Source of the DNA: Kiritimatiellia bacterium
GTDB lineage: Bacteria > Verrucomicrobiota > Kiritimatiellia > RFP12 > UBA1067
Direction of reading: 5' to 3'
DNA length: 64,000 nucleotides
NCBI GenBank assembly: GCA_045656225.1
Contig: JAZOQU010000024.1
Location: forward strand, 5,790-69,789
Both the position numbers and the translations under genes were made by a program. The notes beneath the pieces were generated by a model that saw nothing but the letters and a program-made list of their open reading frames with translations, had not been told where the DNA came from and did no database searches. Shown in pieces: positions 1-64,000 of this stretch (within the stretch, counting starts at the first letter, position 1; each line of letters begins with the position of its first letter).

Positions 1-3000
1 ATTTCGGTCATTTCCTTAGGATTGATCTGCTTACGGGTAGCACCGAACCAGACGCCCTTAACCTTAAACTTCTTACCTTCAGCGCGAAGTTCCTTAGGAA
101 TATTAGCCTCAAGCGTATGCCAGCCGTGGAAGCACTGATAGCCGCGGTACGTGTCAAAGGAACTCGCATGAACCTTACCCTTTTCGTCCTCAAACGTAAT
201 GGAGAGCTTGGAGAACGAAGAGTTACCGTAAAGTCTAACGCCAATCACAGTATTCGGCTTATAGGTAATATAAGGAACCGACTTCTTAAATTCTACACCG
301 CCATACTCCCAGGCGATATCAGGAATAGTGCCGCCAAGCGCGGGTGAATGCTTATTGGCGAAAAGTCCGCCGCCCGAGCCGCCGAGCTGACCTTCGCCGC
401 CGCCGCCGATCATGTGAGAGACTTCGCGACCGTTGCAAAGAAGAACACTGTCTTCACCATTGGTGGACTTGGACTTACCGAAAACGCCGCCCTTACCGCC
501 GCGGCCAACGCTGCCCGTAAAGACCTCGCCACCATTGACGCGAACGCGGCGATAATCCATACCGCCCGCGCCGCCGCCGCCCGCGCCGTAATTCGGAGCA
601 GCCGAACCGCCGCCGCCACCGCCGGCGACGACAAGAAATTCGCAAACGCCTGCCTTGCGAACGGGAACGCGAATTTTATCGCCGGGAGCGAATTTGTAGA
701 CCTTTTCATCAGCCTTAATGACGATTATACCGTCGCCGCCTCTGCCGCCGTTACCCTTCATCGAATGGCCGGCGCCACCGCCGTCGCCAAAACCGTTACG
801 CCCATCGGAGCCATTAGCTGAATCACGGTTGCTGCGATCCTGGCAGTCACCACCGTGACCGCCCTTAGCATAAACGAGATTTTCGCCTGTAATCGCGCAC
901 TCACGGCCAGGACCGCCGGGACGCGGACCCTCAGCCTTACCCTTAGTCTGACCATAAAGACCAGGACCACCCGCACCGCCGCCGGAGCCGCCGGTGCCGG
1001 GACCGAAACCGTCCGATCCACCGCCGACATTGCCGTAACGCGCATCAATGACGGTCTTGTCAAGTTTTACAACTAAAGCCTCTCCGACCTGATCGTCTTT
1101 TTCCATAAAGACATCGAACTTACCGCGGAACATCGGAGCTTCATGGGCGACACCAAGATTCGCAGGACGCGAACCGTTGGAAACGAAGGAGTTCTTAGTC
1201 GTGCATTCGAAAATCTTCTCATATTTACGACCAGCGAGACCCTGCTGGAAGTGACGGACGATTTTCGCGCTCTCCATCTTCTCAGATGAAACAATGTAGC
1301 AGGGAGACGAACCGATATCAATCTCACCGTTCTCAGCAAGCGCTGATTCATGTCCCCAAATATCGTAGAGCTTAACATTAGCACTCGCGGGGAACTTAAC
1401 CTTAGCAGTCGCGCCGAACTGAGGCGTCCAAAGAGCGTACGCGAAATCAGGCGTCTTACGATTACGGCGGAACTCAGCGATATACGAGCAATTCTCACCG
1501 GAATCGACCATTCTAAGGAACTGCGGACAATCGAGAATACGCGTTAAAACGGCGAGAGCTGTAAACATTCTCTTAGGATAGGAATAGGGATAGAACTTAC
1601 ACTGTCCGCCCGCGCCCCAGTTCGTATCATAATACGCGTCATTGGCATCTTCGAGGTGACCTGTCGAAATAATATCGCACCCCCAGATAAGGCAGATAAG
1701 ATAATCACGGACAGAGAAGTCTGTAATCTGCATAATCTTATCGCGCGACCAGCTACGCTGTACTGTGCGTTCAGGACGGAACACGAACTCATTACAAGCG
1801 TTAACCGTCACATTCGAATAGCCGAAAACACGCGCCGTTTCGCGAAGAGCCCAGAACATGCCGGGAGATTCGCGGTTGGCGTTCAATTCGGGCATCGTTG
1901 TAAAGCCCTTCGATTCAATGCCGAGCTGATCAACGAGATTAAGATCAAAACCGTTTCTTAAAAGGCATGCGATCTTCTGGGAGGAAGAAGAACCATTACC
2001 GATCATAATGCGCTTATTCGGAAATTCCTTGCGCATACGCTTACAGAATTCGGTACAGAAAAACGCCTCCCAGCGCTCTCTGGCCGCCTGACTCTTATGG
2101 AAGTCGTCGGGGTTATCAAAATCCCAACCGCGATATTCGCCGCGTACAGCCGGCCTCTGGCCCGCGACTTCACTCGCAAGATCCTTGCCGCCCTGCTCAT
2201 GGAGAAGCTGTATAACCTCGCAATGCGGAAACTTCTCGAACGCCTCACGGGCTTTCACTACACCACGGTCAAACTTCTTAACAAGCTCATCATACGTCTT
2301 CGTCGGGAACCCTGGATTATATGGGAGCTGCTGATAAATCGAGCTCATTGTAACCTTCCAAGGCTTACCCTCCTCTTCACTCTTTACATGCAGCGCCTGA
2401 CCCCAAGTTTTACGATAACCAGCCTTACGCATGATATCGAGTTGTTCAATCGGATTGGGGTTAGAGCCGTGATAGCCGTTCAAAAGCGGCCAACACGCAT
2501 AAGGCGACTCGTAGCCCGCCTCGCGGTCATCAGGAGCGAGAACAGTAAACGCGGCTTCATGCTGAGCGATTTCTCGACCTGTTTCGTCTTTAAACTTATA
2601 AAATAAACCGTACCAACCAATACCGAAACGCTTAAGAGGTATCGGTATAGTAAACTTTTCGCCGCGCTTGGCGAGTTTAAACTTCTTAGATCCCTTATTG
2701 AGCGTTTTAAAGTAAGGATCTGTAACTTCAATTTCAAACGTACCTTCAACATCATCCCTCTCCGCTATAATTTCAACAGAGCACGCCTGAGTATCCTTAC
2801 CTTGCTCAAAGATATTGCCGCGAACAGGATTTTTAACCTTAAACGAGAATGGAGCTTCCTGGAGCGTCGCGCCGAAAATCTGAACTGAAGTCGCCTTATT
2901 CCAATTTCTACCGCCATCACCGACAAAATCGAAGTCGAGCGAGAACTTATTCATAAAGCGCGAGCCGAGCTTGTTAGGCTCAAGTTTAAGGCGAACGATA

Positions 3001-4085
3001 TAAAGAGGAGTTTTTACGCGCTGTCCGTTTTCATCTGTATACTCAAGTTCACCGATCTGCTTTTTATTCGGAGCGGGCTTATCGAGCCTTAACTTTGAAA
3101 CATTAATATTACCATGCGTACAGCCGTCACCAAGCTTAGCGAGCTGAGTACCTAAAATAGGCTCGCGACCCTTCATCGGGATATCGGCGCAAACGACCCA
3201 CGCGTAAAGCCAGGACTTGCACGGAACCACCCAATGCATATACTCGGGACCTGTCTTATAGCGCGTACGCGAAAAGAGAGGATCCCAAGTAAGGTTACGA
3301 TGAACCGTCGTCTGACGAACCTTGGACTGGTCGACGGAATTCTCGGGCTCCCAAACATCTATCAAAACCTTGCCGAACTTCTTAACGCCCGAACCGATCG
3401 ACAGTTTTGCATCCTTGGCGAGAAGCGGATGGGGACGTGCGGGATCAAGCTTTGGCAGAGAATATGAGCCCTGCTGGGTAAGAACTTCAACATTACCCTT
3501 CTTAACTATCGTCATCGCCTTCGATTTCTGAGATACACGCGCATCCGACACGGGATTTACACCGGGCAATTTACCGACTAGCGATCCGTCAATAAAGATA
3601 AGCGTACGGTCCTCTTCAGGATCGGGGAGGAATCTGAACGTATAAGCGCGATCCTTACCGGTAGCGTACATCTTACGCCACTCGGGCATGAATTTAAGAA
3701 CATCCTTATGGGGATAAAGACCGTAACCCGAATGGAAATAAGGTAAGTGAGAATATTCAATGGTATCTTTAATACCATCACCTTTAATCCAGACGAGACA
3801 ATCTTTGTAATAAGTTCTCTTCGGGAGTTTATCCTTTTTACCCATCCTTATAAGCTGTACGCGCGTAGCATACGCGACATAGCGGTCTTCATCGGCCTGA
3901 ACACCCCCCTTATGAGGACCTGCCGAAGGATAGCGTATCTGATACGAAGATTTTTCAGCGCCTTCGCGGGAAACAGTGAATTCACCGAACCCTTTTACCA
4001 CAACTTCAAACGCAGTTCCTGCCGATGCAATAACGCTAAATGTTGACACAAGAAATGCAGCAACGGGAACTTTATATGAAAACAT
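1..4085 (-). CDS. Large secreted protein (>=1361 aa, C-terminus lies beyond the left edge) with signal peptide and C-terminal glycine-rich domain repeats
   Basis: Absent from the ORF track because no stop is reached before pos 1. ATG at 4085-4083. Hand translation gives MFSYKVPVAAFLVSTFSVIASAGTAFEVVVKG (signal peptide). The frame with codon starts at pos = 2 mod 3 stays open to pos 3. Every listed minus ORF in 1-4085 is in the = 1 mod 3 frame and looks like an R/S-rich shadow. Bases ~330-1030, hand-translated, encode ..GDGIIVIKADEKVYKF.., ..CEFLVVAGGGGGGSAAPNYGAGGGGGAGGMDYRRVRVNGGEVFTGSVGRGGKGG.. and ..MIGGGGEGQLGGSGGGLF... These resemble the glycine-rich domain seen in phage-tail-fibre-like and bacterial surface proteins. 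Confidence 0.8.
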   Translation of the reverse strand, partial: MFSYKVPVAAFLVSTFSVIASAGTAFEVVVKGFGEFTVSREGAEKSSYQIRYPSAGPHKGGVQADEDRYVAYATRVQLIRMGKKDKLPKRTYYKDCLVWIKGDGIKDTIEYSHLPYFHSGYGLYPHKDVLKFMPEWRKMYATGKDRAYTFRFLPDPEEDRTLIFIDGSLVGKLPGVNPVSDARVSQKSKAMTIVKKGNVEVLTQQGSYSLPKLDPARPHPLLAKDAKLSIGSGVKKFGKVLIDVWEPENSVDQSKVRQTTVHRNLTWDPLFSRTRYKTGPEYMHWVVPCKSWLYAWVVCADIPMKGREPILGTQLAKLGDGCTHGNINVSKLRLDKPAPNKKQIGELEYTDENGQRVKTPLYIVRLKLEPNKLGSRFMNKFSLDFDFVGDGGRNWNKATSVQIFGATLQEAPFSFKVKNPVRGNIFEQGKDTQACSVEIIAERDDVEGTFEIEVTDPYFKTLNKGSKKFKLAKRGEKFTIPIPLKRFGIGWYGLFYKFKDETGREIAQHEAAFTVLAPDDREAGYESPYACWPLLNGYHGSNPNPIEQLDIMRKAGYRKTWGQALHVKSEEEGKPWKVTMSSIYQQLPYNPGFPTKTYDELVKKFDRGVVKAREAFEKFPHCEVIQLLHEQGGKDLASEVAGQRPAVRGEYRGWDFDNPDDFHKSQAARERWEAFFCTEFCKRMRKEFPNKRIMIGNGSSSSQKIACLLRNGFDLNLVDQLGIESKGFTTMPELNANRESPGMFWALRETARVFGYSNVTVNACNEFVFRPERTVQRSWSRDKIMQITDFSVRDYLICLIWGCDIISTGHLEDANDAYYDTNWGAGGQCKFYPYSYPKRMFTALAVLTRILDCPQFLRMVDSGENCSYIAEFRRNRKTPDFAYALWTPQFGATAKVKFPASANVKLYDIWGHESALAENGEIDIGSSPCYIVSSEKMESAKIVRHFQQGLAGRKYEKIFECTTKNSFVSNGSRPANLGVAHEAPMFRGKFDVFMEKDDQVGEALVVKLDKTVIDARYGNVGGGSDGFGPGTGGSGGGAGGPGLYGQTKGKAEGPRPGGPGRECAITGENLVYAKGGHGGDCQDRSNRDSANGSDGRNGFGDGGGAGHSMKGNGGRGGDGIIVIKADEKVYKFAPGDKIRVPVRKAGVCEFLVVAGGGGGGSAAPNYGAGGGGAGGMDYRRVRVNGGEVFTGSVGRGGKGGVFGKSKSTNGEDSVLLCNGREVSHMIGGGGEGQLGGSGGGLFANKHSPALGGTIPDIAWEYGGVEFKKSVPYITYKPNTVIGVRLYGNSSFSKLSITFEDEKGKVHASSFDTYRGYQCFHGWHTLEANIPKELRAEGKKFKVKGVWFGATRKQINPKEMTE

Positions 4086-4120
4086 AGCATAAAGCCTTTC
4101 TAAATAAGAATTATTTTATT

Positions 4121-4149
4121 ATTATCTCATACTCCTTCTTCTTATGCAA
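4121..4149 (-). promoter_or_regulatory. Candidate sigma70-type promoter for the large secreted protein gene
   Basis: Read on the minus strand: TTGCAT (4149-4144), 17-nt spacer, then TGAGATAAT (4129-4121, extended -10-like). Predicted +1 is ~4114, about 29 nt before the ATG at 4085. Confidence 0.4.
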
Positions 4150-4250
4150 GAGTAAAATTGGAGTTCTGTCGACAACAACCCCACCCGCATTAACCATGCA
4201 GAGATTAAGAAAAAAATAAATATTCTACGGATTTAAACGCCCGGAAATTA

Positions 4251-5368
<1,118 letters not shown>

Positions 5369-5372
<4 letters not shown>

Positions 5373-6313
5373 TTTTCTTCTGTTTCTTTCTTTGTGAATT
5401 TCCAATCTGGATACATCGCCTTCAACTGCGATTTATAAAAATCCGCATCAACGATACGATCTTCTTTAAGAGCGGTTATATACTGTTTTTCAAGTCTTTC
5501 AATCGAATTGGAACGGATGGATTCGACATATTGAGATTCGCTCTCGCCCAGAATACGCTCGGCTCTGTAAAGTTTACGCGAAGAACGCGGAATTTCAGGA
5601 TTGTTCTCGGGAAGATTCAACTCGGCTTTAGACTTAGCCCCGCCTTCCTCGGAAACGGAATCGATATCGCGAACGGTTTTTTCGGGATGAAGCGCTCTCT
5701 CGCGCTCGTCCAGCTCCATCTTATATTCAGCCAGTTCACGCTCCATACGCTCAATATCAAGAAGCCTTAAATCGTAAAGTTTCTTCTCGGCGAGAATTTT
5801 CTCCGAAGCGAGCTTTTCTTTTTCAAGCTGATCGGCCGCCGCTTGAGCTTTCTGGGTCTCGGCTTCTACAAGAATTTTAGCCTTGTCGCGCTCAATCTTG
5901 GCGGTTTCAGCCTTATGCTTTTCGGCGGCGCGGTTATCAGCCGCCGCTTGAGCCTCGGCCTCTGCACGAGCACGATCGTCGGCTGCCTTAGACTTCTCGG
6001 CCTCGGCCTTTTTTCTGTTCTCTTCGGCAGTCAGCGCATCAGTCTTGGACTTAGCGAGCTGAAGTTCTGCCGTTTTACGATCTTCTTCAGCCTTGCGCTC
6101 GGCCGCCTTAGCGGCATCAAGTTTCGCTTTCGCGGCTTTCTCTGCGCTGCGAGCCTCCTTCTCGGCGCTTTCAGCGGCGGAAGCTTCTCTCTCGGCCTTT
6201 GCGACCGCCGCATTCGCAATTTCGGTCTTGCCGTTCATATAAACGACACCGAAGACACTCGCGGCTATAACCGCAAGCGCGAAAAGAATCACAGTTAAAG
6301 TCTTTATATTCAC
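5369..6313 (-). CDS. Membrane-anchored A/E/K-rich coiled-coil protein (hypothetical)
   Basis: GTG start at 6313 with GGGAGA 7 nt upstream. Contains an N-terminal TM helix (LTVILFALAVIAASVFGVVY), then ~170 aa of AEKAAKAKLDAAKAAERKAEE-type heptad-like sequence, then a distinct ~110-aa C-terminal domain. Confidence 0.75.
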
Positions 6314-6410
6314 TCCACACTCTCCCTTTCAGCTTCTTTATCCGATGCTCATTGGGGAACCCGCTCTCCACCAAATGCTTTACTCATAAAGCGCGCAGAC
6401 GTATTAATCG

Positions 6411-9218
6411 TCATTTCGCGGCCTTCTTTTCGTCGGCTTCGGCCTTCTTGATAGATTCCTCAGCCTTCTTCATATCCTTTTCGCGGATTGAATCGGCAAG
6501 TTTCTTCAAATCCTTCTGTTCTTCAACCTGACGATCAAACGCTTCTTTGTCTTCCTTATCGAGCTCTTCACGATGCTGCTCGATCCAGAACTTACGTTCG
6601 GCCTCGGACATCTTTTCAAGAGTCTTCGCGCGATCGAGCTTCCACTTCTCGACGGCAAGACGGTTCTGGCGATCCTCATCCTGCTTCTCGGCCTCTTCCT
6701 TCAGACGACGAAGAAGTTCCTTCTTTGATACGGGATCGGCAAGAGCGGAATCAGACCAGCCAAGACTTTCCCATGCGCGGGAATCGCTGAGCGAGCGCTT
6801 ACGGCGCAACGCTTCGGCCTGAGCGGAATCGGCATCATCAAGAACATAAGGCGTCATAAATACGAGAAGTTCCTTGCGCGACTCGGTCTGGGTTACGCTG
6901 CCGAAGAGCCACTTTCCAACCCAGGGAATATCCTTCAAAATAGGAATACCGGTTTCCTTATCGGACGTATATCTTTCGGTAAGACCACCGAGAACGACAG
7001 TCTGCTTGTTATCAAGAAGAACATCCGCAGTCATCTTACGGGTTAGAGACGTGTCGATATTCGCAGTTCCGCCGTCATCTACAAGAATAGCCTGCCCGGC
7101 GCCGAGCTGCGAATACTCTTCTTCGACATTCAACATAACAGTGCCGTTAGGATTGATTTTCGGCTTTACTTTAATCTTAATACCAATATCCTTGGAATCG
7201 TACTTAGGAGTACGGACGTAAGTAGAATACGACGAAGATGTCTCGTAACCGTTAAAGAACTTTCTCGCTTCGGTCGCATCAATAGTCGCCTCTTTATTGT
7301 CGACAGTCATAATAATCGGCGAGGCGAGATATTTAGCGCGGCTATCGGACTTGGAAGCCTGAATGACTGCGGCGAGGTTGAGCTTATCTGATTTAAGAAG
7401 ATAATTGACGCCGCTACCGATCGGATTCGCACCGCCTAAAACGGCTGAACCGACCGCATTTGAAGCGACATTCATCATTGTCTTAAGTAACGCAGTGCCG
7501 CTGCCACCGCCGCCGCCAAGAGCGGAACTGCCCTGATTTACAAAGCCATCGCGAACCGTTCCGTAAATCGGAACATCCTGCATTTCATAAGTGTATGAAA
7601 TGGCTCCTGTTACAGGATCAACATTAGGAACGGAAACTCTCTGCTTCTGAGTTCCCACGACACCTCTCTGTCTGCCGCGCAAAACCCAATCGACACCCGT
7701 AGCGAGATCATCACCGAGCGTAACTTCGATAATAGCCGTTTCAATCAAGACCTGGCTGAGTTTAATGTCCATCGACTCAATAATGTTCTCGACAGTAGGA
7801 ACGAGTTCTTTCTGAGTCATGACTACAAGACCGTTGATACGCTTATCGGCGAGAACGACCGTGTTATCCTTTGTAAGCTCTCCCGCCTTCGCATCTCCCG
7901 CACGCTGATTATTAGCGGTATTGCGCTGAGGGTTCTGACTGCGGTTTGTAGTATTACGAGTCAAATTACCACCTGAAGAACTGCTGTTGCGAGCTGCCTG
8001 ATTCTGATTACCGCGGGTATTGGAACTTGATGACGTATTTCCGATAAGCTCGTTGATCATATCGCTTACGTCTTCCGCTTCGGCATATTTAAGACGATAT
8101 ACCTTAACGAGAGTATCGGGAGTCGTTTCGACATCCAACTCATTTATAACCTTATCAAAAAAGTCCATATTGGTCTTGGCGGTAACGACGATAAGCTTAT
8201 TGGAACGCTCATCAGCCATAATAAGAACCTTACCTCTAATCATGCCGCGATCAGCATCGGAAACGCTCGTGACCTTCGATTCAACATTTGCGTTCTGGGC
8301 AGGCTGGTTATTAGGCTGATTAGGACGATGCAAAAGCGTCCTGGGCTGATTGGGATTATTAAAACCGCCAAATCTGTTATAATTATTGTATCCGCCATAA
8401 GGTCCCTGAACATTCCTAGCGGCTTTACCGGCATTCTCCAACGCTTTCTGAGACTCCTGAACGATCAACTCAAGAGAAGTCTTGATCTCAAGGGCGGAAG
8501 CGTTCTTAATCTGACGGACAAACACATTCTCGTTTACGGGGGTTCCGACATCGATCTGACGGGCGACTTCGCGCATGCGGTTAATGTTCATGCGCGTATC
8601 GGTAACGAGAATCTTCCCTATGCGCTCATATACGAGCAAAAGACCCTTAGGCGACTTAAGACCTTCAAGAGCCGTTTTGGCCTCTTCGACAGGGATGTTC
8701 TTGAAGGTGATGAACATCGAAACGACCTTGCTGTCTTCGGGAAGTTCGGCCTCTTCATCAAGAATGAGCGGAATACCCTCTCCACGAACCTTGTCGCGGG
8801 GAAGAGCGCGGACGAACTTCTCGCCATATTCTTCCATGTGGACGCCGTTCATCTCGAGAGCTTCTTCGATAACGAAAATCTGCTCCTCTTTAGTAAGCTT
8901 CTGACCAGGGGCTGACTGAATCGTTATTGAAACCGACTGAACCGAGGGATCTTTAAGAACCGTACGCCCGACGAGCTGCGAATAGGCCTCAAAGACGATT
9001 TCAAGCGCGGCGTCCTTGAAATTGATGTCAGACGCCTTCTCGCCGTCCAGCCCTTTAAGAGCGGCGACCTCGGCCGTACCGCTTTCTGCGGTGCCTGCGG
9101 GCGCGTTCATCGCCGCCGCGCCGCGGTTCCGGCCGCGGAGAGTGGACAATTGGGCTAAAGCTGCACCAGCGGCAAATGTCGCAACCGCCAACACTACAAG
9201 AGTTCTGTTCTTAATCAT
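6411..9218 (-). CDS. gspD: Type II secretion / type IV pilus secretin (GspD-like), 935 aa, with low-complexity linkers and a charged C-terminal extension
   Basis: Signal peptide MIKNRTLVVLAVATFAAGAALAQ. N0-like domain (INFKDAALEIVFEAYSQLVGRTVLKD). Secretin core (..VVLGGLTERYTSDKETGIPILKDIPWVGKWLFG..ELLVFMTPYVL). N/Q/S-rich stretches are present. The last ~130 aa are K/E/D-rich. Confidence 0.9.
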   Translation of the reverse strand: MIKNRTLVVLAVATFAAGAALAQLSTLRGRNRGAAAMNAPAGTAESGTAEVAALKGLDGEKASDINFKDAALEIVFEAYSQLVGRTVLKDPSVQSVSITIQSAPGQKLTKEEQIFVIEEALEMNGVHMEEYGEKFVRALPRDKVRGEGIPLILDEEAELPEDSKVVSMFITFKNIPVEEAKTALEGLKSPKGLLLVYERIGKILVTDTRMNINRMREVARQIDVGTPVNENVFVRQIKNASALEIKTSLELIVQESQKALENAGKAARNVQGPYGGYNNYNRFGGFNNPNQPRTLLHRPNQPNNQPAQNANVESKVTSVSDADRGMIRGKVLIMADERSNKLIVVTAKTNMDFFDKVINELDVETTPDTLVKVYRLKYAEAEDVSDMINELIGNTSSSSNTRGNQNQAARNSSSSGGNLTRNTTNRSQNPQRNTANNQRAGDAKAGELTKDNTVVLADKRINGLVVMTQKELVPTVENIIESMDIKLSQVLIETAIIEVTLGDDLATGVDWVLRGRQRGVVGTQKQRVSVPNVDPVTGAISYTYEMQDVPIYGTVRDGFVNQGSSALGGGGGSGTALLKTMMNVASNAVGSAVLGGANPIGSGVNYLLKSDKLNLAAVIQASKSDSRAKYLASPIIMTVDNKEATIDATEARKFFNGYETSSSYSTYVRTPKYDSKDIGIKIKVKPKINPNGTVMLNVEEEYSQLGAGQAILVDDGGTANIDTSLTRKMTADVLLDNKQTVVLGGLTERYTSDKETGIPILKDIPWVGKWLFGSVTQTESRKELLVFMTPYVLDDADSAQAEALRRKRSLSDSRAWESLGWSDSALADPVSKKELLRRLKEEAEKQDEDRQNRLAVEKWKLDRAKTLEKMSEAERKFWIEQHREELDKEDKEAFDRQVEEQKDLKKLADSIREKDMKKAEESIKKAEADEKKAAK

Positions 9219-9234
9219 AAATTGATTATGCCTT

Positions 9235-9777
9235 TCAATCCTCTGAACGTTTGTAAATACAGATTAAAGTCATGCTACCGCTCATGAAACCCTGCCTGCG
9301 GCTCGGCGAAAAGTTCAACGCCTGCACATCGAATTTGCCTTGATCGGTATTTTGAAGCTCATACAGAAACTTTACAAGAGATTCAACCGCCGCCGTCCAT
9401 TTTATATCGACGGAAATCTTCTGCATGTCTCCGCTCCACTCTTCAACATCCTCCTTGCCGGGCTTGAATTCGGAAACAAAGACATGATTGGACGCGGCGA
9501 TATCCTCAATCGTCCTCATCCATACGGTGTCCGCACCCTGACCTTCGGCAAGAACAGGAATACGAGAGGCTTCCTGCTCGTAAAGCTCATCCCAGTATGC
9601 ACGCTGGGAAATGGTTTTCTGTTCACGCAAGACCTGCTCTTTGGCGGATTTCAACTTTTTCTTTTCGGCAGCCCTTTCGTCTGCCTGCATAAACCACCAC
9701 AGTATGGTGAACACATACAGCAGCAGGATTCCCAAACCCGCGAAAACGGCTTTTTCCTTAAGTGATATGGCAGCCAT
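9235..9777 (-). CDS. GspM/PilO-like bitopic assembly-platform protein
   Basis: 180 aa with a short cytoplasmic N-terminus, one TM (VFAGLGILLLYVFTILWWF), a coiled segment and a small periplasmic domain. Its ATG at 9777 overlaps the upstream stop (TGATG). The position between the L-like gene and the secretin supports the call. Confidence 0.6.
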   Translation of the reverse strand: MAAISLKEKAVFAGLGILLLYVFTILWWFMQADERAAEKKKLKSAKEQVLREQKTISQRAYWDELYEQEASRIPVLAEGQGADTVWMRTIEDIAASNHVFVSEFKPGKEDVEEWSGDMQKISVDIKWTAAVESLVKFLYELQNTDQGKFDVQALNFSPSRRQGFMSGSMTLICIYKRSED

Positions 9778-11039
9778 CAGTATCCTTCCTCTGATTGCTT
9801 AAAGTCACACTCTATGTCAAACGAGGCCTTGGAACCCCTTGTCGTAACACCGCGCGGAAGCTCCACCCGCGTAAAATAGCCCGTTTCGACATCTTCTTCC
9901 TTGCCGCTTATCTGAAAAAGACTGATCGCCGAGAGTTTATCCTTGAAATCATAAACCCGCTGATGATTGCCCGCCTCGGATGTTCCCGTAAAGGTCAAAA
10001 CGTCGCCGCGCTTGAAATTCCAACGCGAAAGCACAAGCCCGTCGGGCATCGCAGAAGCTACGACACGTAAGGTTTCAAGCGCGCCGAGGTCATGATTCGA
10101 AACATTTTGAACGGCCTTTATCTGATCCTTCTTCTTTTGGACCTCGCGATACCGGCCATGATTCCTGTTGACTATGTCCTTCTGTTTCAGGGTTTGACTT
10201 GCGTAATATTTAGGAACACCTATAATTACCGAAAGCATCAAAATCCAAATGCCGACGGCGGCAAGCATGAACTTCTTGAATTTAGACTTGAAACGGGACT
10301 CCTGAAGAACTTCGCTCCATGATTCAGGAAGCGCATTCAGCGACGAGGGATCAAGAGCGCGTTCGGCTATGCCGGCAAGAGGATCGAGTGACGAAGCGTC
10401 AATCATCCTCACCGGGGCAAACATATCAAATCCGGAACAATCAAGACCTTCTCCGACAACAAGAACCTCACTCAACGCCGCCGGCCCCGCGAATGAATCT
10501 GCCTCTACGAGCGACAGCATGATCTCGCGTTTGAAATCGGAATCGGATGAAACGGCGCGGACGACGGACGGGCAATCTCCGTCAAGAACAAACATCGATA
10601 CATTCACCTTGCCGACAATCAAAACCAACCTGCGAAGATCATCCTCGGCTATCCCGAGCTGCGGCCAGGCTACGCGCAATACCCCGAGCGCCAGCGAATC
10701 GACCCGCGTGACATTGATTTTAGCGCTGTCGAGAGCTTCCGCGATATCATCGGCAGACCCCTCGGGAAGCGCCGCAGCAAGAACAATGCGACCGTCCTCC
10801 GTTTCGCGAACCGTTTCGTAGGACACACTAATGCGCTCATCGGGATAAGGAGAGACTTTTTTGAAGATATTGGTCAGATATGAGGCGATATCCTCTTGAA
10901 GATCGTTAGGCACTCTGACGACTTTTACAAGCAAACGATCAAGAGGCAACGCGAGCACCGCCTCGTTGCGCTTATTACCCTTGATCGGGACGCTCAATTC
11001 ACCGTTTTCGAAAACGGCTATTTTTATTTCTTCAGCCAT
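9777..11039 (-). CDS. GspL-like protein (PilM-like cytoplasmic domain + TM + PilN-like periplasmic domain)
   Basis: 420 aa. N-terminal ~230 aa are PilM/GspL-cyto-like (..LALPLDRLLVKVVRVPNDL..VTRVDSLALGVLR..). A central TM follows (FMLAAVGIWILMLSVIIGV), then a periplasmic domain. It is the first gene of the L-M-D block. Confidence 0.65.
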   Translation of the reverse strand: MAEEIKIAVFENGELSVPIKGNKRNEAVLALPLDRLLVKVVRVPNDLQEDIASYLTNIFKKVSPYPDERISVSYETVRETEDGRIVLAAALPEGSADDIAEALDSAKINVTRVDSLALGVLRVAWPQLGIAEDDLRRLVLIVGKVNVSMFVLDGDCPSVVRAVSSDSDFKREIMLSLVEADSFAGPAALSEVLVVGEGLDCSGFDMFAPVRMIDASSLDPLAGIAERALDPSSLNALPESWSEVLQESRFKSKFKKFMLAAVGIWILMLSVIIGVPKYYASQTLKQKDIVNRNHGRYREVQKKKDQIKAVQNVSNHDLGALETLRVVASAMPDGLVLSRWNFKRGDVLTFTGTSEAGNHQRVYDFKDKLSAISLFQISGKEEDVETGYFTRVELPRGVTTRGSKASFDIECDFKQSEEGY

Positions 11040-11080
11040 TTAAGCTTACAACCCTCTTCCTTTTCAGAATTATCTTGCCC

Positions 11081-11089
11081 ATTATACCA
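11081..11089 (-). promoter_or_regulatory. Extended -10 box TGGTATAAT for the gspL-like/M-like/secretin block
   Basis: The plus strand reads attatacca. Predicted +1 is ~11074, giving a ~35-nt leader to the ATG at 11039. Confidence 0.45.
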
Positions 11090-11117
11090 AATTTTCCCGC
11101 ATAAATGAAATAGGATT

Positions 11118-11126
11118 TGCTATAAT
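11118..11126 (+). promoter_or_regulatory. Extended -10 box TGCTATAAT for the EamA-family gene (near-leaderless)
   Basis: The hexamer ends at 11126 and the ATG is at 11137. Predicted +1 is ~11133-11135. Confidence 0.4.
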
Positions 11127-11136
11127 TAATTGTGAC

Positions 11137-12018
11137 ATGTCCAACCACACGAAAGGCGTAATATCCATAATTTTCAGCGCATTTGGCTTCGCCATAATGG
11201 CCATGTTCGTCCGTTTGTGCGACGACTACGGCGATGAGGTTTCAAGTCTGCAAAAAAGCTTCTTTCGCAATATCATCGCATTCACCGTCGCTGCGGTCGT
11301 TTACGCACGCTCCCGCACAACGAAAACGGCAGATGCGACACCACGGCCGCTCGACACGAAAGCTCTCACCATCCTTCTTGTGAGGTGCGTCGCGGGGTGC
11401 ATCGGGATTTTTGCGAACTTCTACGCCCTGTCAAAAATTCCGATTGCCGAGGCGATGACGCTGAACAAAACCGCACCGTTCTTCACAATCGTTTTTTCAT
11501 GGATGTTTCTGAAAGAGACCCCCAATCTCCGTCAGCTCCTCGCCATTTTTATCGCCTTCTCCGGAGTGATGCTTGTGGTGAAGCCCGGATTCACGGCAAA
11601 CGACATGCTCGCATCATGCTGTGCGCTTGCCGGAGGGCTCGGAGCCGGCATCGCCTACACATGCGTACGGGAGCTCGGCGTGAGGAAAATCAACACCGCT
11701 TTCATTGTCCTTTTCTTCAGCGCTTTTTCATCGCTTGCGTCAATTCCATTCATGATCAACAGCTTCAGCCCCATGTCACTCCCCCAAACAATTATACTGC
11801 TCGGCGCGGGCGCAGGCGCCGCAATCGGTCAATTCGGCGTCACGACAGCCTATCGTTTCGCTCCTCCCCGCCGAATTGCCGTTTACGATTACACTAACAT
11901 AATTTTCACCGCCGCGCTCGGATATCTCGCCTTCGGACAGATTCCTGACACAATTTCAACCGCCGGATTCATAGCCATAATCGCCGCCGCAATATTGACC
12001 AATGCCGGCAAAAAATGA
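11137..12018 (+). CDS. EamA/DMT-family transporter
   Basis: 293 aa with ~10 predicted TM helices and a duplicated EamA-like architecture. Confidence 0.85.
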   Translation: MSNHTKGVISIIFSAFGFAIMAMFVRLCDDYGDEVSSLQKSFFRNIIAFTVAAVVYARSRTTKTADATPRPLDTKALTILLVRCVAGCIGIFANFYALSKIPIAEAMTLNKTAPFFTIVFSWMFLKETPNLRQLLAIFIAFSGVMLVVKPGFTANDMLASCCALAGGLGAGIAYTCVRELGVRKINTAFIVLFFSAFSSLASIPFMINSFSPMSLPQTIILLGAGAGAAIGQFGVTTAYRFAPPRRIAVYDYTNIIFTAALGYLAFGQIPDTISTAGFIAIIAAAILTNAGKK

Positions 12019-12038
12019 ATCCGGCAGAATCCCTATGC

Positions 12039-12707
12039 TCAAAAACCTCCCGCTATGGAGGAGAATTCCATTCTTTTTAATGTAAAAGGATGGACAAAAA
12101 TGATTGATGCGGAATGAAGAAACATGCGGGAAGCCTTTCTGCCGCCGTACTTAACGTCACCGACGACCGGATGTCCCGCCTCCGAAAAATGTACGCGAAT
12201 CTGGTTTTTGCGCCCGCTTTTAAGCTTCACTTCAACAAGTGATACGCCCTTGGAAAATGAAATAACGCGCCACTCGGTCACAGCCCTTTTAGCGCCTTTC
12301 GTTCCCTCGGGGACGGACCGCACCCTGTACCCGTCGGAGTCTTCCTTCAGGTATGAATCAAAAACGCCCTCCCCGGAATCAAGACGCCCTTCCACGCGGG
12401 CGAGATAAATCTTTTCAGTGAGACTGTTCCAATCGGACCTGAAATATTCGGCAACCTCTTCAGACTTGGCGAAAATCATGACCCCGCTCGTCTCCCTGTC
12501 AAGACGGTGGACGAGCCAAACCCGTTTACGGCTTTTCGCCTGACCCTTGCGAACATAGGCGTTCAGATAATTCTCGGCCGTCGCCTGGGCTTCCCGCGCC
12601 GAACGCCCGTAAAGTTTCGTGTGAACGGTCAAAAGCCCCGCCGGCTTATCGATTACGATAACATCCTTGTCCTCATGAAGAATCTTAAAAGGGAGACGCT
12701 CTTTCAT
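12039..12707 (-). CDS. RluA-family pseudouridine synthase
   Basis: HRLDRETSGVMIFAK catalytic-Asp motif. The 222-aa size is typical of RluA-type enzymes. Confidence 0.85.
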   Translation of the reverse strand: MKERLPFKILHEDKDVIVIDKPAGLLTVHTKLYGRSAREAQATAENYLNAYVRKGQAKSRKRVWLVHRLDRETSGVMIFAKSEEVAEYFRSDWNSLTEKIYLARVEGRLDSGEGVFDSYLKEDSDGYRVRSVPEGTKGAKRAVTEWRVISFSKGVSLVEVKLKSGRKNQIRVHFSEAGHPVVGDVKYGGRKASRMFLHSASIIFVHPFTLKRMEFSSIAGGF

Positions 12708-12718
12708 GATGCGGTGAA

Positions 12719-14416
12719 TCAGCAGTTTACGGATAGGATTTTAAGTTCGACATGCTTCTCGCCGTATGTTGAAATCGCGGCTTTAAACATAACGTCGCAG
12801 GGAAGATGCGCTCTCGATCTAAGGCTTTCTATTTTAGAGCCTTTATTCCACCAGACCGCGCGCAGGCCGCCCGGAAACGCAAGCTGAAGATGGCGGCCAT
12901 CATTCCCCATTACGCGCACGTCTGAAAAATAGACGTTTTTAAAAGCGAATACGGGTTCTGGATTTTCTTCTCCGAAAGGCTCCATGCGCATAAGCGAATC
13001 GACGAACTCGACCGTCATATCGCCAGGGGTCACCCACGCGTCAATCAGAATTTCACCGTCTTCGCCCTTCGCCGACGCTTCAGCCTGCGAACGGCAGGCG
13101 CTCGTGAAAAGCGACCTGAAATATTCAACGCAACCCGCCTTAACCGAAAAACCGGCAGCGGCGGCATGACCGCCGAAGCGCGAAAGTGCGTCAGAAGACG
13201 CCGTAAGAGCATCTCGCACGTTATACCCTTCCGGCGCCCGGGCAGATCCGTGATCGCCGACGAGAACGGCGACGGGAACCGCGAACGAAGGCGATTCGTC
13301 TGAAATTTTTTCAAGGACTCTCGCCGCGACAACGCCGGCGACGCCCTGATGCCCGTCTGGAAGAACGACAACCTGGGCAGATGCACCCTTCTTTATCTGA
13401 ACAAGCGCCGAATCGACCATATCCTGTTCGACGCTCTTACGCTCCATATTGCGCAGATCAACCTGACGGGCAAGCTCACGCGCCTCTTCGCGGTCTTTCG
13501 ACAGTACGAGGCGCAACGCCTCTGAACCGTCAGACATCCGCCCCGATGCGTTTATCCTGGGACCGATGGCATATCCGAAATCGCGCGATGTCATGGCGGT
13601 GACACCCGGACGGCAGACCCGCAGAAAAAGTTCCTTAAGCCCTACGGGAGCGTATTTCTGAAAAAGCTTCAACGCCTCAAAAACGAGAATTCGGTTCTGA
13701 TACTTTAAAGGCATTATGTCCGTTATCGTCGCCAACCCCGCCAGAACGATCAGCGGCCCCGCGACGGAACCGCCGTCGTAAAGCCCCGCCTCGCGGAACC
13801 TGACGATAAGCGCATTCGCGAGCATAAAAGCGACACCTGCGCCGCAGAGCCCGGAAAGCTCCTCCGGAGAGCGGACTTTCGGATTTACCACCGGACAATC
13901 CGGCAGCTCTTCGCCGGGAAGATGATGATCGGTAACTACGACATCAATACCCTTCGATTTTAAAAACGCCGTCTCGGCGACAGAGTTGATGCCGTTATCG
14001 ACCGTGATGACGAACTTCACGTCGGGATGTTCCTTCAAAAGCCTTTCGACGGTTTTTGAGTTAAGTCCGTAACCTTCCTCCATACGTTTGGGAAGAAACG
14101 GGCAGACGTCAAACTCTAAAATCTCAAGCGTCTTTACCAGGATCGCCGTGGCGCAGATGCCGTCACAGTCGTAATCGCCGAGGATCACGGTTTTCTTATT
14201 TTCACGTTTCGCCGCCATGACGGCTAAGACGGCCTCGTCGATTCCGGGAAGCCGCCCCGGTGGAAGAAGATTCTTATGGGATGGATTGAAAAACGCTTCA
14301 AGCGTATCGGCCGATACGCCTCGCAAAGCAAGAAGTCTGGCCATGAGCGGGCTTTCACCCGCTCTGACTATAGAAGCTACTTCAGCTTCGGAAACTTCTC
14401 TTTCTTTCCAGGCCAT
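12719..14416 (-). CDS. recJ: Single-stranded-DNA-specific exonuclease RecJ
   Basis: DHH motifs GDYDCDGICATAIL, ITVDNGI and VVVTDHHLPG. The track start at 14425 is a TTG; the first ATG is at 14416. Confidence 0.9.
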   Translation of the reverse strand: MAWKEREVSEAEVASIVRAGESPLMARLLALRGVSADTLEAFFNPSHKNLLPPGRLPGIDEAVLAVMAAKRENKKTVILGDYDCDGICATAILVKTLEILEFDVCPFLPKRMEEGYGLNSKTVERLLKEHPDVKFVITVDNGINSVAETAFLKSKGIDVVVTDHHLPGEELPDCPVVNPKVRSPEELSGLCGAGVAFMLANALIVRFREAGLYDGGSVAGPLIVLAGLATITDIMPLKYQNRILVFEALKLFQKYAPVGLKELFLRVCRPGVTAMTSRDFGYAIGPRINASGRMSDGSEALRLVLSKDREEARELARQVDLRNMERKSVEQDMVDSALVQIKKGASAQVVVLPDGHQGVAGVVAARVLEKISDESPSFAVPVAVLVGDHGSARAPEGYNVRDALTASSDALSRFGGHAAAAGFSVKAGCVEYFRSLFTSACRSQAEASAKGEDGEILIDAWVTPGDMTVEFVDSLMRMEPFGEENPEPVFAFKNVYFSDVRVMGNDGRHLQLAFPGGLRAVWWNKGSKIESLRSRAHLPCDVMFKAAISTYGEKHVELKILSVNC

Positions 14417-14433
14417 CCCAGACAATCAGTTCA

Positions 14434-15465
14434 TTACGCGTCGATTTTAACCTCGTGGCACCAGCCGTGAGTATCTTCTAAAAGACCGTACTGAATACCC
14501 TGGACGGTATCGTAAAGCTTCTGAAGATGTTCACCTACAACATCCTTGTCGGAAATCTTGATAACATCCTCGCCGCGTGTGATCTCCCAGACGGGAGTAA
14601 TCACGACGGCTGTTCCGCACGCGGCCACTTCGGCGAATTCGCGAATCTCCTCGTAAGGAACAGGACGGCACTCGACCTTCCAGCCGAGGTCCGCCGCGCA
14701 TTCCTTAAGCGACATGTTCGTAATGGACGGAAGAATGGAGTTGCTGTCGGGAGTAACGTACGTTCCGTCCCTGGTGATACCTATGAAGTTAGAAGTTGAA
14801 AACTCCTCGACGTACTTGTGGGTCTTCGCGTCGAGATAAAGCTCTACGGGCCAGCCGTCGTGCTTCGCCTTCTCGTGGGCGTAAAGCGACGCGGCATAGT
14901 TTCCTCCGACCTTCACATCGCCCATGCCGTTAGGGGCGGCGCGGTCCCAATCGTCGAGAATGACGGCTCTGACGGGCTTAAGCCCGCCCTTGTAGTAGGC
15001 ACCTACCGGCATCACCATTACCATAAAGGTGTACTCCTTGGCGGGAGCGACGCCGATCTGGGGACCCGTGCCGATAAGCAAGGGTCTCAGATAAAGAGAT
15101 CCGCCCGTACCGTACGGAGGAACATACTCTTCATTAGCGCGTACGACCTTGTCGACCGCGTCGATGAACATATCTACAGGAATGGGCGGCATCACGCAGC
15201 GCTCCGCCGTTTTGTACATGCGCTTGGCGTTTTCCTCCGGGCGGAAAATCACAATCTTGCCGTCCTTCTGGCGGAAAGCCTTCATTCCTTCAAAGCACTC
15301 CTGACCGTAATGAAGGCAGCTCGCGCCGATGTGCATCGTGATTTCGGGTTTCTTCACAAACTCCCCTTCCGACCACGCGCCGTCTTTCCACGTGTAGCGG
15401 ATGTGGCAGTTGACCTCTGAAAAACCGAAGCCCAAACTGGCCCAGTCTATATCTGTTCTTGGCAT
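14434..15465 (-). CDS. ilvE: Branched-chain amino acid aminotransferase
   Basis: 343 aa, class-IV aminotransferase-like throughout (..ECFEGMKAF.., ..GGNYAASL..). The ATG is 1 nt after the upstream stop. Confidence 0.9.
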   Translation of the reverse strand: MPRTDIDWASLGFGFSEVNCHIRYTWKDGAWSEGEFVKKPEITMHIGASCLHYGQECFEGMKAFRQKDGKIVIFRPEENAKRMYKTAERCVMPPIPVDMFIDAVDKVVRANEEYVPPYGTGGSLYLRPLLIGTGPQIGVAPAKEYTFMVMVMPVGAYYKGGLKPVRAVILDDWDRAAPNGMGDVKVGGNYAASLYAHEKAKHDGWPVELYLDAKTHKYVEEFSTSNFIGITRDGTYVTPDSNSILPSITNMSLKECAADLGWKVECRPVPYEEIREFAEVAACGTAVVITPVWEITRGEDVIKISDKDVVGEHLQKLYDTVQGIQYGLLEDTHGWCHEVKIDA

Positions 15466-15466
15466 A

Positions 15467-18400
15467 TCATCTCCTTTGTTGTTCTGATATTTTTATTAAA
15501 TCGTCCATTATGCTTTTAAGAACCGCGTCACGCTGACACTCCATACGGCTTACGTTAGGATTGAGCGTATATGCGGTATAAAGCGACTGGATCGCGTTCT
15601 CGCGCTGTTTGGCGGCATTTTGGCATCTGGCAAGTTTGAGCCATAATCTGCAATCCTGGCTTTTGCGCGGAAGGCTGTTTACATACTGACTTATCAGCGC
15701 CGCGGCGGTCTGCGGATCGCGGGATGCCGCGTAATCGAAATATTTATAGGCGGCGGCGTGATACTGAGATCCTCTGTGATGCGCAAGAACCGACCATTCA
15801 AGGAAAAGACGCGGGTCCGGATTTGAGGAGAGCGACGAATAGGCTTCGAGCAGACGCCATGACACGTCGATATTCCCGGCGGAAAGCATGACCGTGATCG
15901 CAAGATGCAGCTTGGACTCGTCTTTTTTGTCGAGGACATAATTGACAAGCTGTGACATCATCTTGACGGCGTCTTCGCGGCGACCAAGCAGAAAATACGA
16001 CTCGGCCAACGCGAACGCATCATCGAAAGACTGAGAACCGCTGCGGAACCTTGCCTCGATTTCTTTAACCACCTCGACATTGTGCAGATATTTTTTAATC
16101 CTGTCCGTTCTAACGTTATTGGGATCAATGTCATCGGTATAAGACATCAGTTCACCGATCACATCAAGCCTCTGCTCGGGGAAAAGGATTTCGCTGACAT
16201 ATCTGAATGTCGCCTCGGGCGAAGCGGGATAAAGCAGATGCGCCTCCCTGAATGCCTGCGCAGCCTCCTGATATTGATACTGCTGACGGTAAAGGCCCGC
16301 GATGGACGCCCTCAGCTTTGAAAAGCTCTTCTGTGCGGCGAAATCACGGCGGTACATCGGATCATTAATCAGCCTTCTCATGTACCAGTCCCAGAAATCG
16401 CCGTCTCTGCGGGCAAGGCTTGGGTCATACGCGGTCTTGTCGGCGTTGATCTTCATTATGAGACCGTGCGGCGACAGATACGGATACATCCAGGGCATCG
16501 CATAACTCTCTTCGATATAGAACGCATGATATTTTCTGTCGTGCTCGTGCATCATCTTGGCGAGCTCGGCGTTTATCTCCATAACCTCCAAAGCGCCCGT
16601 GACCTGAAGCCTCCCGTTTGTCGAGCTGAGCCCCTTGCGGTCGGCGTATCTCTGGAATGCGATCGCGCTGTCCTCTTCGGACGGTATCCAGATTTCGTCG
16701 CCGTAGAGATCGCGCTCGACAGCCATATACGTTCCGTCGGCAAGAGCGTTCTGGGTTATGAGATAGATGTCAGACCTGAAGTTCGCGCCGTAGATCATAT
16801 ACGTCGGGACGAAACGCCCCGGATCTGTTCCTCCGAAGAAAATCGAATACGGCTCCATCGGCGGCGGATAATCGGGATCCGGAAGCGGCTCTTCGTCCGC
16901 GGTGATCTGCGAACGGATCGCGCCGGCGCCGTCGAGCTGATACGCGCCGAACTGCCAACCGAAAGTGTGGCCGTTCTGTTCCGAGCCTCCAAGCTTGAAA
17001 ACGAGCTCGTCGTCGGTGTAATTCTGAACCACCGGCGTCACGCCTGCACCGAGAATCATCGCCAGGACGAGAATCGCGACAACCGTTTTAAGAAGAAAAC
17101 CCTTCACTCCGCTTCTTTTATGAAGAATGAAAACGACCGCCGCGAGAATGACCAGTCCGTAACCGATCCACATCGCGATCATGGCGTGAGACGATATAAA
17201 TTTCACCTTTTGAATAAACCCGTCCTGAATATCACCCTTGACCTGGGCGAGAAGTATGAGCGGAAGAGTCATCATAAAGAAACATGCGCCCGATGCGAGA
17301 AGCCAATGCTGGGACAGGTTGGCGGACTGGAATGACAAGGCCGCCGAAGAGGACGATTTCGCAAAACGCTTTCGCAGCATAAACGGCACAAGCGATACCA
17401 CCGCAGCAAAAACGGAAATCATCAACAACAGCCAGAAGAACACTTTCGCGCTATGCGCCGCCATGGACACATGGAGAGAAACTGCAAAAGCGTCAAGAAG
17501 CAGCACTCCACAGACGGCGAGGACAAGGAACCGTTTTTCGCGGATCTGCACTTTCAAAAAGCGGTAAAAAGCAGTAGCGGGGCGCATGACCAACTGACGG
17601 AAAACTATGATCAGAACGCCTATACCGGCAGGAATCGCCATAACCGCAATAAGCCACCTGTCGAACGCAAGCATTCCCGGCGACGTGCCGATGCCGCACA
17701 TAAGCAGCACCGCACGGACGGCAAGCAAGGCTGCAAGAACCGCACAGACCCAGAGAACATTAAACGACATTCTGCCGCCCGATCGGCGAAACACTACTTT
17801 CCAGCAGGACAGAGGCAACAAAGCAAGCAGAGCGATGAAGTCTGTAAATTGAATTTTAACCTCTGAAAAATAATGGGTCATCTGAATCTTTATCTGAGCC
17901 CAGAATTCTTTGAAACTGCCGAACTCGGGCATTGTTATCGCTTCATACTGACCGCGGGTGATGGCATGTTTAAAGCCGTCCCATGTTCTCGGATATCCCC
18001 AGTTCATGGGAGGATTGCGAAGTTCCGAAACTATCGGCATGTAAGCGTAGAAAGAAACGCCGAGCTGGGTGAAGAAAGCCGAGAGAGCAACCGTTCTGCC
18101 GTTGGGGAGAATCGACCATGCAAGAGCGAGAACAATAAAATTCCAGGCGACCGGCCACCAGAACCACCAGCTTGACGGATGCGTAAGGCCGTTAATGGCG
18201 CCGCGCTCGAGAAGTGCGAACAGAACGATATGGAAGCCCGCGACCGGAATAAAATAGGCAAGACCATTCTTAACCAAATGAGAAACCGCCAAGAAAGCGA
18301 CTATAACGGCATAAAAATAGAATTTGGAACTTCTCCAGTCGAACGCCTCTCCGGCATATCCGTTTGCATCGGCGAAGTCGACGGAAAAGAAGACGACTTG

Positions 18401-19621
18401 CAGGGCCATAAACACGCAACACGCGGAGACGGCGAGAAAAACATGGTAAAGCATAGGTTTCTCATCCCTCTTTACAACCGCGAATACGGCAGAAAGGACG
18501 CTTGCGATCACAAAAAAGGCCGCAAAAAGATATATCCTCGGATTAACGAGCGGTGCGGTTATGTCCGCCGCCCCCTTTTCTCCGGTCATAAAATCAATTT
18601 TATCGACAACCCAACTGACATCTGATGACAAAAATCCGATCCCGGCCAAAAAAAGAAGAATTAAAGAGAGAGCCGAAAAAACGTAAAAAGATATCCTGCC
18701 CGAAGAACTGTACTTCCGGGACACATCCGAGGATTGCGCCTTCTTAATCATATACACGCCGAAAAGAAGCGCGACCACGGCGCAAATTATGGCGGAAACG
18801 ATAATGACGGTCGAAGGACACGAATCAACCGCCTTTAGCGCATCATGTTTGTTGATGACGTCGCTTTGCATGTACCTGTTGGCTTGAGGCATCTCACCAA
18901 TCTTTAAAACCTGATAGGTAAGCGCAACAGGGAAGAAATACAATACGAAGTCCCGGAAGAGGCTGAAATTCTTAAGGCAGATCATAATTCCTATCGGAAC
19001 GATCGCAAAAAGCAAAACCTGATAGTTCGTCAGACCCAATCCGAATACGAAAGCCGTAAACCACAGCGTTTTGTCGGACGGCCGGCACATCCACTTGTAC
19101 GAAAGCAGAAACACGAGCATCAGAAACAGCGAGTTGAGCGAATATATCTCGACGATCGTCGATTGGGACCATTCGACCGGAGAAAAGGCAAACGCCAGAG
19201 CGCCTCCCACACCGCCGGCAAAAGAAAACCAGTCCGCGGACCTGGAGTCCTTATCCGAAAAAAGAGAATCGCTTTTCCTGTTGAAAATAAAATCAGCGGA
19301 ACTGCGACTTATCAGCATAGCCGTACAACCGGCGGCCAAGGCCCCGAAAACCGCCGAGCAGCAACTGACGGCCCACGCTGGATTCGGATGCCCCATATAC
19401 GTGACAAAGGAGAATATCTTGCAGAAAATCCATGTGCAGAAAGTCCAGAACGGATATCCCGGAGGATGGGGGACGCCGAGGTGGGCGCTCGCCGTCGCCA
19501 GTTCGCCGGAATCCTCAAGACCTACGGAAGGACCGAGTGTGTAGAAATAAACCCCGAAGGAGACAAGCGTGGCGACCCAGAATGCAGCCCAGTCAAACTT
19601 AGTAAAGAAATTTTTTTTCAT
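15467..19621 (-). CDS. DUF2723 (TMEM260-like, GT-C-type) polytopic membrane protein with C-terminal TPR-like region, 1384 aa
   Basis: The N-terminus ..YFYTLGPSVGLEDSGELATASAHLGVPHPPGYPFWT.. is typical of DUF2723. More than 20 hydrophobic helices follow. The last ~350 aa are helical-repeat/TPR-like. The ATG at 19621 lies 7 nt after the tadB/C-like stop. Confidence 0.8.
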   Translation of the reverse strand: MKKNFFTKFDWAAFWVATLVSFGVYFYTLGPSVGLEDSGELATASAHLGVPHPPGYPFWTFCTWIFCKIFSFVTYMGHPNPAWAVSCCSAVFGALAAGCTAMLISRSSADFIFNRKSDSLFSDKDSRSADWFSFAGGVGGALAFAFSPVEWSQSTIVEIYSLNSLFLMLVFLLSYKWMCRPSDKTLWFTAFVFGLGLTNYQVLLFAIVPIGIMICLKNFSLFRDFVLYFFPVALTYQVLKIGEMPQANRYMQSDVINKHDALKAVDSCPSTVIIVSAIICAVVALLFGVYMIKKAQSSDVSRKYSSSGRISFYVFSALSLILLFLAGIGFLSSDVSWVVDKIDFMTGEKGAADITAPLVNPRIYLFAAFFVIASVLSAVFAVVKRDEKPMLYHVFLAVSACCVFMALQVVFFSVDFADANGYAGEAFDWRSSKFYFYAVIVAFLAVSHLVKNGLAYFIPVAGFHIVLFALLERGAINGLTHPSSWWFWWPVAWNFIVLALAWSILPNGRTVALSAFFTQLGVSFYAYMPIVSELRNPPMNWGYPRTWDGFKHAITRGQYEAITMPEFGSFKEFWAQIKIQMTHYFSEVKIQFTDFIALLALLPLSCWKVVFRRSGGRMSFNVLWVCAVLAALLAVRAVLLMCGIGTSPGMLAFDRWLIAVMAIPAGIGVLIIVFRQLVMRPATAFYRFLKVQIREKRFLVLAVCGVLLLDAFAVSLHVSMAAHSAKVFFWLLLMISVFAAVVSLVPFMLRKRFAKSSSSAALSFQSANLSQHWLLASGACFFMMTLPLILLAQVKGDIQDGFIQKVKFISSHAMIAMWIGYGLVILAAVVFILHKRSGVKGFLLKTVVAILVLAMILGAGVTPVVQNYTDDELVFKLGGSEQNGHTFGWQFGAYQLDGAGAIRSQITADEEPLPDPDYPPPMEPYSIFFGGTDPGRFVPTYMIYGANFRSDIYLITQNALADGTYMAVERDLYGDEIWIPSEEDSAIAFQRYADRKGLSSTNGRLQVTGALEVMEINAELAKMMHEHDRKYHAFYIEESYAMPWMYPYLSPHGLIMKINADKTAYDPSLARRDGDFWDWYMRRLINDPMYRRDFAAQKSFSKLRASIAGLYRQQYQYQEAAQAFREAHLLYPASPEATFRYVSEILFPEQRLDVIGELMSYTDDIDPNNVRTDRIKKYLHNVEVVKEIEARFRSGSQSFDDAFALAESYFLLGRREDAVKMMSQLVNYVLDKKDESKLHLAITVMLSAGNIDVSWRLLEAYSSLSSNPDPRLFLEWSVLAHHRGSQYHAAAYKYFDYAASRDPQTAAALISQYVNSLPRKSQDCRLWLKLARCQNAAKQRENAIQSLYTAYTLNPNVSRMECQRDAVLKSIMDDLIKISEQQRR

Positions 19622-19628
19622 GTATTTG

Positions 19629-20306
19629 TCAAACGTCGATTTTTGTAATTTTTCTTATCACCAACCATCCGGCCGTTATCAGCAGAACAACAACTAAACA
19701 GGAAACGATGCCGGTAAAACTGCAAAGGAAAGGAATCATCATTTCAGGCTTCATGATCACCATGGCGATCCCTAAAAGAAACGGCATGGCTGAAACGAGA
19801 ATACCCTGCATGCGCCCCTGGGCGGTCAACGTTTTGACCTTGCGTTCTATTTTCATTCTTCCGCGGATGGTTTCCGAAATCTTATCGAAGATCTCCGTAA
19901 CGTTGCCGCCGGTCTTGCGGCTGATGAGAATCGCCGTTGTGACAAGCGTCAAATCGTCAGAGCCGACGCGGTCGGACATGGACTGGAGCGCCGCCTCGAA
20001 GGTCATTCCGATTCTGAGCTGCTGCTGAAGAATCGCGAACTCCTCACTCATGGGTTTTTCACCCTGGCTGACGACGGAATCAAACGCCTGAGAGATTGAA
20101 AATCCCGCTCTGAGCGCGTTTGACATCGTGGCGAGAGCTTCCGGTAGCTGTTCATTGAATTTGCGCCGGCGCCGGTTGTCAAGCCATCTGGCGATCGGCC
20201 CCTGGCCGTTCTGCCATCCCTGCTTGACTTTGATTCCCGCGAGAAAATACCACACAATCCCGCCGATAGAGACACCGAAAAGAATTACAGACAACCACAC
20301 TTCCAT
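19629..20306 (-). CDS. Tad/Flp pilus platform protein (single T2SSF domain, TadB/TadC-like)
   Basis: 225 aa with an N-terminal TM, then ..LPEALATMSNALRAGFSISQAF..ILISRKTGGNVTEIFDKISETIRGR.. and C-terminal TMs. Confidence 0.8.
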   Translation of the reverse strand: MEVWLSVILFGVSIGGIVWYFLAGIKVKQGWQNGQGPIARWLDNRRRRKFNEQLPEALATMSNALRAGFSISQAFDSVVSQGEKPMSEEFAILQQQLRIGMTFEAALQSMSDRVGSDDLTLVTTAILISRKTGGNVTEIFDKISETIRGRMKIERKVKTLTAQGRMQGILVSAMPFLLGIAMVIMKPEMMIPFLCSFTGIVSCLVVVLLITAGWLVIRKITKIDV

Positions 20307-20320
20307 AAATCCGCCTTTCG

Positions 20321-22018
20321 TCAGCCCCTGTACGTTATACTCACATCGGCATCGGAAGCAGGGTCAAACATACGCGTATCGACTTTAACACCCCGCCCGG
20401 CGAGCTGATCGAGCCAGGTCGGGATAGCCCCGGTAGGCTTAAATTCGCCAAGCACCTTGCCGTTCTCGCCCACCCCCGTCTGATTGAAGGCGAAGATGTC
20501 CTGCATCACGATCTGATTGCCTTCAAGTCCGGTAACCTCGGTTATGGCAACGACCTTGCGCGAGCCGTCCGAAAGACGCGACTCGTGAATGATGATGTCC
20601 ACCGCGCTCGCGATCTGTTCGCGGATAGCCTTCGACGGGAGTTCCATGCCGCTCATCATAACCATCGTCTCAAGACGCGAAATGACGTCACGCGGCGAGT
20701 TGGCGTGGACGGTCGTGAGAGAGCCGTCGTGACCGGTGTTCATCGCCTGAAGCATGTCAAGAGCTTCGCCGGAACGGCATTCGCCCACGATAATGCGGTC
20801 GGGACGCATTCTCAGACAGTTCTTCACGAGGTCGCGGATCGTCACCGCGCCCTTGCCCTCGATGTTCGGCGGCCTCGCCTCGAGACGGACTACATGAGGC
20901 TGCTGAAGCCTCAGTTCGGCCGCGTCTTCAACCGTGACGATACGTTCCGTCCGCGGAATATATCCGGAAAGAAGATTCAAAAGAGTCGTTTTGCCCGAGC
21001 CCGTGCCGCCGGCGACGATGATGTTTTTTCTGAGCGTCACGCAAAGCTTCATAAACTCCGCCGCGTTGTGCGTCCAGGTTCCGAATCTGATGAAATCCTC
21101 GGGCGTAAGAGCGCTCTTGGAGAATTTTCGGATCGTGATGGTCGGCCCCGAAAGCGCTAAAGGCGCGATGATCGCGTTGACGCGGCTGCCGTCGGCGAGA
21201 CGCGCGTCGACATACGGCTGCGACTCGTCGATACGGCGGCCGAGAGGAGAGACGATGCGTTCAATTACCGCAAGAACGCTCGCATCGTCGGTAAACTGAC
21301 AATCGGAGAGCACGAGCTTTCCTTTACGCTCAACATACACCTTGCGAGGGCCGTTGACCATGATTTCGCTGACGGAATCGTCGGCAAGAAGTTCTTCAAG
21401 CGGGCCTAAGCGCATCGCCTCGTTGAAGACGTCGTCCTCGAGACGGACGGTGTCGATGCCGTCAGGAAGACGTCCGTTGGAAACGACCTCGTCGATGATC
21501 TGACGGATCTTCACCCTCGCGGTATCCTCAAGCCCTTCACGGTCCACGCCGTCAAGAGTGAGCCGTTTCATATCCATACGCTTAAGAAGCTCGTTCTGTA
21601 TCTGCTCCTGGACATTGCGCCTCAACTCACGCATGGGATCGGATTCAGCCTCTTCAAACTCCGGAGTTTCAACATCCTGAACGGCCTCTTCCTCTTGCGC
21701 ATCTCCCGAAAAAACATCGTCGACGGCATTTTCGGCATCGGAAACCCGAAATATATCGTCTCCCACCTGAACGACCATATCGCCGGTCAGCAACACCGCT
21801 CCGTCGACCGGCGCGCCGTTGACGTATGTGCCGTTTGCGCTATTGAGGTCTTCAAGGACCGCTTTGCCGTCCCTGACGGTCAAAACGGCGTGGCGCTCGC
21901 TGACGGAAGGATGCGTAAAACGTATACGGCAGTTTTCGCCGCGCCCGATTATCCATGTTCCATCAAAAAGTTCGCGCTTCTCGGGAAACCCATTCACCAC
22001 GGTGGTCAAATAAAGCAT
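20321..22018 (-). CDS. cpaF: FHA-domain fused to a CpaF/TadA-type secretion ATPase
   Basis: N-terminal FHA domain ([47 protein letters not shown]), then an acidic linker, then a CpaF-like core with Walker [17 protein letters not shown] and ..[33 protein letters not shown]... Confidence 0.9.
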
Positions 22019-22036
22019 GGCCGACGCCCCTCAGAT

Positions 22037-22849
22037 TTATCGCGTTTTGTTCTTGCCGAGATTGCGCTCGCGGTTGAGCTCGACAATCTGTTCGCGGATT
22101 CTCTCAAACTCGATGACCGGAAGCTCCTTCTCCGTGAAGATGTCGTTCTTGTTGCGCAGAGTAAGCGTAAGACGGCCTTTGGTCTGTTCGGCGACGGCAA
22201 GCATCTCGGCCTCGCGGGGAGTCACGAGAAGCGTGACGGTCGTATATCCAGACGACTGCGCTCCAAGGCTCCTGACGCGCATTTTCGCGGTTTCGTCGCC
22301 GACCGCGAGAACCGTTATCTTCTGAAGAACGGTCACCGTAGCGAGATCGCCGCGCTTGTTCTTTCCTTCGTCGCTCGGGAACGTGAACGTACCGATAACA
22401 TCGACCTCGTCACCCGCACGGATCATACCGGAAACAGACGCCGAACCGGTAACATTGATCGACATTGCGCGATAGCCCTGCTTTATCGCGACGGCAAGAC
22501 CGTCATCGCGCTGATAACCTTCGATATCGGTCTTGCGGACGGGAACTTTCGCCTTGACGTTGGCAATCAGACGACGCCCATAAAGCGACGGGATCTCTTC
22601 CTTTGTGTAAACGGCGCCCTCGTTGCCGCGACGAAACGTTTTGCACGTTGAAATGTCCTCGGGATTGATAACGCTGCCTTTAGTCTTGTCGCTCACAAAG
22701 CAGACTGCCGTCATTTCGCCATACTTGCGCTTCATGGCGGCTTCCTTCTCTTTGAGCTCCGCGTTCTTGCCGCTGATATAGGTACTTGTCAAAAGAGCGG
22801 CGATAAGACCCGCGACGAGGCTCGCGATAAGAACAATCTGACGCTTCAT
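22037..22849 (-). CDS. cpaB: Flp pilus assembly protein CpaB/RcpC
   Basis: N-terminal TM, then SAF/RcpC-like sequence (..GYRAMSINVTGSASVSGMIRAGDEVDVIGTF..VTLLVTPREAEMLAVAEQTKGRLTLTLRN..). The ATG is 1 nt after the fhs stop. Confidence 0.8.
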   Translation of the reverse strand: MKRQIVLIASLVAGLIAALLTSTYISGKNAELKEKEAAMKRKYGEMTAVCFVSDKTKGSVINPEDISTCKTFRRGNEGAVYTKEEIPSLYGRRLIANVKAKVPVRKTDIEGYQRDDGLAVAIKQGYRAMSINVTGSASVSGMIRAGDEVDVIGTFTFPSDEGKNKRGDLATVTVLQKITVLAVGDETAKMRVRSLGAQSSGYTTVTLLVTPREAEMLAVAEQTKGRLTLTLRNKNDIFTEKELPVIEFERIREQIVELNRERNLGKNKTR

Positions 22850-22850
22850 C

Positions 22851-24614
22851 TTAGAATAATCCCTTCACCTTGCCGGTTTCAACATCAACGTCAATCCTGC
22901 GGTACGCGGGAGAAGCGCTCGTTCCGGGCATAAGCTTTATCTCGCCCGCGACCGGTACGAGAAGCCCGGCGCCGGCATAGACGAGAATGTCCTTTACCGG
23001 CAGACGCCACCCCTTCGGACGGCCGAGAAGTTTCGGATCGTGCGAAAGCGAATACTGTGTCTTCGCGATACAGATCGGAAGGCGCGCGGTCTCGGGATTC
23101 GCCTGGTACGCTTCGAGCTTTTCGAGAGCGAGAGGCTCGAAATCAACTCCGTCGCCGCCGTAAACCTCTTTAACCTGCTTTTCGATACGGTCCTTCAGCG
23201 GTTCGTTAAGATCGCAGAGAAACGCGAAATTGTTTGGCTCGTCGCACGCGGCAATAACGGCCTCGGCGAGTTCGAGCGCACCTTCGCCGCCCTTGAGCCA
23301 GTGGTCGGAAACCGCGAATCTCGCGCCCGCGGATTCGGCGACCTTCTTGACGAGAGCGCGCTCGGCTTCCGTGTCGGTATAGAACGCGTTCAGACAGACG
23401 ACGGGCTGAACGCCCGAGCGGCGGATGATGTCAATGTGGGCGAGAAGATTGTCGCAGCCCTTCTCGAGAAGCTCGAGATTCTCGCTCGTATAAACGGGAT
23501 CGAGCGGGAGACCCGCCTTTACCGCCGGAGCGCCGCCGTGGGCCTTGAGGGCGCGGACCGTCGCGACGAGTACGACCGCATCGGGCTTAAGACCCGAGCA
23601 GCGGCACTTGATGTTCCAGAACTTCTCGAAGCCCATGTCGCTCGCGAAGCCGGATTCGGTCACGACGTAATCGCCGAGCGCACACGCCAGGCGGTCTGCG
23701 ACGACCGAATTCTGACCGATGGCGATGTTTGCGAAGGGACCTGCGTGGACGAACATCGGCTGGCCCTCGATCGACTGCATCATCGTGGGCTTTATCGCAT
23801 TCACTAAAAGCGCGCACATCGCGCCGTCGACCTCTAGATCGGCGGTCGTCACGGGAGCGCCCGACCTGGAATAGGCGACGACTATCTTAGAAAGGCGCTT
23901 TCTCAAATCGGCGAGATCGGCGCTCATCGCGAGAATCGCCATAACCTCGGAGGCTACGGTGATGTAAAAGCCGCTTTCGCACGTAAAGCCGTCGAGTTTT
24001 CCGCCGCGGCCGATTTCGACGTTCCTCAGACCCTGCGCGCAGAAATCCATCGCCCAGCGGAACTGAATGCGCTCAGGATCGACGTCGAGACGCTTCAGCC
24101 CTCGCTCGGCGAGCCATTCGTCGTCGTGGTTGCGCTCATGCTGCATGCGCGAGTTGAGCGCCACCATAGCGAGATTGTTGGCGTTTGTAATAGCGTCGAT
24201 ATCGCCCGTAAGACCGAGCGAAAGCGAAGTCAGAGGCACAACCTGGGCGAGACCGCCGCCCGCCGCCGAACCCTTGATGTTAAAAGTCGGACCTCCCGAA
24301 GGCTGACGTACGCAGCCTATAACTTTTTTACCCAGTCTGCCGAGACCCTGAACAAGACCGAGAGTCGTCGTCGTCTTACCCTCGCCGAGAGCGGTCGGAG
24401 TGATCGCGGTAACGTCGATGTACTTGCCCTTGCGCCCTTCTCCGACGCGCTTAAGGACTTTCGTAACATCGATTTTTGCAAGAACGTCGCCGTACGGCGT
24501 CCATTCGTCGTCTCTTAAATCAAGTTCCTTGGCCAAGTCGGAAGCCTTGCGGAGATTTGCCTCTGCTGCTTCGGCGATCTGCCAATCCTTCATTTTTGTA
24601 GGATCTAACTTCAT
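22851..24614 (-). CDS. fhs: Formate--tetrahydrofolate ligase
   Basis: PTALGEGKTTTTLGL motif and full-length FTHFS similarity (587 aa). Confidence 0.95.
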   Translation of the reverse strand: MKLDPTKMKDWQIAEAAEANLRKASDLAKELDLRDDEWTPYGDVLAKIDVTKVLKRVGEGRKGKYIDVTAITPTALGEGKTTTTLGLVQGLGRLGKKVIGCVRQPSGGPTFNIKGSAAGGGLAQVVPLTSLSLGLTGDIDAITNANNLAMVALNSRMQHERNHDDEWLAERGLKRLDVDPERIQFRWAMDFCAQGLRNVEIGRGGKLDGFTCESGFYITVASEVMAILAMSADLADLRKRLSKIVVAYSRSGAPVTTADLEVDGAMCALLVNAIKPTMMQSIEGQPMFVHAGPFANIAIGQNSVVADRLACALGDYVVTESGFASDMGFEKFWNIKCRCSGLKPDAVVLVATVRALKAHGGAPAVKAGLPLDPVYTSENLELLEKGCDNLLAHIDIIRRSGVQPVVCLNAFYTDTEAERALVKKVAESAGARFAVSDHWLKGGEGALELAEAVIAACDEPNNFAFLCDLNEPLKDRIEKQVKEVYGGDGVDFEPLALEKLEAYQANPETARLPICIAKTQYSLSHDPKLLGRPKGWRLPVKDILVYAGAGLLVPVAGEIKLMPGTSASPAYRRIDVDVETGKVKGLF

Positions 24615-24622
24615 ATCCTTGA

Positions 24623-24631
24623 ATTATATCA
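24623..24631 (-). promoter_or_regulatory. Extended -10 box TGATATAAT for fhs (near-leaderless)
   Basis: The plus strand reads attatatca. Predicted +1 is 24616 and the ATG is at 24614. Confidence 0.45.
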
Positions 24632-24696
24632 AAATTACGCTATTCAAGCACTACTGTTTAATTAATTGCGGACTAAAAGCGCACTGCGCAACAAAA

Positions 24697-25404
24697 TCAA
24701 CGTTCACGAGAAAAAAGTCTCAGCAGATAAAGGAATAGATTGATAAAATCAAGATAAAGAGACAGTGCGCCGACGACTCCAATCTTAATCAACGACTCCC
24801 TGTCCATCATATTCTCATGTTCGGCAATCTGGCGAATCTTCTGTGCGTCATACATGGTCAGACCCGTAAAAACAAGAACGCCGGCAAATGAAATAATCAG
24901 ATCAAAACCGCTCGAACCGAAAAACATATTGACTATGGACGCGATTATAATACCCCAAAGCGCCATACCGCAAATCGAGCCTACACTTGTAAGATCGTTT
25001 TTTGTGAACGTCCCCCAAAGCGCAAGCCCCGCAAACATGCCGGCTGTCACAAAGAAAACGTTCTGAATAAGCGCTATCTCGTAAGCGGCAAATATAAACG
25101 AAAGAGTCAATCCGTTCAACGCCGCATACAAGGCAAACATGCCTGTCGCCATAAATGCCGAGATTTTGTTTATCATGCGGCTTATGCCGAACACTAAGGC
25201 AAGCTCTGCTAAAATACACCCGAAAAACCACGGGGTGCCTAAAATATTCTTATATAATCCGCTTTCAAAGGTATACCATGCAACAAGGCCTGAAACAGCG
25301 AGTCCTGCGGCCATCCATCCGTATACATACTTGAAAGTCTTAGCGATAGCGGTCTGACGGGCGCTATATGCAGGTTTGCTGAATTCTTTTTCATAATCTA
25401 TCAT
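24697..25404 (-). CDS. BAX inhibitor-1/YccA-family membrane protein
   Basis: 235 aa, seven-TM BI-1-like sequence. An AGGAGGT Shine-Dalgarno sits at 25417-25411. Confidence 0.9.
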   Translation of the reverse strand: MIDYEKEFSKPAYSARQTAIAKTFKYVYGWMAAGLAVSGLVAWYTFESGLYKNILGTPWFFGCILAELALVFGISRMINKISAFMATGMFALYAALNGLTLSFIFAAYEIALIQNVFFVTAGMFAGLALWGTFTKNDLTSVGSICGMALWGIIIASIVNMFFGSSGFDLIISFAGVLVFTGLTMYDAQKIRQIAEHENMMDRESLIKIGVVGALSLYLDFINLFLYLLRLFSRER

Positions 25405-25434
25405 TATTTTACCTCCTTGAATATTAACATGACC

Positions 25435-25443
25435 ATTATACCA
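25435..25443 (-). promoter_or_regulatory. Extended -10 box TGGTATAAT for the BI-1-family gene
   Basis: The plus strand reads attatacca. Predicted +1 is ~25428, giving a 24-nt leader that contains the SD. Confidence 0.5.
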
Positions 25444-25472
25444 AAATTACCAGACGCGATGATAAAATAATT

Positions 25473-25481
25473 TGGTATAAT
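25473..25481 (+). promoter_or_regulatory. Extended -10 box TGGTATAAT for the GH2 gene (leaderless)
   Basis: The hexamer ends at 25481 and the ATG is at 25489, so predicted +1 (25488/25489) coincides with the start codon. It forms an inverted repeat with the 25435-25445 box (attataccaaa / tttggtataat). Confidence 0.5.
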
Positions 25482-25488
25482 TCCTTGC

Positions 25489-27732
25489 ATGAACAACAAC
25501 TTTGCAATATTCAAAGCGGCGGCTGCCGCAGTTTTACTTACTCTCGGACTCGACTCATTCTCGGCGGAATTAAACCTTGCCGGTAAATGGACGCTTTCGA
25601 CGCCATCGGTTTCGAACACATGGCCGTGTAAAATCCCGGGCGACAATGCGAGCGCCCTTCTTGAGGCAAAATTCATCCCAGACCCCTTCTATCGGAATGT
25701 CGAGGATACGGTCCAATGGATCGGCGATGTGGATTGGACATTCTCGCGCGAATTCGACCTTCCCTCATCCTTTAAGGGGAAAACCGCCTACCTCGAGTTC
25801 GACTCGATCGACACGGCGGCCGACGTCTACCTGAACGACGTTAAAATCGCTTCGGTGACGAATCAGTTCCGCAAATGGTCGATCCCCGTATCCGACAATC
25901 TGAAAAACGGCAAAAATGCTCTTGAAGTCCGCGTCAAGGCGCCGCGCCGCATCGCGAGCGAACTTTGGCTCCGCACGCCCGACTACGACGTTAGAAGTTG
26001 GGCCGTAACCACATGCCGCGCCATAAACGCTCTTAGAAAGACGCAATGCTGCTTCGGTTGGGATTGGGGCGTTTCACTGCCCGTCTCCGGCATTTACGGC
26101 AATGTCCGCCTCGTGGCGCCCGAAGACGGTCAGCCGCTCCTTAAATACGCATGGGCCGAAGCGACGCTGAAAGACGACGGCACGGCAGAAGTTGCAATCC
26201 ACGCCATTGCCGACGGCTACTTCAACGGAGAGACTGTATTCAATGGAGAGAAGGCCTTCATCAGCGCGGGCAAACCCGCGATCTTCAAGCTCGCCAAGCC
26301 CGAGCTCTGGTGGCCCAACGGAATGGGCGAGCAGAAACTTTACCCCTGGTCCGTAACCATCGGCGGAGTTGCAATCTCCGGTAGGGTCGGCGTAAGAAAG
26401 TTTGAACTCGTCCGCGAAAAGGACGGCGAGGGTGAATCTTTCGGCTTCCGCGTGAACGGGAAGGACATCTTCTCTCTTGGCGCAGACTGGATACCCTGCG
26501 ACGCATTCCCCTCGCGCCGTACGCCCGAAAGGATCCGCTCGCTCCTTAAAAGCGCGGCAGACGCCAACATGAACACGATCCGCGTCTGGGGCGGCGGCGA
26601 ATACGAAAACGAAGCCTTTTACGAAACGTGCGATGAGCTCGGGCTTTTAGTCTGGCAGGACTTTATGCTCGCTTGCGCGCGCTATCCCGCCCGCAAGGAC
26701 TTTCTCGATGAAATCGCGGCTGAAGCGAAGCACCAGGTGCTAAGGCTTAAAAAGTACACGTCCATCTTCCTCTGGTGCGGCGACAACGAATGTATCGCCG
26801 CCGTGAGAGAGCCCTGCAAATACCGCGGCGACTGGATCGCCTGGAACGCGGTGTTGGCCAAAGCGGTTAAAGAGAACGCCCCGAATACGATATGGTGGCC
26901 GAGCTCGCCTTGCGCGGGTCCGGGAGATTTCACCTACAACGAGCTTACCGGCGAAAGCGGAGACTCTCACTACTGGGGCGTCTGGCACGGGGCGCGCGAT
27001 CTTTCGGGCTACTACCAGCTTCGCCCCCGCTTCTGCAGCGAATTCGGTTTTCAGAGCTTCCCGTCGCTCCCGACGGTCAAGCAGTTCGCTGACGAAAAAC
27101 GCGGCGATTTCGACGTCAATTCGCGCGTCATGCTCGCCCACCAGAAAAACAACGGCGGCAACGATAAGATCAATAAAATGCTCGCTCGCTACTTCCCCGA
27201 GCCTAAAGACTTCGCTTCGCGCCTTTATCTTTCGCAGGTTCAGCAGACTCTCGCCATTGAGACCGCCGTCGCCTACTGGCGCTCGGAATGGCCGCGCTGC
27301 CGCGGCGCTATCGTATGGCAGCTCAATGACTGGTGGCCCGTCGCGAGCTGGAGTTCGATCGAATACGATGGTCGCTGGAAGCCGCTCCACTATGCGATGA
27401 AACGCTTCTTCTCGCCCGATTACGATGCAAAAAAACGCGCCGAAGAATTAAGACACATCGACTATAAATCCGCCACCCTTCCCAAAGCGAACGTACGCAT
27501 CGTTTCCATAATACCGAATAACGACGGCACATATTCGGTAACGGTCAAGGCTGACGAAAAAGCGTATTTCGTATGGCTCGAAGACTCCGCCGATCCGAAC
27601 GGAAGATTCGAGGACAACCTCGTCGATATGGAAAAAGGAGAAAAGATCTTCATATACAAACCCGGCAAAGATACCGACAAATCAATCGCATCGCGCCTTT
27701 CCGTCCGCGATCTTTCCGGATCTGTCAAATAG
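25489..27732 (+). CDS. Glycoside hydrolase family 2, beta-mannosidase-like (secreted)
   Basis: Signal peptide present. Contains [31 protein letters not shown] and [11 protein letters not shown] motifs typical of GH2 beta-mannosidases. Confidence 0.85.
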
Positions 27733-27738
27733 AAAAAC

Positions 27739-29883
27739 ATGAAAATTCGACTTCAAAACATTGTTCTATCGATAGTTTCATCATTTTCATTATCTGCAGC
27801 AGGATCACAATGCCTTTCTGATTATGCCGATCCGTTCATCGGGACATCGGCGAACGGCCACAATTACCCGGGCGCGACCGTGCCGTTCGGAATGATTCAG
27901 GCATCGCCCGATTCGGGCAACTACAGCTGGGATTATTGCGGGGGTTACCGGCATGAGGACAATGTTGTCTACGGCTTCTCCCAGACGCACTTCAGCGGAG
28001 GAGGATGTACAGATTTAGGAGACATGCTTCTTCTTCCGTTCGTCGGAGAATTAGGCGAGTACCCCGTAAAAGTCGACAAATCGGCAGAAATCGCAAAGCC
28101 GGGATACTACGCGACGACTCTTGCCGCCTCGCGCATCCGCGTCGAAACCACCGTCCAGGGCCGCAGCGCGATCTACAGAATCACGGCTCCTACGGGCGGC
28201 GTCGTCAATCTTCTTGTCAATATGCAGTGGGGAGTAATCGCACACCCCAAGTACTACAAGCCCGAAGAATACGTCCTTCAGATGTCATACTCGCCGTGCG
28301 ACGACCGCTCGGGATTTACCGCGACAAGACGCACAAAAAGCTGGACCGAGCGGGATGTCGCCTTCTCCGTAAAATTCAACCGCGCATACGCTTCGCTTAA
28401 AGAGCTCCCGAAGCGTCACGAATCCGAAAAAGGTAAAAGGCTCGTATTTACTTTTGATTTAGGCGGAGAGAAGGAACTTCTTCTGAAGCTCGCCCTTTCG
28501 CGCAACACGATTGAGGACGCTCAGCGTAATCTCGAAAGCGAAATTCCCGGCTGGGATTTCGATCTTGTGCGCTCCAAAGCTAAAAACGATTGGGAAGAAA
28601 TTTTCCGCCGCGCCGAAATCGAAGGTTCTGAAGAGCAGAAGAAAATCTGGTACACGGCCCTTTATCACCACCATCTTCAGCCGCACCTCGTCTCAGACGT
28701 CGGCGCGAAAAAGTTCTACACGACATTCGGAACGTGGGACACTTTCCGCGCCGCCGCGCCGCTCATGACGATCATTGACGCGGAACGCTTCGACGACTTT
28801 ATCGAATCAATGCGCGAACAGGGGAGAATTACCGGCTACCTGCCGCAGTTTTCTCTTTGGGGATACGAAACGCAATGCATGATCGGAACGCACTCTGTGC
28901 CGATCATCGTGGACTGGTTCTTAAAACGCAAAGACAAAATGACAGAGCGCGAATTAACCTATTGGAACTCGACATTTGATCAGATCAAGGAAACGCTCAC
29001 CGTAAAACACAAGGGGCGCCGACGCGAAAACTGGGACGTTTACGACAAATACGGCTACTACCCTTACGACATAATAAAACACTCGAGCGTTTCGCGCACG
29101 ATGGAAGCGGCGTACGACGACTGGTGCGCGGCGCAGATGGCGAAAAGTCTCGGGCGCAAAGACGACGCGGAACTTTTCGCTAAACGCGCCGAACGCTGGC
29201 GCAACGTCGTCGACTTCAGCTGCGGCTTTGCGCGCGGCAAAAACAAAAACGGCGAATGGCGCGAAAAATTCAGTCCCGTAAAACTGGCGGGAGACTTCTG
29301 CGAAGGCAACTCGTGGCAATACACTTTCCATGTCATGCAGGATGTTCCCGCTCTCATCGAAATGGCGGGAGGACGCGAAAAGTTCGTCGAAAAGCTCGAC
29401 ACGCTTTTCAGCCTTGAGGCTTCTGCGGAAGAAATGGGAGAAGTCCTCGATGTAACGGGCCTTATCGGCCAGTACGCGCACGGCAACGAGCCGAGCCATC
29501 ACATCATCTATCTCTATACGATGGCCGGGCGGCGCGACAAAACCGCGAAACTCGCCAAACGGATCTGCGAAACTTTATACAGGGCGACTCCCGACGGAAT
29601 CTGCGGCAACGAGGACGGCGGACAGATGAGCGCGTGGTATATTTTCTCGACAATGGGCTTCTATCCCGTCAATCCATGCGGCGGCGAATACATTCTCGGT
29701 GCGCCCCAGGTACCCAAAACGACTTTGAGACTCCCGAACGGAAAAACGTTCACCGTGATCGCGAAGAATCCCGGCGGAGAGGTGAAAGCGGACGACAAGG
29801 TCTTTCTCAACGGGAAAGAGCTTAAAGAGATGAAAATCTCCCACGCCGACATACTCGCCGGCGGCGAACTCGTTTTCGAATAA
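27739..29883 (+). CDS. Glycoside hydrolase family 92 alpha-mannosidase (secreted)
   Basis: YADPFIGTSANGHNYPGATVPFGMIQASPDS N-terminal motif, plus GNEPSHHIIYLY and CGNEDGGQMSAWYIFSTMGFYPVNP. Confidence 0.9.
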   Translation: MKIRLQNIVLSIVSSFSLSAAGSQCLSDYADPFIGTSANGHNYPGATVPFGMIQASPDSGNYSWDYCGGYRHEDNVVYGFSQTHFSGGGCTDLGDMLLLPFVGELGEYPVKVDKSAEIAKPGYYATTLAASRIRVETTVQGRSAIYRITAPTGGVVNLLVNMQWGVIAHPKYYKPEEYVLQMSYSPCDDRSGFTATRRTKSWTERDVAFSVKFNRAYASLKELPKRHESEKGKRLVFTFDLGGEKELLLKLALSRNTIEDAQRNLESEIPGWDFDLVRSKAKNDWEEIFRRAEIEGSEEQKKIWYTALYHHHLQPHLVSDVGAKKFYTTFGTWDTFRAAAPLMTIIDAERFDDFIESMREQGRITGYLPQFSLWGYETQCMIGTHSVPIIVDWFLKRKDKMTERELTYWNSTFDQIKETLTVKHKGRRRENWDVYDKYGYYPYDIIKHSSVSRTMEAAYDDWCAAQMAKSLGRKDDAELFAKRAERWRNVVDFSCGFARGKNKNGEWREKFSPVKLAGDFCEGNSWQYTFHVMQDVPALIEMAGGREKFVEKLDTLFSLEASAEEMGEVLDVTGLIGQYAHGNEPSHHIIYLYTMAGRRDKTAKLAKRICETLYRATPDGICGNEDGGQMSAWYIFSTMGFYPVNPCGGEYILGAPQVPKTTLRLPNGKTFTVIAKNPGGEVKADDKVFLNGKELKEMKISHADILAGGELVFE

Positions 29884-29884
29884 A

Positions 29885-30487
29885 TTATTTTTTACCCGAA
29901 AGAGCGAGTCGAATAACAGTTTCAACATCTGCAACAGATGGATTAGCTTGAATAACCTGAGTTACCATCTTATTGGCAGTCTCTTCACTAAAGCCGAGTG
30001 CTGAAAGCGCAAGAATCGCATCACGCAACATAGGAGCCTTGGTATCCTCTTTAGAACTGCGAGATGTCGAAGCTAAGGCCTCTATAGCATTAACTTTATC
30101 TTTTAATTCTACACAAATCTTCTCAGCCGTCTTTTTACCGACACCCTTAATAGCAGAAATACGCTTCGCATTACCGCTCGCAATAGCCAGAGACAATTCA
30201 CCGACAGATGACCCCGAAAGAATCGCCAGAGCAATTTTAGGTCCAACCCCGCTGACCTGAGTCAACTTGAGAAACATCTCACGCTCGGCGACGGTCGCAA
30301 AGCCAAAAAGCATTTCATCGTCCTCACGTACACAATGCCATGCCAGGAGTTTAACCTCTTCTCCCTCGTGGGGCAATCTGTCGAACGTGGAAACGGGGAT
30401 GTACAGTTCATAACCGACACCGGCCGCTTCGAGAACAACGCGATCAAACGACTTTTCCGCCAATATGCCTCGGATATATGCAATCAT
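29885..30487 (-). CDS. ruvA: Holliday junction DNA helicase subunit RuvA
   Basis: 200 aa, full-length RuvA-like (MIAYIRGIL.., HhH motifs ..LTQVSGVGPKIALAIL.. and ..IKGVGKKTAEKI..). Confidence 0.95.
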   Translation of the reverse strand: MIAYIRGILAEKSFDRVVLEAAGVGYELYIPVSTFDRLPHEGEEVKLLAWHCVREDDEMLFGFATVAEREMFLKLTQVSGVGPKIALAILSGSSVGELSLAIASGNAKRISAIKGVGKKTAEKICVELKDKVNAIEALASTSRSSKEDTKAPMLRDAILALSALGFSEETANKMVTQVIQANPSVADVETVIRLALSGKK

Positions 30488-30499
30488 GATGAATAAACC

Positions 30500-31501
30500 T
30501 TAAACACGTTCGGAAAGAATTACGAACACGGTGTACACCGCAAAAACCGCAAGCCACAGAACGCCTTTAACACGGCCTATGCGCCCGTCAGAGCGCGGAG
30601 AGCGGAAATTAAACGAGAAAAGCATGATTGAAAATGAAAGCGCCGCCATCACCGGCAGATCACGAGTCAGGATATTTGAGGAGAAACCTTCAGCAGGCGA
30701 AACAACGCATGCCAAACCTACGACGGCAAGCATATTGAAGAAGTTCGATCCGATGATATTGCCGAGCACAAACTCATGCTCACCGCGACGCGCAGCGACT
30801 ATCGCGCTCGCAAGTTCAGGAAGAGACGTGCCGACGGCGACAATCGTAAGACCGATCATTAGATCGCTGACACCAAGCGCCTTGGCGATATCAACAGCGC
30901 CCCAAACGAGAAGATGTGACGAGCCTATAAGCAGCGCAAGACCGATAAACAGTTTCAGCAACTCGAAACCGAGAACGCAATCAACATCCCGAACGGAAGA
31001 ATCATCCGTCGTTTGACCGGATTGATTTCCATTCGATTTTTGGTCAAACCAGCAGTAGACAGGCAAAAGAACGGCAAAAAGACAAAGCAGTACGATGGAA
31101 TCCAACCTGGAACAATCTCCGTCCGAAAGAAGGCAGTACGTCAAGACCGAAATCGCCAGAAGAGCGGAACCTGCAACCAATGACGTCATGCGTTTAGCGA
31201 GAATCGGATTTAGAACAGCCGACACGCCGAGAATCGCAGCTATGTTGAAAATACAGCTGCCGTAAGCGTTACCGAGCGAAAGAGCCGAATGGTCGGATAT
31301 GCCGGACATGACACTTACGCACAATTCCGGAGCACTTGTACCGAATCCGATGACAACCATGCCGACAACAAAGGGAGATATGCCCAGCTTTCCGGCAACC
31401 TTCGCCGCTGCTGAAATGAAAAGACCGCTTGAATACGCAAGCAAAGCGAGTCCTCCCGTAACGAAGACTATTGAAAGCCAAAAAGGAATGTTTTTATCCA
31501 T
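30500..31501 (-). CDS. Ca2+/Na+ antiporter (CaCA/YrbG family)
   Basis: Two alpha-repeat motifs (LGNAYGSCIFNI and LGNIIGSNFFNM) and ~10 TM helices. Confidence 0.85.
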   Translation of the reverse strand: MDKNIPFWLSIVFVTGGLALLAYSSGLFISAAAKVAGKLGISPFVVGMVVIGFGTSAPELCVSVMSGISDHSALSLGNAYGSCIFNIAAILGVSAVLNPILAKRMTSLVAGSALLAISVLTYCLLSDGDCSRLDSIVLLCLFAVLLPVYCWFDQKSNGNQSGQTTDDSSVRDVDCVLGFELLKLFIGLALLIGSSHLLVWGAVDIAKALGVSDLMIGLTIVAVGTSLPELASAIVAARRGEHEFVLGNIIGSNFFNMLAVVGLACVVSPAEGFSSNILTRDLPVMAALSFSIMLFSFNFRSPRSDGRIGRVKGVLWLAVFAVYTVFVILSERV

Positions 31502-31534
31502 AACTGCAAATTAGAGGCTGTTTTGTTTATTTTA

Positions 31535-32791
31535 CTACGACCGGACATCTCCCTTCCTCGGCATCACAAAACCTGACGCGAAAGAAAAAAGAAGAAGACT
31601 CAAAAATCCTGTGACGGCAACACTGCCGACATCACCCCAGGCGATGCATTCATCTGACTCGAGCGCCGAAACGGGACTGAACCGATCGATCGGAGATGTC
31701 ACCCACGACGAGAATTCCGTCAGCATCACACTGAAGCGTGTCACGGCGTTCGCATTGAGAGGATCAGGATATTCTTCCATCGTAGCAGGGCTTACCGCTG
31801 CCACGCACAACATGGATATAAGGGTAAAAACAGCCACACTGCGTCCAAGACACGAGCCTAAAAATACACCGACGGAAACGACACAAAGCAGGGAAAGCGA
31901 CATCATCATCCAGGCTCTGAACGCATTATCTGCAAAACCTCCCGCGGGAACGAGCAGTTTGAGATCATTGCGCGGCTGAAGTGTCAGAGATGCGTTCGAA
32001 TTATTTGCAAAGACAAGATGCGCCGGGTTCTCTATCCCGGGACAGGGCTGATCCAACTTTACACGGCAGACCGATTTCACAGGATTGCCTACAGCCCCCT
32101 TACGGTCACGAAACGCAAATACACCTGAAATATTTCCAGTCCGCCCCCAGGAATCGTCAAAACGGACACGAACCTTGACGGATCCGACATCCCCGGGAAC
32201 CGTATCGAAGGTCCAATACACGCTCTTCCCGGAATCGACAGTGACATACTTGTCGCGGGCAAGGCTTTCAAGATACTTTAAAACACCATGCTCACCGACC
32301 TTCTCCACATCGGAGCGAAACTCCTCCTTGGTTCTGATGAGATTATCAAACATTCTTTGCGCTTCAAGGCGGGGATTCTCCAACGCAGGCGAATATACCA
32401 TATCGCAAGTCCGCCCGCGTCCATCGCACCACCACAGAAGAGCAAGCGCCAAGGCGAGAACGAAAGAACCCGTCACCGCTATCGCAAGACTTCTTCCCAT
32501 GGCGATAACGCAGCGCGGCACAGGGCGTATCAGCGTAAGCTGTAGCCGTTTTGCCGATCTGTCGCCGGAGACGGATCCGGCCGCACCAGATCCGAGCGCA
32601 ACAAGGACTACGCAGAAAACAACCCCTAAAAGATAGCGTACGGAAAGTTGATATGTCTGAAGATCGTCGCCCTTCAAAAAATGACGGCCGAAAAGCATCC
32701 ATAATATGCAGGAGACGGTAAATATATGAATCGTCTTTGAACGCAAAGCCGCAAGAAGCTCCAGCTTGAAAATCTGCAGAAAAGCTCTCAC
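31535..32791 (-). CDS. ABC-2-type membrane protein with a large extracytoplasmic domain
   Basis: 418 aa. The GTG start overlaps the ATPase stop (GTGA). TM helices flank a ~170-aa soluble insert. Assigned by context with the ABC ATPase. Confidence 0.6.
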   Translation of the reverse strand: MRAFLQIFKLELLAALRSKTIHIFTVSCILWMLFGRHFLKGDDLQTYQLSVRYLLGVVFCVVLVALGSGAAGSVSGDRSAKRLQLTLIRPVPRCVIAMGRSLAIAVTGSFVLALALALLWWCDGRGRTCDMVYSPALENPRLEAQRMFDNLIRTKEEFRSDVEKVGEHGVLKYLESLARDKYVTVDSGKSVYWTFDTVPGDVGSVKVRVRFDDSWGRTGNISGVFAFRDRKGAVGNPVKSVCRVKLDQPCPGIENPAHLVFANNSNASLTLQPRNDLKLLVPAGGFADNAFRAWMMMSLSLLCVVSVGVFLGSCLGRSVAVFTLISMLCVAAVSPATMEEYPDPLNANAVTRFSVMLTEFSSWVTSPIDRFSPVSALESDECIAWGDVGSVAVTGFLSLLLFSFASGFVMPRKGDVRS

Positions 32792-33543
32792 TTAAGAAAC
32801 TCCGCTATTTCAAATTTGCGCCCTTCGCCGACTTTGGCGAGGAAGAATTCCGAAAGGGACGATCCAAGTTCCGACACCCGGCCTTCAGCCGCCTTGACTC
32901 CGCGGTTGAGAATTGCAACCCTGTCACACACATCTTCGGCGTCTGCAAGCAGATGCGAAGTCATAAGAATTGTCATGCCGCCTTTTACAAGCTCTTTTAC
33001 GAGCGTTTTAACCTCGTTCGTCGACACCGGATCGAGACCGCTCGTCGGCTCGTCAAGCACAAGAAGACGTGGCTTTCCGATAAGAGCGGTTGCAAGAGCG
33101 ACTCTTCTGGCCATTCCTTTCGAAAATCCCCCGACGGCCCTTCCGGCAACATCTGCGAGTCCGACCATCTCAAGAAGGGAGCTGGAACGCTCCTTCACCG
33201 TCTTTGAATCAAGCCCGCACAGTCCGCCGTAATAATGAAGCGTCTCTTTTGCAGTCAGAAAAGGATGCAGATAACTCAACTCAGGCAAATACCCGAGATC
33301 CATCCGTGCCGCAATGGATCGCGGTGATTTTCCGAAAAGCCTCACTTTGCCGACATCGGGATTTAAAAGGCCCAAAAGCATCTTTATCGTTGTTGATTTG
33401 CCGCTGCCGTTAGGGCCGAGAAGCCCGAAAACCTCACCTTCGGAAACGGAAAAAGAAAGACCGTCGACAGCCTGAACGGTAGGTCGACCCCAAAAATCAC
33501 GAAACATCTTGCCGACTGATTCAACCTCAATTACATCACCCAT
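32788..33543 (-). CDS. ABC transporter ATP-binding protein
   Basis: Walker A GPNGSGKSTT, signature-like FSKGMARRV, Walker B LLVLDEPTSGLD. Confidence 0.9.
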   Translation of the reverse strand: MGDVIEVESVGKMFRDFWGRPTVQAVDGLSFSVSEGEVFGLLGPNGSGKSTTIKMLLGLLNPDVGKVRLFGKSPRSIAARMDLGYLPELSYLHPFLTAKETLHYYGGLCGLDSKTVKERSSSLLEMVGLADVAGRAVGGFSKGMARRVALATALIGKPRLLVLDEPTSGLDPVSTNEVKTLVKELVKGGMTILMTSHLLADAEDVCDRVAILNRGVKAAEGRVSELGSSLSEFFLAKVGEGRKFEIAEFLK

Positions 33544-33574
33544 ATTTTCCGTACATTCCTTTCGTCGTGAAAAC

Positions 33575-34531
33575 TTATCCTACGTCCTTGCTTCTCATCA
33601 AAAAAGCACCGAATAGAAGAAACGCAAAAACAATCGGCAATATGGCCGCGAACGCAAAGGCCACATACAACCAGGACAGTTCCCCACCCCTGGAAAGAGT
33701 CTGAGATTGATAATAATTGCCGAGAGCGGGTATGAAAAGAAGGAAAAACAACGCCGACAGCGAAGAGACGGCGTTTTCTTTCAGCCTCACGGACAATGCC
33801 GAGGCCAGCGTTAAAAAAACCGCCGCAGGAGCTATAAGCAGCAGCCCGACCGGAATAAGCCGAACTACCGTTTCATAAAGGCCGGGCATCCTTGCCTGAA
33901 GCATGCTCCAGGCAAGAAAAATGTTCAACACGCACCCCGCGACTGAAACGAATACGGCTGTGACAAAAGCGGTCATTGTGAACCTGAAACGGAAAAATCT
34001 GTTTAGAAAAGCGCCTGAAATCAACGGAACGACCATGACGGCGACATTGATTGCAAGAGAAACGCCCCAGACGGTTTCAGGAAGAAGGTTCTCTCCGGAA
34101 GCTCCGCAATCGTGCACTGCAGCGCACCGGGAATACGCCTTGGCCGCTTCAGCGCCTACAACCATCGTAACAGACGACGCGAAAACGACAATGAAAAAAC
34201 AGATGTATCCCGCAAATGCTCCGGCTGTCTTAGAAAAGAAAAACATCTCACGCGAAATCGGACGCGACAGAGCCATCTGAATCGTAGAGGAGTCGATCTC
34301 ACGCCGAAAGACTCTTATTGATGCAAAGACGGCAAACACGATCCCGAAAATCAGAACGGACGAAAGCCCGACATCGCGCGCCATGCGCGAAGGCTCTCCG
34401 AACTGATGAACATGCAGCAGGGACGCTACCGTGACAACTCCGACGGCCGTCAATGTCAGCAGAAAAAACAAAGGCTCCGACACCACTTCAAGCGTCGTAG
34501 CCTTTATCACGGAACGAATCCGACGCAACAT
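33575..34531 (-). CDS. ABC-2-type permease-like membrane protein
   Basis: The start is taken at ATG 34531 (MLRRIRSVIKATTLEVV..), 1 nt after the upstream stop. The longer track ORF (to 34918) overlaps the upstream gene in another frame and is R-rich. Confidence 0.65.
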   Translation of the reverse strand: MLRRIRSVIKATTLEVVSEPLFFLLTLTAVGVVTVASLLHVHQFGEPSRMARDVGLSSVLIFGIVFAVFASIRVFRREIDSSTIQMALSRPISREMFFFSKTAGAFAGYICFFIVVFASSVTMVVGAEAAKAYSRCAAVHDCGASGENLLPETVWGVSLAINVAVMVVPLISGAFLNRFFRFRFTMTAFVTAVFVSVAGCVLNIFLAWSMLQARMPGLYETVVRLIPVGLLLIAPAAVFLTLASALSVRLKENAVSSLSALFFLLFIPALGNYYQSQTLSRGGELSWLYVAFAFAAILPIVFAFLLFGAFLMRSKDVG

Positions 34532-34532
34532 C

Positions 34533-35423
34533 TCAGAACCAGTTTCTCGTATATTCAAAGAAATAGATGAATGCTCCAAGAAGAGCAATCGCCACGCATG
34601 CGACAAACTGGAGTATCGTGTTGACCGCGATAAGCGCACTGTGCTCATCGTCGTTGGCTTTGACCGCCTTCTCCTTGGGCTGAGAACCGGCTGAAGAAGG
34701 GATGTCGGCGATATCCGGAATATCGGCAATCTCGCCTTCCTTCGAAGCGGCATCGGAATCGGCCGAACCGGCTTCCGGCTTTTTAGGAACAATCTTTCTT
34801 GCGGGTCGTACAGCTCCCGGACGCGAAATCTTAAGCGTTTTGCGCTGTGTGACGGACACACCCTTCTCGTCGGCGTTCGCCGCCTGGACGGGTTCGGCAG
34901 GCTGCAAGGGCTTTTCAACGGAGGTGGGTGCGGAATTGAGATCGACAGGACGCTTGATCCTGATTGTCTTCATCGGGGCGATCTCATTCTGAATCGGAGA
35001 AGCGCCGATCGCGTCAGACAGGGATATACGCGAAGTACGTGACTTTGAGGCAAGCTTTTGCGCATCAGTCAACTGCTGCTCGGCGATAATGCCGGTCTTG
35101 TGAAGAATGGCCTGCTGGGGAATCTGCTGGGTAACACCCTTAAGCTTCTGGGTGATGTTCTTAAGCTGTTCTACCGGCGTGGCAGCAGCATCAGGAGCAG
35201 GAGCTGCAGCGGCAGTGGCTGCAGCGGCGGGAGTTGCGGCGGCAGCGGGAGACAGCGCGGATTTGGAAGGCATCTTAAACGCCGGCTTCGCACCGCCGAT
35301 AACGGGCTTGCGAATAACAGGCTTCAGTTTAAGCGTAGCCGCCTGCGCTGGAGCCGAACCTGAAATCGGATTCACCGTTGGAGGCTTCGGCGCTTCGATC
35401 GAACTGATTGTTTCGTCTGCCAT
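34533..35423 (-). CDS. Low-complexity A/P/K-rich protein with a single C-terminal TM helix (tail-anchored, hypothetical)
   Basis: 296 aa. AAGGAG SD is 7 nt upstream of the ATG at 35423. A/P-rich runs (..AAAATPAAAATAAAAPAPDAAATP..). The only hydrophobic helix is at the extreme C-terminus (ILQFVACVAIALLGAFIYFF). Confidence 0.6.
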   Translation of the reverse strand: MADETISSIEAPKPPTVNPISGSAPAQAATLKLKPVIRKPVIGGAKPAFKMPSKSALSPAAAATPAAAATAAAAPAPDAAATPVEQLKNITQKLKGVTQQIPQQAILHKTGIIAEQQLTDAQKLASKSRTSRISLSDAIGASPIQNEIAPMKTIRIKRPVDLNSAPTSVEKPLQPAEPVQAANADEKGVSVTQRKTLKISRPGAVRPARKIVPKKPEAGSADSDAASKEGEIADIPDIADIPSSAGSQPKEKAVKANDDEHSALIAVNTILQFVACVAIALLGAFIYFFEYTRNWF

Positions 35424-35447
35424 ATCGTGCTCCTTATGTATTCATTG

Positions 35448-35453
35448 ATTATA
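35448..35453 (-). promoter_or_regulatory. Candidate -10 hexamer TATAAT for the tail-anchored protein/ABC block
   Basis: The plus strand reads attata, in the 41-nt gap after frr. Predicted +1 is ~35441, giving an 18-nt leader with AAGGAG. No TG extension and only a weak -35. Confidence 0.3.
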
Positions 35454-35464
35454 CGCTCTTGAAC

Positions 35465-36028
35465 TTAAACAGACATCACTTCGGCTTCCTTGGCCTTAAG
35501 TTCTGCATCAATCATGGCAATACCGTCATCGGTCGCCTTTTGGATCTTATCAAGCCCCTGTTTCATGTCATCCTCGGAAATCTTCTTATCCTTCTCGAGT
35601 TTCTTGACGGCATCGTTGGCGTCGCGCCTAACATTGCGCATAGCCACTTTTTGAGCCTCAGCCTGCGTCTTTGCGGTCTTGACGATCTCCTTACGACGCT
35701 CTTCGTTAAGTTCAGGAACGGTAATGCGAACAATCTTGCCGTCGCTCTGGGGAGTGACACCGATATTGGCGGCAAGGATGGCCTTGACGATTCCATCAAT
35801 CGTCGAAGGATCAAACGGAGCGATCTTGATTTGACGCGGCTCGGGCGTGGAAATCGTCGCGATGTTCTTGATAGGCTGTTTGGAACCCCAGGCTTCAGCC
35901 TGGATGCCGTCAACCATCGCCGGGCTCGCCTTACCGGTCCTAAGACCCGCAAACTGCGACTTTAGCGCCTCAAAGCTTTTGCCGATTTTCGTCGTCGCGT
36001 CATTCAACACTTCTTGAACTGTTTCCAT
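35465..36028 (-). CDS. frr: Ribosome recycling factor
   Basis: 187 aa, full-length RRF similarity, in the conserved pyrH-frr order. Confidence 0.95.
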   Translation of the reverse strand: METVQEVLNDATTKIGKSFEALKSQFAGLRTGKASPAMVDGIQAEAWGSKQPIKNIATISTPEPRQIKIAPFDPSTIDGIVKAILAANIGVTPQSDGKIVRITVPELNEERRKEIVKTAKTQAEAQKVAMRNVRRDANDAVKKLEKDKKISEDDMKQGLDKIQKATDDGIAMIDAELKAKEAEVMSV

Positions 36029-36073
36029 TTCTTTTTCACCTTTCTGAAAATTGAACTTTTAAAACCTTAACTT

Positions 36074-36802
36074 TTAATTCACCACCGTTCCGACTTCCTC
36101 ACCCTTCACCACGCGCTCAAGCGCGTCACCGTCGAAGAAGTCGAAAACGACAATCGGAATGTCATTATCCATGCAAAGGGCAAACGCCGCCGAATCCATA
36201 ACCTTAAGACGTTTCTCAAGCGCTGTCTCATACTTGAGCGAAGCGTATTTTTTCGCCTTGGGATCCTTCTTCGGATCTGCAGTGTAAATACCGTCGACCT
36301 TAGTCGCCTTAAGAAGCGCTTCCGCGCCGATTTCGCTCGCGCGGAGAGCCGCCGCAGAGTCTGTCGAAAAATAGGGATTGCCTGTTCCGCCGGCAAAAAT
36401 AACAACGCGCCCCTTTTCAAAATGTCTGAGCGCCTTGCGCTGGATAAAAGGTTCCGCAAGCTTGGGCATCTCGATGGAGGTCATAACACGCGTCGGAACT
36501 CCAATCGACTCAAGAGCATTCATCATCGCCAGTCCGTTGATAATGGTCGCGAGCATGCCCATAGAGTCGCCCGTTACGCGATTGACGCCTTTGCCGGCAC
36601 CCGTAAGGCCGCGGAAAATATTTCCGCCGCCGAGAACGATGCCGACCTGAACACCCATCTTATAGATTTTTTTGACGCGCTCGGCCATAAACGCAAGATT
36701 TTTCGGATCGATACACTCGCCCGTCTCACGGTTACCAAGCACCTCGCCGGACAACTTTAACAGTATCCGAGCGTATTTTATTTTTCGAGATGATTTTTTC
36801 AC
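36074..36802 (-). CDS. pyrH: UMP kinase
   Basis: ..YARILLKLSGE.. and full-length UMP kinase similarity. The track start at 36838 is a TTG lying upstream of the promoter-like box. GTG 36802 (VKKSSRKIKYARILLKLSGE) gives a typical PyrH N-terminus. Confidence 0.9.
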   Translation of the reverse strand: MKKSSRKIKYARILLKLSGEVLGNRETGECIDPKNLAFMAERVKKIYKMGVQVGIVLGGGNIFRGLTGAGKGVNRVTGDSMGMLATIINGLAMMNALESIGVPTRVMTSIEMPKLAEPFIQRKALRHFEKGRVVIFAGGTGNPYFSTDSAAALRASEIGAEALLKATKVDGIYTADPKKDPKAKKYASLKYETALEKRLKVMDSAAFALCMDNDIPIVVFDFFDGDALERVVKGEEVGTVVN

Positions 36803-36809
36803 GTTGCAA

Positions 36810-36818
36810 ATTATATCA
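36810..36818 (-). promoter_or_regulatory. Extended -10 box TGATATAAT for pyrH
   Basis: The plus strand reads attatatca. Predicted +1 is 36803, 1 nt before GTG 36802. Confidence 0.35.
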
Positions 36819-36846
36819 AATAGCCGAAAAAAAGGCAATTCATGGA

Positions 36847-37485
36847 CTAAATCGTTTTTGAAAATTCCGAAAGAACCTCAAGGCACTTTTTTAAATTCTC
36901 CATATACTGTTCCGGCATCGAGCCCGAGCCTTCAACATCGCTTATGCACTTGTAAGAAACAAACTCGACTCCCGCCGTCTCGCACACGTGGGCGATCGCC
37001 GCGCCCTCCATATCGCGCAGCGACGCTCCGAGCTTTTTAAGCAGCGCGCTGTCGTCCGCGCTGTCGTTGAATCTGTCGCCCGTGCCGAGCGTCTTCGCGG
37101 CGAAGCGCCCTTCCGCCCTGCATGGGATAAACGGCGTGTCGCGCTCGTTCAGAGTTCCCATCTCGGTTCCGTTTATCTGAACGAGATCGAAATCGTACTG
37201 GACAGCGTCGGCTACCTCGTAAATCTCGCCGACCTTCATCGCCGGATCAAGGCCTCCTGAAACTCCAAGATTGAAAATCCTCTTCGTTCCCGTTTCCTGG
37301 ATCGCAAGCTGGGTCGCGGCCGCGGCGTTAGACTTGCCGACGCCGGAGACGACGACAAACGCATCTTCCCCGTTCAGCGTTCCGCGCACGATGCGGCGGC
37401 CGAAAAGCGTGCTCTCGACTGCATTTTCAAGATTTGAAACGATACACTCGGCCTCGTTGTTCATCGCAATGACAAAAACCTTCAT
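36847..37485 (-). CDS. MTA/SAH nucleosidase-family protein (PNP_UDP_1)
   Basis: ..VVSGVGKSNAAAAT.. and ..DMEGAAIAHVCETAGVEFVSYKCISD.. resemble MtnN/Pfs. The ATG overlaps the upstream stop (ATGA, 37485-37482). Confidence 0.75.
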   Translation of the reverse strand: MKVFVIAMNNEAECIVSNLENAVESTLFGRRIVRGTLNGEDAFVVVSGVGKSNAAAATQLAIQETGTKRIFNLGVSGGLDPAMKVGEIYEVADAVQYDFDLVQINGTEMGTLNERDTPFIPCRAEGRFAAKTLGTGDRFNDSADDSALLKKLGASLRDMEGAAIAHVCETAGVEFVSYKCISDVEGSGSMPEQYMENLKKCLEVLSEFSKTI

Positions 37486-38771
37486 TTTATCTTAAGCCTC
37501 CTCAAGGACATTTCAAAATCGAACTTCGCCCTTTCGTGGTTGATGTCCATCCACGACTGTCCGGGCGATCTTTCATAAACTATTCTGCCGTCGACTATCG
37601 TCATTATGACATCGCTCGCGTGGGCGCTGTGGACGATAAGATTGGCCGGATCGACGCATGGATTCAAATGCGGCTTATCGAGCGCGACCACACTGAAATC
37701 CGCCGCCTTGCCGACGGCGATTTCGCCCGTGTCGTAGCGGCCGAGAGCCTTAGCTCCGTTCACCGTCGCCATCTCTATCACCTCCCAGGGTGAAAGGACC
37801 GTCGGATCCAACAAAACACCCTTGTGGATGAGCGAAGTTAAATGCATCTCCTCGAACATGTCGAGATTATCGTTCGACGCGGGACCGTCCGTCCCGAGCG
37901 CAACGTTCACGCCAAGTTCCGCCGCACGACAGACGCGTGCAAAGCCGCTCGCGAGTTTCATATTGCTCGACGGATTGTGGACTAGACTTACGTTTCTATC
38001 CGCCATAATCTTAAAGTCGTCATCCGTGCACCATACGCAATGGGCGGCATATCCGCCGTAATCGAGAAGGCCCGTCTCTGCGAGATACGCTATAGGCGTC
38101 TTGCCGTGACGCGCGATGCACTCCTCATGTTCACGCTTAGTCTCCGAGACATGGACATTGAGCGGGCGGGTAAATTCGCGGTTCGCCTCCGCCAGAGCGC
38201 GACAGAACTTCTCATTGGTCAGATATTCGGAATGAATGCAGATGTCCGCAAGAAGACGGCCGTTGGAGTCTCTAAAATTCCTGACGAAATCAATGCACTC
38301 TTCTAATCGACCCTTAGGAGTCCCGTCACTGAACGCAAGACCAGGACGGCAGACATTGGCCTTAATCCCCGTCTCAGCGAGCGCGGCGGCGCCTGCAAGC
38401 GAATGCTCGTACATGTCGGCGACGCAGGTGACGCCGCCCGCCAAAAGTTCCATCGCGCCCCAGGTCATCCCCGCAGCGACATCCTCGTCGGTCATCCTCG
38501 CTTCTACCGGAAAAATCGCCTCCTCGAGCCAGCGTTTAAGAGGAAGTCCGCCGCCCACGCCCCGGAGCAAGGTCATCGGCGCATGGCAATGGGCGTCAAC
38601 GATACCCGGCATCACAATCGCGCCTGAAAGATCAATCCCGCGCGGCGATGACGCACGCTCCTCGGGTGAAATTAAAATCTTATCGATTTTTCCGTTTGTG
38701 ACGACAATGTCTCCTACGGCGCTTTTACGTCCCGGAAGAATCATCAGACAGTTGTTGAGAACAAGGTTCAT
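37482..38771 (-). CDS. Amidohydrolase, MTA/SAH (or aminofutalosine) deaminase-like
   Basis: GIVDAHCHAPMTLLRG metal-binding HxH and HVSETKREHEE, plus full-length similarity to the MtaD/SsnA-type deaminase family. Confidence 0.7.
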   Translation of the reverse strand: MNLVLNNCLMILPGRKSAVGDIVVTNGKIDKILISPEERASSPRGIDLSGAIVMPGIVDAHCHAPMTLLRGVGGGLPLKRWLEEAIFPVEARMTDEDVAAGMTWGAMELLAGGVTCVADMYEHSLAGAAALAETGIKANVCRPGLAFSDGTPKGRLEECIDFVRNFRDSNGRLLADICIHSEYLTNEKFCRALAEANREFTRPLNVHVSETKREHEECIARHGKTPIAYLAETGLLDYGGYAAHCVWCTDDDFKIMADRNVSLVHNPSSNMKLASGFARVCRAAELGVNVALGTDGPASNDNLDMFEEMHLTSLIHKGVLLDPTVLSPWEVIEMATVNGAKALGRYDTGEIAVGKAADFSVVALDKPHLNPCVDPANLIVHSAHASDVIMTIVDGRIVYERSPGQSWMDINHERAKFDFEMSLRRLKIK

Positions 38772-38778
38772 GAAAACC

Positions 38779-39693
38779 TCACATTACCCTGTCTCCCCAA
38801 AGAGGGAATACGGCAGCAAACCCTGCGGATTCAAGATTTGATTTCACCTTAAGGCCGTCGCCATATGACCAGCGCCACATGTTTTTAGGATGAGTCAACT
38901 CTTCGATATGCCCTACGAGAACCTTTTTCGGATGAACCGCCTCGACCGAAGCTTTTACCGTATCCATTCCGCAATAGGGGTGAACAACCCAGAGATCGGG
39001 TTTTCGCGAGAATTTCAGCTTTTCGTGATTTGAACAGTCGCCCGTGTGGCAGAGAGTAAAATCACCTATGTGGATTTCGTAGAAAGTCGTAAAATTGACG
39101 AGATATTTATTATGATCGCACTGCCTCGTTTTTACGGACACGTCGCCGAAAGTAAAAGTTTTCTCGGCCCGGGTGAAGCCGCCATTGATAATCCAGTTCT
39201 TCACTCCGTAATTATCGAGAAAGTTCGAAACGACCGTCTTGCCGGCCTTGTTCATGGCGTTATAGAAAGGCCTTGTCCAGTGATCGCTGTGATTATGGGT
39301 AATGAGGGCAAAATCGAGAAAAGGCACGAGTTCCGGAGAGCGTGGATGCACCAGATCAATCGCAAAAATTTTAGAGACGCTCTTGACGACGATCCCCATG
39401 TTGTAAAGATACCAGACCGCAGGTCTGTTCGGATCGGTGACTTTAATTTCACGAACCTCGCTCAACACCTTGTCAAAAGCTTTATCAAGCCTCTTGAGCG
39501 CAGCGAATGAACGGGTGTCACCATCCTTTAAATATTGAAGATAGATTTTTCTGGTAACGAGATCATTCTCTGATTGAAGACGATCGATATCATCCCATGA
39601 AGGCTCTGAATATAAACTAAAACAACCCGAAGCGGACGCAAGCGCGGCAAATGAAGCGCCGGACTTAACAAAATTTCTGCGGTCGATAATCAT
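38779..39693 (-). CDS. MBL-fold metallohydrolase with TAT signal and lipobox-like Cys
   Basis: MIIDRRNFVKSGASFAALASASGC leader and HxHxDH motif (ITHNHSDHW). Confidence 0.7.
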   Translation of the reverse strand: MIIDRRNFVKSGASFAALASASGCFSLYSEPSWDDIDRLQSENDLVTRKIYLQYLKDGDTRSFAALKRLDKAFDKVLSEVREIKVTDPNRPAVWYLYNMGIVVKSVSKIFAIDLVHPRSPELVPFLDFALITHNHSDHWTRPFYNAMNKAGKTVVSNFLDNYGVKNWIINGGFTRAEKTFTFGDVSVKTRQCDHNKYLVNFTTFYEIHIGDFTLCHTGDCSNHEKLKFSRKPDLWVVHPYCGMDTVKASVEAVHPKKVLVGHIEELTHPKNMWRWSYGDGLKVKSNLESAGFAAVFPLWGDRVM

Positions 39694-39712
39694 AGTTAAA
39701 ACTCCTTATAAA

Positions 39713-40564
39713 TTACTTCATACATCTGACCTCATTAATATCTGCGATATTAAGAAGCGCCATAACCAACCTGTCAATTCCAAGAGCCACGCCAGAGGCA
39801 GGTCCCATAGACTCTATCGAACCGATAAAATCCATATCGACCGGATAATCCGCTTCTTTGAGTTCGCGGCGCTCTTCGCGGGCGATTTCGAATCGTCTAA
39901 GTTGTTCTTTGGGATCATTAAGTTCACTAAAACAATTAGCTAATTCAACGCCGTCCCAATAAAGTTCCCAACGTTCCGCGACATCGCCCCTAAGACGCGA
40001 AAGCGACGCTGCCCACGGCGGATAATCGACGAGAAAAACACCGCCGCCCATCTCCTTTATCGCGGGCTCAATCTTAGTCGCCATATCGAAATCGAACCGA
40101 TCGTGATCGCCGTCGACCCACGGATCCCAGCCCGCAAACTTAAGATACGCTTCGCGAACCTTGAGTTCTCTGAACGAGACTTCCCGTTCGGGACTGAATT
40201 CTTCCAGAAGCGCGGCCACGAGATTTTTCGTATCGTCCATGATATCGCGGTATGAGCTTTCGCGGCGATACCATTCGATCATCGTAAACTCGGGATTATG
40301 TCGAGACCCCTTCTCACCGTCACGGAAACAAGGCCCGATCTGATATATCCGATCCATCCCCGCAGCGAGCAGTTTCTTCATCTGAAGCTCGGGAGACGCT
40401 CTTAAAAAGCCGCCCGTCGCGACCGGCGGGCAGTCGATATTCGTCTCCGGCGCAGGCGCGGCTATCCGCACGGGTGTTTCGACCTCGACAAATCCGAGCG
40501 CGTCGAAAAACGAGCGGATGCGCGAGATGATGCGCGATCTCTTAACGAGAAGATCAATATCCAC
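39713..40564 (-). CDS. epmA: EF-P lysyl-(beta-lysine) ligase EpmA (class II LysRS paralog)
   Basis: ..RIRSFFDALGFVEVETPV.., ..IYQIGPCFRDGEKGSRHNPEFTMIEWY.. and ..GVALGIDRLVM... The GTG start is 3 nt after the upstream TAG, in the same frame. Confidence 0.85.
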   Translation of the reverse strand: MDIDLLVKRSRIISRIRSFFDALGFVEVETPVRIAAPAPETNIDCPPVATGGFLRASPELQMKKLLAAGMDRIYQIGPCFRDGEKGSRHNPEFTMIEWYRRESSYRDIMDDTKNLVAALLEEFSPEREVSFRELKVREAYLKFAGWDPWVDGDHDRFDFDMATKIEPAIKEMGGGVFLVDYPPWAASLSRLRGDVAERWELYWDGVELANCFSELNDPKEQLRRFEIAREERRELKEADYPVDMDFIGSIESMGPASGVALGIDRLVMALLNIADINEVRCMK

Positions 40565-40567
40565 AGA

Positions 40568-41818
40568 CTACTCGTACCTTTCGAGCCACTTCGAAAGCCT
40601 GTCGCCGAGGCGCTTCTCGAGCCATGGCGTCACGCGCCAATAGTCGCGAAGATCGAGGTATTCGCTCACGGGACCGCTCTGGCCGGGCTTTACGCCCCAG
40701 ACGCACTTCAAAAGAATGTTGCGCGCCGTCGCTTCGCTCGAAACAAACTCGATCACCTGAGTCCTGAAGCCGAGAATACGCAGAATCTGCGCGCGGAAGG
40801 AATCGGTCAGGATATCGCAAAGCCTCTCGCGCAGAATCGACTGGCGCATAAGACCGGCGAACGCGCCCTTATCGTCGAGCACCTTCTGGAGCTCATGCTG
40901 ACAGCAGGGAGCTGAAAGGATATAACGCGTCTTCCATTCGACGCCTTTCGCGAGCGCCTCGTCGGTCGCCGTATCGCAAGCATGAAGCGAAACGACAAGA
41001 TCAATCTCCGGTCGCTCGGCCGCGCCCGGCGCGAGAACGTCGGCGGGATTGAATTTTTCAAGATCGCTCTCGACAAAAATCACCTTATCGGCGAGATCGA
41101 GACGTTTCGCCATCTCCTTCGCCGCGCTTATAACGTCGTTGCGGCGGTCGACACCGACGATCCTGACATCGCTGAAGCCCAAGACTTCGGTAAGATAAGG
41201 ATAAAGGCTTATTGTCAAATACGCTTTGCCGCAGCCGCAGTCGATTACGGTAAACGTTTTGGCTTTGTCCGCCTCGGTAGCGTCTGAAAGCGTCTCGGCG
41301 ACGACTTTCAAAAACTCGTTGACCTGATCGTATTTGCCGCGCATCGACGCGCGGATATTGCCGGAGCCGTCGCTTAAGCCGATCGTCCTCAAAAGCGAGG
41401 CCGACTCGAAACTCGTAAGCGGTAGCTTCTTGACGCGGTCGTGGGGCTTTACCACGACTTCGCGGTCCATCGCGCCCGAGCGCGAAACGAGAACGCGCCC
41501 CTTTTTCGTGACGCGGACGTGAAGATCGCCTTTCGCAGTCATCATGTGGAGATCTCGAGCGCCGCGCTGGGCGATAATCTCCTCGAGTCCGTCGCGCGCG
41601 TCGTCCGGCTCGAAATTCTTGACGCGGACCTGACCGTCGTCCGTCATTTCGGCCTGAAAAAGTTTTCTGCCGCCGATGACGACGGGGCGCATCGCTATCT
41701 TGAACGCCTTGCCGTTGCGCCTCACCGACTGGACGATTTTCATAAAGCCTTCGCCGAAAACTCCTGTGCGGATTTCTTCCTGAAGGGCTTCTTCCAATTC
41801 AAAGCGTTCCATGGTCAT
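40568..41818 (-). CDS. Class I SAM-dependent methyltransferase with an N-terminal extra domain
   Basis: VIDCGCGKAYLT (motif I) in the C-terminal half. The N-terminal ~170 aa are of unknown type. Confidence 0.7.
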   Translation of the reverse strand: MTMERFELEEALQEEIRTGVFGEGFMKIVQSVRRNGKAFKIAMRPVVIGGRKLFQAEMTDDGQVRVKNFEPDDARDGLEEIIAQRGARDLHMMTAKGDLHVRVTKKGRVLVSRSGAMDREVVVKPHDRVKKLPLTSFESASLLRTIGLSDGSGNIRASMRGKYDQVNEFLKVVAETLSDATEADKAKTFTVIDCGCGKAYLTISLYPYLTEVLGFSDVRIVGVDRRNDVISAAKEMAKRLDLADKVIFVESDLEKFNPADVLAPGAAERPEIDLVVSLHACDTATDEALAKGVEWKTRYILSAPCCQHELQKVLDDKGAFAGLMRQSILRERLCDILTDSFRAQILRILGFRTQVIEFVSSEATARNILLKCVWGVKPGQSGPVSEYLDLRDYWRVTPWLEKRLGDRLSKWLERYE

Positions 41819-41836
41819 ATCCTTGAATCATTGATC

Positions 41837-43180
41837 TCACGAAGACTTTCTCTCGCGGGCCTTGAGGAACATCCTCAATGGAGCCCCCTCGAGACCGAAA
41901 CGCGCGCGGATGTTCTTCTCGAGATAACTTAAATACGCGGGCGTGACGAGCTTCGGATCGTTCACGAAAAGACGTATCGTCTGGGGGTTCGTTGAAACCT
42001 GGAGCGCATAGTAGATTTTAAGGCGCTTGCCCTTCATCATCGGAGAGAGCGTCTTCTTCGTCGCCTTTACGAGCACGTTGTTGAGCATTCCCGTAGGAAT
42101 GCGCTCGCAGGCGGAAGCAGCGGCGCGGTCGATGGCCTCGACGGTGCGGCGGATGTTGTAGCCGGACTTGTTCGAGCAATAGACGACGGGCGCAAAGTTC
42201 AAGAACGGCATCATCGAGCGGAGAGCCTCCGTCGCCTTCGTCTCCGTAATCCCCTGCTCCTGCGCGAGATCCCATTTGTTCATAAGGACGACGCAGCTGC
42301 GGTTGGCGTCGAGGATTTTCCCGGCGATGCGCTTATCCTGCAGCGTCGGACCCATGATCGGATCCATCACGAGAAGTACGACGTCCGCCTCCTCGATCGC
42401 CTGTTCCGAGCGGAAAAGCGAAAAGTTGTCGACCGATGTCTTCGACATCTTGGTATGGGGTTTCATGCCCGCCGTATCGACGAGCATGTAACGCCGCGCC
42501 TCCGGGCCGGAGCCGATGGTGAACGGAACCTCGACTGCGTCGCGCGTCGTACCGGGAATTTCCGATACGATTACGCGCGGCGCTTTTAGAAGACGATTGA
42601 CGTAGGAGCTCTTGCCCGCGTTGGGGCGGCCTACGATGGCGACGCGAAGAGGACGCTTCGCGGCCTCCTCGGCCTCGTCGATCTTAGGAAGTACTTCGAC
42701 GACGCGCTTTAAGAGCGCATCGACGCCGCGGGAATGTTCCGCCGAAACGGGGAAGACCTCAAGGCCGAATCGATCGTACTCGTGGGCGCGCCAATCCTCG
42801 TCGGCGGTATCGCACTTGTTCGCGGCGATCATGCAGGGAACGCCCGACTCTCTCACGCGCTTGATGACCTCGGCGTCAAGAGGCGTAATGCCCTCCCGTG
42901 CATCGACGACAATAATGCATACCGCCGAGTCTTCGACGGCGAGCGCCGCCTGGGAACGCGTCTCCTCGTCGAGGGGATCGCGCGTAACGCGCTTGTCGAA
43001 CGCGATTCCGCCCGTATCTACGAGCATGACGCGGCGGTTCAAAATATCGACTTCACGGGTAACGCGGTCGCGCGTAACGCCGGGCTGATCGAAAACGATG
43101 GCGACGCGCTTTTTCGCGATGCGGTTGAAAAGCGCGCTCTTTCCCGTATTGGGACGGCCTACTAAACTTACTACATTCAT
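41837..43180 (-). CDS. der: Ribosome biogenesis GTPase Der (EngA)
   Basis: Tandem G domains (GRPNTGKSALFNRI and GRPNAGKSSYVNRL) plus a KH-like C-terminus. ATGA overlap with eda. Confidence 0.95.
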   Translation of the reverse strand: MNVVSLVGRPNTGKSALFNRIAKKRVAIVFDQPGVTRDRVTREVDILNRRVMLVDTGGIAFDKRVTRDPLDEETRSQAALAVEDSAVCIIVVDAREGITPLDAEVIKRVRESGVPCMIAANKCDTADEDWRAHEYDRFGLEVFPVSAEHSRGVDALLKRVVEVLPKIDEAEEAAKRPLRVAIVGRPNAGKSSYVNRLLKAPRVIVSEIPGTTRDAVEVPFTIGSGPEARRYMLVDTAGMKPHTKMSKTSVDNFSLFRSEQAIEEADVVLLVMDPIMGPTLQDKRIAGKILDANRSCVVLMNKWDLAQEQGITETKATEALRSMMPFLNFAPVVYCSNKSGYNIRRTVEAIDRAAASACERIPTGMLNNVLVKATKKTLSPMMKGKRLKIYYALQVSTNPQTIRLFVNDPKLVTPAYLSYLEKNIRARFGLEGAPLRMFLKARERKSS

Positions 43181-43815
43181 AACTTCTCCTGAATCAGCGC
43201 AGCCGCCTCAGACGCGAGCGACTCTATCTTAGCCCAGTCCCCGGCCTCGACCGCTGCCTTGGGCGCGATCCACGTTCCGCCGCAGCAGATGATTTCGGGA
43301 ACGGCGAGATAATCGGCCACGTTCGAAAGATTGACGCCGCCGGTAGGCATAAACTTTACGCCCGTAAAGCGAAACGCGCCCAAAAGATCCTTTATGTACT
43401 TTACGCCGCCAGCCGATTCGGCTGGAAAAAACTTTACCATCTTGCAACCGAGTGAAAGCGCCTGGCTCAACTCGCTCGCGGTCGCGACACCGGGACAGAA
43501 CGGCATACCGATTTCTTTTGCGGCATTTACGATCAGAGGATCGAACCCGGGCGCAACGCAGGCTTCGGCGCCAGCCTCGCGGGCGGAATTAAGCTGATCG
43601 ATCGTAAGAACCGTGCCGGCTATGAGAGTGGCGCCCTCAACCTCGGCCTTAATCTTTTTAATCGCATCCGCGGCGCAATCGGTGCGGAAAGTGACCTCAA
43701 GAACTGGGAGTCCGCCCTTGACCAGCGCACGCGCCAAGCCGACTGCCTTCGAAATGTCTTCAATCACGATGACGGGGATGATCCCCGCCGAACCGAGAGT
43801 TTTAATCATATCCAT
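43177..43815 (-). CDS. eda: KDPG / 4-hydroxy-2-oxoglutarate aldolase
   Basis: 212 aa with ..VLEVTFRT.. and ..MVKFFPAESAGG.. Eda-family motifs. AGGAGGTG SD upstream. Confidence 0.9.
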   Translation of the reverse strand: MDMIKTLGSAGIIPVIVIEDISKAVGLARALVKGGLPVLEVTFRTDCAADAIKKIKAEVEGATLIAGTVLTIDQLNSAREAGAEACVAPGFDPLIVNAAKEIGMPFCPGVATASELSQALSLGCKMVKFFPAESAGGVKYIKDLLGAFRFTGVKFMPTGGVNLSNVADYLAVPEIICCGGTWIAPKAAVEAGDWAKIESLASEAAALIQEKL

Positions 43816-43839
43816 TTCAACACCTCCTGTTTTTACAAA

Positions 43840-44700
43840 TCAGTCTCGACCGATATCGCTCTCTCCGCCCCTGCCGCCGTACGGAGGAGGAGACGCCTTT
43901 GCCCTGTAATCATCGAATCCCCACGCCGATTCCATACGCGCCATGAGATATTCGCGGTAACCTTCCTTCCAGATCATCCATGCGATGAGAATGGTAACGA
44001 AACCCCAGTTCTGAAGACTCAAAACCCGCCAAACACCCGTCAATCCAAGAACAACGGCAAAACCGCGCCCGACGATCATGGCGTAATACGTAGCTTTAAC
44101 CCGTCCGGTAAAGGGCGTAAGAGCGCTTCGGAAAATACGGCCTCCGTCCATCGGAAAGCCCGGCAGAAGATTGAAGATGCCGAGCATCATATTCATGATT
44201 GAAAAATAAAACAGCGTACTTACTAAAACCATATCATCTGGCGAAACCGTCAAGGCCCCTCCAAAATTCACACTTACCCTAAAAGAACTTAGAGCATCAC
44301 TGACAATATAGCCGAACGCATCAAAAAAATTACCTTCTACCGCCACTAAGGAAATACCCAAGGCTCCTATGGAAGCTAAAATAAAACTGACGCCAGGCCC
44401 CGCAAAAGCCGTTAAAAACTCCTGCCACGCCTTTCGGGGCAATGCGACGAGAGAGGCGCAGCCGCCTAAAAGCGAAAGCGTTATATCGCGCGTCGGATAC
44501 CCGAACGCCCGTGCCGTCAGAGCATGGCCTAACTCATGAGCGGCTATCGAAAAGAGAAGCATCGCCGCGCATACAATACCTTCATGAAGCCCCCCTCCGC
44601 TGAAAACAAAAAAGAGAAGGAGGAATATGAGCGAAAAATCGAGATAAAGCGGTATCCCGAACAATTCACACAATCTGTATCTTAATTTAAAATTCATCAT
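43840..44700 (-). CDS. Site-2 protease family (M50) membrane metalloprotease
   Basis: HELGHAL zinc motif in a TM helix. 286 aa, polytopic. Confidence 0.85.
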   Translation of the reverse strand: MMNFKLRYRLCELFGIPLYLDFSLIFLLLFFVFSGGGLHEGIVCAAMLLFSIAAHELGHALTARAFGYPTRDITLSLLGGCASLVALPRKAWQEFLTAFAGPGVSFILASIGALGISLVAVEGNFFDAFGYIVSDALSSFRVSVNFGGALTVSPDDMVLVSTLFYFSIMNMMLGIFNLLPGFPMDGGRIFRSALTPFTGRVKATYYAMIVGRGFAVVLGLTGVWRVLSLQNWGFVTILIAWMIWKEGYREYLMARMESAWGFDDYRAKASPPPYGGRGGESDIGRD

Positions 44701-44706
44701 TACATT

Positions 44707-44715
44707 ATTATACCA
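44707..44715 (-). promoter_or_regulatory. Extended -10 box TGGTATAAT for the M50 protease gene (leaderless)
   Basis: The plus strand reads attatacca. The hexamer ends at 44707, so predicted +1 = 44700, the A of the ATG. Confidence 0.5.
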
Positions 44716-44795
44716 TTTTTATGTAAAAGCGTGGAGCCGAGCCCCGATTGAATTTACGGGAAATCTGATTGCAGCAAAGGAGCATTCCCCCGTCT

Positions 44796-45395
44796 TCAGG
44801 CGCGGAGAATGCCGAGTTCGTATGCGCGGCCTACTGCGGACGTGGCGTTGGGGCATCCTAATTTGTTCATGATGCCTTTAAGATGCGTTTTTACAGACTC
44901 CGATCCTATACCCAACAACGATGCGATCCGGTCTCGCTGATGACCTTGCGAAACAAGACGTAAAACATCCATCTCCCGAACCGTCAGCAACGACGGAGCC
45001 GACTGGAAAAGCTCGGATGCGAACGACTCTTCGCCGGAAGCGACTGATTTTATTACGGATGACAGTCTATCTTGATCGACATCCTTTGGCAGATACCCTT
45101 TCGCGCCGTCAGCTTTCGCCCGGGACTCCTCTTCTTTGAGCGGCATCCCGGCAAGGAACACGACTTTGATGTCGGGGACGAGTTTTTTAAGATGCTCAAG
45201 CATTGTAAACCCGTCCATCTTAGGCATTCTGATATCGCTCAGCACGACATCCGCCTTGGCACGGGGGATTACGTCAAGAGCGTCTTCACCGTTAGATACA
45301 AGTGCGACGACGTTAAACGACCCTTCGCTCGCGAGCATCGCTTCAAGGCCCTCTCGGACCATGGGATGATCGTCAACTATAGCGACGTTCAGCAT
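44796..45395 (-). CDS. NarL/FixJ-family response regulator (REC + LuxR HTH)
   Basis: ..VAIVDDHPMV.., ..VVLSDIRMPKMDG.. and a C-terminal ..LTVREMDVLRLVSQGHQRDRIASLLGIGSESVKTHLKGIMNKL... The ATG is 1 nt after the upstream pseudopilin stop. Confidence 0.9.
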   Translation of the reverse strand: MLNVAIVDDHPMVREGLEAMLASEGSFNVVALVSNGEDALDVIPRAKADVVLSDIRMPKMDGFTMLEHLKKLVPDIKVVFLAGMPLKEEESRAKADGAKGYLPKDVDQDRLSSVIKSVASGEESFASELFQSAPSLLTVREMDVLRLVSQGHQRDRIASLLGIGSESVKTHLKGIMNKLGCPNATSAVGRAYELGILRA

Positions 45396-45396
45396 C

Positions 45397-46305
45397 TCAC
45401 TCCGTCAAATTGCGTACTGAACCGTTGCGAATCTCATAATCCTTACCGGTGCAGAGAAGTTTCGTCAATTCCTCGAGATCCTTTTCGGACATTCCGTTGC
45501 GGGGATATTTGATCGCTTCCACATGACAGTCGGCAAATACAACATGAGCGACAACATCATTGCCGACTTTGTGGTTGAAACCGATTATTTCGGCGCCGTC
45601 GTTTTCATGATACTGCAAAGTGCAGTCGTTCTCAAACCCTGCCGATTCGGAAAAATCCGGCTTTACGTCGATAAAATCCTCCCACTGCAATTCTGCGAAG
45701 AGCAACGTGGAATGCGCATAGACGCTGCTGGCTTTTTTACCGGGATAATAATCTCTGTAAAGGGATTTGGATCCCTCGGATGTATCATATCCGAAATAGC
45801 CGTTCATGACATAGCTCCAGACAGGACGCCTGTTGGCGGGCATCTTTTTCAGATGCATCGGACACAGGTAAGTTTCGTGGTTTCGCACAAATTTATACAC
45901 GGCGCCGTTCGTGATGCAATATTCACGCACCTCGGGATCCTGCTCGTAAGCCGACGTGAACCATCCGGCGCTTGAAGCGTGGGATGTTGGCCTGGAGCGA
46001 TACTTGCCATCGGAATTCCAGCTTACCCATCCCGGAATTTCGTCATAAACCTTATTGCTGCCGCCGCCTCTCTGAAGCGCAATCGACATTGTTTCGCACG
46101 AACCGGCCAACGGAAAGTAAACGTCGTCTCCGATTTCAACGCTCGCGGAAACAACCGCCGTAGCGAGGTTTTTAAGATTGGTTTTGCATTTTGCCGCTTG
46201 AGCGGAATCGGTATTTCCGCCGATATAAAAAACCAAAGTCGCCATCAACAAACCGAGGATTCCGACAACCACGAGAATCTCAATCAACGTAAAGGCTTTT
46301 TTCAT
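45397..46305 (-). CDS. Class-III-leader (prepilin-type) protein, DUF1559/H-X9-DG-like, 302 aa
   Basis: MKKAFTLIEILVVVGILGLLMA.. leader and C-terminal ..VVFADCHVEAI.. motif. Confidence 0.75.
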   Translation of the reverse strand: MKKAFTLIEILVVVGILGLLMATLVFYIGGNTDSAQAAKCKTNLKNLATAVVSASVEIGDDVYFPLAGSCETMSIALQRGGGSNKVYDEIPGWVSWNSDGKYRSRPTSHASSAGWFTSAYEQDPEVREYCITNGAVYKFVRNHETYLCPMHLKKMPANRRPVWSYVMNGYFGYDTSEGSKSLYRDYYPGKKASSVYAHSTLLFAELQWEDFIDVKPDFSESAGFENDCTLQYHENDGAEIIGFNHKVGNDVVAHVVFADCHVEAIKYPRNGMSEKDLEELTKLLCTGKDYEIRNGSVRNLTE

Positions 46306-46341
46306 ATCACTCCTTTTATGTAGAAATAGTCGTTAAATGTT

Positions 46342-49300
46342 TCAATCAAACTGTCTGTAGAAAAGAACGCGTGTTTTATGAGGCGTATTGTTGTTCTTGG
46401 TCCTGGTGGGATCACGCCAGACGAGAGCCATCGCCCTTCCGCCGAGCTGGGGCGGAGTATGCCCCGCCGCTCCGCTGCCCATCATCATCGGCTCGGCGCG
46501 GACAAACACGAGGAAAAGCTGCTGCTTGACGGCAAAGCACTCCTTCCAGAAACCGTAAAGATACTTTTTGTCGGCGTCCCAGAGTTTCAGGTCAGAATTC
46601 AAGTCAAAGCCGCAAAGCCGAGTTCCCTTATCGCTGCCATTATCGCGCCACCCCATGTTCTCGCGCCAGACTTCCTCCCAGCTCTTGTTTGAGCCGTTCC
46701 TTCTCACTTCGTCCATAAACCTGCCGGCAATCTGATTTAGAACATTCCATTCTATTTTAGCGGTCTCCGAATACGCGTTGAAAGCATATTTCTTATTGAA
46801 ATCATCCATGTTCATCGAACTGAAATCAACGCCTGAATCCGTTACATTCGTCGAGGTGCATCTCCAGTCAAGCGGCGTATTGGCAAAAACAGACATCATG
46901 ACATTCGTTGAATCGGAATACGGATTCACTTTAAACCCTGTACCTTCGTTCACGAACGGCAGTTTAGAGAACGCCTCCCAATCTCGTTCAAACGGATCGT
47001 AGGTTCTCCATGCGATTTCATTATTTCTCGTTTCTTCAAACGTATTGGCGATATTTACATATTTAGACTGGGTTGAAGAATCTATCTTCATATTTGTCGG
47101 CTTACTGCTGCCTTCTCTTTTAAGCGTGTTAAAACGCGGCAGAAACGCGAATTCATAAACGCTTTGCAGGTATCCGGCATCGCTCGTCGCCATAAAGATG
47201 TCTTTGTCGCGATCTCCTTCTCCCGTCTTATTGTTAGCAAGCCATGTCTGCTCATCCAACGCTCCACCGGTAAAAGCGAACCACTCTTCAGGCGCGTGAT
47301 TGTGACGGGGATCCGCCACTATCGCGGCGCTCGGCTCAAGCTTGAAATCAAGCTCGGCATTGTTGGACGCCATCTCTTCGATCCTATCAAGAGAGAAATT
47401 AAAATTAACGCCGGTATTAAATCTGAGAACGGGAAACGGCTGATCGCCAAAGAGGGTGCGCCAGCGTTTCGCCTGAGCGATTTTAGAATTATTCTGAATC
47501 TCGTCATCTTCCAGGCAAGCGGGAACCATATCGACGATATTCTCATCCTTATCCTTAATACGGAGCCAGAACGCACAGTTCAAGTTTATGTTCACACCGC
47601 TCTGGATAATGTTTTTTAGCGCCTCGCTATTCTCAAAACGGTCATCCTTCTGACCGTTGGATTTAAACGGCTTGAAGGCAGTATGCGCTGAATGTATATA
47701 TGTGATGTTTTTATCCTTCTCAACCTTCTCGAAAGACGGAGACCAGACGGTTATTCCGTTTTGATCTTCTCTGTGCTGAGTCCAGCGGTATACGACTTTC
47801 AATAAAGCATTGTCGTCAAGCGCCAATGCCGTAGCTATCCGCTGGGCCTCTGTGCCTATTCTGGAATCAAACTTCTTTACCGCATCTGCTTCCTGCTTGA
47901 TTTCCCCGTATGTAACCTGACCGGGGAATGACAGCTTGAAGTTGATCATACCGTTATCGGAATCAATCGCAGTAGTTTCAATTTCTTTCTTCCCGAGACG
48001 AAGTTCGCCTTGCGCTGATCCCGTTCTGAGCGCCATCTGTTCAGAAGCGAAAAAGAAACTCATCCTGCCGTCAATCTGATAACTGCCGTCGTTCTCATCC
48101 TTGCGGGAAAACGGGAAAACCGTCAAAGCCCTCAATGTCGCGCTCTGAAAGCCCTGCGCAAATTTTGCGGCGTCTATCTTGTACAAAACGGTCTTTTCGA
48201 CTTCACGGGTATTTTCCGATTCAGTAATGACCTTCTCGCCGTTTTCGGGATCGAATTTTTTAGTAACGGCGAATTTCAGATCGCTGATCATCGGATGAAT
48301 ACCGCACACCATAGGAACTCGCTCTAACGTAGGCGTAGCCAACGACAGCGGAACGCGGTTTGCGTCAAGATAATCGTAAAGCGATACGCATCCCAATGTG
48401 CTGAGCACATAGGGCCATTCATTTTTAGCTTTGCCCTGAAGGTTGTTCGCCTCGATTGTCAACGCAAAAGCGTTCGGATTGACATCCTTGGCCGACAATT
48501 CCTTGACATCGAAAGGTTGACTGTCGGCATCCGCCAGATCATACGTTTCTTCAGAAGCGTTTTGGTTGCCGGATGAACCGGAAGCGGCGGCAGAGGACGT
48601 TTTCGTTCTCGTCTTAGGGAAAAGGCCGTCCGTCACGAACGTCATGCGAGAGACCATGTCGTCCGCCGCCTCGTTGCCGTTTTTCCCGAGATCATAAAAA
48701 CCGTCCCTGGACCCCGTCGATTTGATATATTCGACAAACGGACTTTTCATCTTGCCTATGGATCCTTTTTGACCCAAGGCGAGATTGAAATCGGCCACCG
48801 AAATCAGAGGATACTTGGATTGAAAGGATATCTCTTTAGTCTTCGAATCGACATCCCTGAACTGCTCCATGAACGTATCCCACTGACTCGCGCCGGAACC
48901 GCTTCCGGTATGCTTCGCGCCGTCTTCAAAAATATACGAGAGCGAAACTCTCTGATTGGATGCCGATGTCCGGCGCTGATTGGCGAACATTCTGTTTACA
49001 TCAAAATAATCTGATACGTCAAGCACGCAGAAAGCATAACGCCCGACGTCAAAGTCAAAGGCCTTCCACTCGGCAGTCGGAGATAACCTGGAATAATACC
49101 GTGCCTCGTTCACAAGCGTCGGCGGAATGTACGCAAGGGCCTCGAGACAGAGGGGTGAAACCGTTTTATCCCACCTTACGCTGGGTTCACCCGGCTCCTG
49201 CCAGTTGTTTACGCCCACAAGAACACGGTTTCGCCATTCGTTATGCAGCTTACCGTCAGTCGACAAGTTCCCCACGCCCGGATGAGGGTTGTTGTTTACG

Positions 49301-49500
49301 GCACGATCAAGCGAATCTATCGCCTCGGCCATTGCCGCTTTGACAAGCTGACGGCTGGAGGCGCTGCGCCTTAAATAACTCGACGGAAGTCTCGAATAAC
49401 GCATGTACGCCGAAAACGCAACGGCGGAAATGATGAGAAACCCCAGCATTCCTATGACGATAAGAAGCGCACTGCCCTTTTTGGTTTTAAACTGTCTCAT
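46342..49500 (-). CDS. Giant GspK-like minor pseudopilin, 1052 aa
   Basis: N-terminus MRQFKTKKGSALLIVIGMLGFLIISAVAFSAY (GspK-type, no FTLxE) and a GspK-like ..GRYAFCVLDVSDYFDVNRMF.. segment. ATGA overlap with the upstream gene. It occupies the K position in F-G-H-I-J-K order. Confidence 0.65.
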   Translation of the reverse strand: MRQFKTKKGSALLIVIGMLGFLIISAVAFSAYMRYSRLPSSYLRRSASSRQLVKAAMAEAIDSLDRAVNNNPHPGVGNLSTDGKLHNEWRNRVLVGVNNWQEPGEPSVRWDKTVSPLCLEALAYIPPTLVNEARYYSRLSPTAEWKAFDFDVGRYAFCVLDVSDYFDVNRMFANQRRTSASNQRVSLSYIFEDGAKHTGSGSGASQWDTFMEQFRDVDSKTKEISFQSKYPLISVADFNLALGQKGSIGKMKSPFVEYIKSTGSRDGFYDLGKNGNEAADDMVSRMTFVTDGLFPKTRTKTSSAAASGSSGNQNASEETYDLADADSQPFDVKELSAKDVNPNAFALTIEANNLQGKAKNEWPYVLSTLGCVSLYDYLDANRVPLSLATPTLERVPMVCGIHPMISDLKFAVTKKFDPENGEKVITESENTREVEKTVLYKIDAAKFAQGFQSATLRALTVFPFSRKDENDGSYQIDGRMSFFFASEQMALRTGSAQGELRLGKKEIETTAIDSDNGMINFKLSFPGQVTYGEIKQEADAVKKFDSRIGTEAQRIATALALDDNALLKVVYRWTQHREDQNGITVWSPSFEKVEKDKNITYIHSAHTAFKPFKSNGQKDDRFENSEALKNIIQSGVNINLNCAFWLRIKDKDENIVDMVPACLEDDEIQNNSKIAQAKRWRTLFGDQPFPVLRFNTGVNFNFSLDRIEEMASNNAELDFKLEPSAAIVADPRHNHAPEEWFAFTGGALDEQTWLANNKTGEGDRDKDIFMATSDAGYLQSVYEFAFLPRFNTLKREGSSKPTNMKIDSSTQSKYVNIANTFEETRNNEIAWRTYDPFERDWEAFSKLPFVNEGTGFKVNPYSDSTNVMMSVFANTPLDWRCTSTNVTDSGVDFSSMNMDDFNKKYAFNAYSETAKIEWNVLNQIAGRFMDEVRRNGSNKSWEEVWRENMGWRDNGSDKGTRLCGFDLNSDLKLWDADKKYLYGFWKECFAVKQQLFLVFVRAEPMMMGSGAAGHTPPQLGGRAMALVWRDPTRTKNNNTPHKTRVLFYRQFD

Positions 49501-49961
49501 TTTCGCTCCTCCGGCGAAAGTCTGTAGAAGTTGGGAAGATGAAAACCCGTCTGCATGGAACTGGCCGAGGTTTCGAGGCGAATGTTGGCGCCGCCCTCGC
49601 GAATTGAAATCTTGTACGGCGTATTCCAGGGATCCATCATCTTTCCGCCGCTTGAAAGCTGCGCCATTAAAAGCGCAGGTATTTTACCGGACTCGCCCGA
49701 GCCGCCCGTTCCGAGCAGAAACCCTACCGTGCCCTTATCGGCATCCTGATCTCTCATAGTAGGCAACTCATGGCTCTGATCGTAGTTCTCGTATGCCAGA
49801 ATAGCCTGAGAGATCGACTTTACCTCGGCATTGGCGCGCGCAACCTTCGCTCGCTGCTGGGCTGATGCCACAGATGTCGTCAATGCCGCCATAATCATGC
49901 CGAGAACGCACAGCACGACCAGCATCTCCATCAGTGTAAAACCGCGTTTAATTGATTTCAT
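49497..49961 (-). CDS. GspG-like pseudopilin, ~154 aa
   Basis: The start is taken at ATG 49961 (MKSIKRGFTLMEMLVVLCVLGMIMAAL). Contains ..AKVARANAEVKSISQAILAYE.. and ..DPWNTPYKISI... The track start at 50024 adds a non-leader extension. Confidence 0.7.
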   Translation of the reverse strand: MKSIKRGFTLMEMLVVLCVLGMIMAALTTSVASAQQRAKVARANAEVKSISQAILAYENYDQSHELPTMRDQDADKGTVGFLLGTGGSGESGKIPALLMAQLSSGGKMMDPWNTPYKISIREGGANIRLETSASSMQTGFHLPNFYRLSPEERK

Positions 49962-50436
49962 CGGGATAACTCCAGATATCGTCATAATCATTGAAGCGCT
50001 TGTTGGGTCCGGCGCTCTTGACATTGATCGTGTAGGTCTTGAACGAGCGTCCGGAAGAACCGGATCCGACAGATATAACCTTAAAATCGCTCAACTTGGC
50101 GTCATCGCGCAATCCGCCGCCCTTCGCCGTCAGAAAATCAGCATTGGGGCCGACGCTTTCTTCGGTTGAGACATCCCAGGCGCGAGTTCTGATGTTGCCC
50201 TCGTCGTCCCAGATTCCGACAATGCGCTGCACCTTGTCGTTCCAGATATAAGCGTTGTCGGATTCGTCTCTTACGGCCGCAATGTTGTTGCGGACCTGAT
50301 CAAGGTCGGCAACGCCCGCGACTCCCGTTCTCCATGAGATTGAAGACTGGTTGAAAAGCATTGTAAGCACAGTGACAAGCATCCCTAAAAGAAGAGAGGC
50401 CACCAATAGTTCAAGTATGGTAAAACCGCGTCTCAT
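49948..50436 (-). CDS. Minor pseudopilin (GspJ-like by position), 162 aa
   Basis: MRRGFTILELLVASLLLGMLVTVL leader. Confidence 0.65.
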   Translation of the reverse strand: MRRGFTILELLVASLLLGMLVTVLTMLFNQSSISWRTGVAGVADLDQVRNNIAAVRDESDNAYIWNDKVQRIVGIWDDEGNIRTRAWDVSTEESVGPNADFLTAKGGGLRDDAKLSDFKVISVGSGSSGRSFKTYTINVKSAGPNKRFNDYDDIWSYPDEIN

Positions 50437-50443
50437 AAATGCG

Positions 50444-50983
50444 TCACTCCTCGTTGTCTATGACACCTTGAAACCGCACTTCCGTATAATAAAGCGGCAT
50501 TGCAAGCAGTTCTGCGGGATTCTTGGTCGCTCTGAAACCGATCTTGACGACAGAACTGTCTTCCTCGTGAAGAATTACGAGTCCAGCCTTCAAGCCGCCG
50601 GATGCGGTCGACGGCCATTCCGACTTGGGCTTGTCGGCCGAGCCTTCGTACCCCAACGACCCCAACACTCCCGAATACGCCGCCTTGGCGAGAGAATCAG
50701 GATTGTTTACGGCAATACCCCTATTGTTGAAGTACTCTCGCCACCCCTCGTCGGATGGTCTGCTTTGAATATTGCGGAATGTGCTCCACTTCAAATTCGT
50801 CGCCGAGAGCGCCATTACCAGCGGACTGATCACAGCGTCGGCGTAGGCGGCCGACGCAACGTCTTCACGGCTTTGACGGTTCTCGCGGTAACCGAGGGAA
50901 TACAAACCTAAAATGGAAAGCACGCCGCCAGCCATAATAAGTATGGCCATATTGACTTCCATCAATGTAAATGCTTTTTTCAT
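50444..50983 (-). CDS. Minor pseudopilin (GspI-like by position and N-terminus), 179 aa
   Basis: MKKAFTLMEVNMAILIMAGGVLSIL leader. Confidence 0.65.
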   Translation of the reverse strand: MKKAFTLMEVNMAILIMAGGVLSILGLYSLGYRENRQSREDVASAAYADAVISPLVMALSATNLKWSTFRNIQSRPSDEGWREYFNNRGIAVNNPDSLAKAAYSGVLGSLGYEGSADKPKSEWPSTASGGLKAGLVILHEEDSSVVKIGFRATKNPAELLAMPLYYTEVRFQGVIDNEE

Positions 50984-50986
50984 AGT

Positions 50987-51832
50987 TTAATCAAGACTCT
51001 TTGTTGGACTGTCGGTGGTTCCCACTTTCTGCGCGGAAAGAGCCCCGCTCTTATCAGGCCGCAAACTGGAAACTATGATCGTCGACGCGCCGTCGGCGCC
51101 GGACATACCGCCGTCGCCGGAATTAGAACTGACGGAAAAACGCATCACGCTGCCGCCGGCAATGGGATTTCTCACATCACGCGAATAGGAACTGCCGAAG
51201 ATATAACCGTGAGGTAAAGTCAATTCAGCGAATTCGAAGCCGTACGCGTCACCGACCGCCCATGTCACTCCGCCGCGATCTTTAAGCTCGTAAGCGAAGC
51301 ATTCAAATTCCTTGTTGCCGCCCGAGAGCAAAGGCTCGGTGGTGTTGTCACGCCTGGTAATCTCGTAAACGACGGACTTCATGGCCTCATTCCCCTCGTC
51401 GCCGTTCATCTGATAAAAATTGATTCCTCCGCCGTCCGCAGAAGAGGAAGAGGAATTTTCAAGCCCCTCTTCGTCTTCGTCAAGCATCTTGGTGTTGTAC
51501 TTCAAATCTCCGAATTCATCGCAGAGATAATTACCCGTAACTCTCGTCAGACGTCCCGCGCGGCGAACAGCCACGGCTCTACCGACAACTATTTCAAATT
51601 CTTCGGAAGTCCGTCCCTTGAGCGTTTCGTTCCAGAAATAGATGGCGACGGGTTGACGATCTATCTGAGCGCGCTGGTATGCCGAACGGATGAACTGGTT
51701 GGCGTTCTGAACAGTTCCGCGTTCCTCCATGCCGCGCTTCATCTGACGATAGCCCGACACCGTAATCCCGCCCAATATCGCCATAATCGCGATAACGACA
51801 AGCAGTTCAAGCAAAGTAAAGGCGCGATTCAT
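50987..51832 (-). CDS. Minor pseudopilin (GspH-like by position), 281 aa
   Basis: MNRAFTLLELLVVIAIMAILGGI leader followed by ..NANQFIRSAYQRAQIDRQPVAIYF... ATGA overlap with the upstream gene. Confidence 0.65.
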   Translation of the reverse strand: MNRAFTLLELLVVIAIMAILGGITVSGYRQMKRGMEERGTVQNANQFIRSAYQRAQIDRQPVAIYFWNETLKGRTSEEFEIVVGRAVAVRRAGRLTRVTGNYLCDEFGDLKYNTKMLDEDEEGLENSSSSSADGGGINFYQMNGDEGNEAMKSVVYEITRRDNTTEPLLSGGNKEFECFAYELKDRGGVTWAVGDAYGFEFAELTLPHGYIFGSSYSRDVRNPIAGGSVMRFSVSSNSGDGGMSGADGASTIIVSSLRPDKSGALSAQKVGTTDSPTKSLD

Positions 51833-52404
51833 TGTCTCGTTACCTCCATAGAGTCAGTAGGCACGGAATATATTATCTTAAACCGCCTGAAATAACCGTT
51901 GGACGTTTCAGGATAGCCGAAATACATCTGATCTACACTCATTTTCTGAGGATGGCGCTCCGTTCCTCTCACGGCATCCATAAAATCCATGCCGTAACCC
52001 CTGTCGTGTTTTTCGCCCGGGCTTTCGGAGACGTAAAGAGCCGAAATATCCATCATGGGGTTGCTGTTATCGACGGCTTCGCGGACAACGGCTTTGACCA
52101 TATCGCGAACTTCGGCGGACTCTAAAACATATTTATTGTAATCTGTTGAATCGTCAAACCCCTCTTCATTGCCGCGCGAAAGGACATCTCCGCTGTTTAT
52201 TCTGTCTCCGACCGACCCGGGCCAACGGTCCTTCTGGGCGCGATATGTCTCGATGCCCTGAAGGACAATGGCGCACAACGCTTTAGCCTTCTGCTCGCGG
52301 GACTTCTTAAACTGGCCTGAAACAGTCTGGACCGTAATCCCGAGAAGCACGCCGATGATCGCAAGGACCACCATCAATTCTATCAGTGTAAATGCTTTTT
52401 TCAT
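51829..52404 (-). CDS. Pseudopilin paralog, 191 aa
   Basis: MKKAFTLIELMVVLAIIGVLLGI leader and a G-like helix ..KAKALCAIVLQGIETYRAQKDRWPG... Confidence 0.7.
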   Translation of the reverse strand: MKKAFTLIELMVVLAIIGVLLGITVQTVSGQFKKSREQKAKALCAIVLQGIETYRAQKDRWPGSVGDRINSGDVLSRGNEEGFDDSTDYNKYVLESAEVRDMVKAVVREAVDNSNPMMDISALYVSESPGEKHDRGYGMDFMDAVRGTERHPQKMSVDQMYFGYPETSNGYFRRFKIIYSVPTDSMEVTRQ

Positions 52405-52406
52405 TA

Positions 52407-52985
52407 TTATCTATCCACTTGATCGCGCGTCCAGCTGTAGACGTCGTCGGATTTGAGCCCTTCGGTATAAGGCTCTATCTTGCCGTCTGCGCCTGAACAC
52501 CAAACGGCGACATTGGCGCGGATGCGCAGAGACTCTCCGCCGACAATCGCCTCGGTGATCCCGTCGCCGTCCGCATCGAGAGCATAACGAAGACGGTGAT
52601 CGCGCACGGTGCCGCCCGACGGGATTCGAGTCGAAAGCGACGCGGAGGAACCGGCCTCTTTAATCACATTCTCCGCCCAAGGCGTAACCACTCCAAAGCG
52701 CCCGAGACCTGTCATCTTACCGTCTTTTACGCGATACTCCAACTTTCCGGCTATCGGACAGGCTGTAATCTCGTCAAGACCGTTCTCGGAATTCATCTCG
52801 CTGTACATGCGGGGAGTCCATTCGACAAGACCGAGCACCGTCTCGACATCCTTGACGAAATTATGGCATTTCGCCTTGTTGGCCTTCTCGGGAGCAGAGG
52901 AAAAACCGTAAACCAAAGCACCCATAAGAATACCGAGAATGCCGAGAACCACTAAAATTTCCACCAAAGAAAAACCTTTTTTCAT
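52407..52985 (-). CDS. Pseudopilin paralog, 192 aa
   Basis: The start is taken at ATG 52985 (MKKGFSLVEILVVLGILGILMGAL) with AAGGAG 6 nt upstream. Contains a DADGDG loop and ..VWCSGADGK... Confidence 0.7.
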   Translation of the reverse strand: MKKGFSLVEILVVLGILGILMGALVYGFSSAPEKANKAKCHNFVKDVETVLGLVEWTPRMYSEMNSENGLDEITACPIAGKLEYRVKDGKMTGLGRFGVVTPWAENVIKEAGSSASLSTRIPSGGTVRDHRLRYALDADGDGITEAIVGGESLRIRANVAVWCSGADGKIEPYTEGLKSDDVYSWTRDQVDR

Positions 52986-52996
52986 ACTCGCTCCTT

Positions 52997-54178
52997 TTAA
53001 TTGCTGAGATGGATAATATCGTCGCTTACCCATTTGCCGACGCATTCGTTCGCCTTGGATTCAAGAGTTTTCCTGTCGATCCACGGCGGGAAAGTCCGAC
53101 CGTTGGGACCTGCGCTCCACAACGTATAACGTTGATACGGGGCCGGGGAATAGTAATAAAAATCATTGTTCCACCCGTCGCGTACCGTAATGCCGTCAAG
53201 AACATACTGGTTGGAAGCGCTGCCTGTAGTCGAAAAAATCTCGATGTTCACGTTGTCCGCATCAAGAGTGGTGCCGCCGCCGTCCTTGATATCAACCCCG
53301 AAAAGAACGAAGTTGTCCGGGCGGTTGACGCGGCAGATGTTTTTAAGATTGGGAATCCATCTCGCGCAAACGGCCTGAGAAGGTATGTTCGCCACACTCG
53401 CATAGTTCATCGACCCCTCGTTGCCTACCGCGGTACGATCCTTAATGCCTTGCCAACCGCCGTAGGTTTCAAAAGATTTCCCCGTAAACGGATCGCACGG
53501 CATCACATTGTTCCCGGTCCATTGCGCGTATTCTTCGAAAAATTCGCTGGGGCCGTTCATCATGACAAGATATCTCGGCAGCAGATAGCTGAGCAGACCG
53601 AACTTGAAAAGCTGCAGATTGCGCCAGTCGATTTTATCTTTGAGCGAAGTGAAACGGCCGAGGTTGCTCGTTCCGTCATCAAACCCGGCCATGAACCTGG
53701 CCTTTCGGTCCTCATTCTCAAAATAGGCTTTAAAATCCTCGTCGTTGGATGACGCGCGGCGCTTTATCTCTTCGGAAACAGACTCCACCAGGTCTTCGTA
53801 ACCGGGAGGAAACGGGAAGCGGCAATCGATCGGCTGAGCTTTGCAGGCGGCAGCAACCTGATCCCATGCGCGCGACTCGTTCACCTCGCCGATCTTCGTC
53901 CAATTCCAGATATTCTCGTTTACATCATCGTTTTGGATGCCGTGTTCGTCCACCGCGGCGTAAATATCCCTCGAGCCGTGCGTCTTCACGGGGGGGTAGC
54001 TGCCGAAAGCGGCGTAATACCCCGAAAGACAGTTCTCAAGTTTCTGCAGACGCATAATGGTGACAGTCCTTTTATGGGAGTCGGAGCCTACAGACGTTAT
54101 TCTGAAGACAAGCCCCATCAGGATCGCCATCACGGCGATGACAATCATAAGCTCGATTAACGTAAACGCTTTTTTCAT
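52997..54178 (-). CDS. GspG-like major pseudopilin candidate with a ~250-aa insertion, 393 aa
   Basis: MKKAFTLIELMIVIAVMAILMGLV leader. G-like ..LQKLENCLSGYYAAFGSYPPV.. after the helix, and G-like C-terminus ..DGWNNDFYYYSPAPYQRYTLWSAGPNGRTFPPW... It is the first gene after gspF. Confidence 0.7.
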   Translation of the reverse strand: MKKAFTLIELMIVIAVMAILMGLVFRITSVGSDSHKRTVTIMRLQKLENCLSGYYAAFGSYPPVKTHGSRDIYAAVDEHGIQNDDVNENIWNWTKIGEVNESRAWDQVAAACKAQPIDCRFPFPPGYEDLVESVSEEIKRRASSNDEDFKAYFENEDRKARFMAGFDDGTSNLGRFTSLKDKIDWRNLQLFKFGLLSYLLPRYLVMMNGPSEFFEEYAQWTGNNVMPCDPFTGKSFETYGGWQGIKDRTAVGNEGSMNYASVANIPSQAVCARWIPNLKNICRVNRPDNFVLFGVDIKDGGGTTLDADNVNIEIFSTTGSASNQYVLDGITVRDGWNNDFYYYSPAPYQRYTLWSAGPNGRTFPPWIDRKTLESKANECVGKWVSDDIIHLSN

Positions 54179-54188
54179 TGAGACGCCC

Positions 54189-55514
54189 TTACATGGATCC
54201 GGACCCGCCGGAAACAGAAGAAATGATCTTGATCATCGGCAGGAACATGGCGACGACGATGGTACCGACGATTACCGCCAGCACGATGATGAGAGCGGGC
54301 TCGATCGCCGCGGTCATGCCGGCGACGGCGTTATCGACTTCATCATCGTATGTGTCGGCGATGCGGGTAAGCATCTCGGCGAGAGCGCCCGTCTCTTCGC
54401 CGACCTCGACCATCGAAATCACCATCGGGGGGAACACCCAGCATTGGGAGAGCGGCTGCGTGACGCCCTCGCCTTCCTTTACCGCGTCATGAACGGACTG
54501 GATCGCTTTGGCGATGACGCGGTTGCCCGACGTCTCGCGGACGATGACGAGCGCCTGCAGAATCGGCACGCCCGAAGAAAGAAGCGTTCCAAGCGTTCTC
54601 GTGAGACGGGAAACGGCCGTTCGCTGCACAAGCGTACCCGTGACAGGCATACGCAATTTCAACACATCGAAAATATATGCGCCCCTCTCGGTCTTGCCGA
54701 GCAGTTTAAGAAGAACGATCACGCCGATGAAAATCACGGCAACCGTCAGACCGTTGTGCTGGACATACTCGGACATGTCTATGACGAACTGCGTCACCGA
54801 CGGAAGAGCCTCTCCACCGAGCATGTCATTGAACACCTGCTTGAATTTCGGAATGACCGTAACGAGCAGGAACGCTGTAATGCCGACGGCGGCGACGAGA
54901 ACGACAATGGGATAAATCATCGCGCCCTTCACCTTGTTCTTGATTTTGTCCGCCTTCTCGGCAAACTCGGCCAAACGGGCCAGAACAACTTCAAGAACAC
55001 CGCCCGCTTCGCCGGCCTTTACCATGTTGATATAGAGATTGTCGAAGATCTTGGGATAGGCCGTAAGCGATTCGGAAAAGGTTCCGCCGGCGGAAATCGT
55101 CTCAGATATGCCCTCAAGAGCCTCACGCAGCTGAGCGTCCTTCATCTGGCGCTTCAACACGTCGATACTGCGCATCAAAGGAAGCCCGGCATTGACGAGC
55201 GTTGCGAGCTGACGGGTGAACTGGGTCAGGATCTTGGTCTTGATCCTGCCCTGAAGAAACTTGGGCAACCTGATGTTGATCTCCATATTAAGCCCCGTCT
55301 TCTTCTTGCCGCCGGACGGCGAAGGGGGCCCTTTCCTGTTTGTCTTCTTCTGAGCAACAGAGGAGGAAGAAGAAGAGCGGACCTCGCCCATAGCTGTGGG
55401 CAAAAGCCCCATCGCGCGCACCGCCGCGATAGCCGCGGTGCGGTCAGCCGCTTCAACCTGTCCGCGGGTTTCATTACCTTCAGCATCTTTCGCTATATAC
55501 TGGAATGTCGCCAT
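54189..55514 (-). CDS. gspF: Type II secretion / type IV pilus platform protein GspF/PilC
   Basis: 441 aa with two T2SSF repeats (..FTRQLATLVNAGLPLMRSIDVL.. and ..LTRTLGTLLSSGVPILQALVIV..). There is a basic/S-rich insert near the N-terminus. Confidence 0.9.
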   Translation of the reverse strand: MATFQYIAKDAEGNETRGQVEAADRTAAIAAVRAMGLLPTAMGEVRSSSSSSVAQKKTNRKGPPSPSGGKKKTGLNMEINIRLPKFLQGRIKTKILTQFTRQLATLVNAGLPLMRSIDVLKRQMKDAQLREALEGISETISAGGTFSESLTAYPKIFDNLYINMVKAGEAGGVLEVVLARLAEFAEKADKIKNKVKGAMIYPIVVLVAAVGITAFLLVTVIPKFKQVFNDMLGGEALPSVTQFVIDMSEYVQHNGLTVAVIFIGVIVLLKLLGKTERGAYIFDVLKLRMPVTGTLVQRTAVSRLTRTLGTLLSSGVPILQALVIVRETSGNRVIAKAIQSVHDAVKEGEGVTQPLSQCWVFPPMVISMVEVGEETGALAEMLTRIADTYDDEVDNAVAGMTAAIEPALIIVLAVIVGTIVVAMFLPMIKIISSVSGGSGSM

Positions 55515-55585
55515 ATCTCACACACGCCCTAACACACCTGTCATCCACGACAGACGGTGGCACGCCCTTTCTTGAATTTATGCAG

Positions 55586-55594
55586 ATTATACCA
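55586..55594 (-). promoter_or_regulatory. Extended -10 box TGGTATAAT for the gspF-pseudopilin operon
   Basis: The plus strand reads attatacca. Predicted +1 is ~55579, giving a ~65-nt leader to the ATG at 55514. Confidence 0.45.
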
Positions 55595-55644
55595 CACTAA
55601 CGCCTATTTCAGCAACAATAAGGTCGCTCGAATTCCGCACCCGG

Positions 55645-55971
55645 TCACAGCGGAGGGATTTTCATATTAGGTATATGAACCTCTTCTTTGACGTCGATGC
55701 GCGAGGATCCGAATATGTACTCGGCCGCCATCGGAGAGACGGTAACCGTATCGTGCTTTGACGAAGATGAATACGACTCGTCGCCGCCCATTGACGTGAG
55801 AGCCGCACGGCCCGCCTTTGCGCGGACGTCGCGGGACATATTCAGCGACGAAACTATATAGTGGAGAAACGCGAACAGGGCGGCAAGAATCAACGCAAGG
55901 CAAAAGAGCCCGAGCGCGAGCTCGACAAGCGCCTGCGCACGACGGAACGTTGAACGCCTCTCAGTGTCCAT
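55645..55971 (-). CDS. TadE-like minor Flp pseudopilin, 108 aa
   Basis: The start is taken at ATG 55971 (MDTERRSTFRRAQALVELALGLFCLALILAALF). It overlaps the TadG-like stop by 11 nt. The track ORF to 56217 is an upstream extension inside the neighbouring gene. Confidence 0.65.
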   Translation of the reverse strand: MDTERRSTFRRAQALVELALGLFCLALILAALFAFLHYIVSSLNMSRDVRAKAGRAALTSMGGDESYSSSSKHDTVTVSPMAAEYIFGSSRIDVKEEVHIPNMKIPPL

Positions 55972-57379
55972 GACTCGTTCCTCCGTGCCCTCCGGGACCG
56001 CCGCCCATAGGCCTGCGGCAAGTGTGGGAATTGAACTTAAGCCAGGTTGAACCTTCACGCCTGAAAGACTCTCGCTCCCACGTAACCAACTGGGCGCAGT
56101 AAAAGCATGCGCTGCCGTAACGGGGCCCCTTCTCCATATAAACGGGAAGATGATCGCGGATGTGCGCCACCCAATCGAAATCAGCCGTTCCGAGATTCTG
56201 TCCGCCCACAGCGTCAAGAGGCACGAGCCTTGTATCGGTAAACGCCGGTATTACAAAAGCGTTAAGAGCCGTGACTTCAGCCGTGCGGCCTTCAAAATCC
56301 TCAACGGCTCCGAAAGGCTTCGCGGCGGCGGACCAATGAAACTTCGCCGTTGAATCGACCGCTACGGCAGAAACCTCGCCGATGCACCTGCAGACGGACG
56401 CGCAACCGCGGACATTATACTCATCCTTGATGCCGCCCACGACGGGAAACTCATAGCCGTAATCATCATCCGCGAGGGAAAGACCGTTGAACCACCTTCT
56501 CCATGAACCGGTATCGAAAAAGAACCACGTCTCTTCCATATCGGAAATGAGACGGGACTTTTCGATCTCCTCCCCGGTCACGGTCTCATCGGAATAGCGC
56601 TCGACAAGTTCAATAATCTCCTCGTTCGAAAAAACCGACCTTAATGAAATCCTGCGTGAAATCACGTGAAGCGAAAACACCTCGCTGTTGTCGAGAGCGT
56701 TTTCACGGTTGACGGGCAGAGGGGCCCAATCGTTATAACTTCCGTAATCCTCAAGAAGATTCCTGTTGTTGAAGAAAAACCAGCACCAGTCCTTGCCGGA
56801 TATGGCCTGATAGAACTGACGGTTGAGAAGCAGATGTCCGGAGAGCGAATCGTAAAACTCAAGATTGTCAGGCCCTGTCGCAAGGCCTTCGGAAATTACG
56901 CTCGAGATTGCCGTGGCGTAATCAACCCATGCTCCCGGAAACGGCTCAGGATACGGAGCTCCCGGACCTTGACCTCCGGCGGCATAAACCGTACGGATGT
57001 CATTTACGTGTCTTTGCAGAATCGCAGCAAACTCAGGGCGTACCGACATCCCGTTTTTCTTGGCGGCCCTGTTCGCGAGCCGAAGCGCCTCTACAGGCTC
57101 AAGAAGCGCCAAATGTCTCTGCTCAAGCACAATTCTCCGACATTCGTTGGTCTCGTCATGTATGGCCGCAACAAGATGCTGAATATTCAATCGCCCTATC
57201 TCGTTCAGAATATGACCCTGCTTATGGGCGGCGGCAATCGCGGCGGCGTCTCCGCCATGCTGAATATGAGTCTTTTCGCGAACGGAAGTGAAAATATCGA
57301 CATTGAGCAGCACCAAACTCGTCAAAACGACGAGAATAAAAACCAACAACAGAACAATCTGGCCGCTACGCGCACGCAT
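55961..57379 (-). CDS. TadG-like pilus-associated protein, 472 aa
   Basis: MRARSGQIVLLLVFILVVLTSLVLLNVDIFTSV..QHGGDAAAIAAAHKQ resembles the TadG/Tad N-terminal domain. The C-terminus carries CFYC..HTC and a GGGPGGHGGTSHGH tail. TGATG overlap with the upstream gene. Confidence 0.65.
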   Translation of the reverse strand: MRARSGQIVLLLVFILVVLTSLVLLNVDIFTSVREKTHIQHGGDAAAIAAAHKQGHILNEIGRLNIQHLVAAIHDETNECRRIVLEQRHLALLEPVEALRLANRAAKKNGMSVRPEFAAILQRHVNDIRTVYAAGGQGPGAPYPEPFPGAWVDYATAISSVISEGLATGPDNLEFYDSLSGHLLLNRQFYQAISGKDWCWFFFNNRNLLEDYGSYNDWAPLPVNRENALDNSEVFSLHVISRRISLRSVFSNEEIIELVERYSDETVTGEEIEKSRLISDMEETWFFFDTGSWRRWFNGLSLADDDYGYEFPVVGGIKDEYNVRGCASVCRCIGEVSAVAVDSTAKFHWSAAAKPFGAVEDFEGRTAEVTALNAFVIPAFTDTRLVPLDAVGGQNLGTADFDWVAHIRDHLPVYMEKGPRYGSACFYCAQLVTWERESFRREGSTWLKFNSHTCRRPMGGGPGGHGGTSHGH

Positions 57380-57849
57380 CAGAACCCCGCATCATACATG
57401 TAAAACGGGAAATGAGATTCCACCTGGGCGTTTCCCTCCACCGTAAAATCCCGTGTCGACATTTCAACTCGGGCCTCGGCAACCGGAGCCGTACCCATTC
57501 CGGATTGAACATCAACGTCCGTAGTATGCCAATATTCGTATTCAAGAATGGCGTTGGCACGGGGAGGGTTTTCGCTCGCAAGATATATCGGCACGCGTGA
57601 AACTTCGTCAATTCCCCGATCTGTAGGCCAAAGACGCTTGCCCGCGACAGGGATAATCGCCGCGCGAGCCGACTTTCTGCACATGAAATCATTAAACCCG
57701 ACGGCCTTGGCGCGTGCGGCGCGCGCGGCGCCGTAATCAAGAAGCGTGCGCGCGGCAAGTTTGCGGGAAAGCGTAAACGCCGTCGTGAATATCAGCATAA
57801 TCACGAGTACGGCGATCAGCGTCTCGACCATAGCCTGGGCACGCTTCAT
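57379..57849 (-). CDS. TadE-like minor Flp pseudopilin, 156 aa
   Basis: MKRAQAMVETLIAVLVIMLIFTTAF N-terminus. Confidence 0.7.
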   Translation of the reverse strand: MKRAQAMVETLIAVLVIMLIFTTAFTLSRKLAARTLLDYGAARAARAKAVGFNDFMCRKSARAAIIPVAGKRLWPTDRGIDEVSRVPIYLASENPPRANAILEYEYWHTTDVDVQSGMGTAPVAEARVEMSTRDFTVEGNAQVESHFPFYMYDAGF

Positions 57850-57876
57850 GAGCCCCCCTGTTATCTGACGGACTTA

Positions 57877-58035
57877 TCAGTCGTTACCGGCATCTTCAAT
57901 CTGCTCGGCGGCATCTTCAGCCTTATCTCTGATTTTATCCTTCAGAAGCGTAAACGTACCGATAAGGGCGATGGCGATGAGGCTGATAATAAGGATGTAT
58001 TCAACCATCGTCTGACCTTTTTTCATCTTCTTCAT
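57877..58035 (-). CDS. flp: Flp/Fap-family pilin, 52 aa (not in ORF track)
   Basis: Hand translation: MKKMKKGQTMVEYILIISLIAIALIGTFTLLKDKIRDKAEDAAEQIEDAGND. Carries the G/XXXXEY Flp processing motif and an AAGGAG SD 7 nt upstream. TGA at 57879-57877. Confidence 0.85.
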   Translation of the reverse strand: MKKMKKGQTMVEYILIISLIAIALIGTFTLLKDKIRDKAEDAAEQIEDAGND

Positions 58036-58061
58036 TGATATCTCCTTTCGGATTTTTAACT

Positions 58062-58217
58062 TTAAGGATACTCTGAACTTACATGTCGCTCGGTTCTCAC
58101 TACAGCCGACTTCGTAGCCCTGAGAAGATACGCGAACGCACTGACGGCAAGAATGAGAGCAGAGAACGTGAGTACGTACTCAAGCGCCGTCTGACCTCTC
58201 CTTGTTTTCATTTTCAT
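58062..58217 (-). CDS. flp: Flp/Fap-family pilin, 51 aa (not in ORF track)
   Basis: Hand translation: MKMKTRRGQTALEYVLTFSALILAVSAFAYLLRATKSAVVRTERHVSSEYP. Carries the G/XXXXEY motif. TAA at 58064-58062. No SD; a promoter box lies directly upstream. Confidence 0.8.
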   Translation of the reverse strand: MKMKTRRGQTALEYVLTFSALILAVSAFAYLLRATKSAVVRTERHVSSEYP

Positions 58218-58223
58218 GCCGCT

Positions 58224-58232
58224 ATTCTATCA
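58224..58232 (-). promoter_or_regulatory. Extended -10-like box TGATAGAAT for the flp-tadE-tadG block (leaderless)
   Basis: The plus strand reads attctatca. The hexamer ends at 58224, so predicted +1 = 58217, the A of the flp ATG. Confidence 0.4.
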
Positions 58233-58268
58233 CAAACGGACTGAAAACACAATATCCGCCGATCAGAT

Positions 58269-58298
58269 TTGACTGTTTCCACGGAAATAAGATATACT
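58269..58298 (+). promoter_or_regulatory. Candidate sigma70 promoter for the sulfatase gene
   Basis: TTGACT (58269-58274), 18-nt spacer, TATACT (58293-58298). The ATG is at 58337. Confidence 0.4.
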
Positions 58299-58336
58299 TA
58301 CCGTGTAAGATACATTTATTTGAAAGTTAAAACATC

Positions 58337-59959
58337 ATGACATCTTCAAGAAGAGATTTTCTTTTAGGCTTCGGCGCGGCGGCGGCGTTCACCGGGTGCG
58401 GCGCTATCAATTCGGCTATGGCTCTGCAGACTCAAAGGCGCGACGCTCTTATCGCGGCGGCAAGAGCGAAAAAGATGAACATCCTCTTTATCATGACCGA
58501 CGATCATGCCGCCCATGCGATTTCCGCGTACGGCAGCCGCATCAACAAAACGCCTCATATCGACGCGATGGCGCGCGAGGGAATGATCTTCTCGAACGTC
58601 ATGTGCACGAATCCTATCTGCGCCCCTTCGCGCGCGTGCATCCTGACTGGACAATACAGCCACAAAAACGGAGTTCCGGTTTTCGTGGGTCTTTCGCCGA
58701 AAATCGAAACCGTCGGCGGCTACCTGAGAAAGAGCGGCTACCACACGTCTCTTATCGGTAAACTCCATTGCGGCGGACCGAACGCAGTCAGGAGAGACGA
58801 CTGGGACCGCTGGATGATTTATCAAGGTCAGGGCGTATACAACGACCCGTGGTTCTATGTTCCGACAAAAGACGGAAAGGTCGCGAGAAAAGTCTACAAA
58901 GGCGAATACGCGACCGAGAATCTCACGAAAGTCTGCAAGGAAGTTCTCGATGAGGCCCGCCGATCGGGTAAGCCTTTCTTCATGATGATGCTCCACAAGG
59001 CGCCTCACCGCAACTGGATCGCGAGCGACAGGTACCGCGCGCGCTTCCGCTCGATGACGCTCAAGGACATCCCACTTCCCGACACGATTTTCGACGACTT
59101 CAAGGGCCGCGCCTCTCCGATCCGAAATGCGGCGATGACGCTCCTTAAGCACATGCGCCCGGGGATGGATCTGAAGCTTGCGGAGTTCTTCTCCGAGGGT
59201 CACACTTTTGAATTCGAGGGTAAAACGTATACGGGCAAGAAAAACGCCCAGGGTAAATTCATCGACGCGTGGCCCGACGGTATGGACGATCGCGCGAAGA
59301 CCGCCCTGTCGTATCTGCGCTATATGCAGGACTACCTCGCATGCGTCCAGTCCGTCGACGATTCCGTAGGCGAAATGAACGCCTACCTTAAGAAACACGG
59401 ACTTGAAAAAAACACTCTCGTAGTATACACTTCAGACCAGGGCTTTTTCCTCGGAGACCACGGACTTTACGATAAGCGCTTCATCATGGAAGAGACGCTG
59501 AAGATGCCGTTCATCGCGAAATGCCCCGATCTCATAAAGCCGGGCTCGACAAACGACGATATCATCACGAACGTCGACTTCGCGCCGACATTCGTCGACC
59601 TCGCCACGGGCGCAAAACCCGACGCGATGCAGGGCGACTCGTTCGTGAACAATATGGGCGGAGAGACTCCCGACGGTTGGAAAGAAAGCTGCTACTGCCG
59701 CTACTACGTCGAAGGCGGAGAGCACAACACCGCCGCATGGTACGGGGTCAGAACGAAAACCGATAAGCTCGTCTATTACTACAAGCGCAACGAATGGGAA
59801 TACTTCGATATGAAAGAAGATCCCGACGAGTTGAAGAACCGCTACGCCGACAGGTCGAAGGCCGCACGTATCGAGGAGCTTAAGTCCCTACTTAAAAAAC
59901 TCCGCGAGAAATACGGCGACAGCGACCAGTACATCAACTGCAACGAATATTCGCTGTAA
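58337..59959 (+). CDS. Cys-type sulfatase (formylglycine-dependent) with TAT signal and lipobox-like Cys
   Basis: MTSSRRDFLLGFGAAAAFTGC leader and the CAPSRACILTG (C-x-P-x-R) active-site motif. Full-length S1 sulfatase similarity, 540 aa. Confidence 0.9.
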   Translation: MTSSRRDFLLGFGAAAAFTGCGAINSAMALQTQRRDALIAAARAKKMNILFIMTDDHAAHAISAYGSRINKTPHIDAMAREGMIFSNVMCTNPICAPSRACILTGQYSHKNGVPVFVGLSPKIETVGGYLRKSGYHTSLIGKLHCGGPNAVRRDDWDRWMIYQGQGVYNDPWFYVPTKDGKVARKVYKGEYATENLTKVCKEVLDEARRSGKPFFMMMLHKAPHRNWIASDRYRARFRSMTLKDIPLPDTIFDDFKGRASPIRNAAMTLLKHMRPGMDLKLAEFFSEGHTFEFEGKTYTGKKNAQGKFIDAWPDGMDDRAKTALSYLRYMQDYLACVQSVDDSVGEMNAYLKKHGLEKNTLVVYTSDQGFFLGDHGLYDKRFIMEETLKMPFIAKCPDLIKPGSTNDDIITNVDFAPTFVDLATGAKPDAMQGDSFVNNMGGETPDGWKESCYCRYYVEGGEHNTAAWYGVRTKTDKLVYYYKRNEWEYFDMKEDPDELKNRYADRSKAARIEELKSLLKKLREKYGDSDQYINCNEYSL

Positions 59960-59971
59960 GAACAGTTACAG
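59954..59971. terminator. Short hairpin containing both convergent stop codons (possible bidirectional attenuator)
   Basis: CTGTAA (59954-59959), loop gaacag, TTACAG (59966-59971). This is a 6-bp AT-rich stem with no U-tract, so it is weak. Confidence 0.2.
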
Positions 59972-61600
59972 TTCAACCCTTTTATACTTCGGAACAAGCA
60001 TCTTCATGCAGAACCAACCGATGATGTACGCTACCGCACAATAACAGAACAGTATGCAATATCCAGCCGGTTTTCCCGAAAATCCGAGGAATGACATCGG
60101 AGAACTCACTATCGTCCCTCCCGCATCGACAACAAGGGCCATCATATCCGACGCGGACATTCCCGCGTGATTTACCGCCTGAATGATATCGGGAACCTGC
60201 TGACCGGAATCCTGGACGGCACGCATTATGACATCAATATCGGCGCCCGTTGGGATTGTAACGCCATCAGGAACAAATGTCTTGGCGATTGAAATGGGCG
60301 ATAACTCGAAAGCGCCCTCTTTACCCTGCAAGGAAAATGAACCGGCCGCGTGTGTAAACAACTTTCCTGCGCACTTGTTGACGAGAAAGCTGCCGCACCC
60401 GGCGGCGAACTGGGCGATCCCGGTAAGAGTACCTATGGTAGACTTCGGGAACATATCACCGACGACAGAGTAAATGTTGGCACTCCACGCCTGATGGCCG
60501 GCACACGCGATGCCGATAAGAATCGCGGGCCACCATGCGGAAAACGCTCCAAGGGGCTGTGCGCCAAGCGCCAAAAGCGGCAGGCACGCAAAAAGAAACA
60601 TCGCTATCATACGCCCTTCGTACGGATTCATACCGCGTCTATCTACCATATAAGTGGGCAGTTTGCACAGGTAAATCGAGGCAAACGTGACAATCGCGTA
60701 CAGCGTAAAGATAAGAGCCATACCCATACCCGACGAACTCTTATAACCGAACTGATCGGAAAAATAGGAAGGCGTCCAGAAAAGGAAGAACCACCAAACG
60801 CCGTCCGTAAGAAAGCGACCCAAAACGAGAGACCATGTCTGACGGAGGGAAAACGCTTTCAGGTAGCTGATCTTAGGCCCCTTCGCGGCAACGTCGGATT
60901 CGGCTTTTTCAAGTTCAGATTCGTCACTGCGGATATATGCAAGTTCGGCTTCATTCACCAAGCCGTTAGCCTCCGGCTTCTTATAAAGCCACATCCAAAA
61001 TCCCATCCACAGAAAACCGAGCGCACCGATAATGACAAACGCCATCTGCCAACCCCAGAACTTGGCGATAAGCGGAATCGAGAGCGGCGCCGCGAGAGCA
61101 CCGACAGAGGATCCGGCGTTAAAGATAGATGTCGCGAAAGCGCGGTCTTTCTTAGGAAAATACTCGGCCGTTACCTTGATCGCGGCAGGGAAGTTTCCAG
61201 CCTCTCCGACCGCGAGGACGCTGCGGCAGGCGAGAAAAAGCCAAACCGATGTCGTCATACCCATCATGCCGACGAAACCGAGCGCATTAAGGGCTGAACA
61301 TCCAGCTCCGCACGCGGCGTGCAAACACGCGCCAAGCGACCAGATGAAAATCGCCCATAAATAACCCTTCTTCGTTCCGAGCCAGTCGATAAACTTACCT
61401 GCGAAGAGATTCCCCAAAGCGTAGACAATCGAAAAAACTCCAGTAATAGTACCATAGTCGTTATCGGTCCAACCAAATACCGGTGCGATAAAATCTTTAT
61501 ATGTAAGCGATAACACCTGACGGTCGAGATAATTGACCGTTGTTGCAAAAAAGAGAAGCGAACAGATGATCCAACGGAAGTTTGTCATTTTACTTTTCAT
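59966..61600 (-). CDS. MFS transporter (ExuT/ACS-like) with a ~95-aa insertion before the last TM
   Basis: ..FATTVNYLDRQVLSL.. is a typical hexuronate/ACS-family N-terminus. 544 aa against the usual ~430. Confidence 0.85.
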   Translation of the reverse strand: MKSKMTNFRWIICSLLFFATTVNYLDRQVLSLTYKDFIAPVFGWTDNDYGTITGVFSIVYALGNLFAGKFIDWLGTKKGYLWAIFIWSLGACLHAACGAGCSALNALGFVGMMGMTTSVWLFLACRSVLAVGEAGNFPAAIKVTAEYFPKKDRAFATSIFNAGSSVGALAAPLSIPLIAKFWGWQMAFVIIGALGFLWMGFWMWLYKKPEANGLVNEAELAYIRSDESELEKAESDVAAKGPKISYLKAFSLRQTWSLVLGRFLTDGVWWFFLFWTPSYFSDQFGYKSSSGMGMALIFTLYAIVTFASIYLCKLPTYMVDRRGMNPYEGRMIAMFLFACLPLLALGAQPLGAFSAWWPAILIGIACAGHQAWSANIYSVVGDMFPKSTIGTLTGIAQFAAGCGSFLVNKCAGKLFTHAAGSFSLQGKEGAFELSPISIAKTFVPDGVTIPTGADIDVIMRAVQDSGQQVPDIIQAVNHAGMSASDMMALVVDAGGTIVSSPMSFLGFSGKPAGYCILFCYCAVAYIIGWFCMKMLVPKYKRVEL

Positions 61601-61622
61601 GATTTCAACCTTATTTAATCAA

Positions 61623-63014
61623 TTAACCTTGATAATACATTTCCCAGCCTTTGCGCGGCTTAGGACCGGCCAAAAGTCTGTTCACCTCTTCATCACCGAC
61701 GGCCTCGCCCTTGACGGGATCGAACTTAAATCCGCGGTTGAGCCGCTGAGCCGCAACGCCGAGGCAGAATATCTGCGACAGGGGAGCGGAAACGCTGAAC
61801 GGGCTTTTAGCCTCCTCTTCACCCTTCGCGGCCAAAAGAAAATTCCTGTAATGGTCGCTGCGGGCTTTCTCGTAGATAGGAAGTTCGCCAGAATACCCGA
61901 CACGCTTTAAAGTCGACGAATGCGAAAGCCCCTGCCAGATAGTGCCGTCGGACTGATAAATCTCCTTGCCGGGCTTAAGCTTCGGATCGATAAGGCCGTC
62001 GTTCGCCGTACTCGCAGGGAAAAGGCCCTTATTATTGTCGAAACGAAAACCTTTGGGCGGCTTAGGCTGATTATCGAGACCTTCCCACCACTCAAGCGTA
62101 ATATCGCCGTGACGACCCTTCTTCGGGAACTTCATCGTAAGCGTATCCTGAATCGGGAAGACGTAAGGGTTCCTGCCCGTACAATTGGAAATCGCAACCT
62201 CCGTCGGCAGATCGCCCTCAAGCGTAAAACGGTGGATCGTATCTAAAATATGAGCCCCCCAGTCGCCCATGCAGCCCATACCGTAATCATACCAGCAGCG
62301 CCACTCTCCATAAGCGAGATCTTTAGAGAAATCGTGATACGGCGCAGACGAAACCCATGAATCCCAATCAAGCGTCTTGGGAAGCGCCTCGGCCTTCGGA
62401 TATGAAGATGTTTTACCGCCCCACTTATGCCAGCGCCTTTGCATATTCATGTGGGCGACAACCTTTACAACATCTTTAATGATTCCCTTGTTGTAATAAT
62501 CGCGGTACTGGTAGAAATTATCTCCGCTATGGCCCTGATTGCCCATCTGGGTCACGACGCCATACTTCTTCTCGGCCTCCATCAAAAGACGGCACTCACG
62601 GAACGAATGAGCGAGAGGCTTTTCAACAAAGACAGCCTTGCCGAGTTTCATCGCGTGCATCGCCGCGCAAAAATGGGAATGATCGGGCGTGCCGATCAAG
62701 ACAGCGTCTATTTTATCAGCCATCCTGTCGAACATTTTCCTGAAATCCTGAAAGCGCGGAAGATCTGGATATTTCTTCAAAGCTTCGAGGGTATGCTTCG
62801 CGCCAATGTCAGTATCACAAAGAGCGACTATCTCACAGATATCGGAATGCGCCGCAAACTTCTTTAAATCGTACCAGGCCTGCGCACCGCAACCAATCGC
62901 CGCGAGACGAACCTTCGAATTAAGAACATACTTCTTAGAAGAAAAGTTACACGCGGGAATGAACGGAAACGCACCCGCCGCCAAAGCCGCTTTCAAAAAA
63001 GACCTTCTGTCCAT
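61623..63014 (-). CDS. Gfo/Idh/MocA-family oxidoreductase with TAT signal and lipobox-like Cys
   Basis: MDRRSFLKAALAAGAFPFIPAC leader and Rossmann motif ..VRLAAIGCGAQAW... The track start at 63017 is a GTG one codon upstream of ATG 63014. Confidence 0.85.
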   Translation of the reverse strand: MDRRSFLKAALAAGAFPFIPACNFSSKKYVLNSKVRLAAIGCGAQAWYDLKKFAAHSDICEIVALCDTDIGAKHTLEALKKYPDLPRFQDFRKMFDRMADKIDAVLIGTPDHSHFCAAMHAMKLGKAVFVEKPLAHSFRECRLLMEAEKKYGVVTQMGNQGHSGDNFYQYRDYYNKGIIKDVVKVVAHMNMQRRWHKWGGKTSSYPKAEALPKTLDWDSWVSSAPYHDFSKDLAYGEWRCWYDYGMGCMGDWGAHILDTIHRFTLEGDLPTEVAISNCTGRNPYVFPIQDTLTMKFPKKGRHGDITLEWWEGLDNQPKPPKGFRFDNNKGLFPASTANDGLIDPKLKPGKEIYQSDGTIWQGLSHSSTLKRVGYSGELPIYEKARSDHYRNFLLAAKGEEEAKSPFSVSAPLSQIFCLGVAAQRLNRGFKFDPVKGEAVGDEEVNRLLAGPKPRKGWEMYYQG

Positions 63015-63034
63015 CACTTCTACCCCAATATGCC

Positions 63035-64000
63035 TTATTTAAACTCTTTAATCTTCAAATTGCAGAATGAAACCGTGGAATCACTATGATCTTGAAGAAG
63101 AATGCGGCCTTCGGCAATCTCACCCCAGGCTTGTGGTTTACCGTCCGCGCTGACGCCCCAGGTGGCGTACTTAGAAGCCTTTACGCCGTCCTTGAACGCC
63201 TTTGACGCGCGGTCGTATTCAAGAACCTTGACACCGTTGAGCCAATGCTCAACCTTTGAACCCCTTGAGACGATCATTGCGCTGTTCCATTCACCGGGAG
63301 ACTTAAGAATCTCGTCGGCATTCGCGGCGAATATATCATAAAGCGACGCGCTCTTGCGGTTGCCGTCCTTCCCCTTAGATGAATCGGGATGACCGTTTTC
63401 AAGAATCTGATATTCCTCGCACGAGCCCTTGTTCTGCTTCTCGTCGTAAAAATACTTAACGCCGGAGTTAGCATATTTCGTAAGACGAAAATTGAACCTG
63501 AATGCGAAGTTACGGTACTTTTCAACCGTTACGATATCGCCGCCGCCGCCGAGCTTCTGATCCTCCGGAGGAAGCGGAAACCAGTTGCCGTCAGGAGTGA
63601 TTCCGTTAACGGGACGCATCGTAAGAGTTCCATCTTTTATCACCCAACCCTTTGACGGCGGAGAGTTAAAATCATTTTTAACGCCGACCCAACCATTGAG
63701 AGTCTTACCGTCCCACAAAAGCTTCCAGCCGTCAGCTTTCTCGGCGTCGCTCAGCGTGTTGGCGCCGACGGGAGCCGGCTTCATGACAGCCTTAGCCTTG
63801 ATGCAATCGGCGACTCCGCGGTAATATCCGAATGACTCCGCCAAGCCCATCGCGTTATCGTTGAAATCCTTCTCGTATTCGATATGACAAACACCGGTGT
63901 AACCGACGTCGGCGAGAGCCTGGAAAATCGCCGGGATATCGAGCTCGCCGCGCGGACCTTCCATAGCGATATTCTTAACAGGGTCGATCTTGATATTCTT
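63035..64000 (-). CDS. Xylose-isomerase-like TIM-barrel (C-terminal part) fused to a DUF1080 domain; N-terminus lies beyond the right edge
   Basis: The frame stays open upstream of the listed Met to pos 64000 (..KNIKIDPVKNIAMEGPRGELDIP..). ..GYTGVCHIEYE.. is the end of a sugar-phosphate isomerase/epimerase barrel. ..DGWKLLWDGKTLNGWVG.. and ..GRILLQDHSDSTVSFCNLKIKE are DUF1080 hallmarks. Confidence 0.8.
   Translation of the reverse strand, partial: KNIKIDPVKNIAMEGPRGELDIPAIFQALADVGYTGVCHIEYEKDFNDNAMGLAESFGYYRGVADCIKAKAVMKPAPVGANTLSDAEKADGWKLLWDGKTLNGWVGVKNDFNSPPSKGWVIKDGTLTMRPVNGITPDGNWFPLPPEDQKLGGGGDIVTVEKYRNFAFRFNFRLTKYANSGVKYFYDEKQNKGSCEEYQILENGHPDSSKGKDGNRKSASLYDIFAANADEILKSPGEWNSAMIVSRGSKVEHWLNGVKVLEYDRASKAFKDGVKASKYATWGVSADGKPQAWGEIAEGRILLQDHSDSTVSFCNLKIKEFK

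Follow-up and report, generated by a model that had tools for sequence, protein, structure and literature searches.

A conserved operon of gut and rumen Kiritimatiellia encodes a type II secretion-class filament gene set with enlarged subunits

Organization and conservation of the operon

[quoted passage not shown] Its products are a two-domain GspF, eight prepilins with class-III leaders, a 1052-aa protein and a NarL-type regulator, arranged in the order F-G393-p192-p191-H281-I179-J162-g154-K1052-d302(-RR) (Table 1). The operon is conserved across gut and rumen Kiritimatiellia. With a probability of roughly 60%, we read it as the platform and pseudopilin part of a T2SS-class machine of these bacteria whose genes are split over several loci; the enlargement of its pseudopilins is best read as specific to this lineage. 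A sequence-only reading had proposed the eleven-gene run, its coordinates, the protein sizes and a T2SS-class set with enlarged subunits. All ORFs are present at these coordinates, the sizes agree, and the proposed set is supported.

Table 1. Features of the operon and of the GspL/GspM/GspD-type cluster in the window
Feature	Position	Strand	Basis
Gap 5' of gspF, 130 nt	55515..55644	-	sequence read directly
GspF/PilC-type inner-membrane platform, 441 aa	54189..55514	-	two T2SSF domains, PF00482 x2, E 8.6e-63
G393, giant GspG-derived prepilin, 393 aa	52997..54178	-	N_methyl and T2SSG matches
p192 prepilin, 192 aa from internal start	52407..52985	-	N_methyl at 21-44 of long ORF
p191 prepilin, 191 aa	51829..52404	-	N_methyl
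H281 prepilin, 281 aa	50987..51832	-	N_methyl; N-terminus weakly GspH-like
I179, prepilin-like, 179 aa (MKKAFTLMEVN...)	50444..50983	-	leader motif
J162 prepilin, 162 aa	49948..50436	-	hhalign: GspJ-nearest N-terminus, GspG-type C-terminus (SAGPN...DDIW)
g154, canonical-size GspG homologue, 154 aa from ATG 49961	49497..49961	-	hhalign and TIGR01710
K1052, giant GspK-position protein, 1052 aa	46342..49500	-	GspK-type leader and DVSDYFDVN motif
d302, DUF1559-related prepilin, 302 aa	45397..46305	-	N_methyl; SBP_bac_10 in orthologues
NarL/LuxR-type response regulator, 199 aa	44796..45395	-	Response_reg and GerE
GspL-like protein with a PilM-like cytoplasmic domain, a single TM segment and a periplasmic domain	9777..11039	-	TIGR01175 PilM E 2.1e-6, under cut-off; architecture from sequence
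GspM-like protein, 180 aa	9235..9777	-	NF040576 T2SS_GspM_XpsM E 9.2e-9, 35 bits, under cut-off 60
GspD-type secretin, 935 aa	6411..9218	-	Pfam Secretin, Secretin_N x3, GspD N0

For two ORFs internal starts were used. The 212-aa ORF has a start at 52985 (MKKGFSL...) that yields 192 aa, the length also given by the gene call in L081, and the 175-aa ORF, beginning at 50024, has a start at 49961 (MKSIKRGF...) that yields 154 aa. With these starts the junctions amount to +10, +11, +2, -4, +3, +7, -14, -4, +36 and +1 nt, which reproduces the range of -14 to +36 nt and the three overlaps described before. The gap preceding gene 1, which had been reported to carry TGGTATAAT, was found as well. This extended -10-like sequence is located at 55594-55586 on the minus strand and is a candidate promoter element; a consensus promoter scan did not return it among its sites, and these sites were not in excess over shuffles.

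A six-frame motif scan of the window detected exactly eight class-III leaders, each starting an operon gene, and none outside these eight genes. This agrees with the earlier count, from which the K-like protein had been excepted, as the 1052-aa protein is devoid of the motif. N_methyl exceeded the Pfam threshold in seven of the eight prepilins, and TIGR01710 GspG was the top or near-top NCBIfam match for six of them.

The gene order is invariant over 80 Kiritimatiellia loci, with the response regulator following d302 in 34 of them, while the flanks of the operon vary. GspF shows 70-93% identity over the loci listed. Since the order is constant in 80 loci, the large ORFs are not chimeras, a possibility that the sequence-only reading had raised. 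Full-length members of the family come from more than 100 independent assemblies, and G393 and K1052 were found collinear at full length in assemblies numbering in the hundreds; an origin of these ORFs as assembly or annotation artefacts was therefore largely refuted.

Sequence relationships of the encoded proteins

The first gene product is, as suggested before, a two-repeat GspF/PilC platform protein. It scored 386 bits with TIGR02120 GspF and 384-392 bits with the PilC models, all under the equivalog cut-offs.

Judging from their sequences, at least four prepilins are GspG-like, with g154 being of canonical size and G393 bearing an insert. The alignments identify g154, not G393, as the only full-length GspG homologue of the operon: its family aligned with E. 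coli GspG over 126 columns (residues 24-166 vs 5-138, hhalign probability 97.8, E 7.7e-13), its match to TIGR01710 had an E value of 2.4e-13 and it carries the motif DPWNTPY. For p192 (hhalign probability 96.7 with E. coli GspG) the similarity to GspG comprised the N-terminus only, and for p191 (97.5) only the N-terminal 64 columns. The p192 family consensus combines a GspG-like N-terminus with the C-terminal motif SxGxDG...DDvySW; the globular part of p191, aligned by hhalign after removal of the helix, gave no match. H281 aligned with E. coli GspH over 68 columns (probability 94.3), and its profile retrieved N-terminal helices only from the PDB. I179 had neither a Pfam match nor a PDB profile match, weak matches to PilV and Verru_Chthon B were under cut-off, and hhalign comparisons were ambiguous, so that no family could be assigned. 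J162 aligned with GspJ over 32 N-terminal columns (probability 94.4), but with its helix removed the C-terminus aligned with GspG residues 119-139 (probability 88.7, E 2.5e-6). Thus, the clean G-H-I-J-K mapping suggested earlier fails: H is recognizable by its N-terminal helix only, I is unplaced and the C-terminus of J162 is of the GspG type. The labels H and I are tentative assignments from N-terminal helices and position. For the globular parts of most filament proteins, no solved pseudopilin was matched by PDB profile searches and hhalign.

G393, previously described as G-like, is a GspG derivative according to its sequence signatures. N_methyl and T2SSG were both over threshold, the latter at residues 323-361 with 25.1 bits (cut-off 21), and T2SSG matches are precomputed in many of its 1412 homologues of about 390-400 aa. 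PulG (5wda, E 1.3e-3) was the best PDB sequence match of the profile, and the C-terminus was GspG-like also with the helix removed (hhalign). In the AF2 model (pLDDT 87.8, pTM 0.83), a mostly helical insert of ~260 aa (about residues 60-320) is predicted between a GspG-type N-helix and a GspG-type C-terminal sheet. Foldseek searches of the PDB yielded only non-significant GspG matches; the insert, though confidently modelled, matched nothing there.

K1052 possesses a GspK-type leader (KKG/SALLIVIGML) without Phe+1/Glu+5, and had no Pfam or NCBIfam match. It has 751 homologues, and 1121 clusters at 50% identity; among the best 150 of these clusters, most relatives span the full length (~950-1190 aa) and some are fragments. 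Segments are conserved at both ends, namely a helix, a strand and a motif at 11-170 and three strands at 994-1051, with ~800 residues between them. In the AF2 model (pLDDT 80.7, pTM 0.78) the central part, roughly residues 397-745, is predicted to be beta-rich, and Foldseek found no match in the PDB and BFVD. An hhalign match to the GspK family alignment (probability 79.8, E 1.5e-5) was gone once the TM helix was removed. The motif DxxxxF[ND][LV]N occurs in 51 of 52 members of the K1052 family and in 36 of 40 GspK proteins. GspK was therefore recovered neither by the Pfam, NCBIfam and PDB profile searches nor by Foldseek, nor by hhalign with the TM helix removed, and the apparent likeness of K1052 to GspK is limited to leader type, this motif and position; to that extent the designation K-like stands, while a GspK profile or fold does not back it. 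The sequence-only reading had also considered that pseudopilin folds might not be recovered for the large ORFs. A pseudopilin signature was found for G393, whereas the GspK-type match is missing for K1052. To our knowledge, both proteins are far larger than their counterparts in any studied system.

The window copy of d302 had N_methyl as its sole match; it is under DUF1559 detection and shows DC in place of DG. SBP_bac_10, however, matched seven of ten orthologues (best E 1.1e-7), and the family, with the consensus C-terminus ...FNH..G....AHvvFADGHv, is DUF1559-related, in line with the H-X9-DG-like character ascribed to it before.

Further secretion genes in the window

The earlier statement that a secretin is missing in cis is true on the scale of the operon but not for the window, which contains a GspD-type secretin. 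This protein consists of N0, three Secretin_N and a Secretin domain and a charged C-terminal tail, and scored 324.7 bits with TIGR02517 GspD (cut-off 351) vs 157 with PilQ. Together with the GspL-like and GspM-like genes it forms a cluster (6411-11039) at a distance of 35 kb from the operon, and the three genes are probably partners of the operon. GspE, prepilin peptidase and GspC were not detected in the 64-kb window, which upholds the claim that ATPase and peptidase are absent in cis. In the closest species (L001), the N-terminus of a GspE/PilB-type ATPase is encoded ~8 kb downstream of the operon, and another locus (L033) has PilM-like and GspM-like genes 8 kb downstream.

Comparison with known systems

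In canonical proteobacterial T2SS (E. coli K-12 gsp, Klebsiella pul), GspF is likewise followed by prepilin genes with a GspG-type gene first. Shared features are the GspG C-terminal signature, a last large subunit with a GspK-type leader lacking Phe+1/Glu+5 and a DxxxxFNLN-like motif, and GspD, GspL-like and GspM-like partners, here within the window. On the other hand, the operon encodes nine filament proteins rather than five, the proteins at the G and K positions have 393 and 1052 aa (E. coli K-12: GspG 145 aa, GspK 327 aa), the latter without detectable T2SSK domains, a GspG of canonical size is encoded after J162 and before K1052, the gene set is extended by a DUF1559 prepilin and a response regulator, and gspE, gspO and gspC are unlinked.

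With GspK, Thermus ComZ and ETEC CofB, K1052 shares a pilin-type N-terminus without Glu5, a large extra domain and a presumed position at the tip. The extra domains of GspK and ComZ are set into the pilin beta-sheet (PMC8179133, PMC6561018), and the conserved ends of K1052, with a putative pilin topology, may reflect the same design. However, K1052 exceeds these proteins two- to threefold in size, and its inserted region matched no GspK alpha-domain, beta-solenoid or CofB domains by Foldseek. Modular type IV pilins also combine a class-III leader with a bulky non-pilin module (PMC8179133), and they have been noted to be under-counted, as databases hold no signatures for many of the modules (Raynaud et al. 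2021, PMC8179133). Unlike in these pilins, the G393 module is not grafted after the pilin module but separates the N-terminal helix from the C-terminal sheet, and it resides in a GspG-type protein at the position of the major pseudopilin.

The type IVa cluster fimU-pilVWX-pilY1-pilE is comparable in having four small prepilins, a ~1000-aa protein and a further prepilin, and I179 matched PilV weakly. Nevertheless, neither a PilY1 beta-propeller nor a vWA domain was detected, the hydrophobic N-terminus of K1052 is of the GspK/PilX type and not a Sec signal peptide, and PilT and PilQ are absent from the window. As regards the DUF1559/H-X9-DG proteins of PVC bacteria, the likeness holds for the d302 orthologues and not for the deviating window copy. 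Several prepilins matched proteins B, C and D of the Verru_Chthon cassette (TIGR02596-02600), but weakly, far under cut-off and only at the N-terminus, and K1052 did not match cassette protein A.

Possible function of the machine

Because a GspD-type secretin and GspL-like and GspM-like proteins are encoded in the window, an ordinary role in secretion is indicated. A prepilin peptidase encoded elsewhere would cleave the eight leaders and probably also the G/S site of K1052, and a GspE-type ATPase, likewise encoded elsewhere, would power GspF to build a short periplasmic filament. Its assembly may be primed by a tip complex of K1052, which like tip subunits is devoid of Glu+5, and some small prepilins, while g154 and/or G393 would form the shaft. 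Through the channel of GspD, the growing filament would drive exoproteins in their folded state; for a saccharolytic lineage such as this, sulfatases and glycoside hydrolases would be the presumed cargo. In G393, H281, d302 and K1052 the extra domains may be lineage-specific additions, with cargo docking or secretin gating as our best guess for their role. For the cultured Kiritimatiella glycovorans, a sulfatase-secreting species without TonB-dependent uptake, a T2SS has been predicted (PMC5148204). Against a split T2SS speak the absence of GspE, prepilin peptidase and GspC from the window, the equal scores of GspF with PilC models, the surplus of filament proteins, most of them with globular parts that match no solved pseudopilin, and the lack in K1052 of a GspK fold or profile match past its N-terminus. 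It is also difficult to see how a shaft subunit of 393 aa or a tip of 1052 aa would pass through, or dock in, a standard secretin vestibule.

Alternatively, the operon might build a surface-displayed, adhesive or substrate-capturing type IV filament, with G393 as a shaft bearing an inserted domain and the 1052-aa tip as a fused PilX/PilY1-like adhesin for host or dietary glycans. We consider this rather unlikely, though worth weighing. The size pattern from H281 to d302 resembles that of fimU-pilV-pilW-pilX-pilY1-pilE, and GspF scores with PilC models as highly as with the GspF model. Both giant proteins have extra domains that are predicted with confidence to fold and resemble no known fold, the best, non-significant Foldseek neighbours of the beta-rich K1052 are beta-sandwich toxins and adhesins, and modular ligand-binding tip pilins provide a precedent (PMC8179133; ComZ, PMC6561018). 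By contrast, a retraction ATPase, a PilY1 beta-propeller, an AMIN-domain PilQ and a separate PilN/O/P set are missing in the window, its secretin is GspD-type, the prepilins show GspG rather than type IVa pilin signatures, and domain searches recognized no carbohydrate-binding or adhesin domain in any subunit. The sequence-only reading had favored a displayed fibre over a periplasmic endopilus; positive evidence for this was not obtained, and the GspD/L/M-type genes indicate secretion.

DNA uptake or another non-secretory function, with K1052 as a ComZ-like tip receptor, appears very improbable. ComZ is such a receptor with a GspK-like pilin fold and an inserted domain of ~380 residues (PMC6561018), and ComGC, ComGD and ComGE models matched several prepilins. 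These weak matches, however, were under cut-offs and confined to N-terminal helices, comEA, comEC and dprA were not seen in scans of the window, and the GspG motifs and GspD/L/M neighbours point to secretion. A composite machine of pseudopilins and Tad/Flp components has already been largely refuted, as has the artefact explanation, and we give them hardly any credence. The minus-strand run does extend upstream into genes for two Flp pilins, TadE and TadG-like proteins (55645-58217), and a Tad ATPase, a platform protein and CpaB are also encoded in the window. Yet the 130-nt gap parts the two gene sets, and among 80 other loci with otherwise variable flanks only one (L006) shows this adjacency. 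Glycan-degrading genes had been said to flank the locus. Directly downstream lie housekeeping genes (M50 peptidase, aldolase, Der), and the sulfatase at 58337 is the only near glycan-related neighbour.

Organization of the operon

As described in the sequence-only reading, eleven consecutive ORFs are located on the minus strand between positions 55514 and 44796. Their order is F-G393-p192-p191-H281-I179-J162-g154-K1052-d302-RR, where the numbers refer to the predicted protein size in aa and RR is a NarL-type response regulator. Two ORFs of 212 and 175 aa are best read from internal ATGs at 52985 and 49961 (192 and 154 aa). These starts fit the location of the N_methyl motif and were also chosen in independent gene calls for an identical contig. 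With the internal starts, the junctions measure +10, +11, +2, -4, +3, +7, -14, -4, +36 and +1 nt. A six-frame scan of the 64-kb window for the core of the class-III leader gave exactly eight matches, all at the starts of eight operon genes. Because consensus scans for promoter- and terminator-like sites yielded no excess over shuffled sequence, TGGTATAAT upstream of gene 1 remains a motif only; there was no internal terminator of note. Nowhere in the window (1-64000) did an Rfam family attain its gathering score.

Positions of the operon and of other features in the window
Feature	Position	Strand	Remarks
Operon, eleven genes	55514-44796	(-)	
TGGTATAAT	55594-55586		within the 130 nt that precede gene 1
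Tad/Flp set	55645-58217	(-)	directly upstream of gspF, same strand; also contains a small ORF
Flp pilin, 51 aa	58062-58217	(-)	RRGQTALEY
Flp pilin, 52 aa	57877-58035	(-)	KKGQTMVEY
TadE	57379-57849	(-)	
TadG-like	55961-57379	(-)	
CpaB/RcpC	22037-22849	(-)	
FHA-domain TadA ATPase	20321-22018	(-)	
TadB/C-like	19629-20306	(-)	single domain
TMEM260-like O-mannosyltransferase, 1384 aa	15467-19621	(-)	TPR repeats
GspL-like/GspM-like/GspD cluster	11039-6411	(-)	same strand as the operon
GspL-like, 420 aa			PilM-like cytoplasmic domain, one TM segment, periplasmic domain; weak PilM match
GspM-like			NF040576, E 9.2e-9, score below cut-off
GspD-type secretin, 935 aa	6411-9218	(-)	N0, three Secretin_N, Secretin
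314-aa protein	5369-6313	(-)	next after the secretin; TM anchor and long K/E/A coiled coil, no family match
ORF of at least 1371 aa	3-4115	(-)	runs off the left window edge; signal-peptide-like start, Gly_rich_2 domain (E 7.5e-9)

Assignment of the platform protein, the prepilins and the regulator

Gene 1 encodes a two-domain GspF/PilC platform protein (PF00482 twice, E 8.6e-63), i.e. the GspF-type polytopic platform with two T2SSF domains of a T2SS is present. Its score against TIGR02120 (386 bits, equivalog cut-off 424) was level with those of the PilC models and it stayed below all GspF and PilC equivalog cut-offs. The last gene of the operon codes for a regulator composed of Response_reg and GerE.

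To assign the prepilins, the alignment of each family, compiled from 80 related loci, was run with hhalign against the Gsp proteins of E. coli K-12. Among the operon proteins, only the short g154 (154 aa) showed a full-length alignment with E. coli GspG (126 columns, probability 97.8, E 7.7e-13). The 393-aa G393 carries N_methyl and, at residues 323-361, T2SSG, above Pfam's threshold. PulG (5wda) was the best PDB sequence match of its family profile, and the C-terminus, DGWNNDFYYYSP...LWSAGPNG...DDI, shows the GspG signature. A confident AlphaFold2 model based on a 46-sequence alignment (pLDDT 87.8, pTM 0.83) predicts an N-terminal helix (residues 4-58), a mostly helical part up to residue 320 or so and a small sheet thereafter. 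When this model was compared with the PDB by Foldseek, nothing but GspG matches appeared, none of them significant. On the basis of these matches, the C-terminal signature, the model and the Foldseek result, G393 is a GspG derivative with a confidently folded insert of ~260 aa that has no PDB fold match. It resembles the modular type IV pilins in possessing a class-III signal peptide and an additional non-pilin module, but the module is inserted between the N_methyl and T2SSG segments instead of being grafted C-terminally. A GspG-type major pseudopilin is thus present, by the full-length alignment of g154 and by T2SSG in G393; either of the two may be the major subunit.

The similarities of the remaining prepilins are shorter. 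For p192, p191 and d302, the hhalign matches with E. coli GspG were confined to the N-terminal helix. GspH was the best match of H281, over 68 N-terminal columns, I179 gave an ambiguous match among the E. coli Gsp proteins, and J162 matched GspJ over 32 N-terminal columns. After trimming of the hydrophobic helices, the C-terminus of J162 matched that of GspG (probability 88.7); it also resembles the C-terminus of p192. When the H, I and J profiles were searched against PDB sequences, they detected only N-terminal helices or nothing. The labelling of the genes as G-H-I-J-K in the sequence-only reading is only partly right, since no fewer than four of the genes resemble gspG and a GspG of canonical size lies just before K1052. 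The Verru_Chthon cassette (TIGR02596/8/9/2600) was also considered and discarded, as its models gave N-terminal matches of 14-25 bits only (cut-offs 51-256); no operon protein matched protein A of this cassette.

For d302, the window copy did not reveal a DUF1559 match at E<=10, and SBP_bac_10 was found in seven of ten orthologues (best E 1.1e-7). The window copy contains ...AHVVFADC. The motif of this family reads H-X13-DG or AH-X4-DG and so is not exactly the H-X9-DG of the DUF1559/H-X9-DG prepilins (PF07596, TIGR04294).

Probable relationship of K1052 to GspK

The 1052-aa protein K1052 had been regarded as K-like, yet profile and structure searches did not recover a pseudopilin or GspK fold. 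The window protein matched neither a Pfam nor an NCBIfam model, none of 46 relatives gave a match to T2SSK or any other Pfam family at E<=10, and a 52-sequence profile yielded only spurious ETV6 matches among PDB sequences. The AlphaFold2 model of K1052 is reasonably confident (pLDDT 80.7, pTM 0.78) and comprises an N-terminal helix pair (11-68), a beta-rich centre (~397-745) and three terminal strands (994-1051). Foldseek searches with this model returned nothing below E 0.1 in the PDB and nothing below 0.04 in BFVD.

Alignment by hhalign with 40 GspK sequences assembled here placed K1052 residues 6-168 on GspK 3-155 (probability 79.8, E 1.5e-5), a signal that dropped to 1-2% once the TM helix had been trimmed. 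The leader of K1052 (KKG|SALLIVIGML) is of the same type as that of E. coli GspK (RG|VALLIVLMLL), neither of them having Phe+1 or Glu+5, and G9, S10, A11, L13 and V15 are invariant in the K1052 family. Moreover, DVSDYFDVN at residue 161 aligns with DxxxCFNLN at residue 99, the most conserved motif of GspK; the general form DxxxxF[ND][LV]N is found in 51 of the 52 K1052 family members and in 36 of the 40 GspK sequences. Leader type, DVSDYFDVN motif and operon position tie K1052 to GspK, and an origin from a GspK/PilX-type protein is likely, at odds somewhat better than two to one. There are structural precedents: the pilin sheet of GspK is interrupted by an alpha-domain, and ComZ of Thermus contains an inserted beta-solenoid of ~380 residues (PMC8179133, PMC6561018).

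Probable further components of the machine

The statement that ATPase, peptidase and secretin are missing in cis holds for the operon. As to the secretin, it does not extend to the window, where a GspD secretin with N0-N3 domains is present outside the operon, in a cluster with GspL-like and GspM-like genes. The secretin scored 324.7 bits with TIGR02517, just below the cut-off of 351, and 157 with PilQ. We infer that this cluster is the partner of the operon. The secretin ends in a highly charged, K/E-rich tail of ~130 aa, and the 314-aa protein encoded next to it may serve this secretin as an accessory factor specific to the lineage.

Neither a GspE ATPase nor a GspO prepilin peptidase was found in the 64-kb window, whose sole T2SSE-family ATPase is of the FHA-TadA type and lies at 19.6-22.8 kb, as part of a Tad set with CpaB and a TadB/C-like protein. 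The 80 loci were searched by tblastn, using proteins of E. coli and of the window itself as queries. Beside the operon, this search for GspE, GspO and GspD detected only two items. In the closest related species (L001), a GspE/PilB-type N-terminus (22600-23193) lies ~8 kb downstream of the operon's regulator on the same strand, where the locus ends; a second locus (L033) contains GspL-like (PilM-like) and GspM-like genes 8 kb downstream of the operon. The Tad/Flp genes directly upstream of gspF have a counterpart in this position in only one of the 80 loci (L006).

Dispersed T2SS or displayed fibre

The simplest account is that the operon belongs to a T2SS with dispersed genes and a lineage-specific, much enlarged pseudopilin set. 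This reading agrees with the GspG signatures, with the GspD/L/M neighbours and with the absence of features of PilT, PilY1 and PilQ. It also suits what is known of Kiritimatiella, where a T2SS and numerous exported sulfatases have been predicted (PMC5148204). As to a type IVa pilus, neither PilT nor an AMIN-domain secretin was detected within the window, and K1052 gave no match to the PilY1 beta-propeller in Pfam or Foldseek. The sequence-only reading had preferred a displayed fibre or adhesin to a periplasmic endopilus. The machine may be of this kind: its extra domains match nothing and are both large and well folded, and the size pattern H281-I179-J162-g154-K1052-d302 recalls fimU-pilVWXY1E. 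However, this preference was not borne out, since adhesin, lectin and propeller domains were not found, nor was a retraction ATPase in the window. It is rather unlikely that gut Kiritimatiellia assemble type IV filaments of a structural class not seen before. In such a filament, a shaft of the 393-aa GspG derivative would display a novel domain along its length and the 1052-aa protein, derived from GspK and uniting the functions of PilX and PilY1, would form the tip; the filament would reach the surface, where it would bind mucin glycans or sulfated ones or pass substrates on to secreted enzymes, and would not only act as a periplasmic piston.

Systems of this kind are already known, namely T2SS and type IV filaments, modular pilins and insertions of the GspK and ComZ type. 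New is the variant, which includes two large families of uncharacterised proteins; a literature search found no paper describing these proteins. In the GspG and GspK positions, its subunits are roughly threefold larger than in model systems, so that type IV filament subunits span a wider range of sizes than known before. For the piston model, the system raises the question of how a pseudopilus with bulky subunits works under a standard GspD secretin, and if the extra domains bind cargo, they could inform on cargo recognition by the T2SS.

Conservation within the Kiritimatiellia

In guts and rumens, Kiritimatiellia are abundant and break down sulfated glycans and those of the host, for which they depend on exported enzymes. 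So far, a single genome paper has mentioned their secretion machinery, as "a T2SS" only. The order F-G393-p192-p191-H281-I179-J162-g154-K1052-d302 was invariant in all 80 loci fetched, which shows that the operon is a conserved unit across these Kiritimatiellia loci, while its flanks differ; the regulator follows d302 in 34 of them. The homologues come from MAGs of rumen and gut samples that bear the name Kiritimatiellae or Kiritimatiellia. For K1052, a 90%-clustered collection contains 751 homologues, and the 120 listed of these are all ~1020-1100 aa long and bear no functional name. At 50% identity, 1121 clusters were obtained (E<=1e-3); the best 150 are mostly full-length (~950-1190 aa) with few fragments, and as all of these were close family, the remote, shorter relatives sought by profile were not among them. 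Species-representative genomes contain 131 relatives of K1052. For G393, there are 1412 homologues of ~390-400 aa with 52-60% identity. Chimeras, i.e. assembly artefacts, are excluded by the fixed gene order and by the full-length occurrence of K1052 and G393 in hundreds of assemblies. The enlarged subunits characterize a class-wide machine, and the two large uniform families (K1052 and the G393 insert), having no Pfam model and no neighbour among solved structures (PDB) or predicted viral ones (BFVD), are targets for structural analysis.

A protein of ~460-480 aa, which by eye resembles a NarX/HisKA_3-type sensor kinase (H-box LHDGFQQ), is encoded in eleven loci (L015: 16259-17647); no such kinase gene adjoins the operon's regulator in the window. 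Seven operon contigs (L052, L057, L063, L065, L068, L071, L072) are filed under the unrelated names Anaerovoracaceae, Azospirillum, Barnesiella, Faecalibacterium, Gemmiger, Lachnospira and Methanomethylophilaceae and have probably been mis-binned. MAG SRR873601_bin.89 harbors two complete copies of the operon (L017, CAMOCC010000100.1; L024, CAMOCC010000016.1), whose K proteins are 45% and 41% identical to that of the window, reflecting either a true duplication or a mixed bin.

Follow-up and report, generated by a model that had tools for sequence, protein, structure and literature searches.

A giant GspK-like pseudopilin gene with a discontinuous pilin core and a recombining central region in gut and rumen Kiritimatiellae

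The tips of type IV filaments determine which target is bound and when assembly takes place. GspK of the T2SS completes its sheet with a terminal strand supplied in cis, and according to a 2026 proposal, assembly in many systems is licensed when the PilK sheet receives a terminal beta-strand, either in trans (from PilY1) or in cis (PMC13533445). In CpaL/TadG of Tad pili, in Thermus ComZ and in the V. cholerae competence pilus, the PilK homolog contains a large insertion that precedes the donor C-terminal strand (Ellison et al. 2026, PMC13533445). The middle region of CpaL is dispensable for assembly and is thought to carry function (PMC13533445). Other described systems are the modular type IV pilins PilB and PilC of S. 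sanguinis and KilN, a large and variable pilin at the tip of the Kil Tad pili of Myxococcus; in the alternative Tips of Myxococcus, a variable exposed domain sets target specificity (PMC8179133; PMC12075869).

We analyzed a gene for a protein of 1052 aa, hereafter named the giant protein, in the window (the whole stretch of 64,000 nucleotides from a Kiritimatiellia bacterium). As in CpaL/TadG and ComZ, an N-terminal pilin-like domain and a long middle are followed by a C-terminal strand predicted to return to the sheet. However, the insertion amounts to about 750 aa in two pieces, compared with ~470 aa in CpaL, the core is GspK-like, and the protein carries no vWA, beta-solenoid or other known domain. 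Membership in the TadG/CpaL family (Pfam PF13400, tad locus) was rejected: no Tad match was found for the giant protein, and only the topology is shared. The tip adhesins PilY1/PilC and MshQ of type IVa/MSHA pili have a similar mass (about 115 kDa) and a comparable architecture, in which a C-terminal beta-strand joins the PilK sheet and thereby keeps a large non-pilin module at the tip; the expected functions, adhesion or recognition and the licensing of assembly, would be shared as well. In those systems a separate adhesin donates its strand in trans, whereas here core and module lie in one polypeptide. A PilY1/PilC adhesin was also rejected as an identity, which typically shows a C-terminal PF05567 beta-propeller and often an N-terminal vWA domain: Pfam found neither in 47 family members, and no PilY1 structure was among the Foldseek matches listed, whether the query was the whole protein or residues 403-971. 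Modular pilins and KilN likewise combine a pilin module with a functional module on the filament, and the Myxococcus Tips parallel the module alleles described below. In modular pilins, however, the module is grafted at the C-terminus, whereas the giant protein carries it as an insertion and keeps its C-terminus as part of the core; the Myxococcus tips are encoded by paralogous clusters in one genome, whereas the variation of the giant gene is allelic between strains.

The giant gene, its family and its operon

The giant gene (Table 1) starts with ATG, preceded 7 nt upstream by the Shine-Dalgarno sequence GGAGGAG, and its start codon and the stop codon of the 175-aa pseudopilin gene upstream overlap in ATGA. 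The product is 3.2 times as long as E. coli GspK (1052 vs 327 aa), close to the three-fold size given in a preliminary description of this DNA. AlphaFold2 (AF2) modelled the whole protein with a pLDDT of 83.6 and a pTM of 0.83. A homolog search returned 751 matches, of which the best 120 are all 1023-1101 aa long and 44-100% identical. In a further search (E<=1e-3), nearly all of the 1124 representatives measure 950-1190 aa. In a one-genome-per-species collection, 270 matched stretches were found, nearly all in Kiritimatiellae MAGs, and the hosts of the family and of its conserved operon are gut and rumen Kiritimatiellae. With the lengths of the best 120 of 751 homologs and an operon kept in 75-80 of 80 genome loci, a frameshift or misassembly fusing two genes is excluded; the giant ORF is a genuine single gene. 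Comparison of the whole protein with Pfam, NCBIfam and PDB sequence models gave no significant match.

The operon comprises GspF, seven pseudopilins, the giant gene and one further pseudopilin, in this order. The platform protein scores 392 bits for PilC and 386 bits for GspF on NCBIfam. The pseudopilin immediately upstream of the giant gene aligns with E. coli GspG over 130 columns (hhalign 98.1%) and matches the NCBIfam GspG N-terminus (E 2.4e-13); it is GspG-like over its whole length and not recognisable as GspJ. The 162-aa pseudopilin matches GspJ over 33 N-terminal columns only, and the NCBIfam matches of the pseudopilins are mainly to the generic helix. The position of the giant gene is K-like in one respect: as with GspK, it is the last large gene of the pseudopilin run after GspF, and the translational coupling noted earlier stands. 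Unlike for GspK, its upstream neighbour is GspG-like rather than GspJ, and another pseudopilin follows. A LuxR-type regulator lies downstream of the operon in the loci L001 and L084 and in at least 30 loci. No gene for GspE, GspL/M/C or a prepilin peptidase adjoins the operon in the window.

The operon can also be compared with the Verru_Chthon cassette A-D (TIGR02600, TIGR02598, TIGR02599, TIGR02596), likewise an uncharacterised cassette of the PVC clade, of which no mention was found in the literature searched. The matches are weak and N-terminal: the 162-aa neighbour matches protein C in all 40 members (best E 1e-5), the 179-aa neighbour matches protein B (E 2.8e-4), and several neighbours match protein D. 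However, all of these scores miss the curated cut-offs by a wide margin, and the matches whose region is known are limited to the prepilin helix. Verru_Chthon protein A (TIGR02600) was rejected as an identity for the giant protein, with matches in 3 of 47 members (E at least 0.055) and none for the window protein.

Elsewhere in the window, we observed a TadG-like protein of 472 aa (55961..57379, Tad domain E 1.9e-6), a secretin located 37 kb from the operon (GspD 325 bits vs PilQ 157) and an abundance of secreted-type glycan enzymes (sulfatase, GH2, GH92).

Table 1. Coordinates of the giant gene, its parts and its operon in the window (residues refer to the giant protein; the slash marks the putative processing site)
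Feature	Position	Strand	Evidence
Giant GspK/PilK-class pseudopilin gene (putative), 1052 aa	46342..49500 (stop codon 46342-46344)	-	ORF list, full-length homologs, AF2 model
Residues 1-68: class III signal KKG/SALLI without Glu+5, hydrophobic alpha1-N, amphipathic alpha1-C	49297..49500	-	Sequence, conservation, NCBIfam, DCA
First part of pilin head, residues 69-178, including strand 153-161	48967..49296	-	hhalign, specificity control, conserved block 126-175
GspK-type D....FN.N.L motif, residues 153-171	48988..49044	-	Profile-profile alignment to GspK consensus
Insertion A, residues 179-355: predominantly helical and coil, low-confidence loop 300-316	48436..48966	-	AF2 secondary structure, entropy
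Conserved helix and linker, residues 356-402	48295..48435	-	hhalign, DCA
Insertion B, residues 403-971: beta-rich 403-745, mixed 746-971	46588..48294	-	AF2 of fragment, Foldseek, entropy
C-terminal core, residues 972-1052: helix 975-986 and three-strand beta-meander	46345..46587	-	Conservation, DCA, AF2
Main replaced allelic segment, residues ~293-835	47000..48623	-	Window vs L083 (strain otherwise 99-100% identical)
Second small divergent patch, residues ~914-954	46640-46760	-	Window vs L083
GspF/PilC platform protein, first operon gene	54189..55514	-	Pfam T2SSF E 8.6e-63
Six further pseudopilin genes: 393, 212, 191, 281, 179, 162 aa	49948..54178	-	Prepilin signal with Glu+5 in all; Pfam N_methyl, NCBIfam
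Upstream 175-aa pseudopilin, coupled to giant gene	49497..50024	-	Likely true start M22, MKSIKRG/FTLMEML
Downstream 302-aa pseudopilin with own Shine-Dalgarno, 36 nt after giant gene	45397..46305	-	Kept in 61/80 loci
LuxR-type response regulator after operon	44796..45395	-	Pfam Response_reg and GerE

Homology to GspK and the discontinuous pilin core

The N-terminus of the giant protein, MRQFKTKKG/SALLIVIGMLGFLIISAVAF, has Gly at -1 and Ile instead of Glu at +5 (KKG/SALLIVIGML..), and is followed by helices at residues 10-36 and 41-68. G9, S10 and A11 are invariant in the family (47-100 homologs). These residues bear out the previously described absence of an FTLxE leader, and together with the hydrophobic alpha1-N they form a prepilin-type N-terminus of the GspK/PilK class; GspK proteins (E. 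coli GspK, P. aeruginosa XcpX) likewise have Gly-1 without Glu+5, with G/VALLIV in GspK compared with G/SALLIV here. Alignment of the family profile with a 44-sequence GspK alignment placed residues 6-181 on GspK 3-115 (hhalign 93.4%, E 2.4e-7), rising to 95.1% when residues 1-200 were used, while the control profiles (GspG/H/I/J and the operon's own pseudopilins) reached at most 12%. Homology thus extends, with specificity for GspK, over alpha1 and the first strand with its D....FN.N.L motif. Residues 153-171 (GRYAFCVLDVSDYFDVNRM) match the GspK consensus G.v....DlqxCFNLNAL column for column, and G153, D164, D167 and N169 vary little or not at all in the family. Because of this column-for-column alignment, the resemblance to the GspK DeqgkfNlN region first noticed by eye is more than an impression. 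By profile comparison, the giant protein is a distant yet specific relative of GspK over its first ~180 residues.

The family nevertheless differs from described GspK proteins in failing every curated GspK model and Foldseek. The NCBIfam GspK model (NF037980) matches 39 of 47 members in one register (residues ~4-60 on profile positions 2-60), but the scores reach only 10-22 bits against a cut-off of 130, cover the N-terminal helix only and leave the window protein unmatched. Pfam T2SSK_1st/T2SSK (PF21687/PF03934) matched neither the window protein nor the 47 members. A Foldseek search of the full model against the PDB recovered no structural likeness to GspK, with a best E of 0.15 and no GspK, XcpX or pilin among the 50 matches listed. 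This is weak negative evidence, because a local aligner may miss a discontinuous core with a 570-aa insertion.

Coevolution was analyzed by mean-field direct coupling analysis (DCA) of 329 sequences (Neff 226). Among the 18 strongest couplings, six join residues 53-73 and 118 to residues 991-1051 (z=23 down to 6), the top one being 61-1043 (z=23), with 68-996 (z=12.6), 53-1021 (z=10.4), 73-991 (z=10.1) and 118-1051 (z=7.5); 57-1045 is also coupled. The helix face 53/57/61/64/68 coevolves with the C-terminal strands, which AF2 places at 994-1004, 1021-1029 and 1043-1051, the last ending one residue short of the C-terminus (..HKTRVLFYRQFD). H1041, R1044 and L1046 are invariant in the family. A terminal beta-strand completing the K sheet is thus indicated on statistical (DCA) and predicted (AF2) grounds. 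DCA contacts also tie residues 356-402, which carry the invariant D376-Y-L-D379..P384 (LYDYLDANRVP) and ERVPMVCG, to residues 972-986. With boundaries set by coevolution, secondary structure and conservation, the pilin core is discontinuous and comprises residues 1-178, 356-402 and 972-1052. Because the last three strands pack onto the N-terminal helix in the DCA, ~750 residues are inserted inside the pilin fold. The extra mass had been described as residues ~250-1052, following an N-terminal GspK domain; this was incorrect, as DCA assigns residues ~972-1052 to the pilin core, and the additional parts are residues 179-355 and 403-971. An insertion inside the pilin sheet, with the C-terminal strand supplied in cis, is itself a feature of GspK.

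Insertion A is poorly conserved (entropy 2.3 bits), and hhalign gave no signal to GspK within it. Directly after it, residues 372-386 (LYDYLDANRVP) align with GspK 146-160 (iaDWIDxDxxP), with an E of 6.7e-4 but a probability of only 27% over 15 columns; a collinear match follows (PMVCG vs GspK PyVCvL). The segment could be a remnant of the DWIDxDxxP motif of the GspK alpha-domain, which spans ~180 aa inserted in the sheet, and insertion A may correspond to the beginning of this domain. The GAED..Y..PPYR/helix-hairpin-helix part of the alpha-domain is absent from the giant protein in the hhalign comparison, which found nothing GspK-like beyond residue ~400.

Insertion B, a beta-rich insertion of ~570 residues without counterpart in GspK, was modelled alone with a pLDDT of 91.1 and a pTM of 0.90. 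The structure prediction and Foldseek search suggested for the extra mass thus yielded a confident fold for residues 403-971 without a PDB relative (best E 0.022, prob 0.03, TM<0.1; no pilin). The BFVD also returned nothing, and no internal repeats were found. Beyond the GspK-like region, no Pfam or NCBIfam family matched the window protein or the 47 members, which agrees with the lack of recognisable motifs reported earlier. Insertion B is a confidently predicted module without detectable structural relative in these searches, and a candidate new fold or ligand-binding scaffold. Together with the pilin core and the class III signal, this independently modelled folding module gives the giant protein the organization of a modular type IV pilin.

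Variation and allelic replacement in the central region

Insertion B is the most variable part of the giant protein (2.7-3.1 bits, compared with about 1.1 bits for the core), and residues 972-1052 are the most conserved block. Comparison of the window with L083, a short contig (5 kb) of a near-identical strain, showed 100% identity up to a fall to 48% at ~48623, with recovery at ~46997. The same pattern of replacement was found between L084 and L011 over 17 kb: these genomes are otherwise 93-100% identical, but within the giant gene a stretch of about 2 kb reaches only 49-61% identity. Here the contigs are long (40 kb and 59 kb), with flanks of 4-10 kb that are 93-100% identical on either side, and one of the two alleles was found on three contigs from ENA and NCBI sources. 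All mosaic evidence was drawn from metagenome assemblies.

More generally, 26 of 190 pairs with at least 97% identical cores have modules that are less than 70% identical, nearest relatives by module and by core are incongruent, and 10 of 37 lineages are dimorphic, carrying two module types. The central region (about residues 250/300 to 835/900) takes in the core piece 356-402, together with part of insertion A and most of insertion B; its sequence diverges rapidly, and recombination between near-identical genomes replaces it. This hypervariability sets the family apart from GspK. In view of the divergent alleles inside near-identical genomes and of the dimorphic lineages, the module therefore behaves as a recombining specificity cassette. 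Such rapid divergence and replacement of alleles agree with display on an exposed surface, and the recombining module is probably exposed.

A capping role and its alternatives

We consider it likely that the giant protein, as the minor pseudopilin of the GspK/PilK class, caps and initiates the filament of a T2SS-like type IV machine. Its location at the tip and a binding or enzymatic activity are suggested by homology and by the pattern of variation. A prepilin peptidase would cleave the protein after G9, and the C-terminal strand would complete the sheet in cis, the arrangement described for T2SS GspK and CpaL/TadG (PMC13533445). Sheet completion would license docking of the neighbouring minor pseudopilins, so that filament assembly could start. 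The ~115-kDa protein would then stay at the filament apex and display insertion B, most likely as a strain-specific determinant of recognition or adhesion, doing the job of PilK plus PilY1/PilC in one polypeptide. Ligands, phages or host immunity could impose diversifying selection on this module. Several results speak against the capping reading: the protein falls below all curated GspK models, Foldseek retrieves no pilin with either the full model or residues 403-971, hhalign sees no GspK likeness past residue ~400, the upstream neighbour resembles GspG, none of the operon's pseudopilins was recognised as GspI or GspJ, and GspE, GspL/M/C and a prepilin peptidase are missing beside the operon in the window.

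Such a cap could instead belong to a T2SS pseudopilus that stays in the periplasm, its module serving as a platform for cargo docking, as a plug or in secretin gating. We regard this as unlikely. The N-terminal homology to T2SS GspK, the GspD-type score of the window secretin, the glycan enzymes of secreted type nearby and strand completion in cis, which is the GspK-type solution of the T2SS (PMC13533445), are all consistent with it. However, exchange of 50% divergent alleles between 97-100% identical genomes would be unexpected in a periplasmic cap, because it is shielded from phages and host immunity. In addition, the secretin is distant from the operon, and the near-equal platform scores leave the GspF/PilC protein untyped.

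Placing the giant protein outside the filament altogether, as a bitopic inner-membrane protein with a GspK-like anchor helix (a platform or periplasmic accessory component, or an anchored enzyme), seems to us improbable. The confinement of curated GspK matches to the hydrophobic helix and the Foldseek search without pilin structures would agree with such a protein; because the operon has no recognisable GspL/M/C, one of its genes might fill their role. However, the GspK-specific hhalign match reaches well beyond the helix to motif 153-171, G-1 is invariant, and the amphipathic helix coevolves with the C-terminal beta-meander in a pilin-fold-like manner. A hypervariable, recombining module would also be atypical of an internal component of the machine; GspF and the pseudopilins, by contrast, are conserved. 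Finally, an artefact (genes fused by frameshift or misassembly, or mosaic alleles from chimeric assembly) is very hard to maintain: the window and all relatives are metagenome-derived and the L083 contig is short, but independent full-length homologs number in the hundreds and stem from different projects and assemblers, the coevolution of N- and C-terminal parts makes sense only within one polypeptide, and replacement recurs between the long contigs with near-identical flanks.

Returning to the capping role, we tentatively propose a wider picture, in which gut and rumen Kiritimatiellae would build a surface-exposed type IV filament whose cap fuses a PilK initiator with a PilY1-like adhesin. 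The cap would carry a ~570-residue exchangeable specificity cassette, with a fold without PDB or BFVD relative, which strains and lineages would exchange through homologous recombination, with glycan or host ligands, tip-binding phages or host antibodies as the selective pressure. We know of no experimental filament biology in the host phylum of this family. If the capping reading is true, the family would be an extreme natural case of in-cis completion, with ~750 residues between the sheet and its closing strands, and more than 1,000 proteins at present labelled "hypothetical" could be described as GspK-class tip pseudopilins. Sharp central allelic replacement in near-identical genomes is a pattern known from adhesins and phage receptors, and could offer a handle on the strain-level ecology (attachment, phage predation and host immunity) of abundant uncultured glycan-degrading gut bacteria.

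The giant gene, its family and its surroundings

The preliminary description had put the GspK-like protein at about three times the normal size, and its 1052 aa are indeed 3.2 times the 327 aa of E. coli K-12 GspK. The N-terminus, noted as lacking the FTLxE leader, reads MRQFKTKKG/SALLIVIGMLGFLIISAVAF. It combines a positively charged leader, a Gly at position -1 and a hydrophobic stretch, which constitutes a class III (prepilin) signal, with Ile in place of Glu at position +5. Translational coupling to the preceding pseudopilin gene was likewise borne out: the start codon shares ATGA with the stop of the 175-aa pseudopilin gene, and GGAGGAG lies 7 nt upstream. Neither Pfam nor NCBIfam gave a meaningful match anywhere in the protein, including the additional residues in which no motif had been recognised by eye.

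A word-indexed search of 5.8 billion proteins returned 751 matches to the giant protein. The best 120 of these are all 1023-1101 aa long, with 99-100% query coverage and 44-100% identity; the few that bear a name are annotated in Kiritimatiellae MAGs as "hypothetical protein". When 1.84 billion cluster representatives were searched exhaustively with a profile, 1124 proteins passed E<=1e-3 and 419 of them E<=1e-30. Relatives are also encoded in 270 matched stretches of a collection with one genome per species, at 60% identity for the closest. Almost all of these stretches belong to gut MAGs of ruminants, horses, primates or humans, which are labelled Kiritimatiellae or, less strictly, Verrucomicrobia or Lentisphaerae. 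A survey of homolog sizes, as had been proposed, gave 937-1193 aa with a median of 1049 for 329 full-length members.

The operon comprises GspF, pseudopilins of ~393, 212, 191, 281, 179, 162 and 175 aa, the giant gene and a 302-aa pseudopilin, after which a LuxR-type response regulator often comes next. This order is kept in 75-80 of 80 loci, limited by contig ends alone. A frameshift or misassembly fusing two genes, raised earlier as a possible refutation, is therefore ruled out by the full-length homologs across databases and the conserved operon, as well as by coevolution of the N- and C-termini. Two copies of the operon were observed on separate contigs of a single MAG, SRR873601_bin.89 (L019, CAMOCC010000100, and L026, CAMOCC010000016), with giant proteins 45% and 41% identical to that of the window; they could be paralogous operons or reflect a mixed bin.

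Features of the window (nucleotides) and predicted elements of the giant protein (residues)
Feature	Position	Strand	Remarks
420-aa protein	9777..11039	-	weak PilM-like match; near secretin
935-aa secretin	within 6411-11039	-	
Tad/Flp-like cluster	15467-22849	-	
1384-aa protein	15467..19621	-	TMEM260-like O-mannosyltransferase domain and TPR repeats
Single-domain TadB/C-like protein	19629..20306	-	
FHA-domain TadA/CpaF-type ATPase	20321..22018	-	
RcpC/CpaB	22037..22849	-	
GH2 beta-mannosidase-like, GH92 alpha-mannosidase and sulfatase genes	25489-29883 and 58337-59959	+	
NarL/LuxR-type response regulator	44796-45395	-	just after operon
Giant ORF, 1052 aa	46342..49500	-	ATG start
175-aa pseudopilin	49497-50024	-	mechanical ORF begins 21 codons before M22 (MKSIKRG/FTLMEML)
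First operon pseudopilin, 393 aa	52997-54178	-	
Tad-type pseudopilin genes	55645-57849	-	directly upstream of GspF
TadG-like 472-aa protein	55961..57379	-	Pfam Tad, E 1.9e-6
TadE-like 156-aa protein	57379..57849	-	Pfam TadE, E 0.0018
Long N-terminal helix	residues 10-68		AF2; broken at 33-45
Strand	residues 153-161		AF2
Helix and coil	residues ~180-395		AF2
Beta-rich	residues 397-745		AF2
Mixed	residues 746-990		AF2
Three terminal strands	residues 994-1004, 1021-1029, 1043-1051		AF2

Within the operon, the first pseudopilin matches Pfam T2SSG at residues 323-361 only and NCBIfam GspG at residues 4-63, so it may be a GspG-like protein with its own ~260-residue insertion; its size is kept in the family (median 395 aa). 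The 175-aa pseudopilin is the sole operon protein aligning with GspG at full length. Its true start is likely M22, which would reduce the overlap with the 162-aa gene upstream from an apparent 77 nt to ~14 nt. The recurrence of the response regulator after the operon, also in L001, L084 and at least 30 of 80 loci, suggests a link of the filament genes to two-component signalling; next to the window's regulator no kinase was seen.

Among the Tad-type genes upstream of GspF, a third small ORF with an internal start (MDTERRSTFRRAQALVELALGLF..) has a TadE-like appearance. The TadG-like protein falls in the class of CpaL, which is the other PilK analog known to have a large middle region. Of 80 related loci, just one has such genes beside the operon. 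The glycoside hydrolase and sulfatase genes fit the sulfated-glycan-degrading lifestyle of Kiritimatiellae, and their products are plausible cargo or context for a secretion/adhesion filament.

A discontinuous pilin core related to GspK

The AF2 model of the whole giant protein reached a pLDDT of 83.6 and a pTM of 0.83. Coevolution was evaluated by mean-field DCA on 329 family sequences (Neff 226), confined to residues 1-180, 356-411 and 956-1052. Among 53,986 pairs, the top coupling was 61-1043 (z=23), followed by 68-996 (12.6), 53-1021 (10.4) and 73-991 (10.1), with 118-1051 (7.5), 64-998 (6.1) and 57-1045 (5.3) also detected; residues 356-402 and 166-178 were coupled to helix 972-986. The amphipathic-helix face formed by residues 53, 57, 61, 64 and 68 therefore packs on the C-terminal beta-meander. 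A helix packed on a beta-meander is the defining arrangement of the pilin fold. The conservation profile matches: the most conserved blocks are 1-75, 126-175, 376-400 and 976-1052 (entropy ~0.8-1.4 bits), and the least conserved residues are 401-725 (~3 bits). The pilin core therefore consists of three separate pieces (1-178, 356-402 and 972-1052) and accommodates two insertions, A (179-355) and B (403-971). The extra mass, earlier placed as a C-terminal addition after ~250 residues, is instead inserted, the C-terminal strands coevolving with the N-terminal helix.

Relatedness to GspK was barely visible in single-profile searches. Pfam found nothing in 47 diverse family members, and NCBIfam GspK weakly matched 39 of them (best E 7e-5, 10-22 bits against a cut-off of 130), always at residues ~4-60 against profile positions 2-60, with no match for the window's protein itself. 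The first 267 aa gave no significant BLASTP match to E. coli GspK, a PDB profile search with the family alignment returned only noise (apolipophorin at E 0.09), and Foldseek of the full model against PDB gave a best E of 0.15. Profile-profile comparison with an alignment built from homologs of E. coli GspK aligned residues 6-181 with GspK 3-115 (93.4% probability, E 2.4e-7), and the first 200 residues of the family alone reached 95.1%. The alignment leaps a family-specific loop (~residues 76-135) and places GRYAFtAIDVSDyFDVNRL on the GspK consensus G.v....DlqxCFNLNAL, in agreement with the motif resemblance first spotted by eye; residues 153-171 of the window's protein read GRYAFCVLDVSDYFDVNRM. 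As a control, the N-terminal profile scored <=12% against E. coli GspG, H, I and J and the operon's own pseudopilin profiles, and on these comparisons the signal is K-specific rather than that of a generic pilin helix. An invariant LYDYLDxDxVP (residues 372-386) aligned with the GspK hallmark iaDWIDxDxxP over 15 columns at only 27% probability, and directly after it PMVCG is collinear with GspK PyVCvL. Hhalign of segments 390-740, 720-990 and 950-1052 found nothing, hence no GspK likeness past residue ~400. At the level of sequence profiles, homology of the N-terminal part of the giant protein to GspK is shown. A membrane-anchored role outside any filament is unlikely, since the K-specific homology runs past the helix and the pilin core coevolves.

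Modelled alone with homologs as alignment, insertion B reached a pLDDT of 91.1 and a pTM of 0.90 and behaves, in prediction, as a module that folds confidently. The structural comparison proposed earlier for the extra residues brought no relative in PDB (residues 403-971, best E 0.022, prob 0.03; full model) or BFVD (full model, best E 0.023, prob 0.05), all Foldseek matches being spurious (TM <0.2, rmsd 18-45 A). Neither insertion showed internal repeats or propeller blades when segments were compared with one another by hhalign. Insertion B carries several invariant polar clusters: VDxVPAxxxDD (656-666), DPRxNxAPExW (730-740) and SDxGYLQSxxE (773-783).

Allelic replacement of the central region

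Compared with P0014, the giant protein of locus L083 from a different metagenome, the window's protein is 99% identical in both core ends and 52% in insertion B. Between the two loci, DNA identity is 98-100% over 49943 to ~48680 and over ~46577 to 44973, with an abrupt drop to 40-72% between ~48623 and ~47000 (residues ~293-835) and a second small divergent patch at 46640-46760. A comparison of 17 kb between L084 (40-kb contig) and L011 (59-kb contig) showed the same pattern, with 93-100% identity almost throughout and 49-61% over ~2 kb within the giant gene; the L084 allele was found on three contigs from ENA and NCBI sources. Among 190 protein pairs with cores at least 97% identical, 26 have modules less than 70% identical, and 10 of 37 lineages (cores at least 96% identical) contain two module types. 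The nearest relative of the P0014 module (83% identical) occurs in a lineage with a core identity of just 85%. Neighbouring genes are far better conserved (78-93% identity in L003 versus 60% for the giant protein).

In these data, all metagenomic, this is the pattern of a central region swapped by homologous recombination, as would befit an exposed specificity determinant. Silent cassettes of the Neisseria pilS type were not found, tblastn detecting no copies of the variable region in the 64-kb window. Outside the giant gene, the L084-L011 comparison shows a single notable dip, at L084 7166-7700 (76-88% identity, in the ~190-aa and ~290-aa pseudopilin genes), which might be a second variable spot co-varying with the tip module; short further dips occur near 2467, 3363 and 15131.

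A possible role at the filament tip

The type of machine could not be read from GspF, as GspF and PilC models score equally. The 935-aa secretin, 37 kb from the operon, is GspD-like (325 bits versus 157 for PilQ). The window's single ATPase is in the Tad-like cluster, and no GspE/PilB-type ATPase or prepilin peptidase was seen among the ORFs scanned. The direct upstream neighbour of the giant gene (175 aa) is GspG-like; for GspI and GspJ, hhalign against single E. coli sequences and per-member NCBIfam scans gave N-terminal helix matches only. A literature search for the Verru_Chthon cassette found no paper. The protein may instead have a purely periplasmic T2SS role, docking cargo or gating the secretin; the allelic replacement is less easily reconciled with such a role.

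In PilK/GspK-class tip pilins, a terminal strand completes a small sheet; it comes from PilC/PilY1 in trans in type IVa pili and is supplied in cis in T2SS GspK and CpaL/TadG; in CpaL, a middle region of ~470 residues separates the pilin-like domain from the C-terminal strand that returns to it (Ellison et al., PNAS 2026, PMC13533445). Recognition of the finished K subunit by the I-J pair then licenses polymerisation, and Thermus ComZ and V. cholerae PilK homologs also have large insertions before the donor strand (PMC13533445). The Kiritimatiellae giant protein shares this in-cis topology, there on a GspK-like core. For its central region, a functional precedent is the variable exposed domain of the large KilN pilin among the interchangeable "Tips" of Myxococcus Kil pili (PMC12075869).

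From the homology, topology and variability established here, we infer the following steps. Prepilin peptidase would cleave after G9, the extreme C-terminal strand would close the sheet in cis, and neighbouring minor pseudopilins would dock. A filament of GspG-like subunits would then grow beneath the giant protein, with the two insertions borne at its apex and the central region serving as a recognition element.

Large tip pilins have been described before, as have PilK homologs with insertions. New are the ~750 residues inserted in two pieces, at 3.2 times the size of GspK; the confidently predicted module, for which PDB and BFVD yielded no relative; a Kiritimatiellae-restricted family of >1000 unannotated proteins; and population-level cassette replacement of the central region. 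Given its size (~115 kDa) and variability, our reading is that the giant protein may be the functional equivalent of PilK and PilY1 in one chain.
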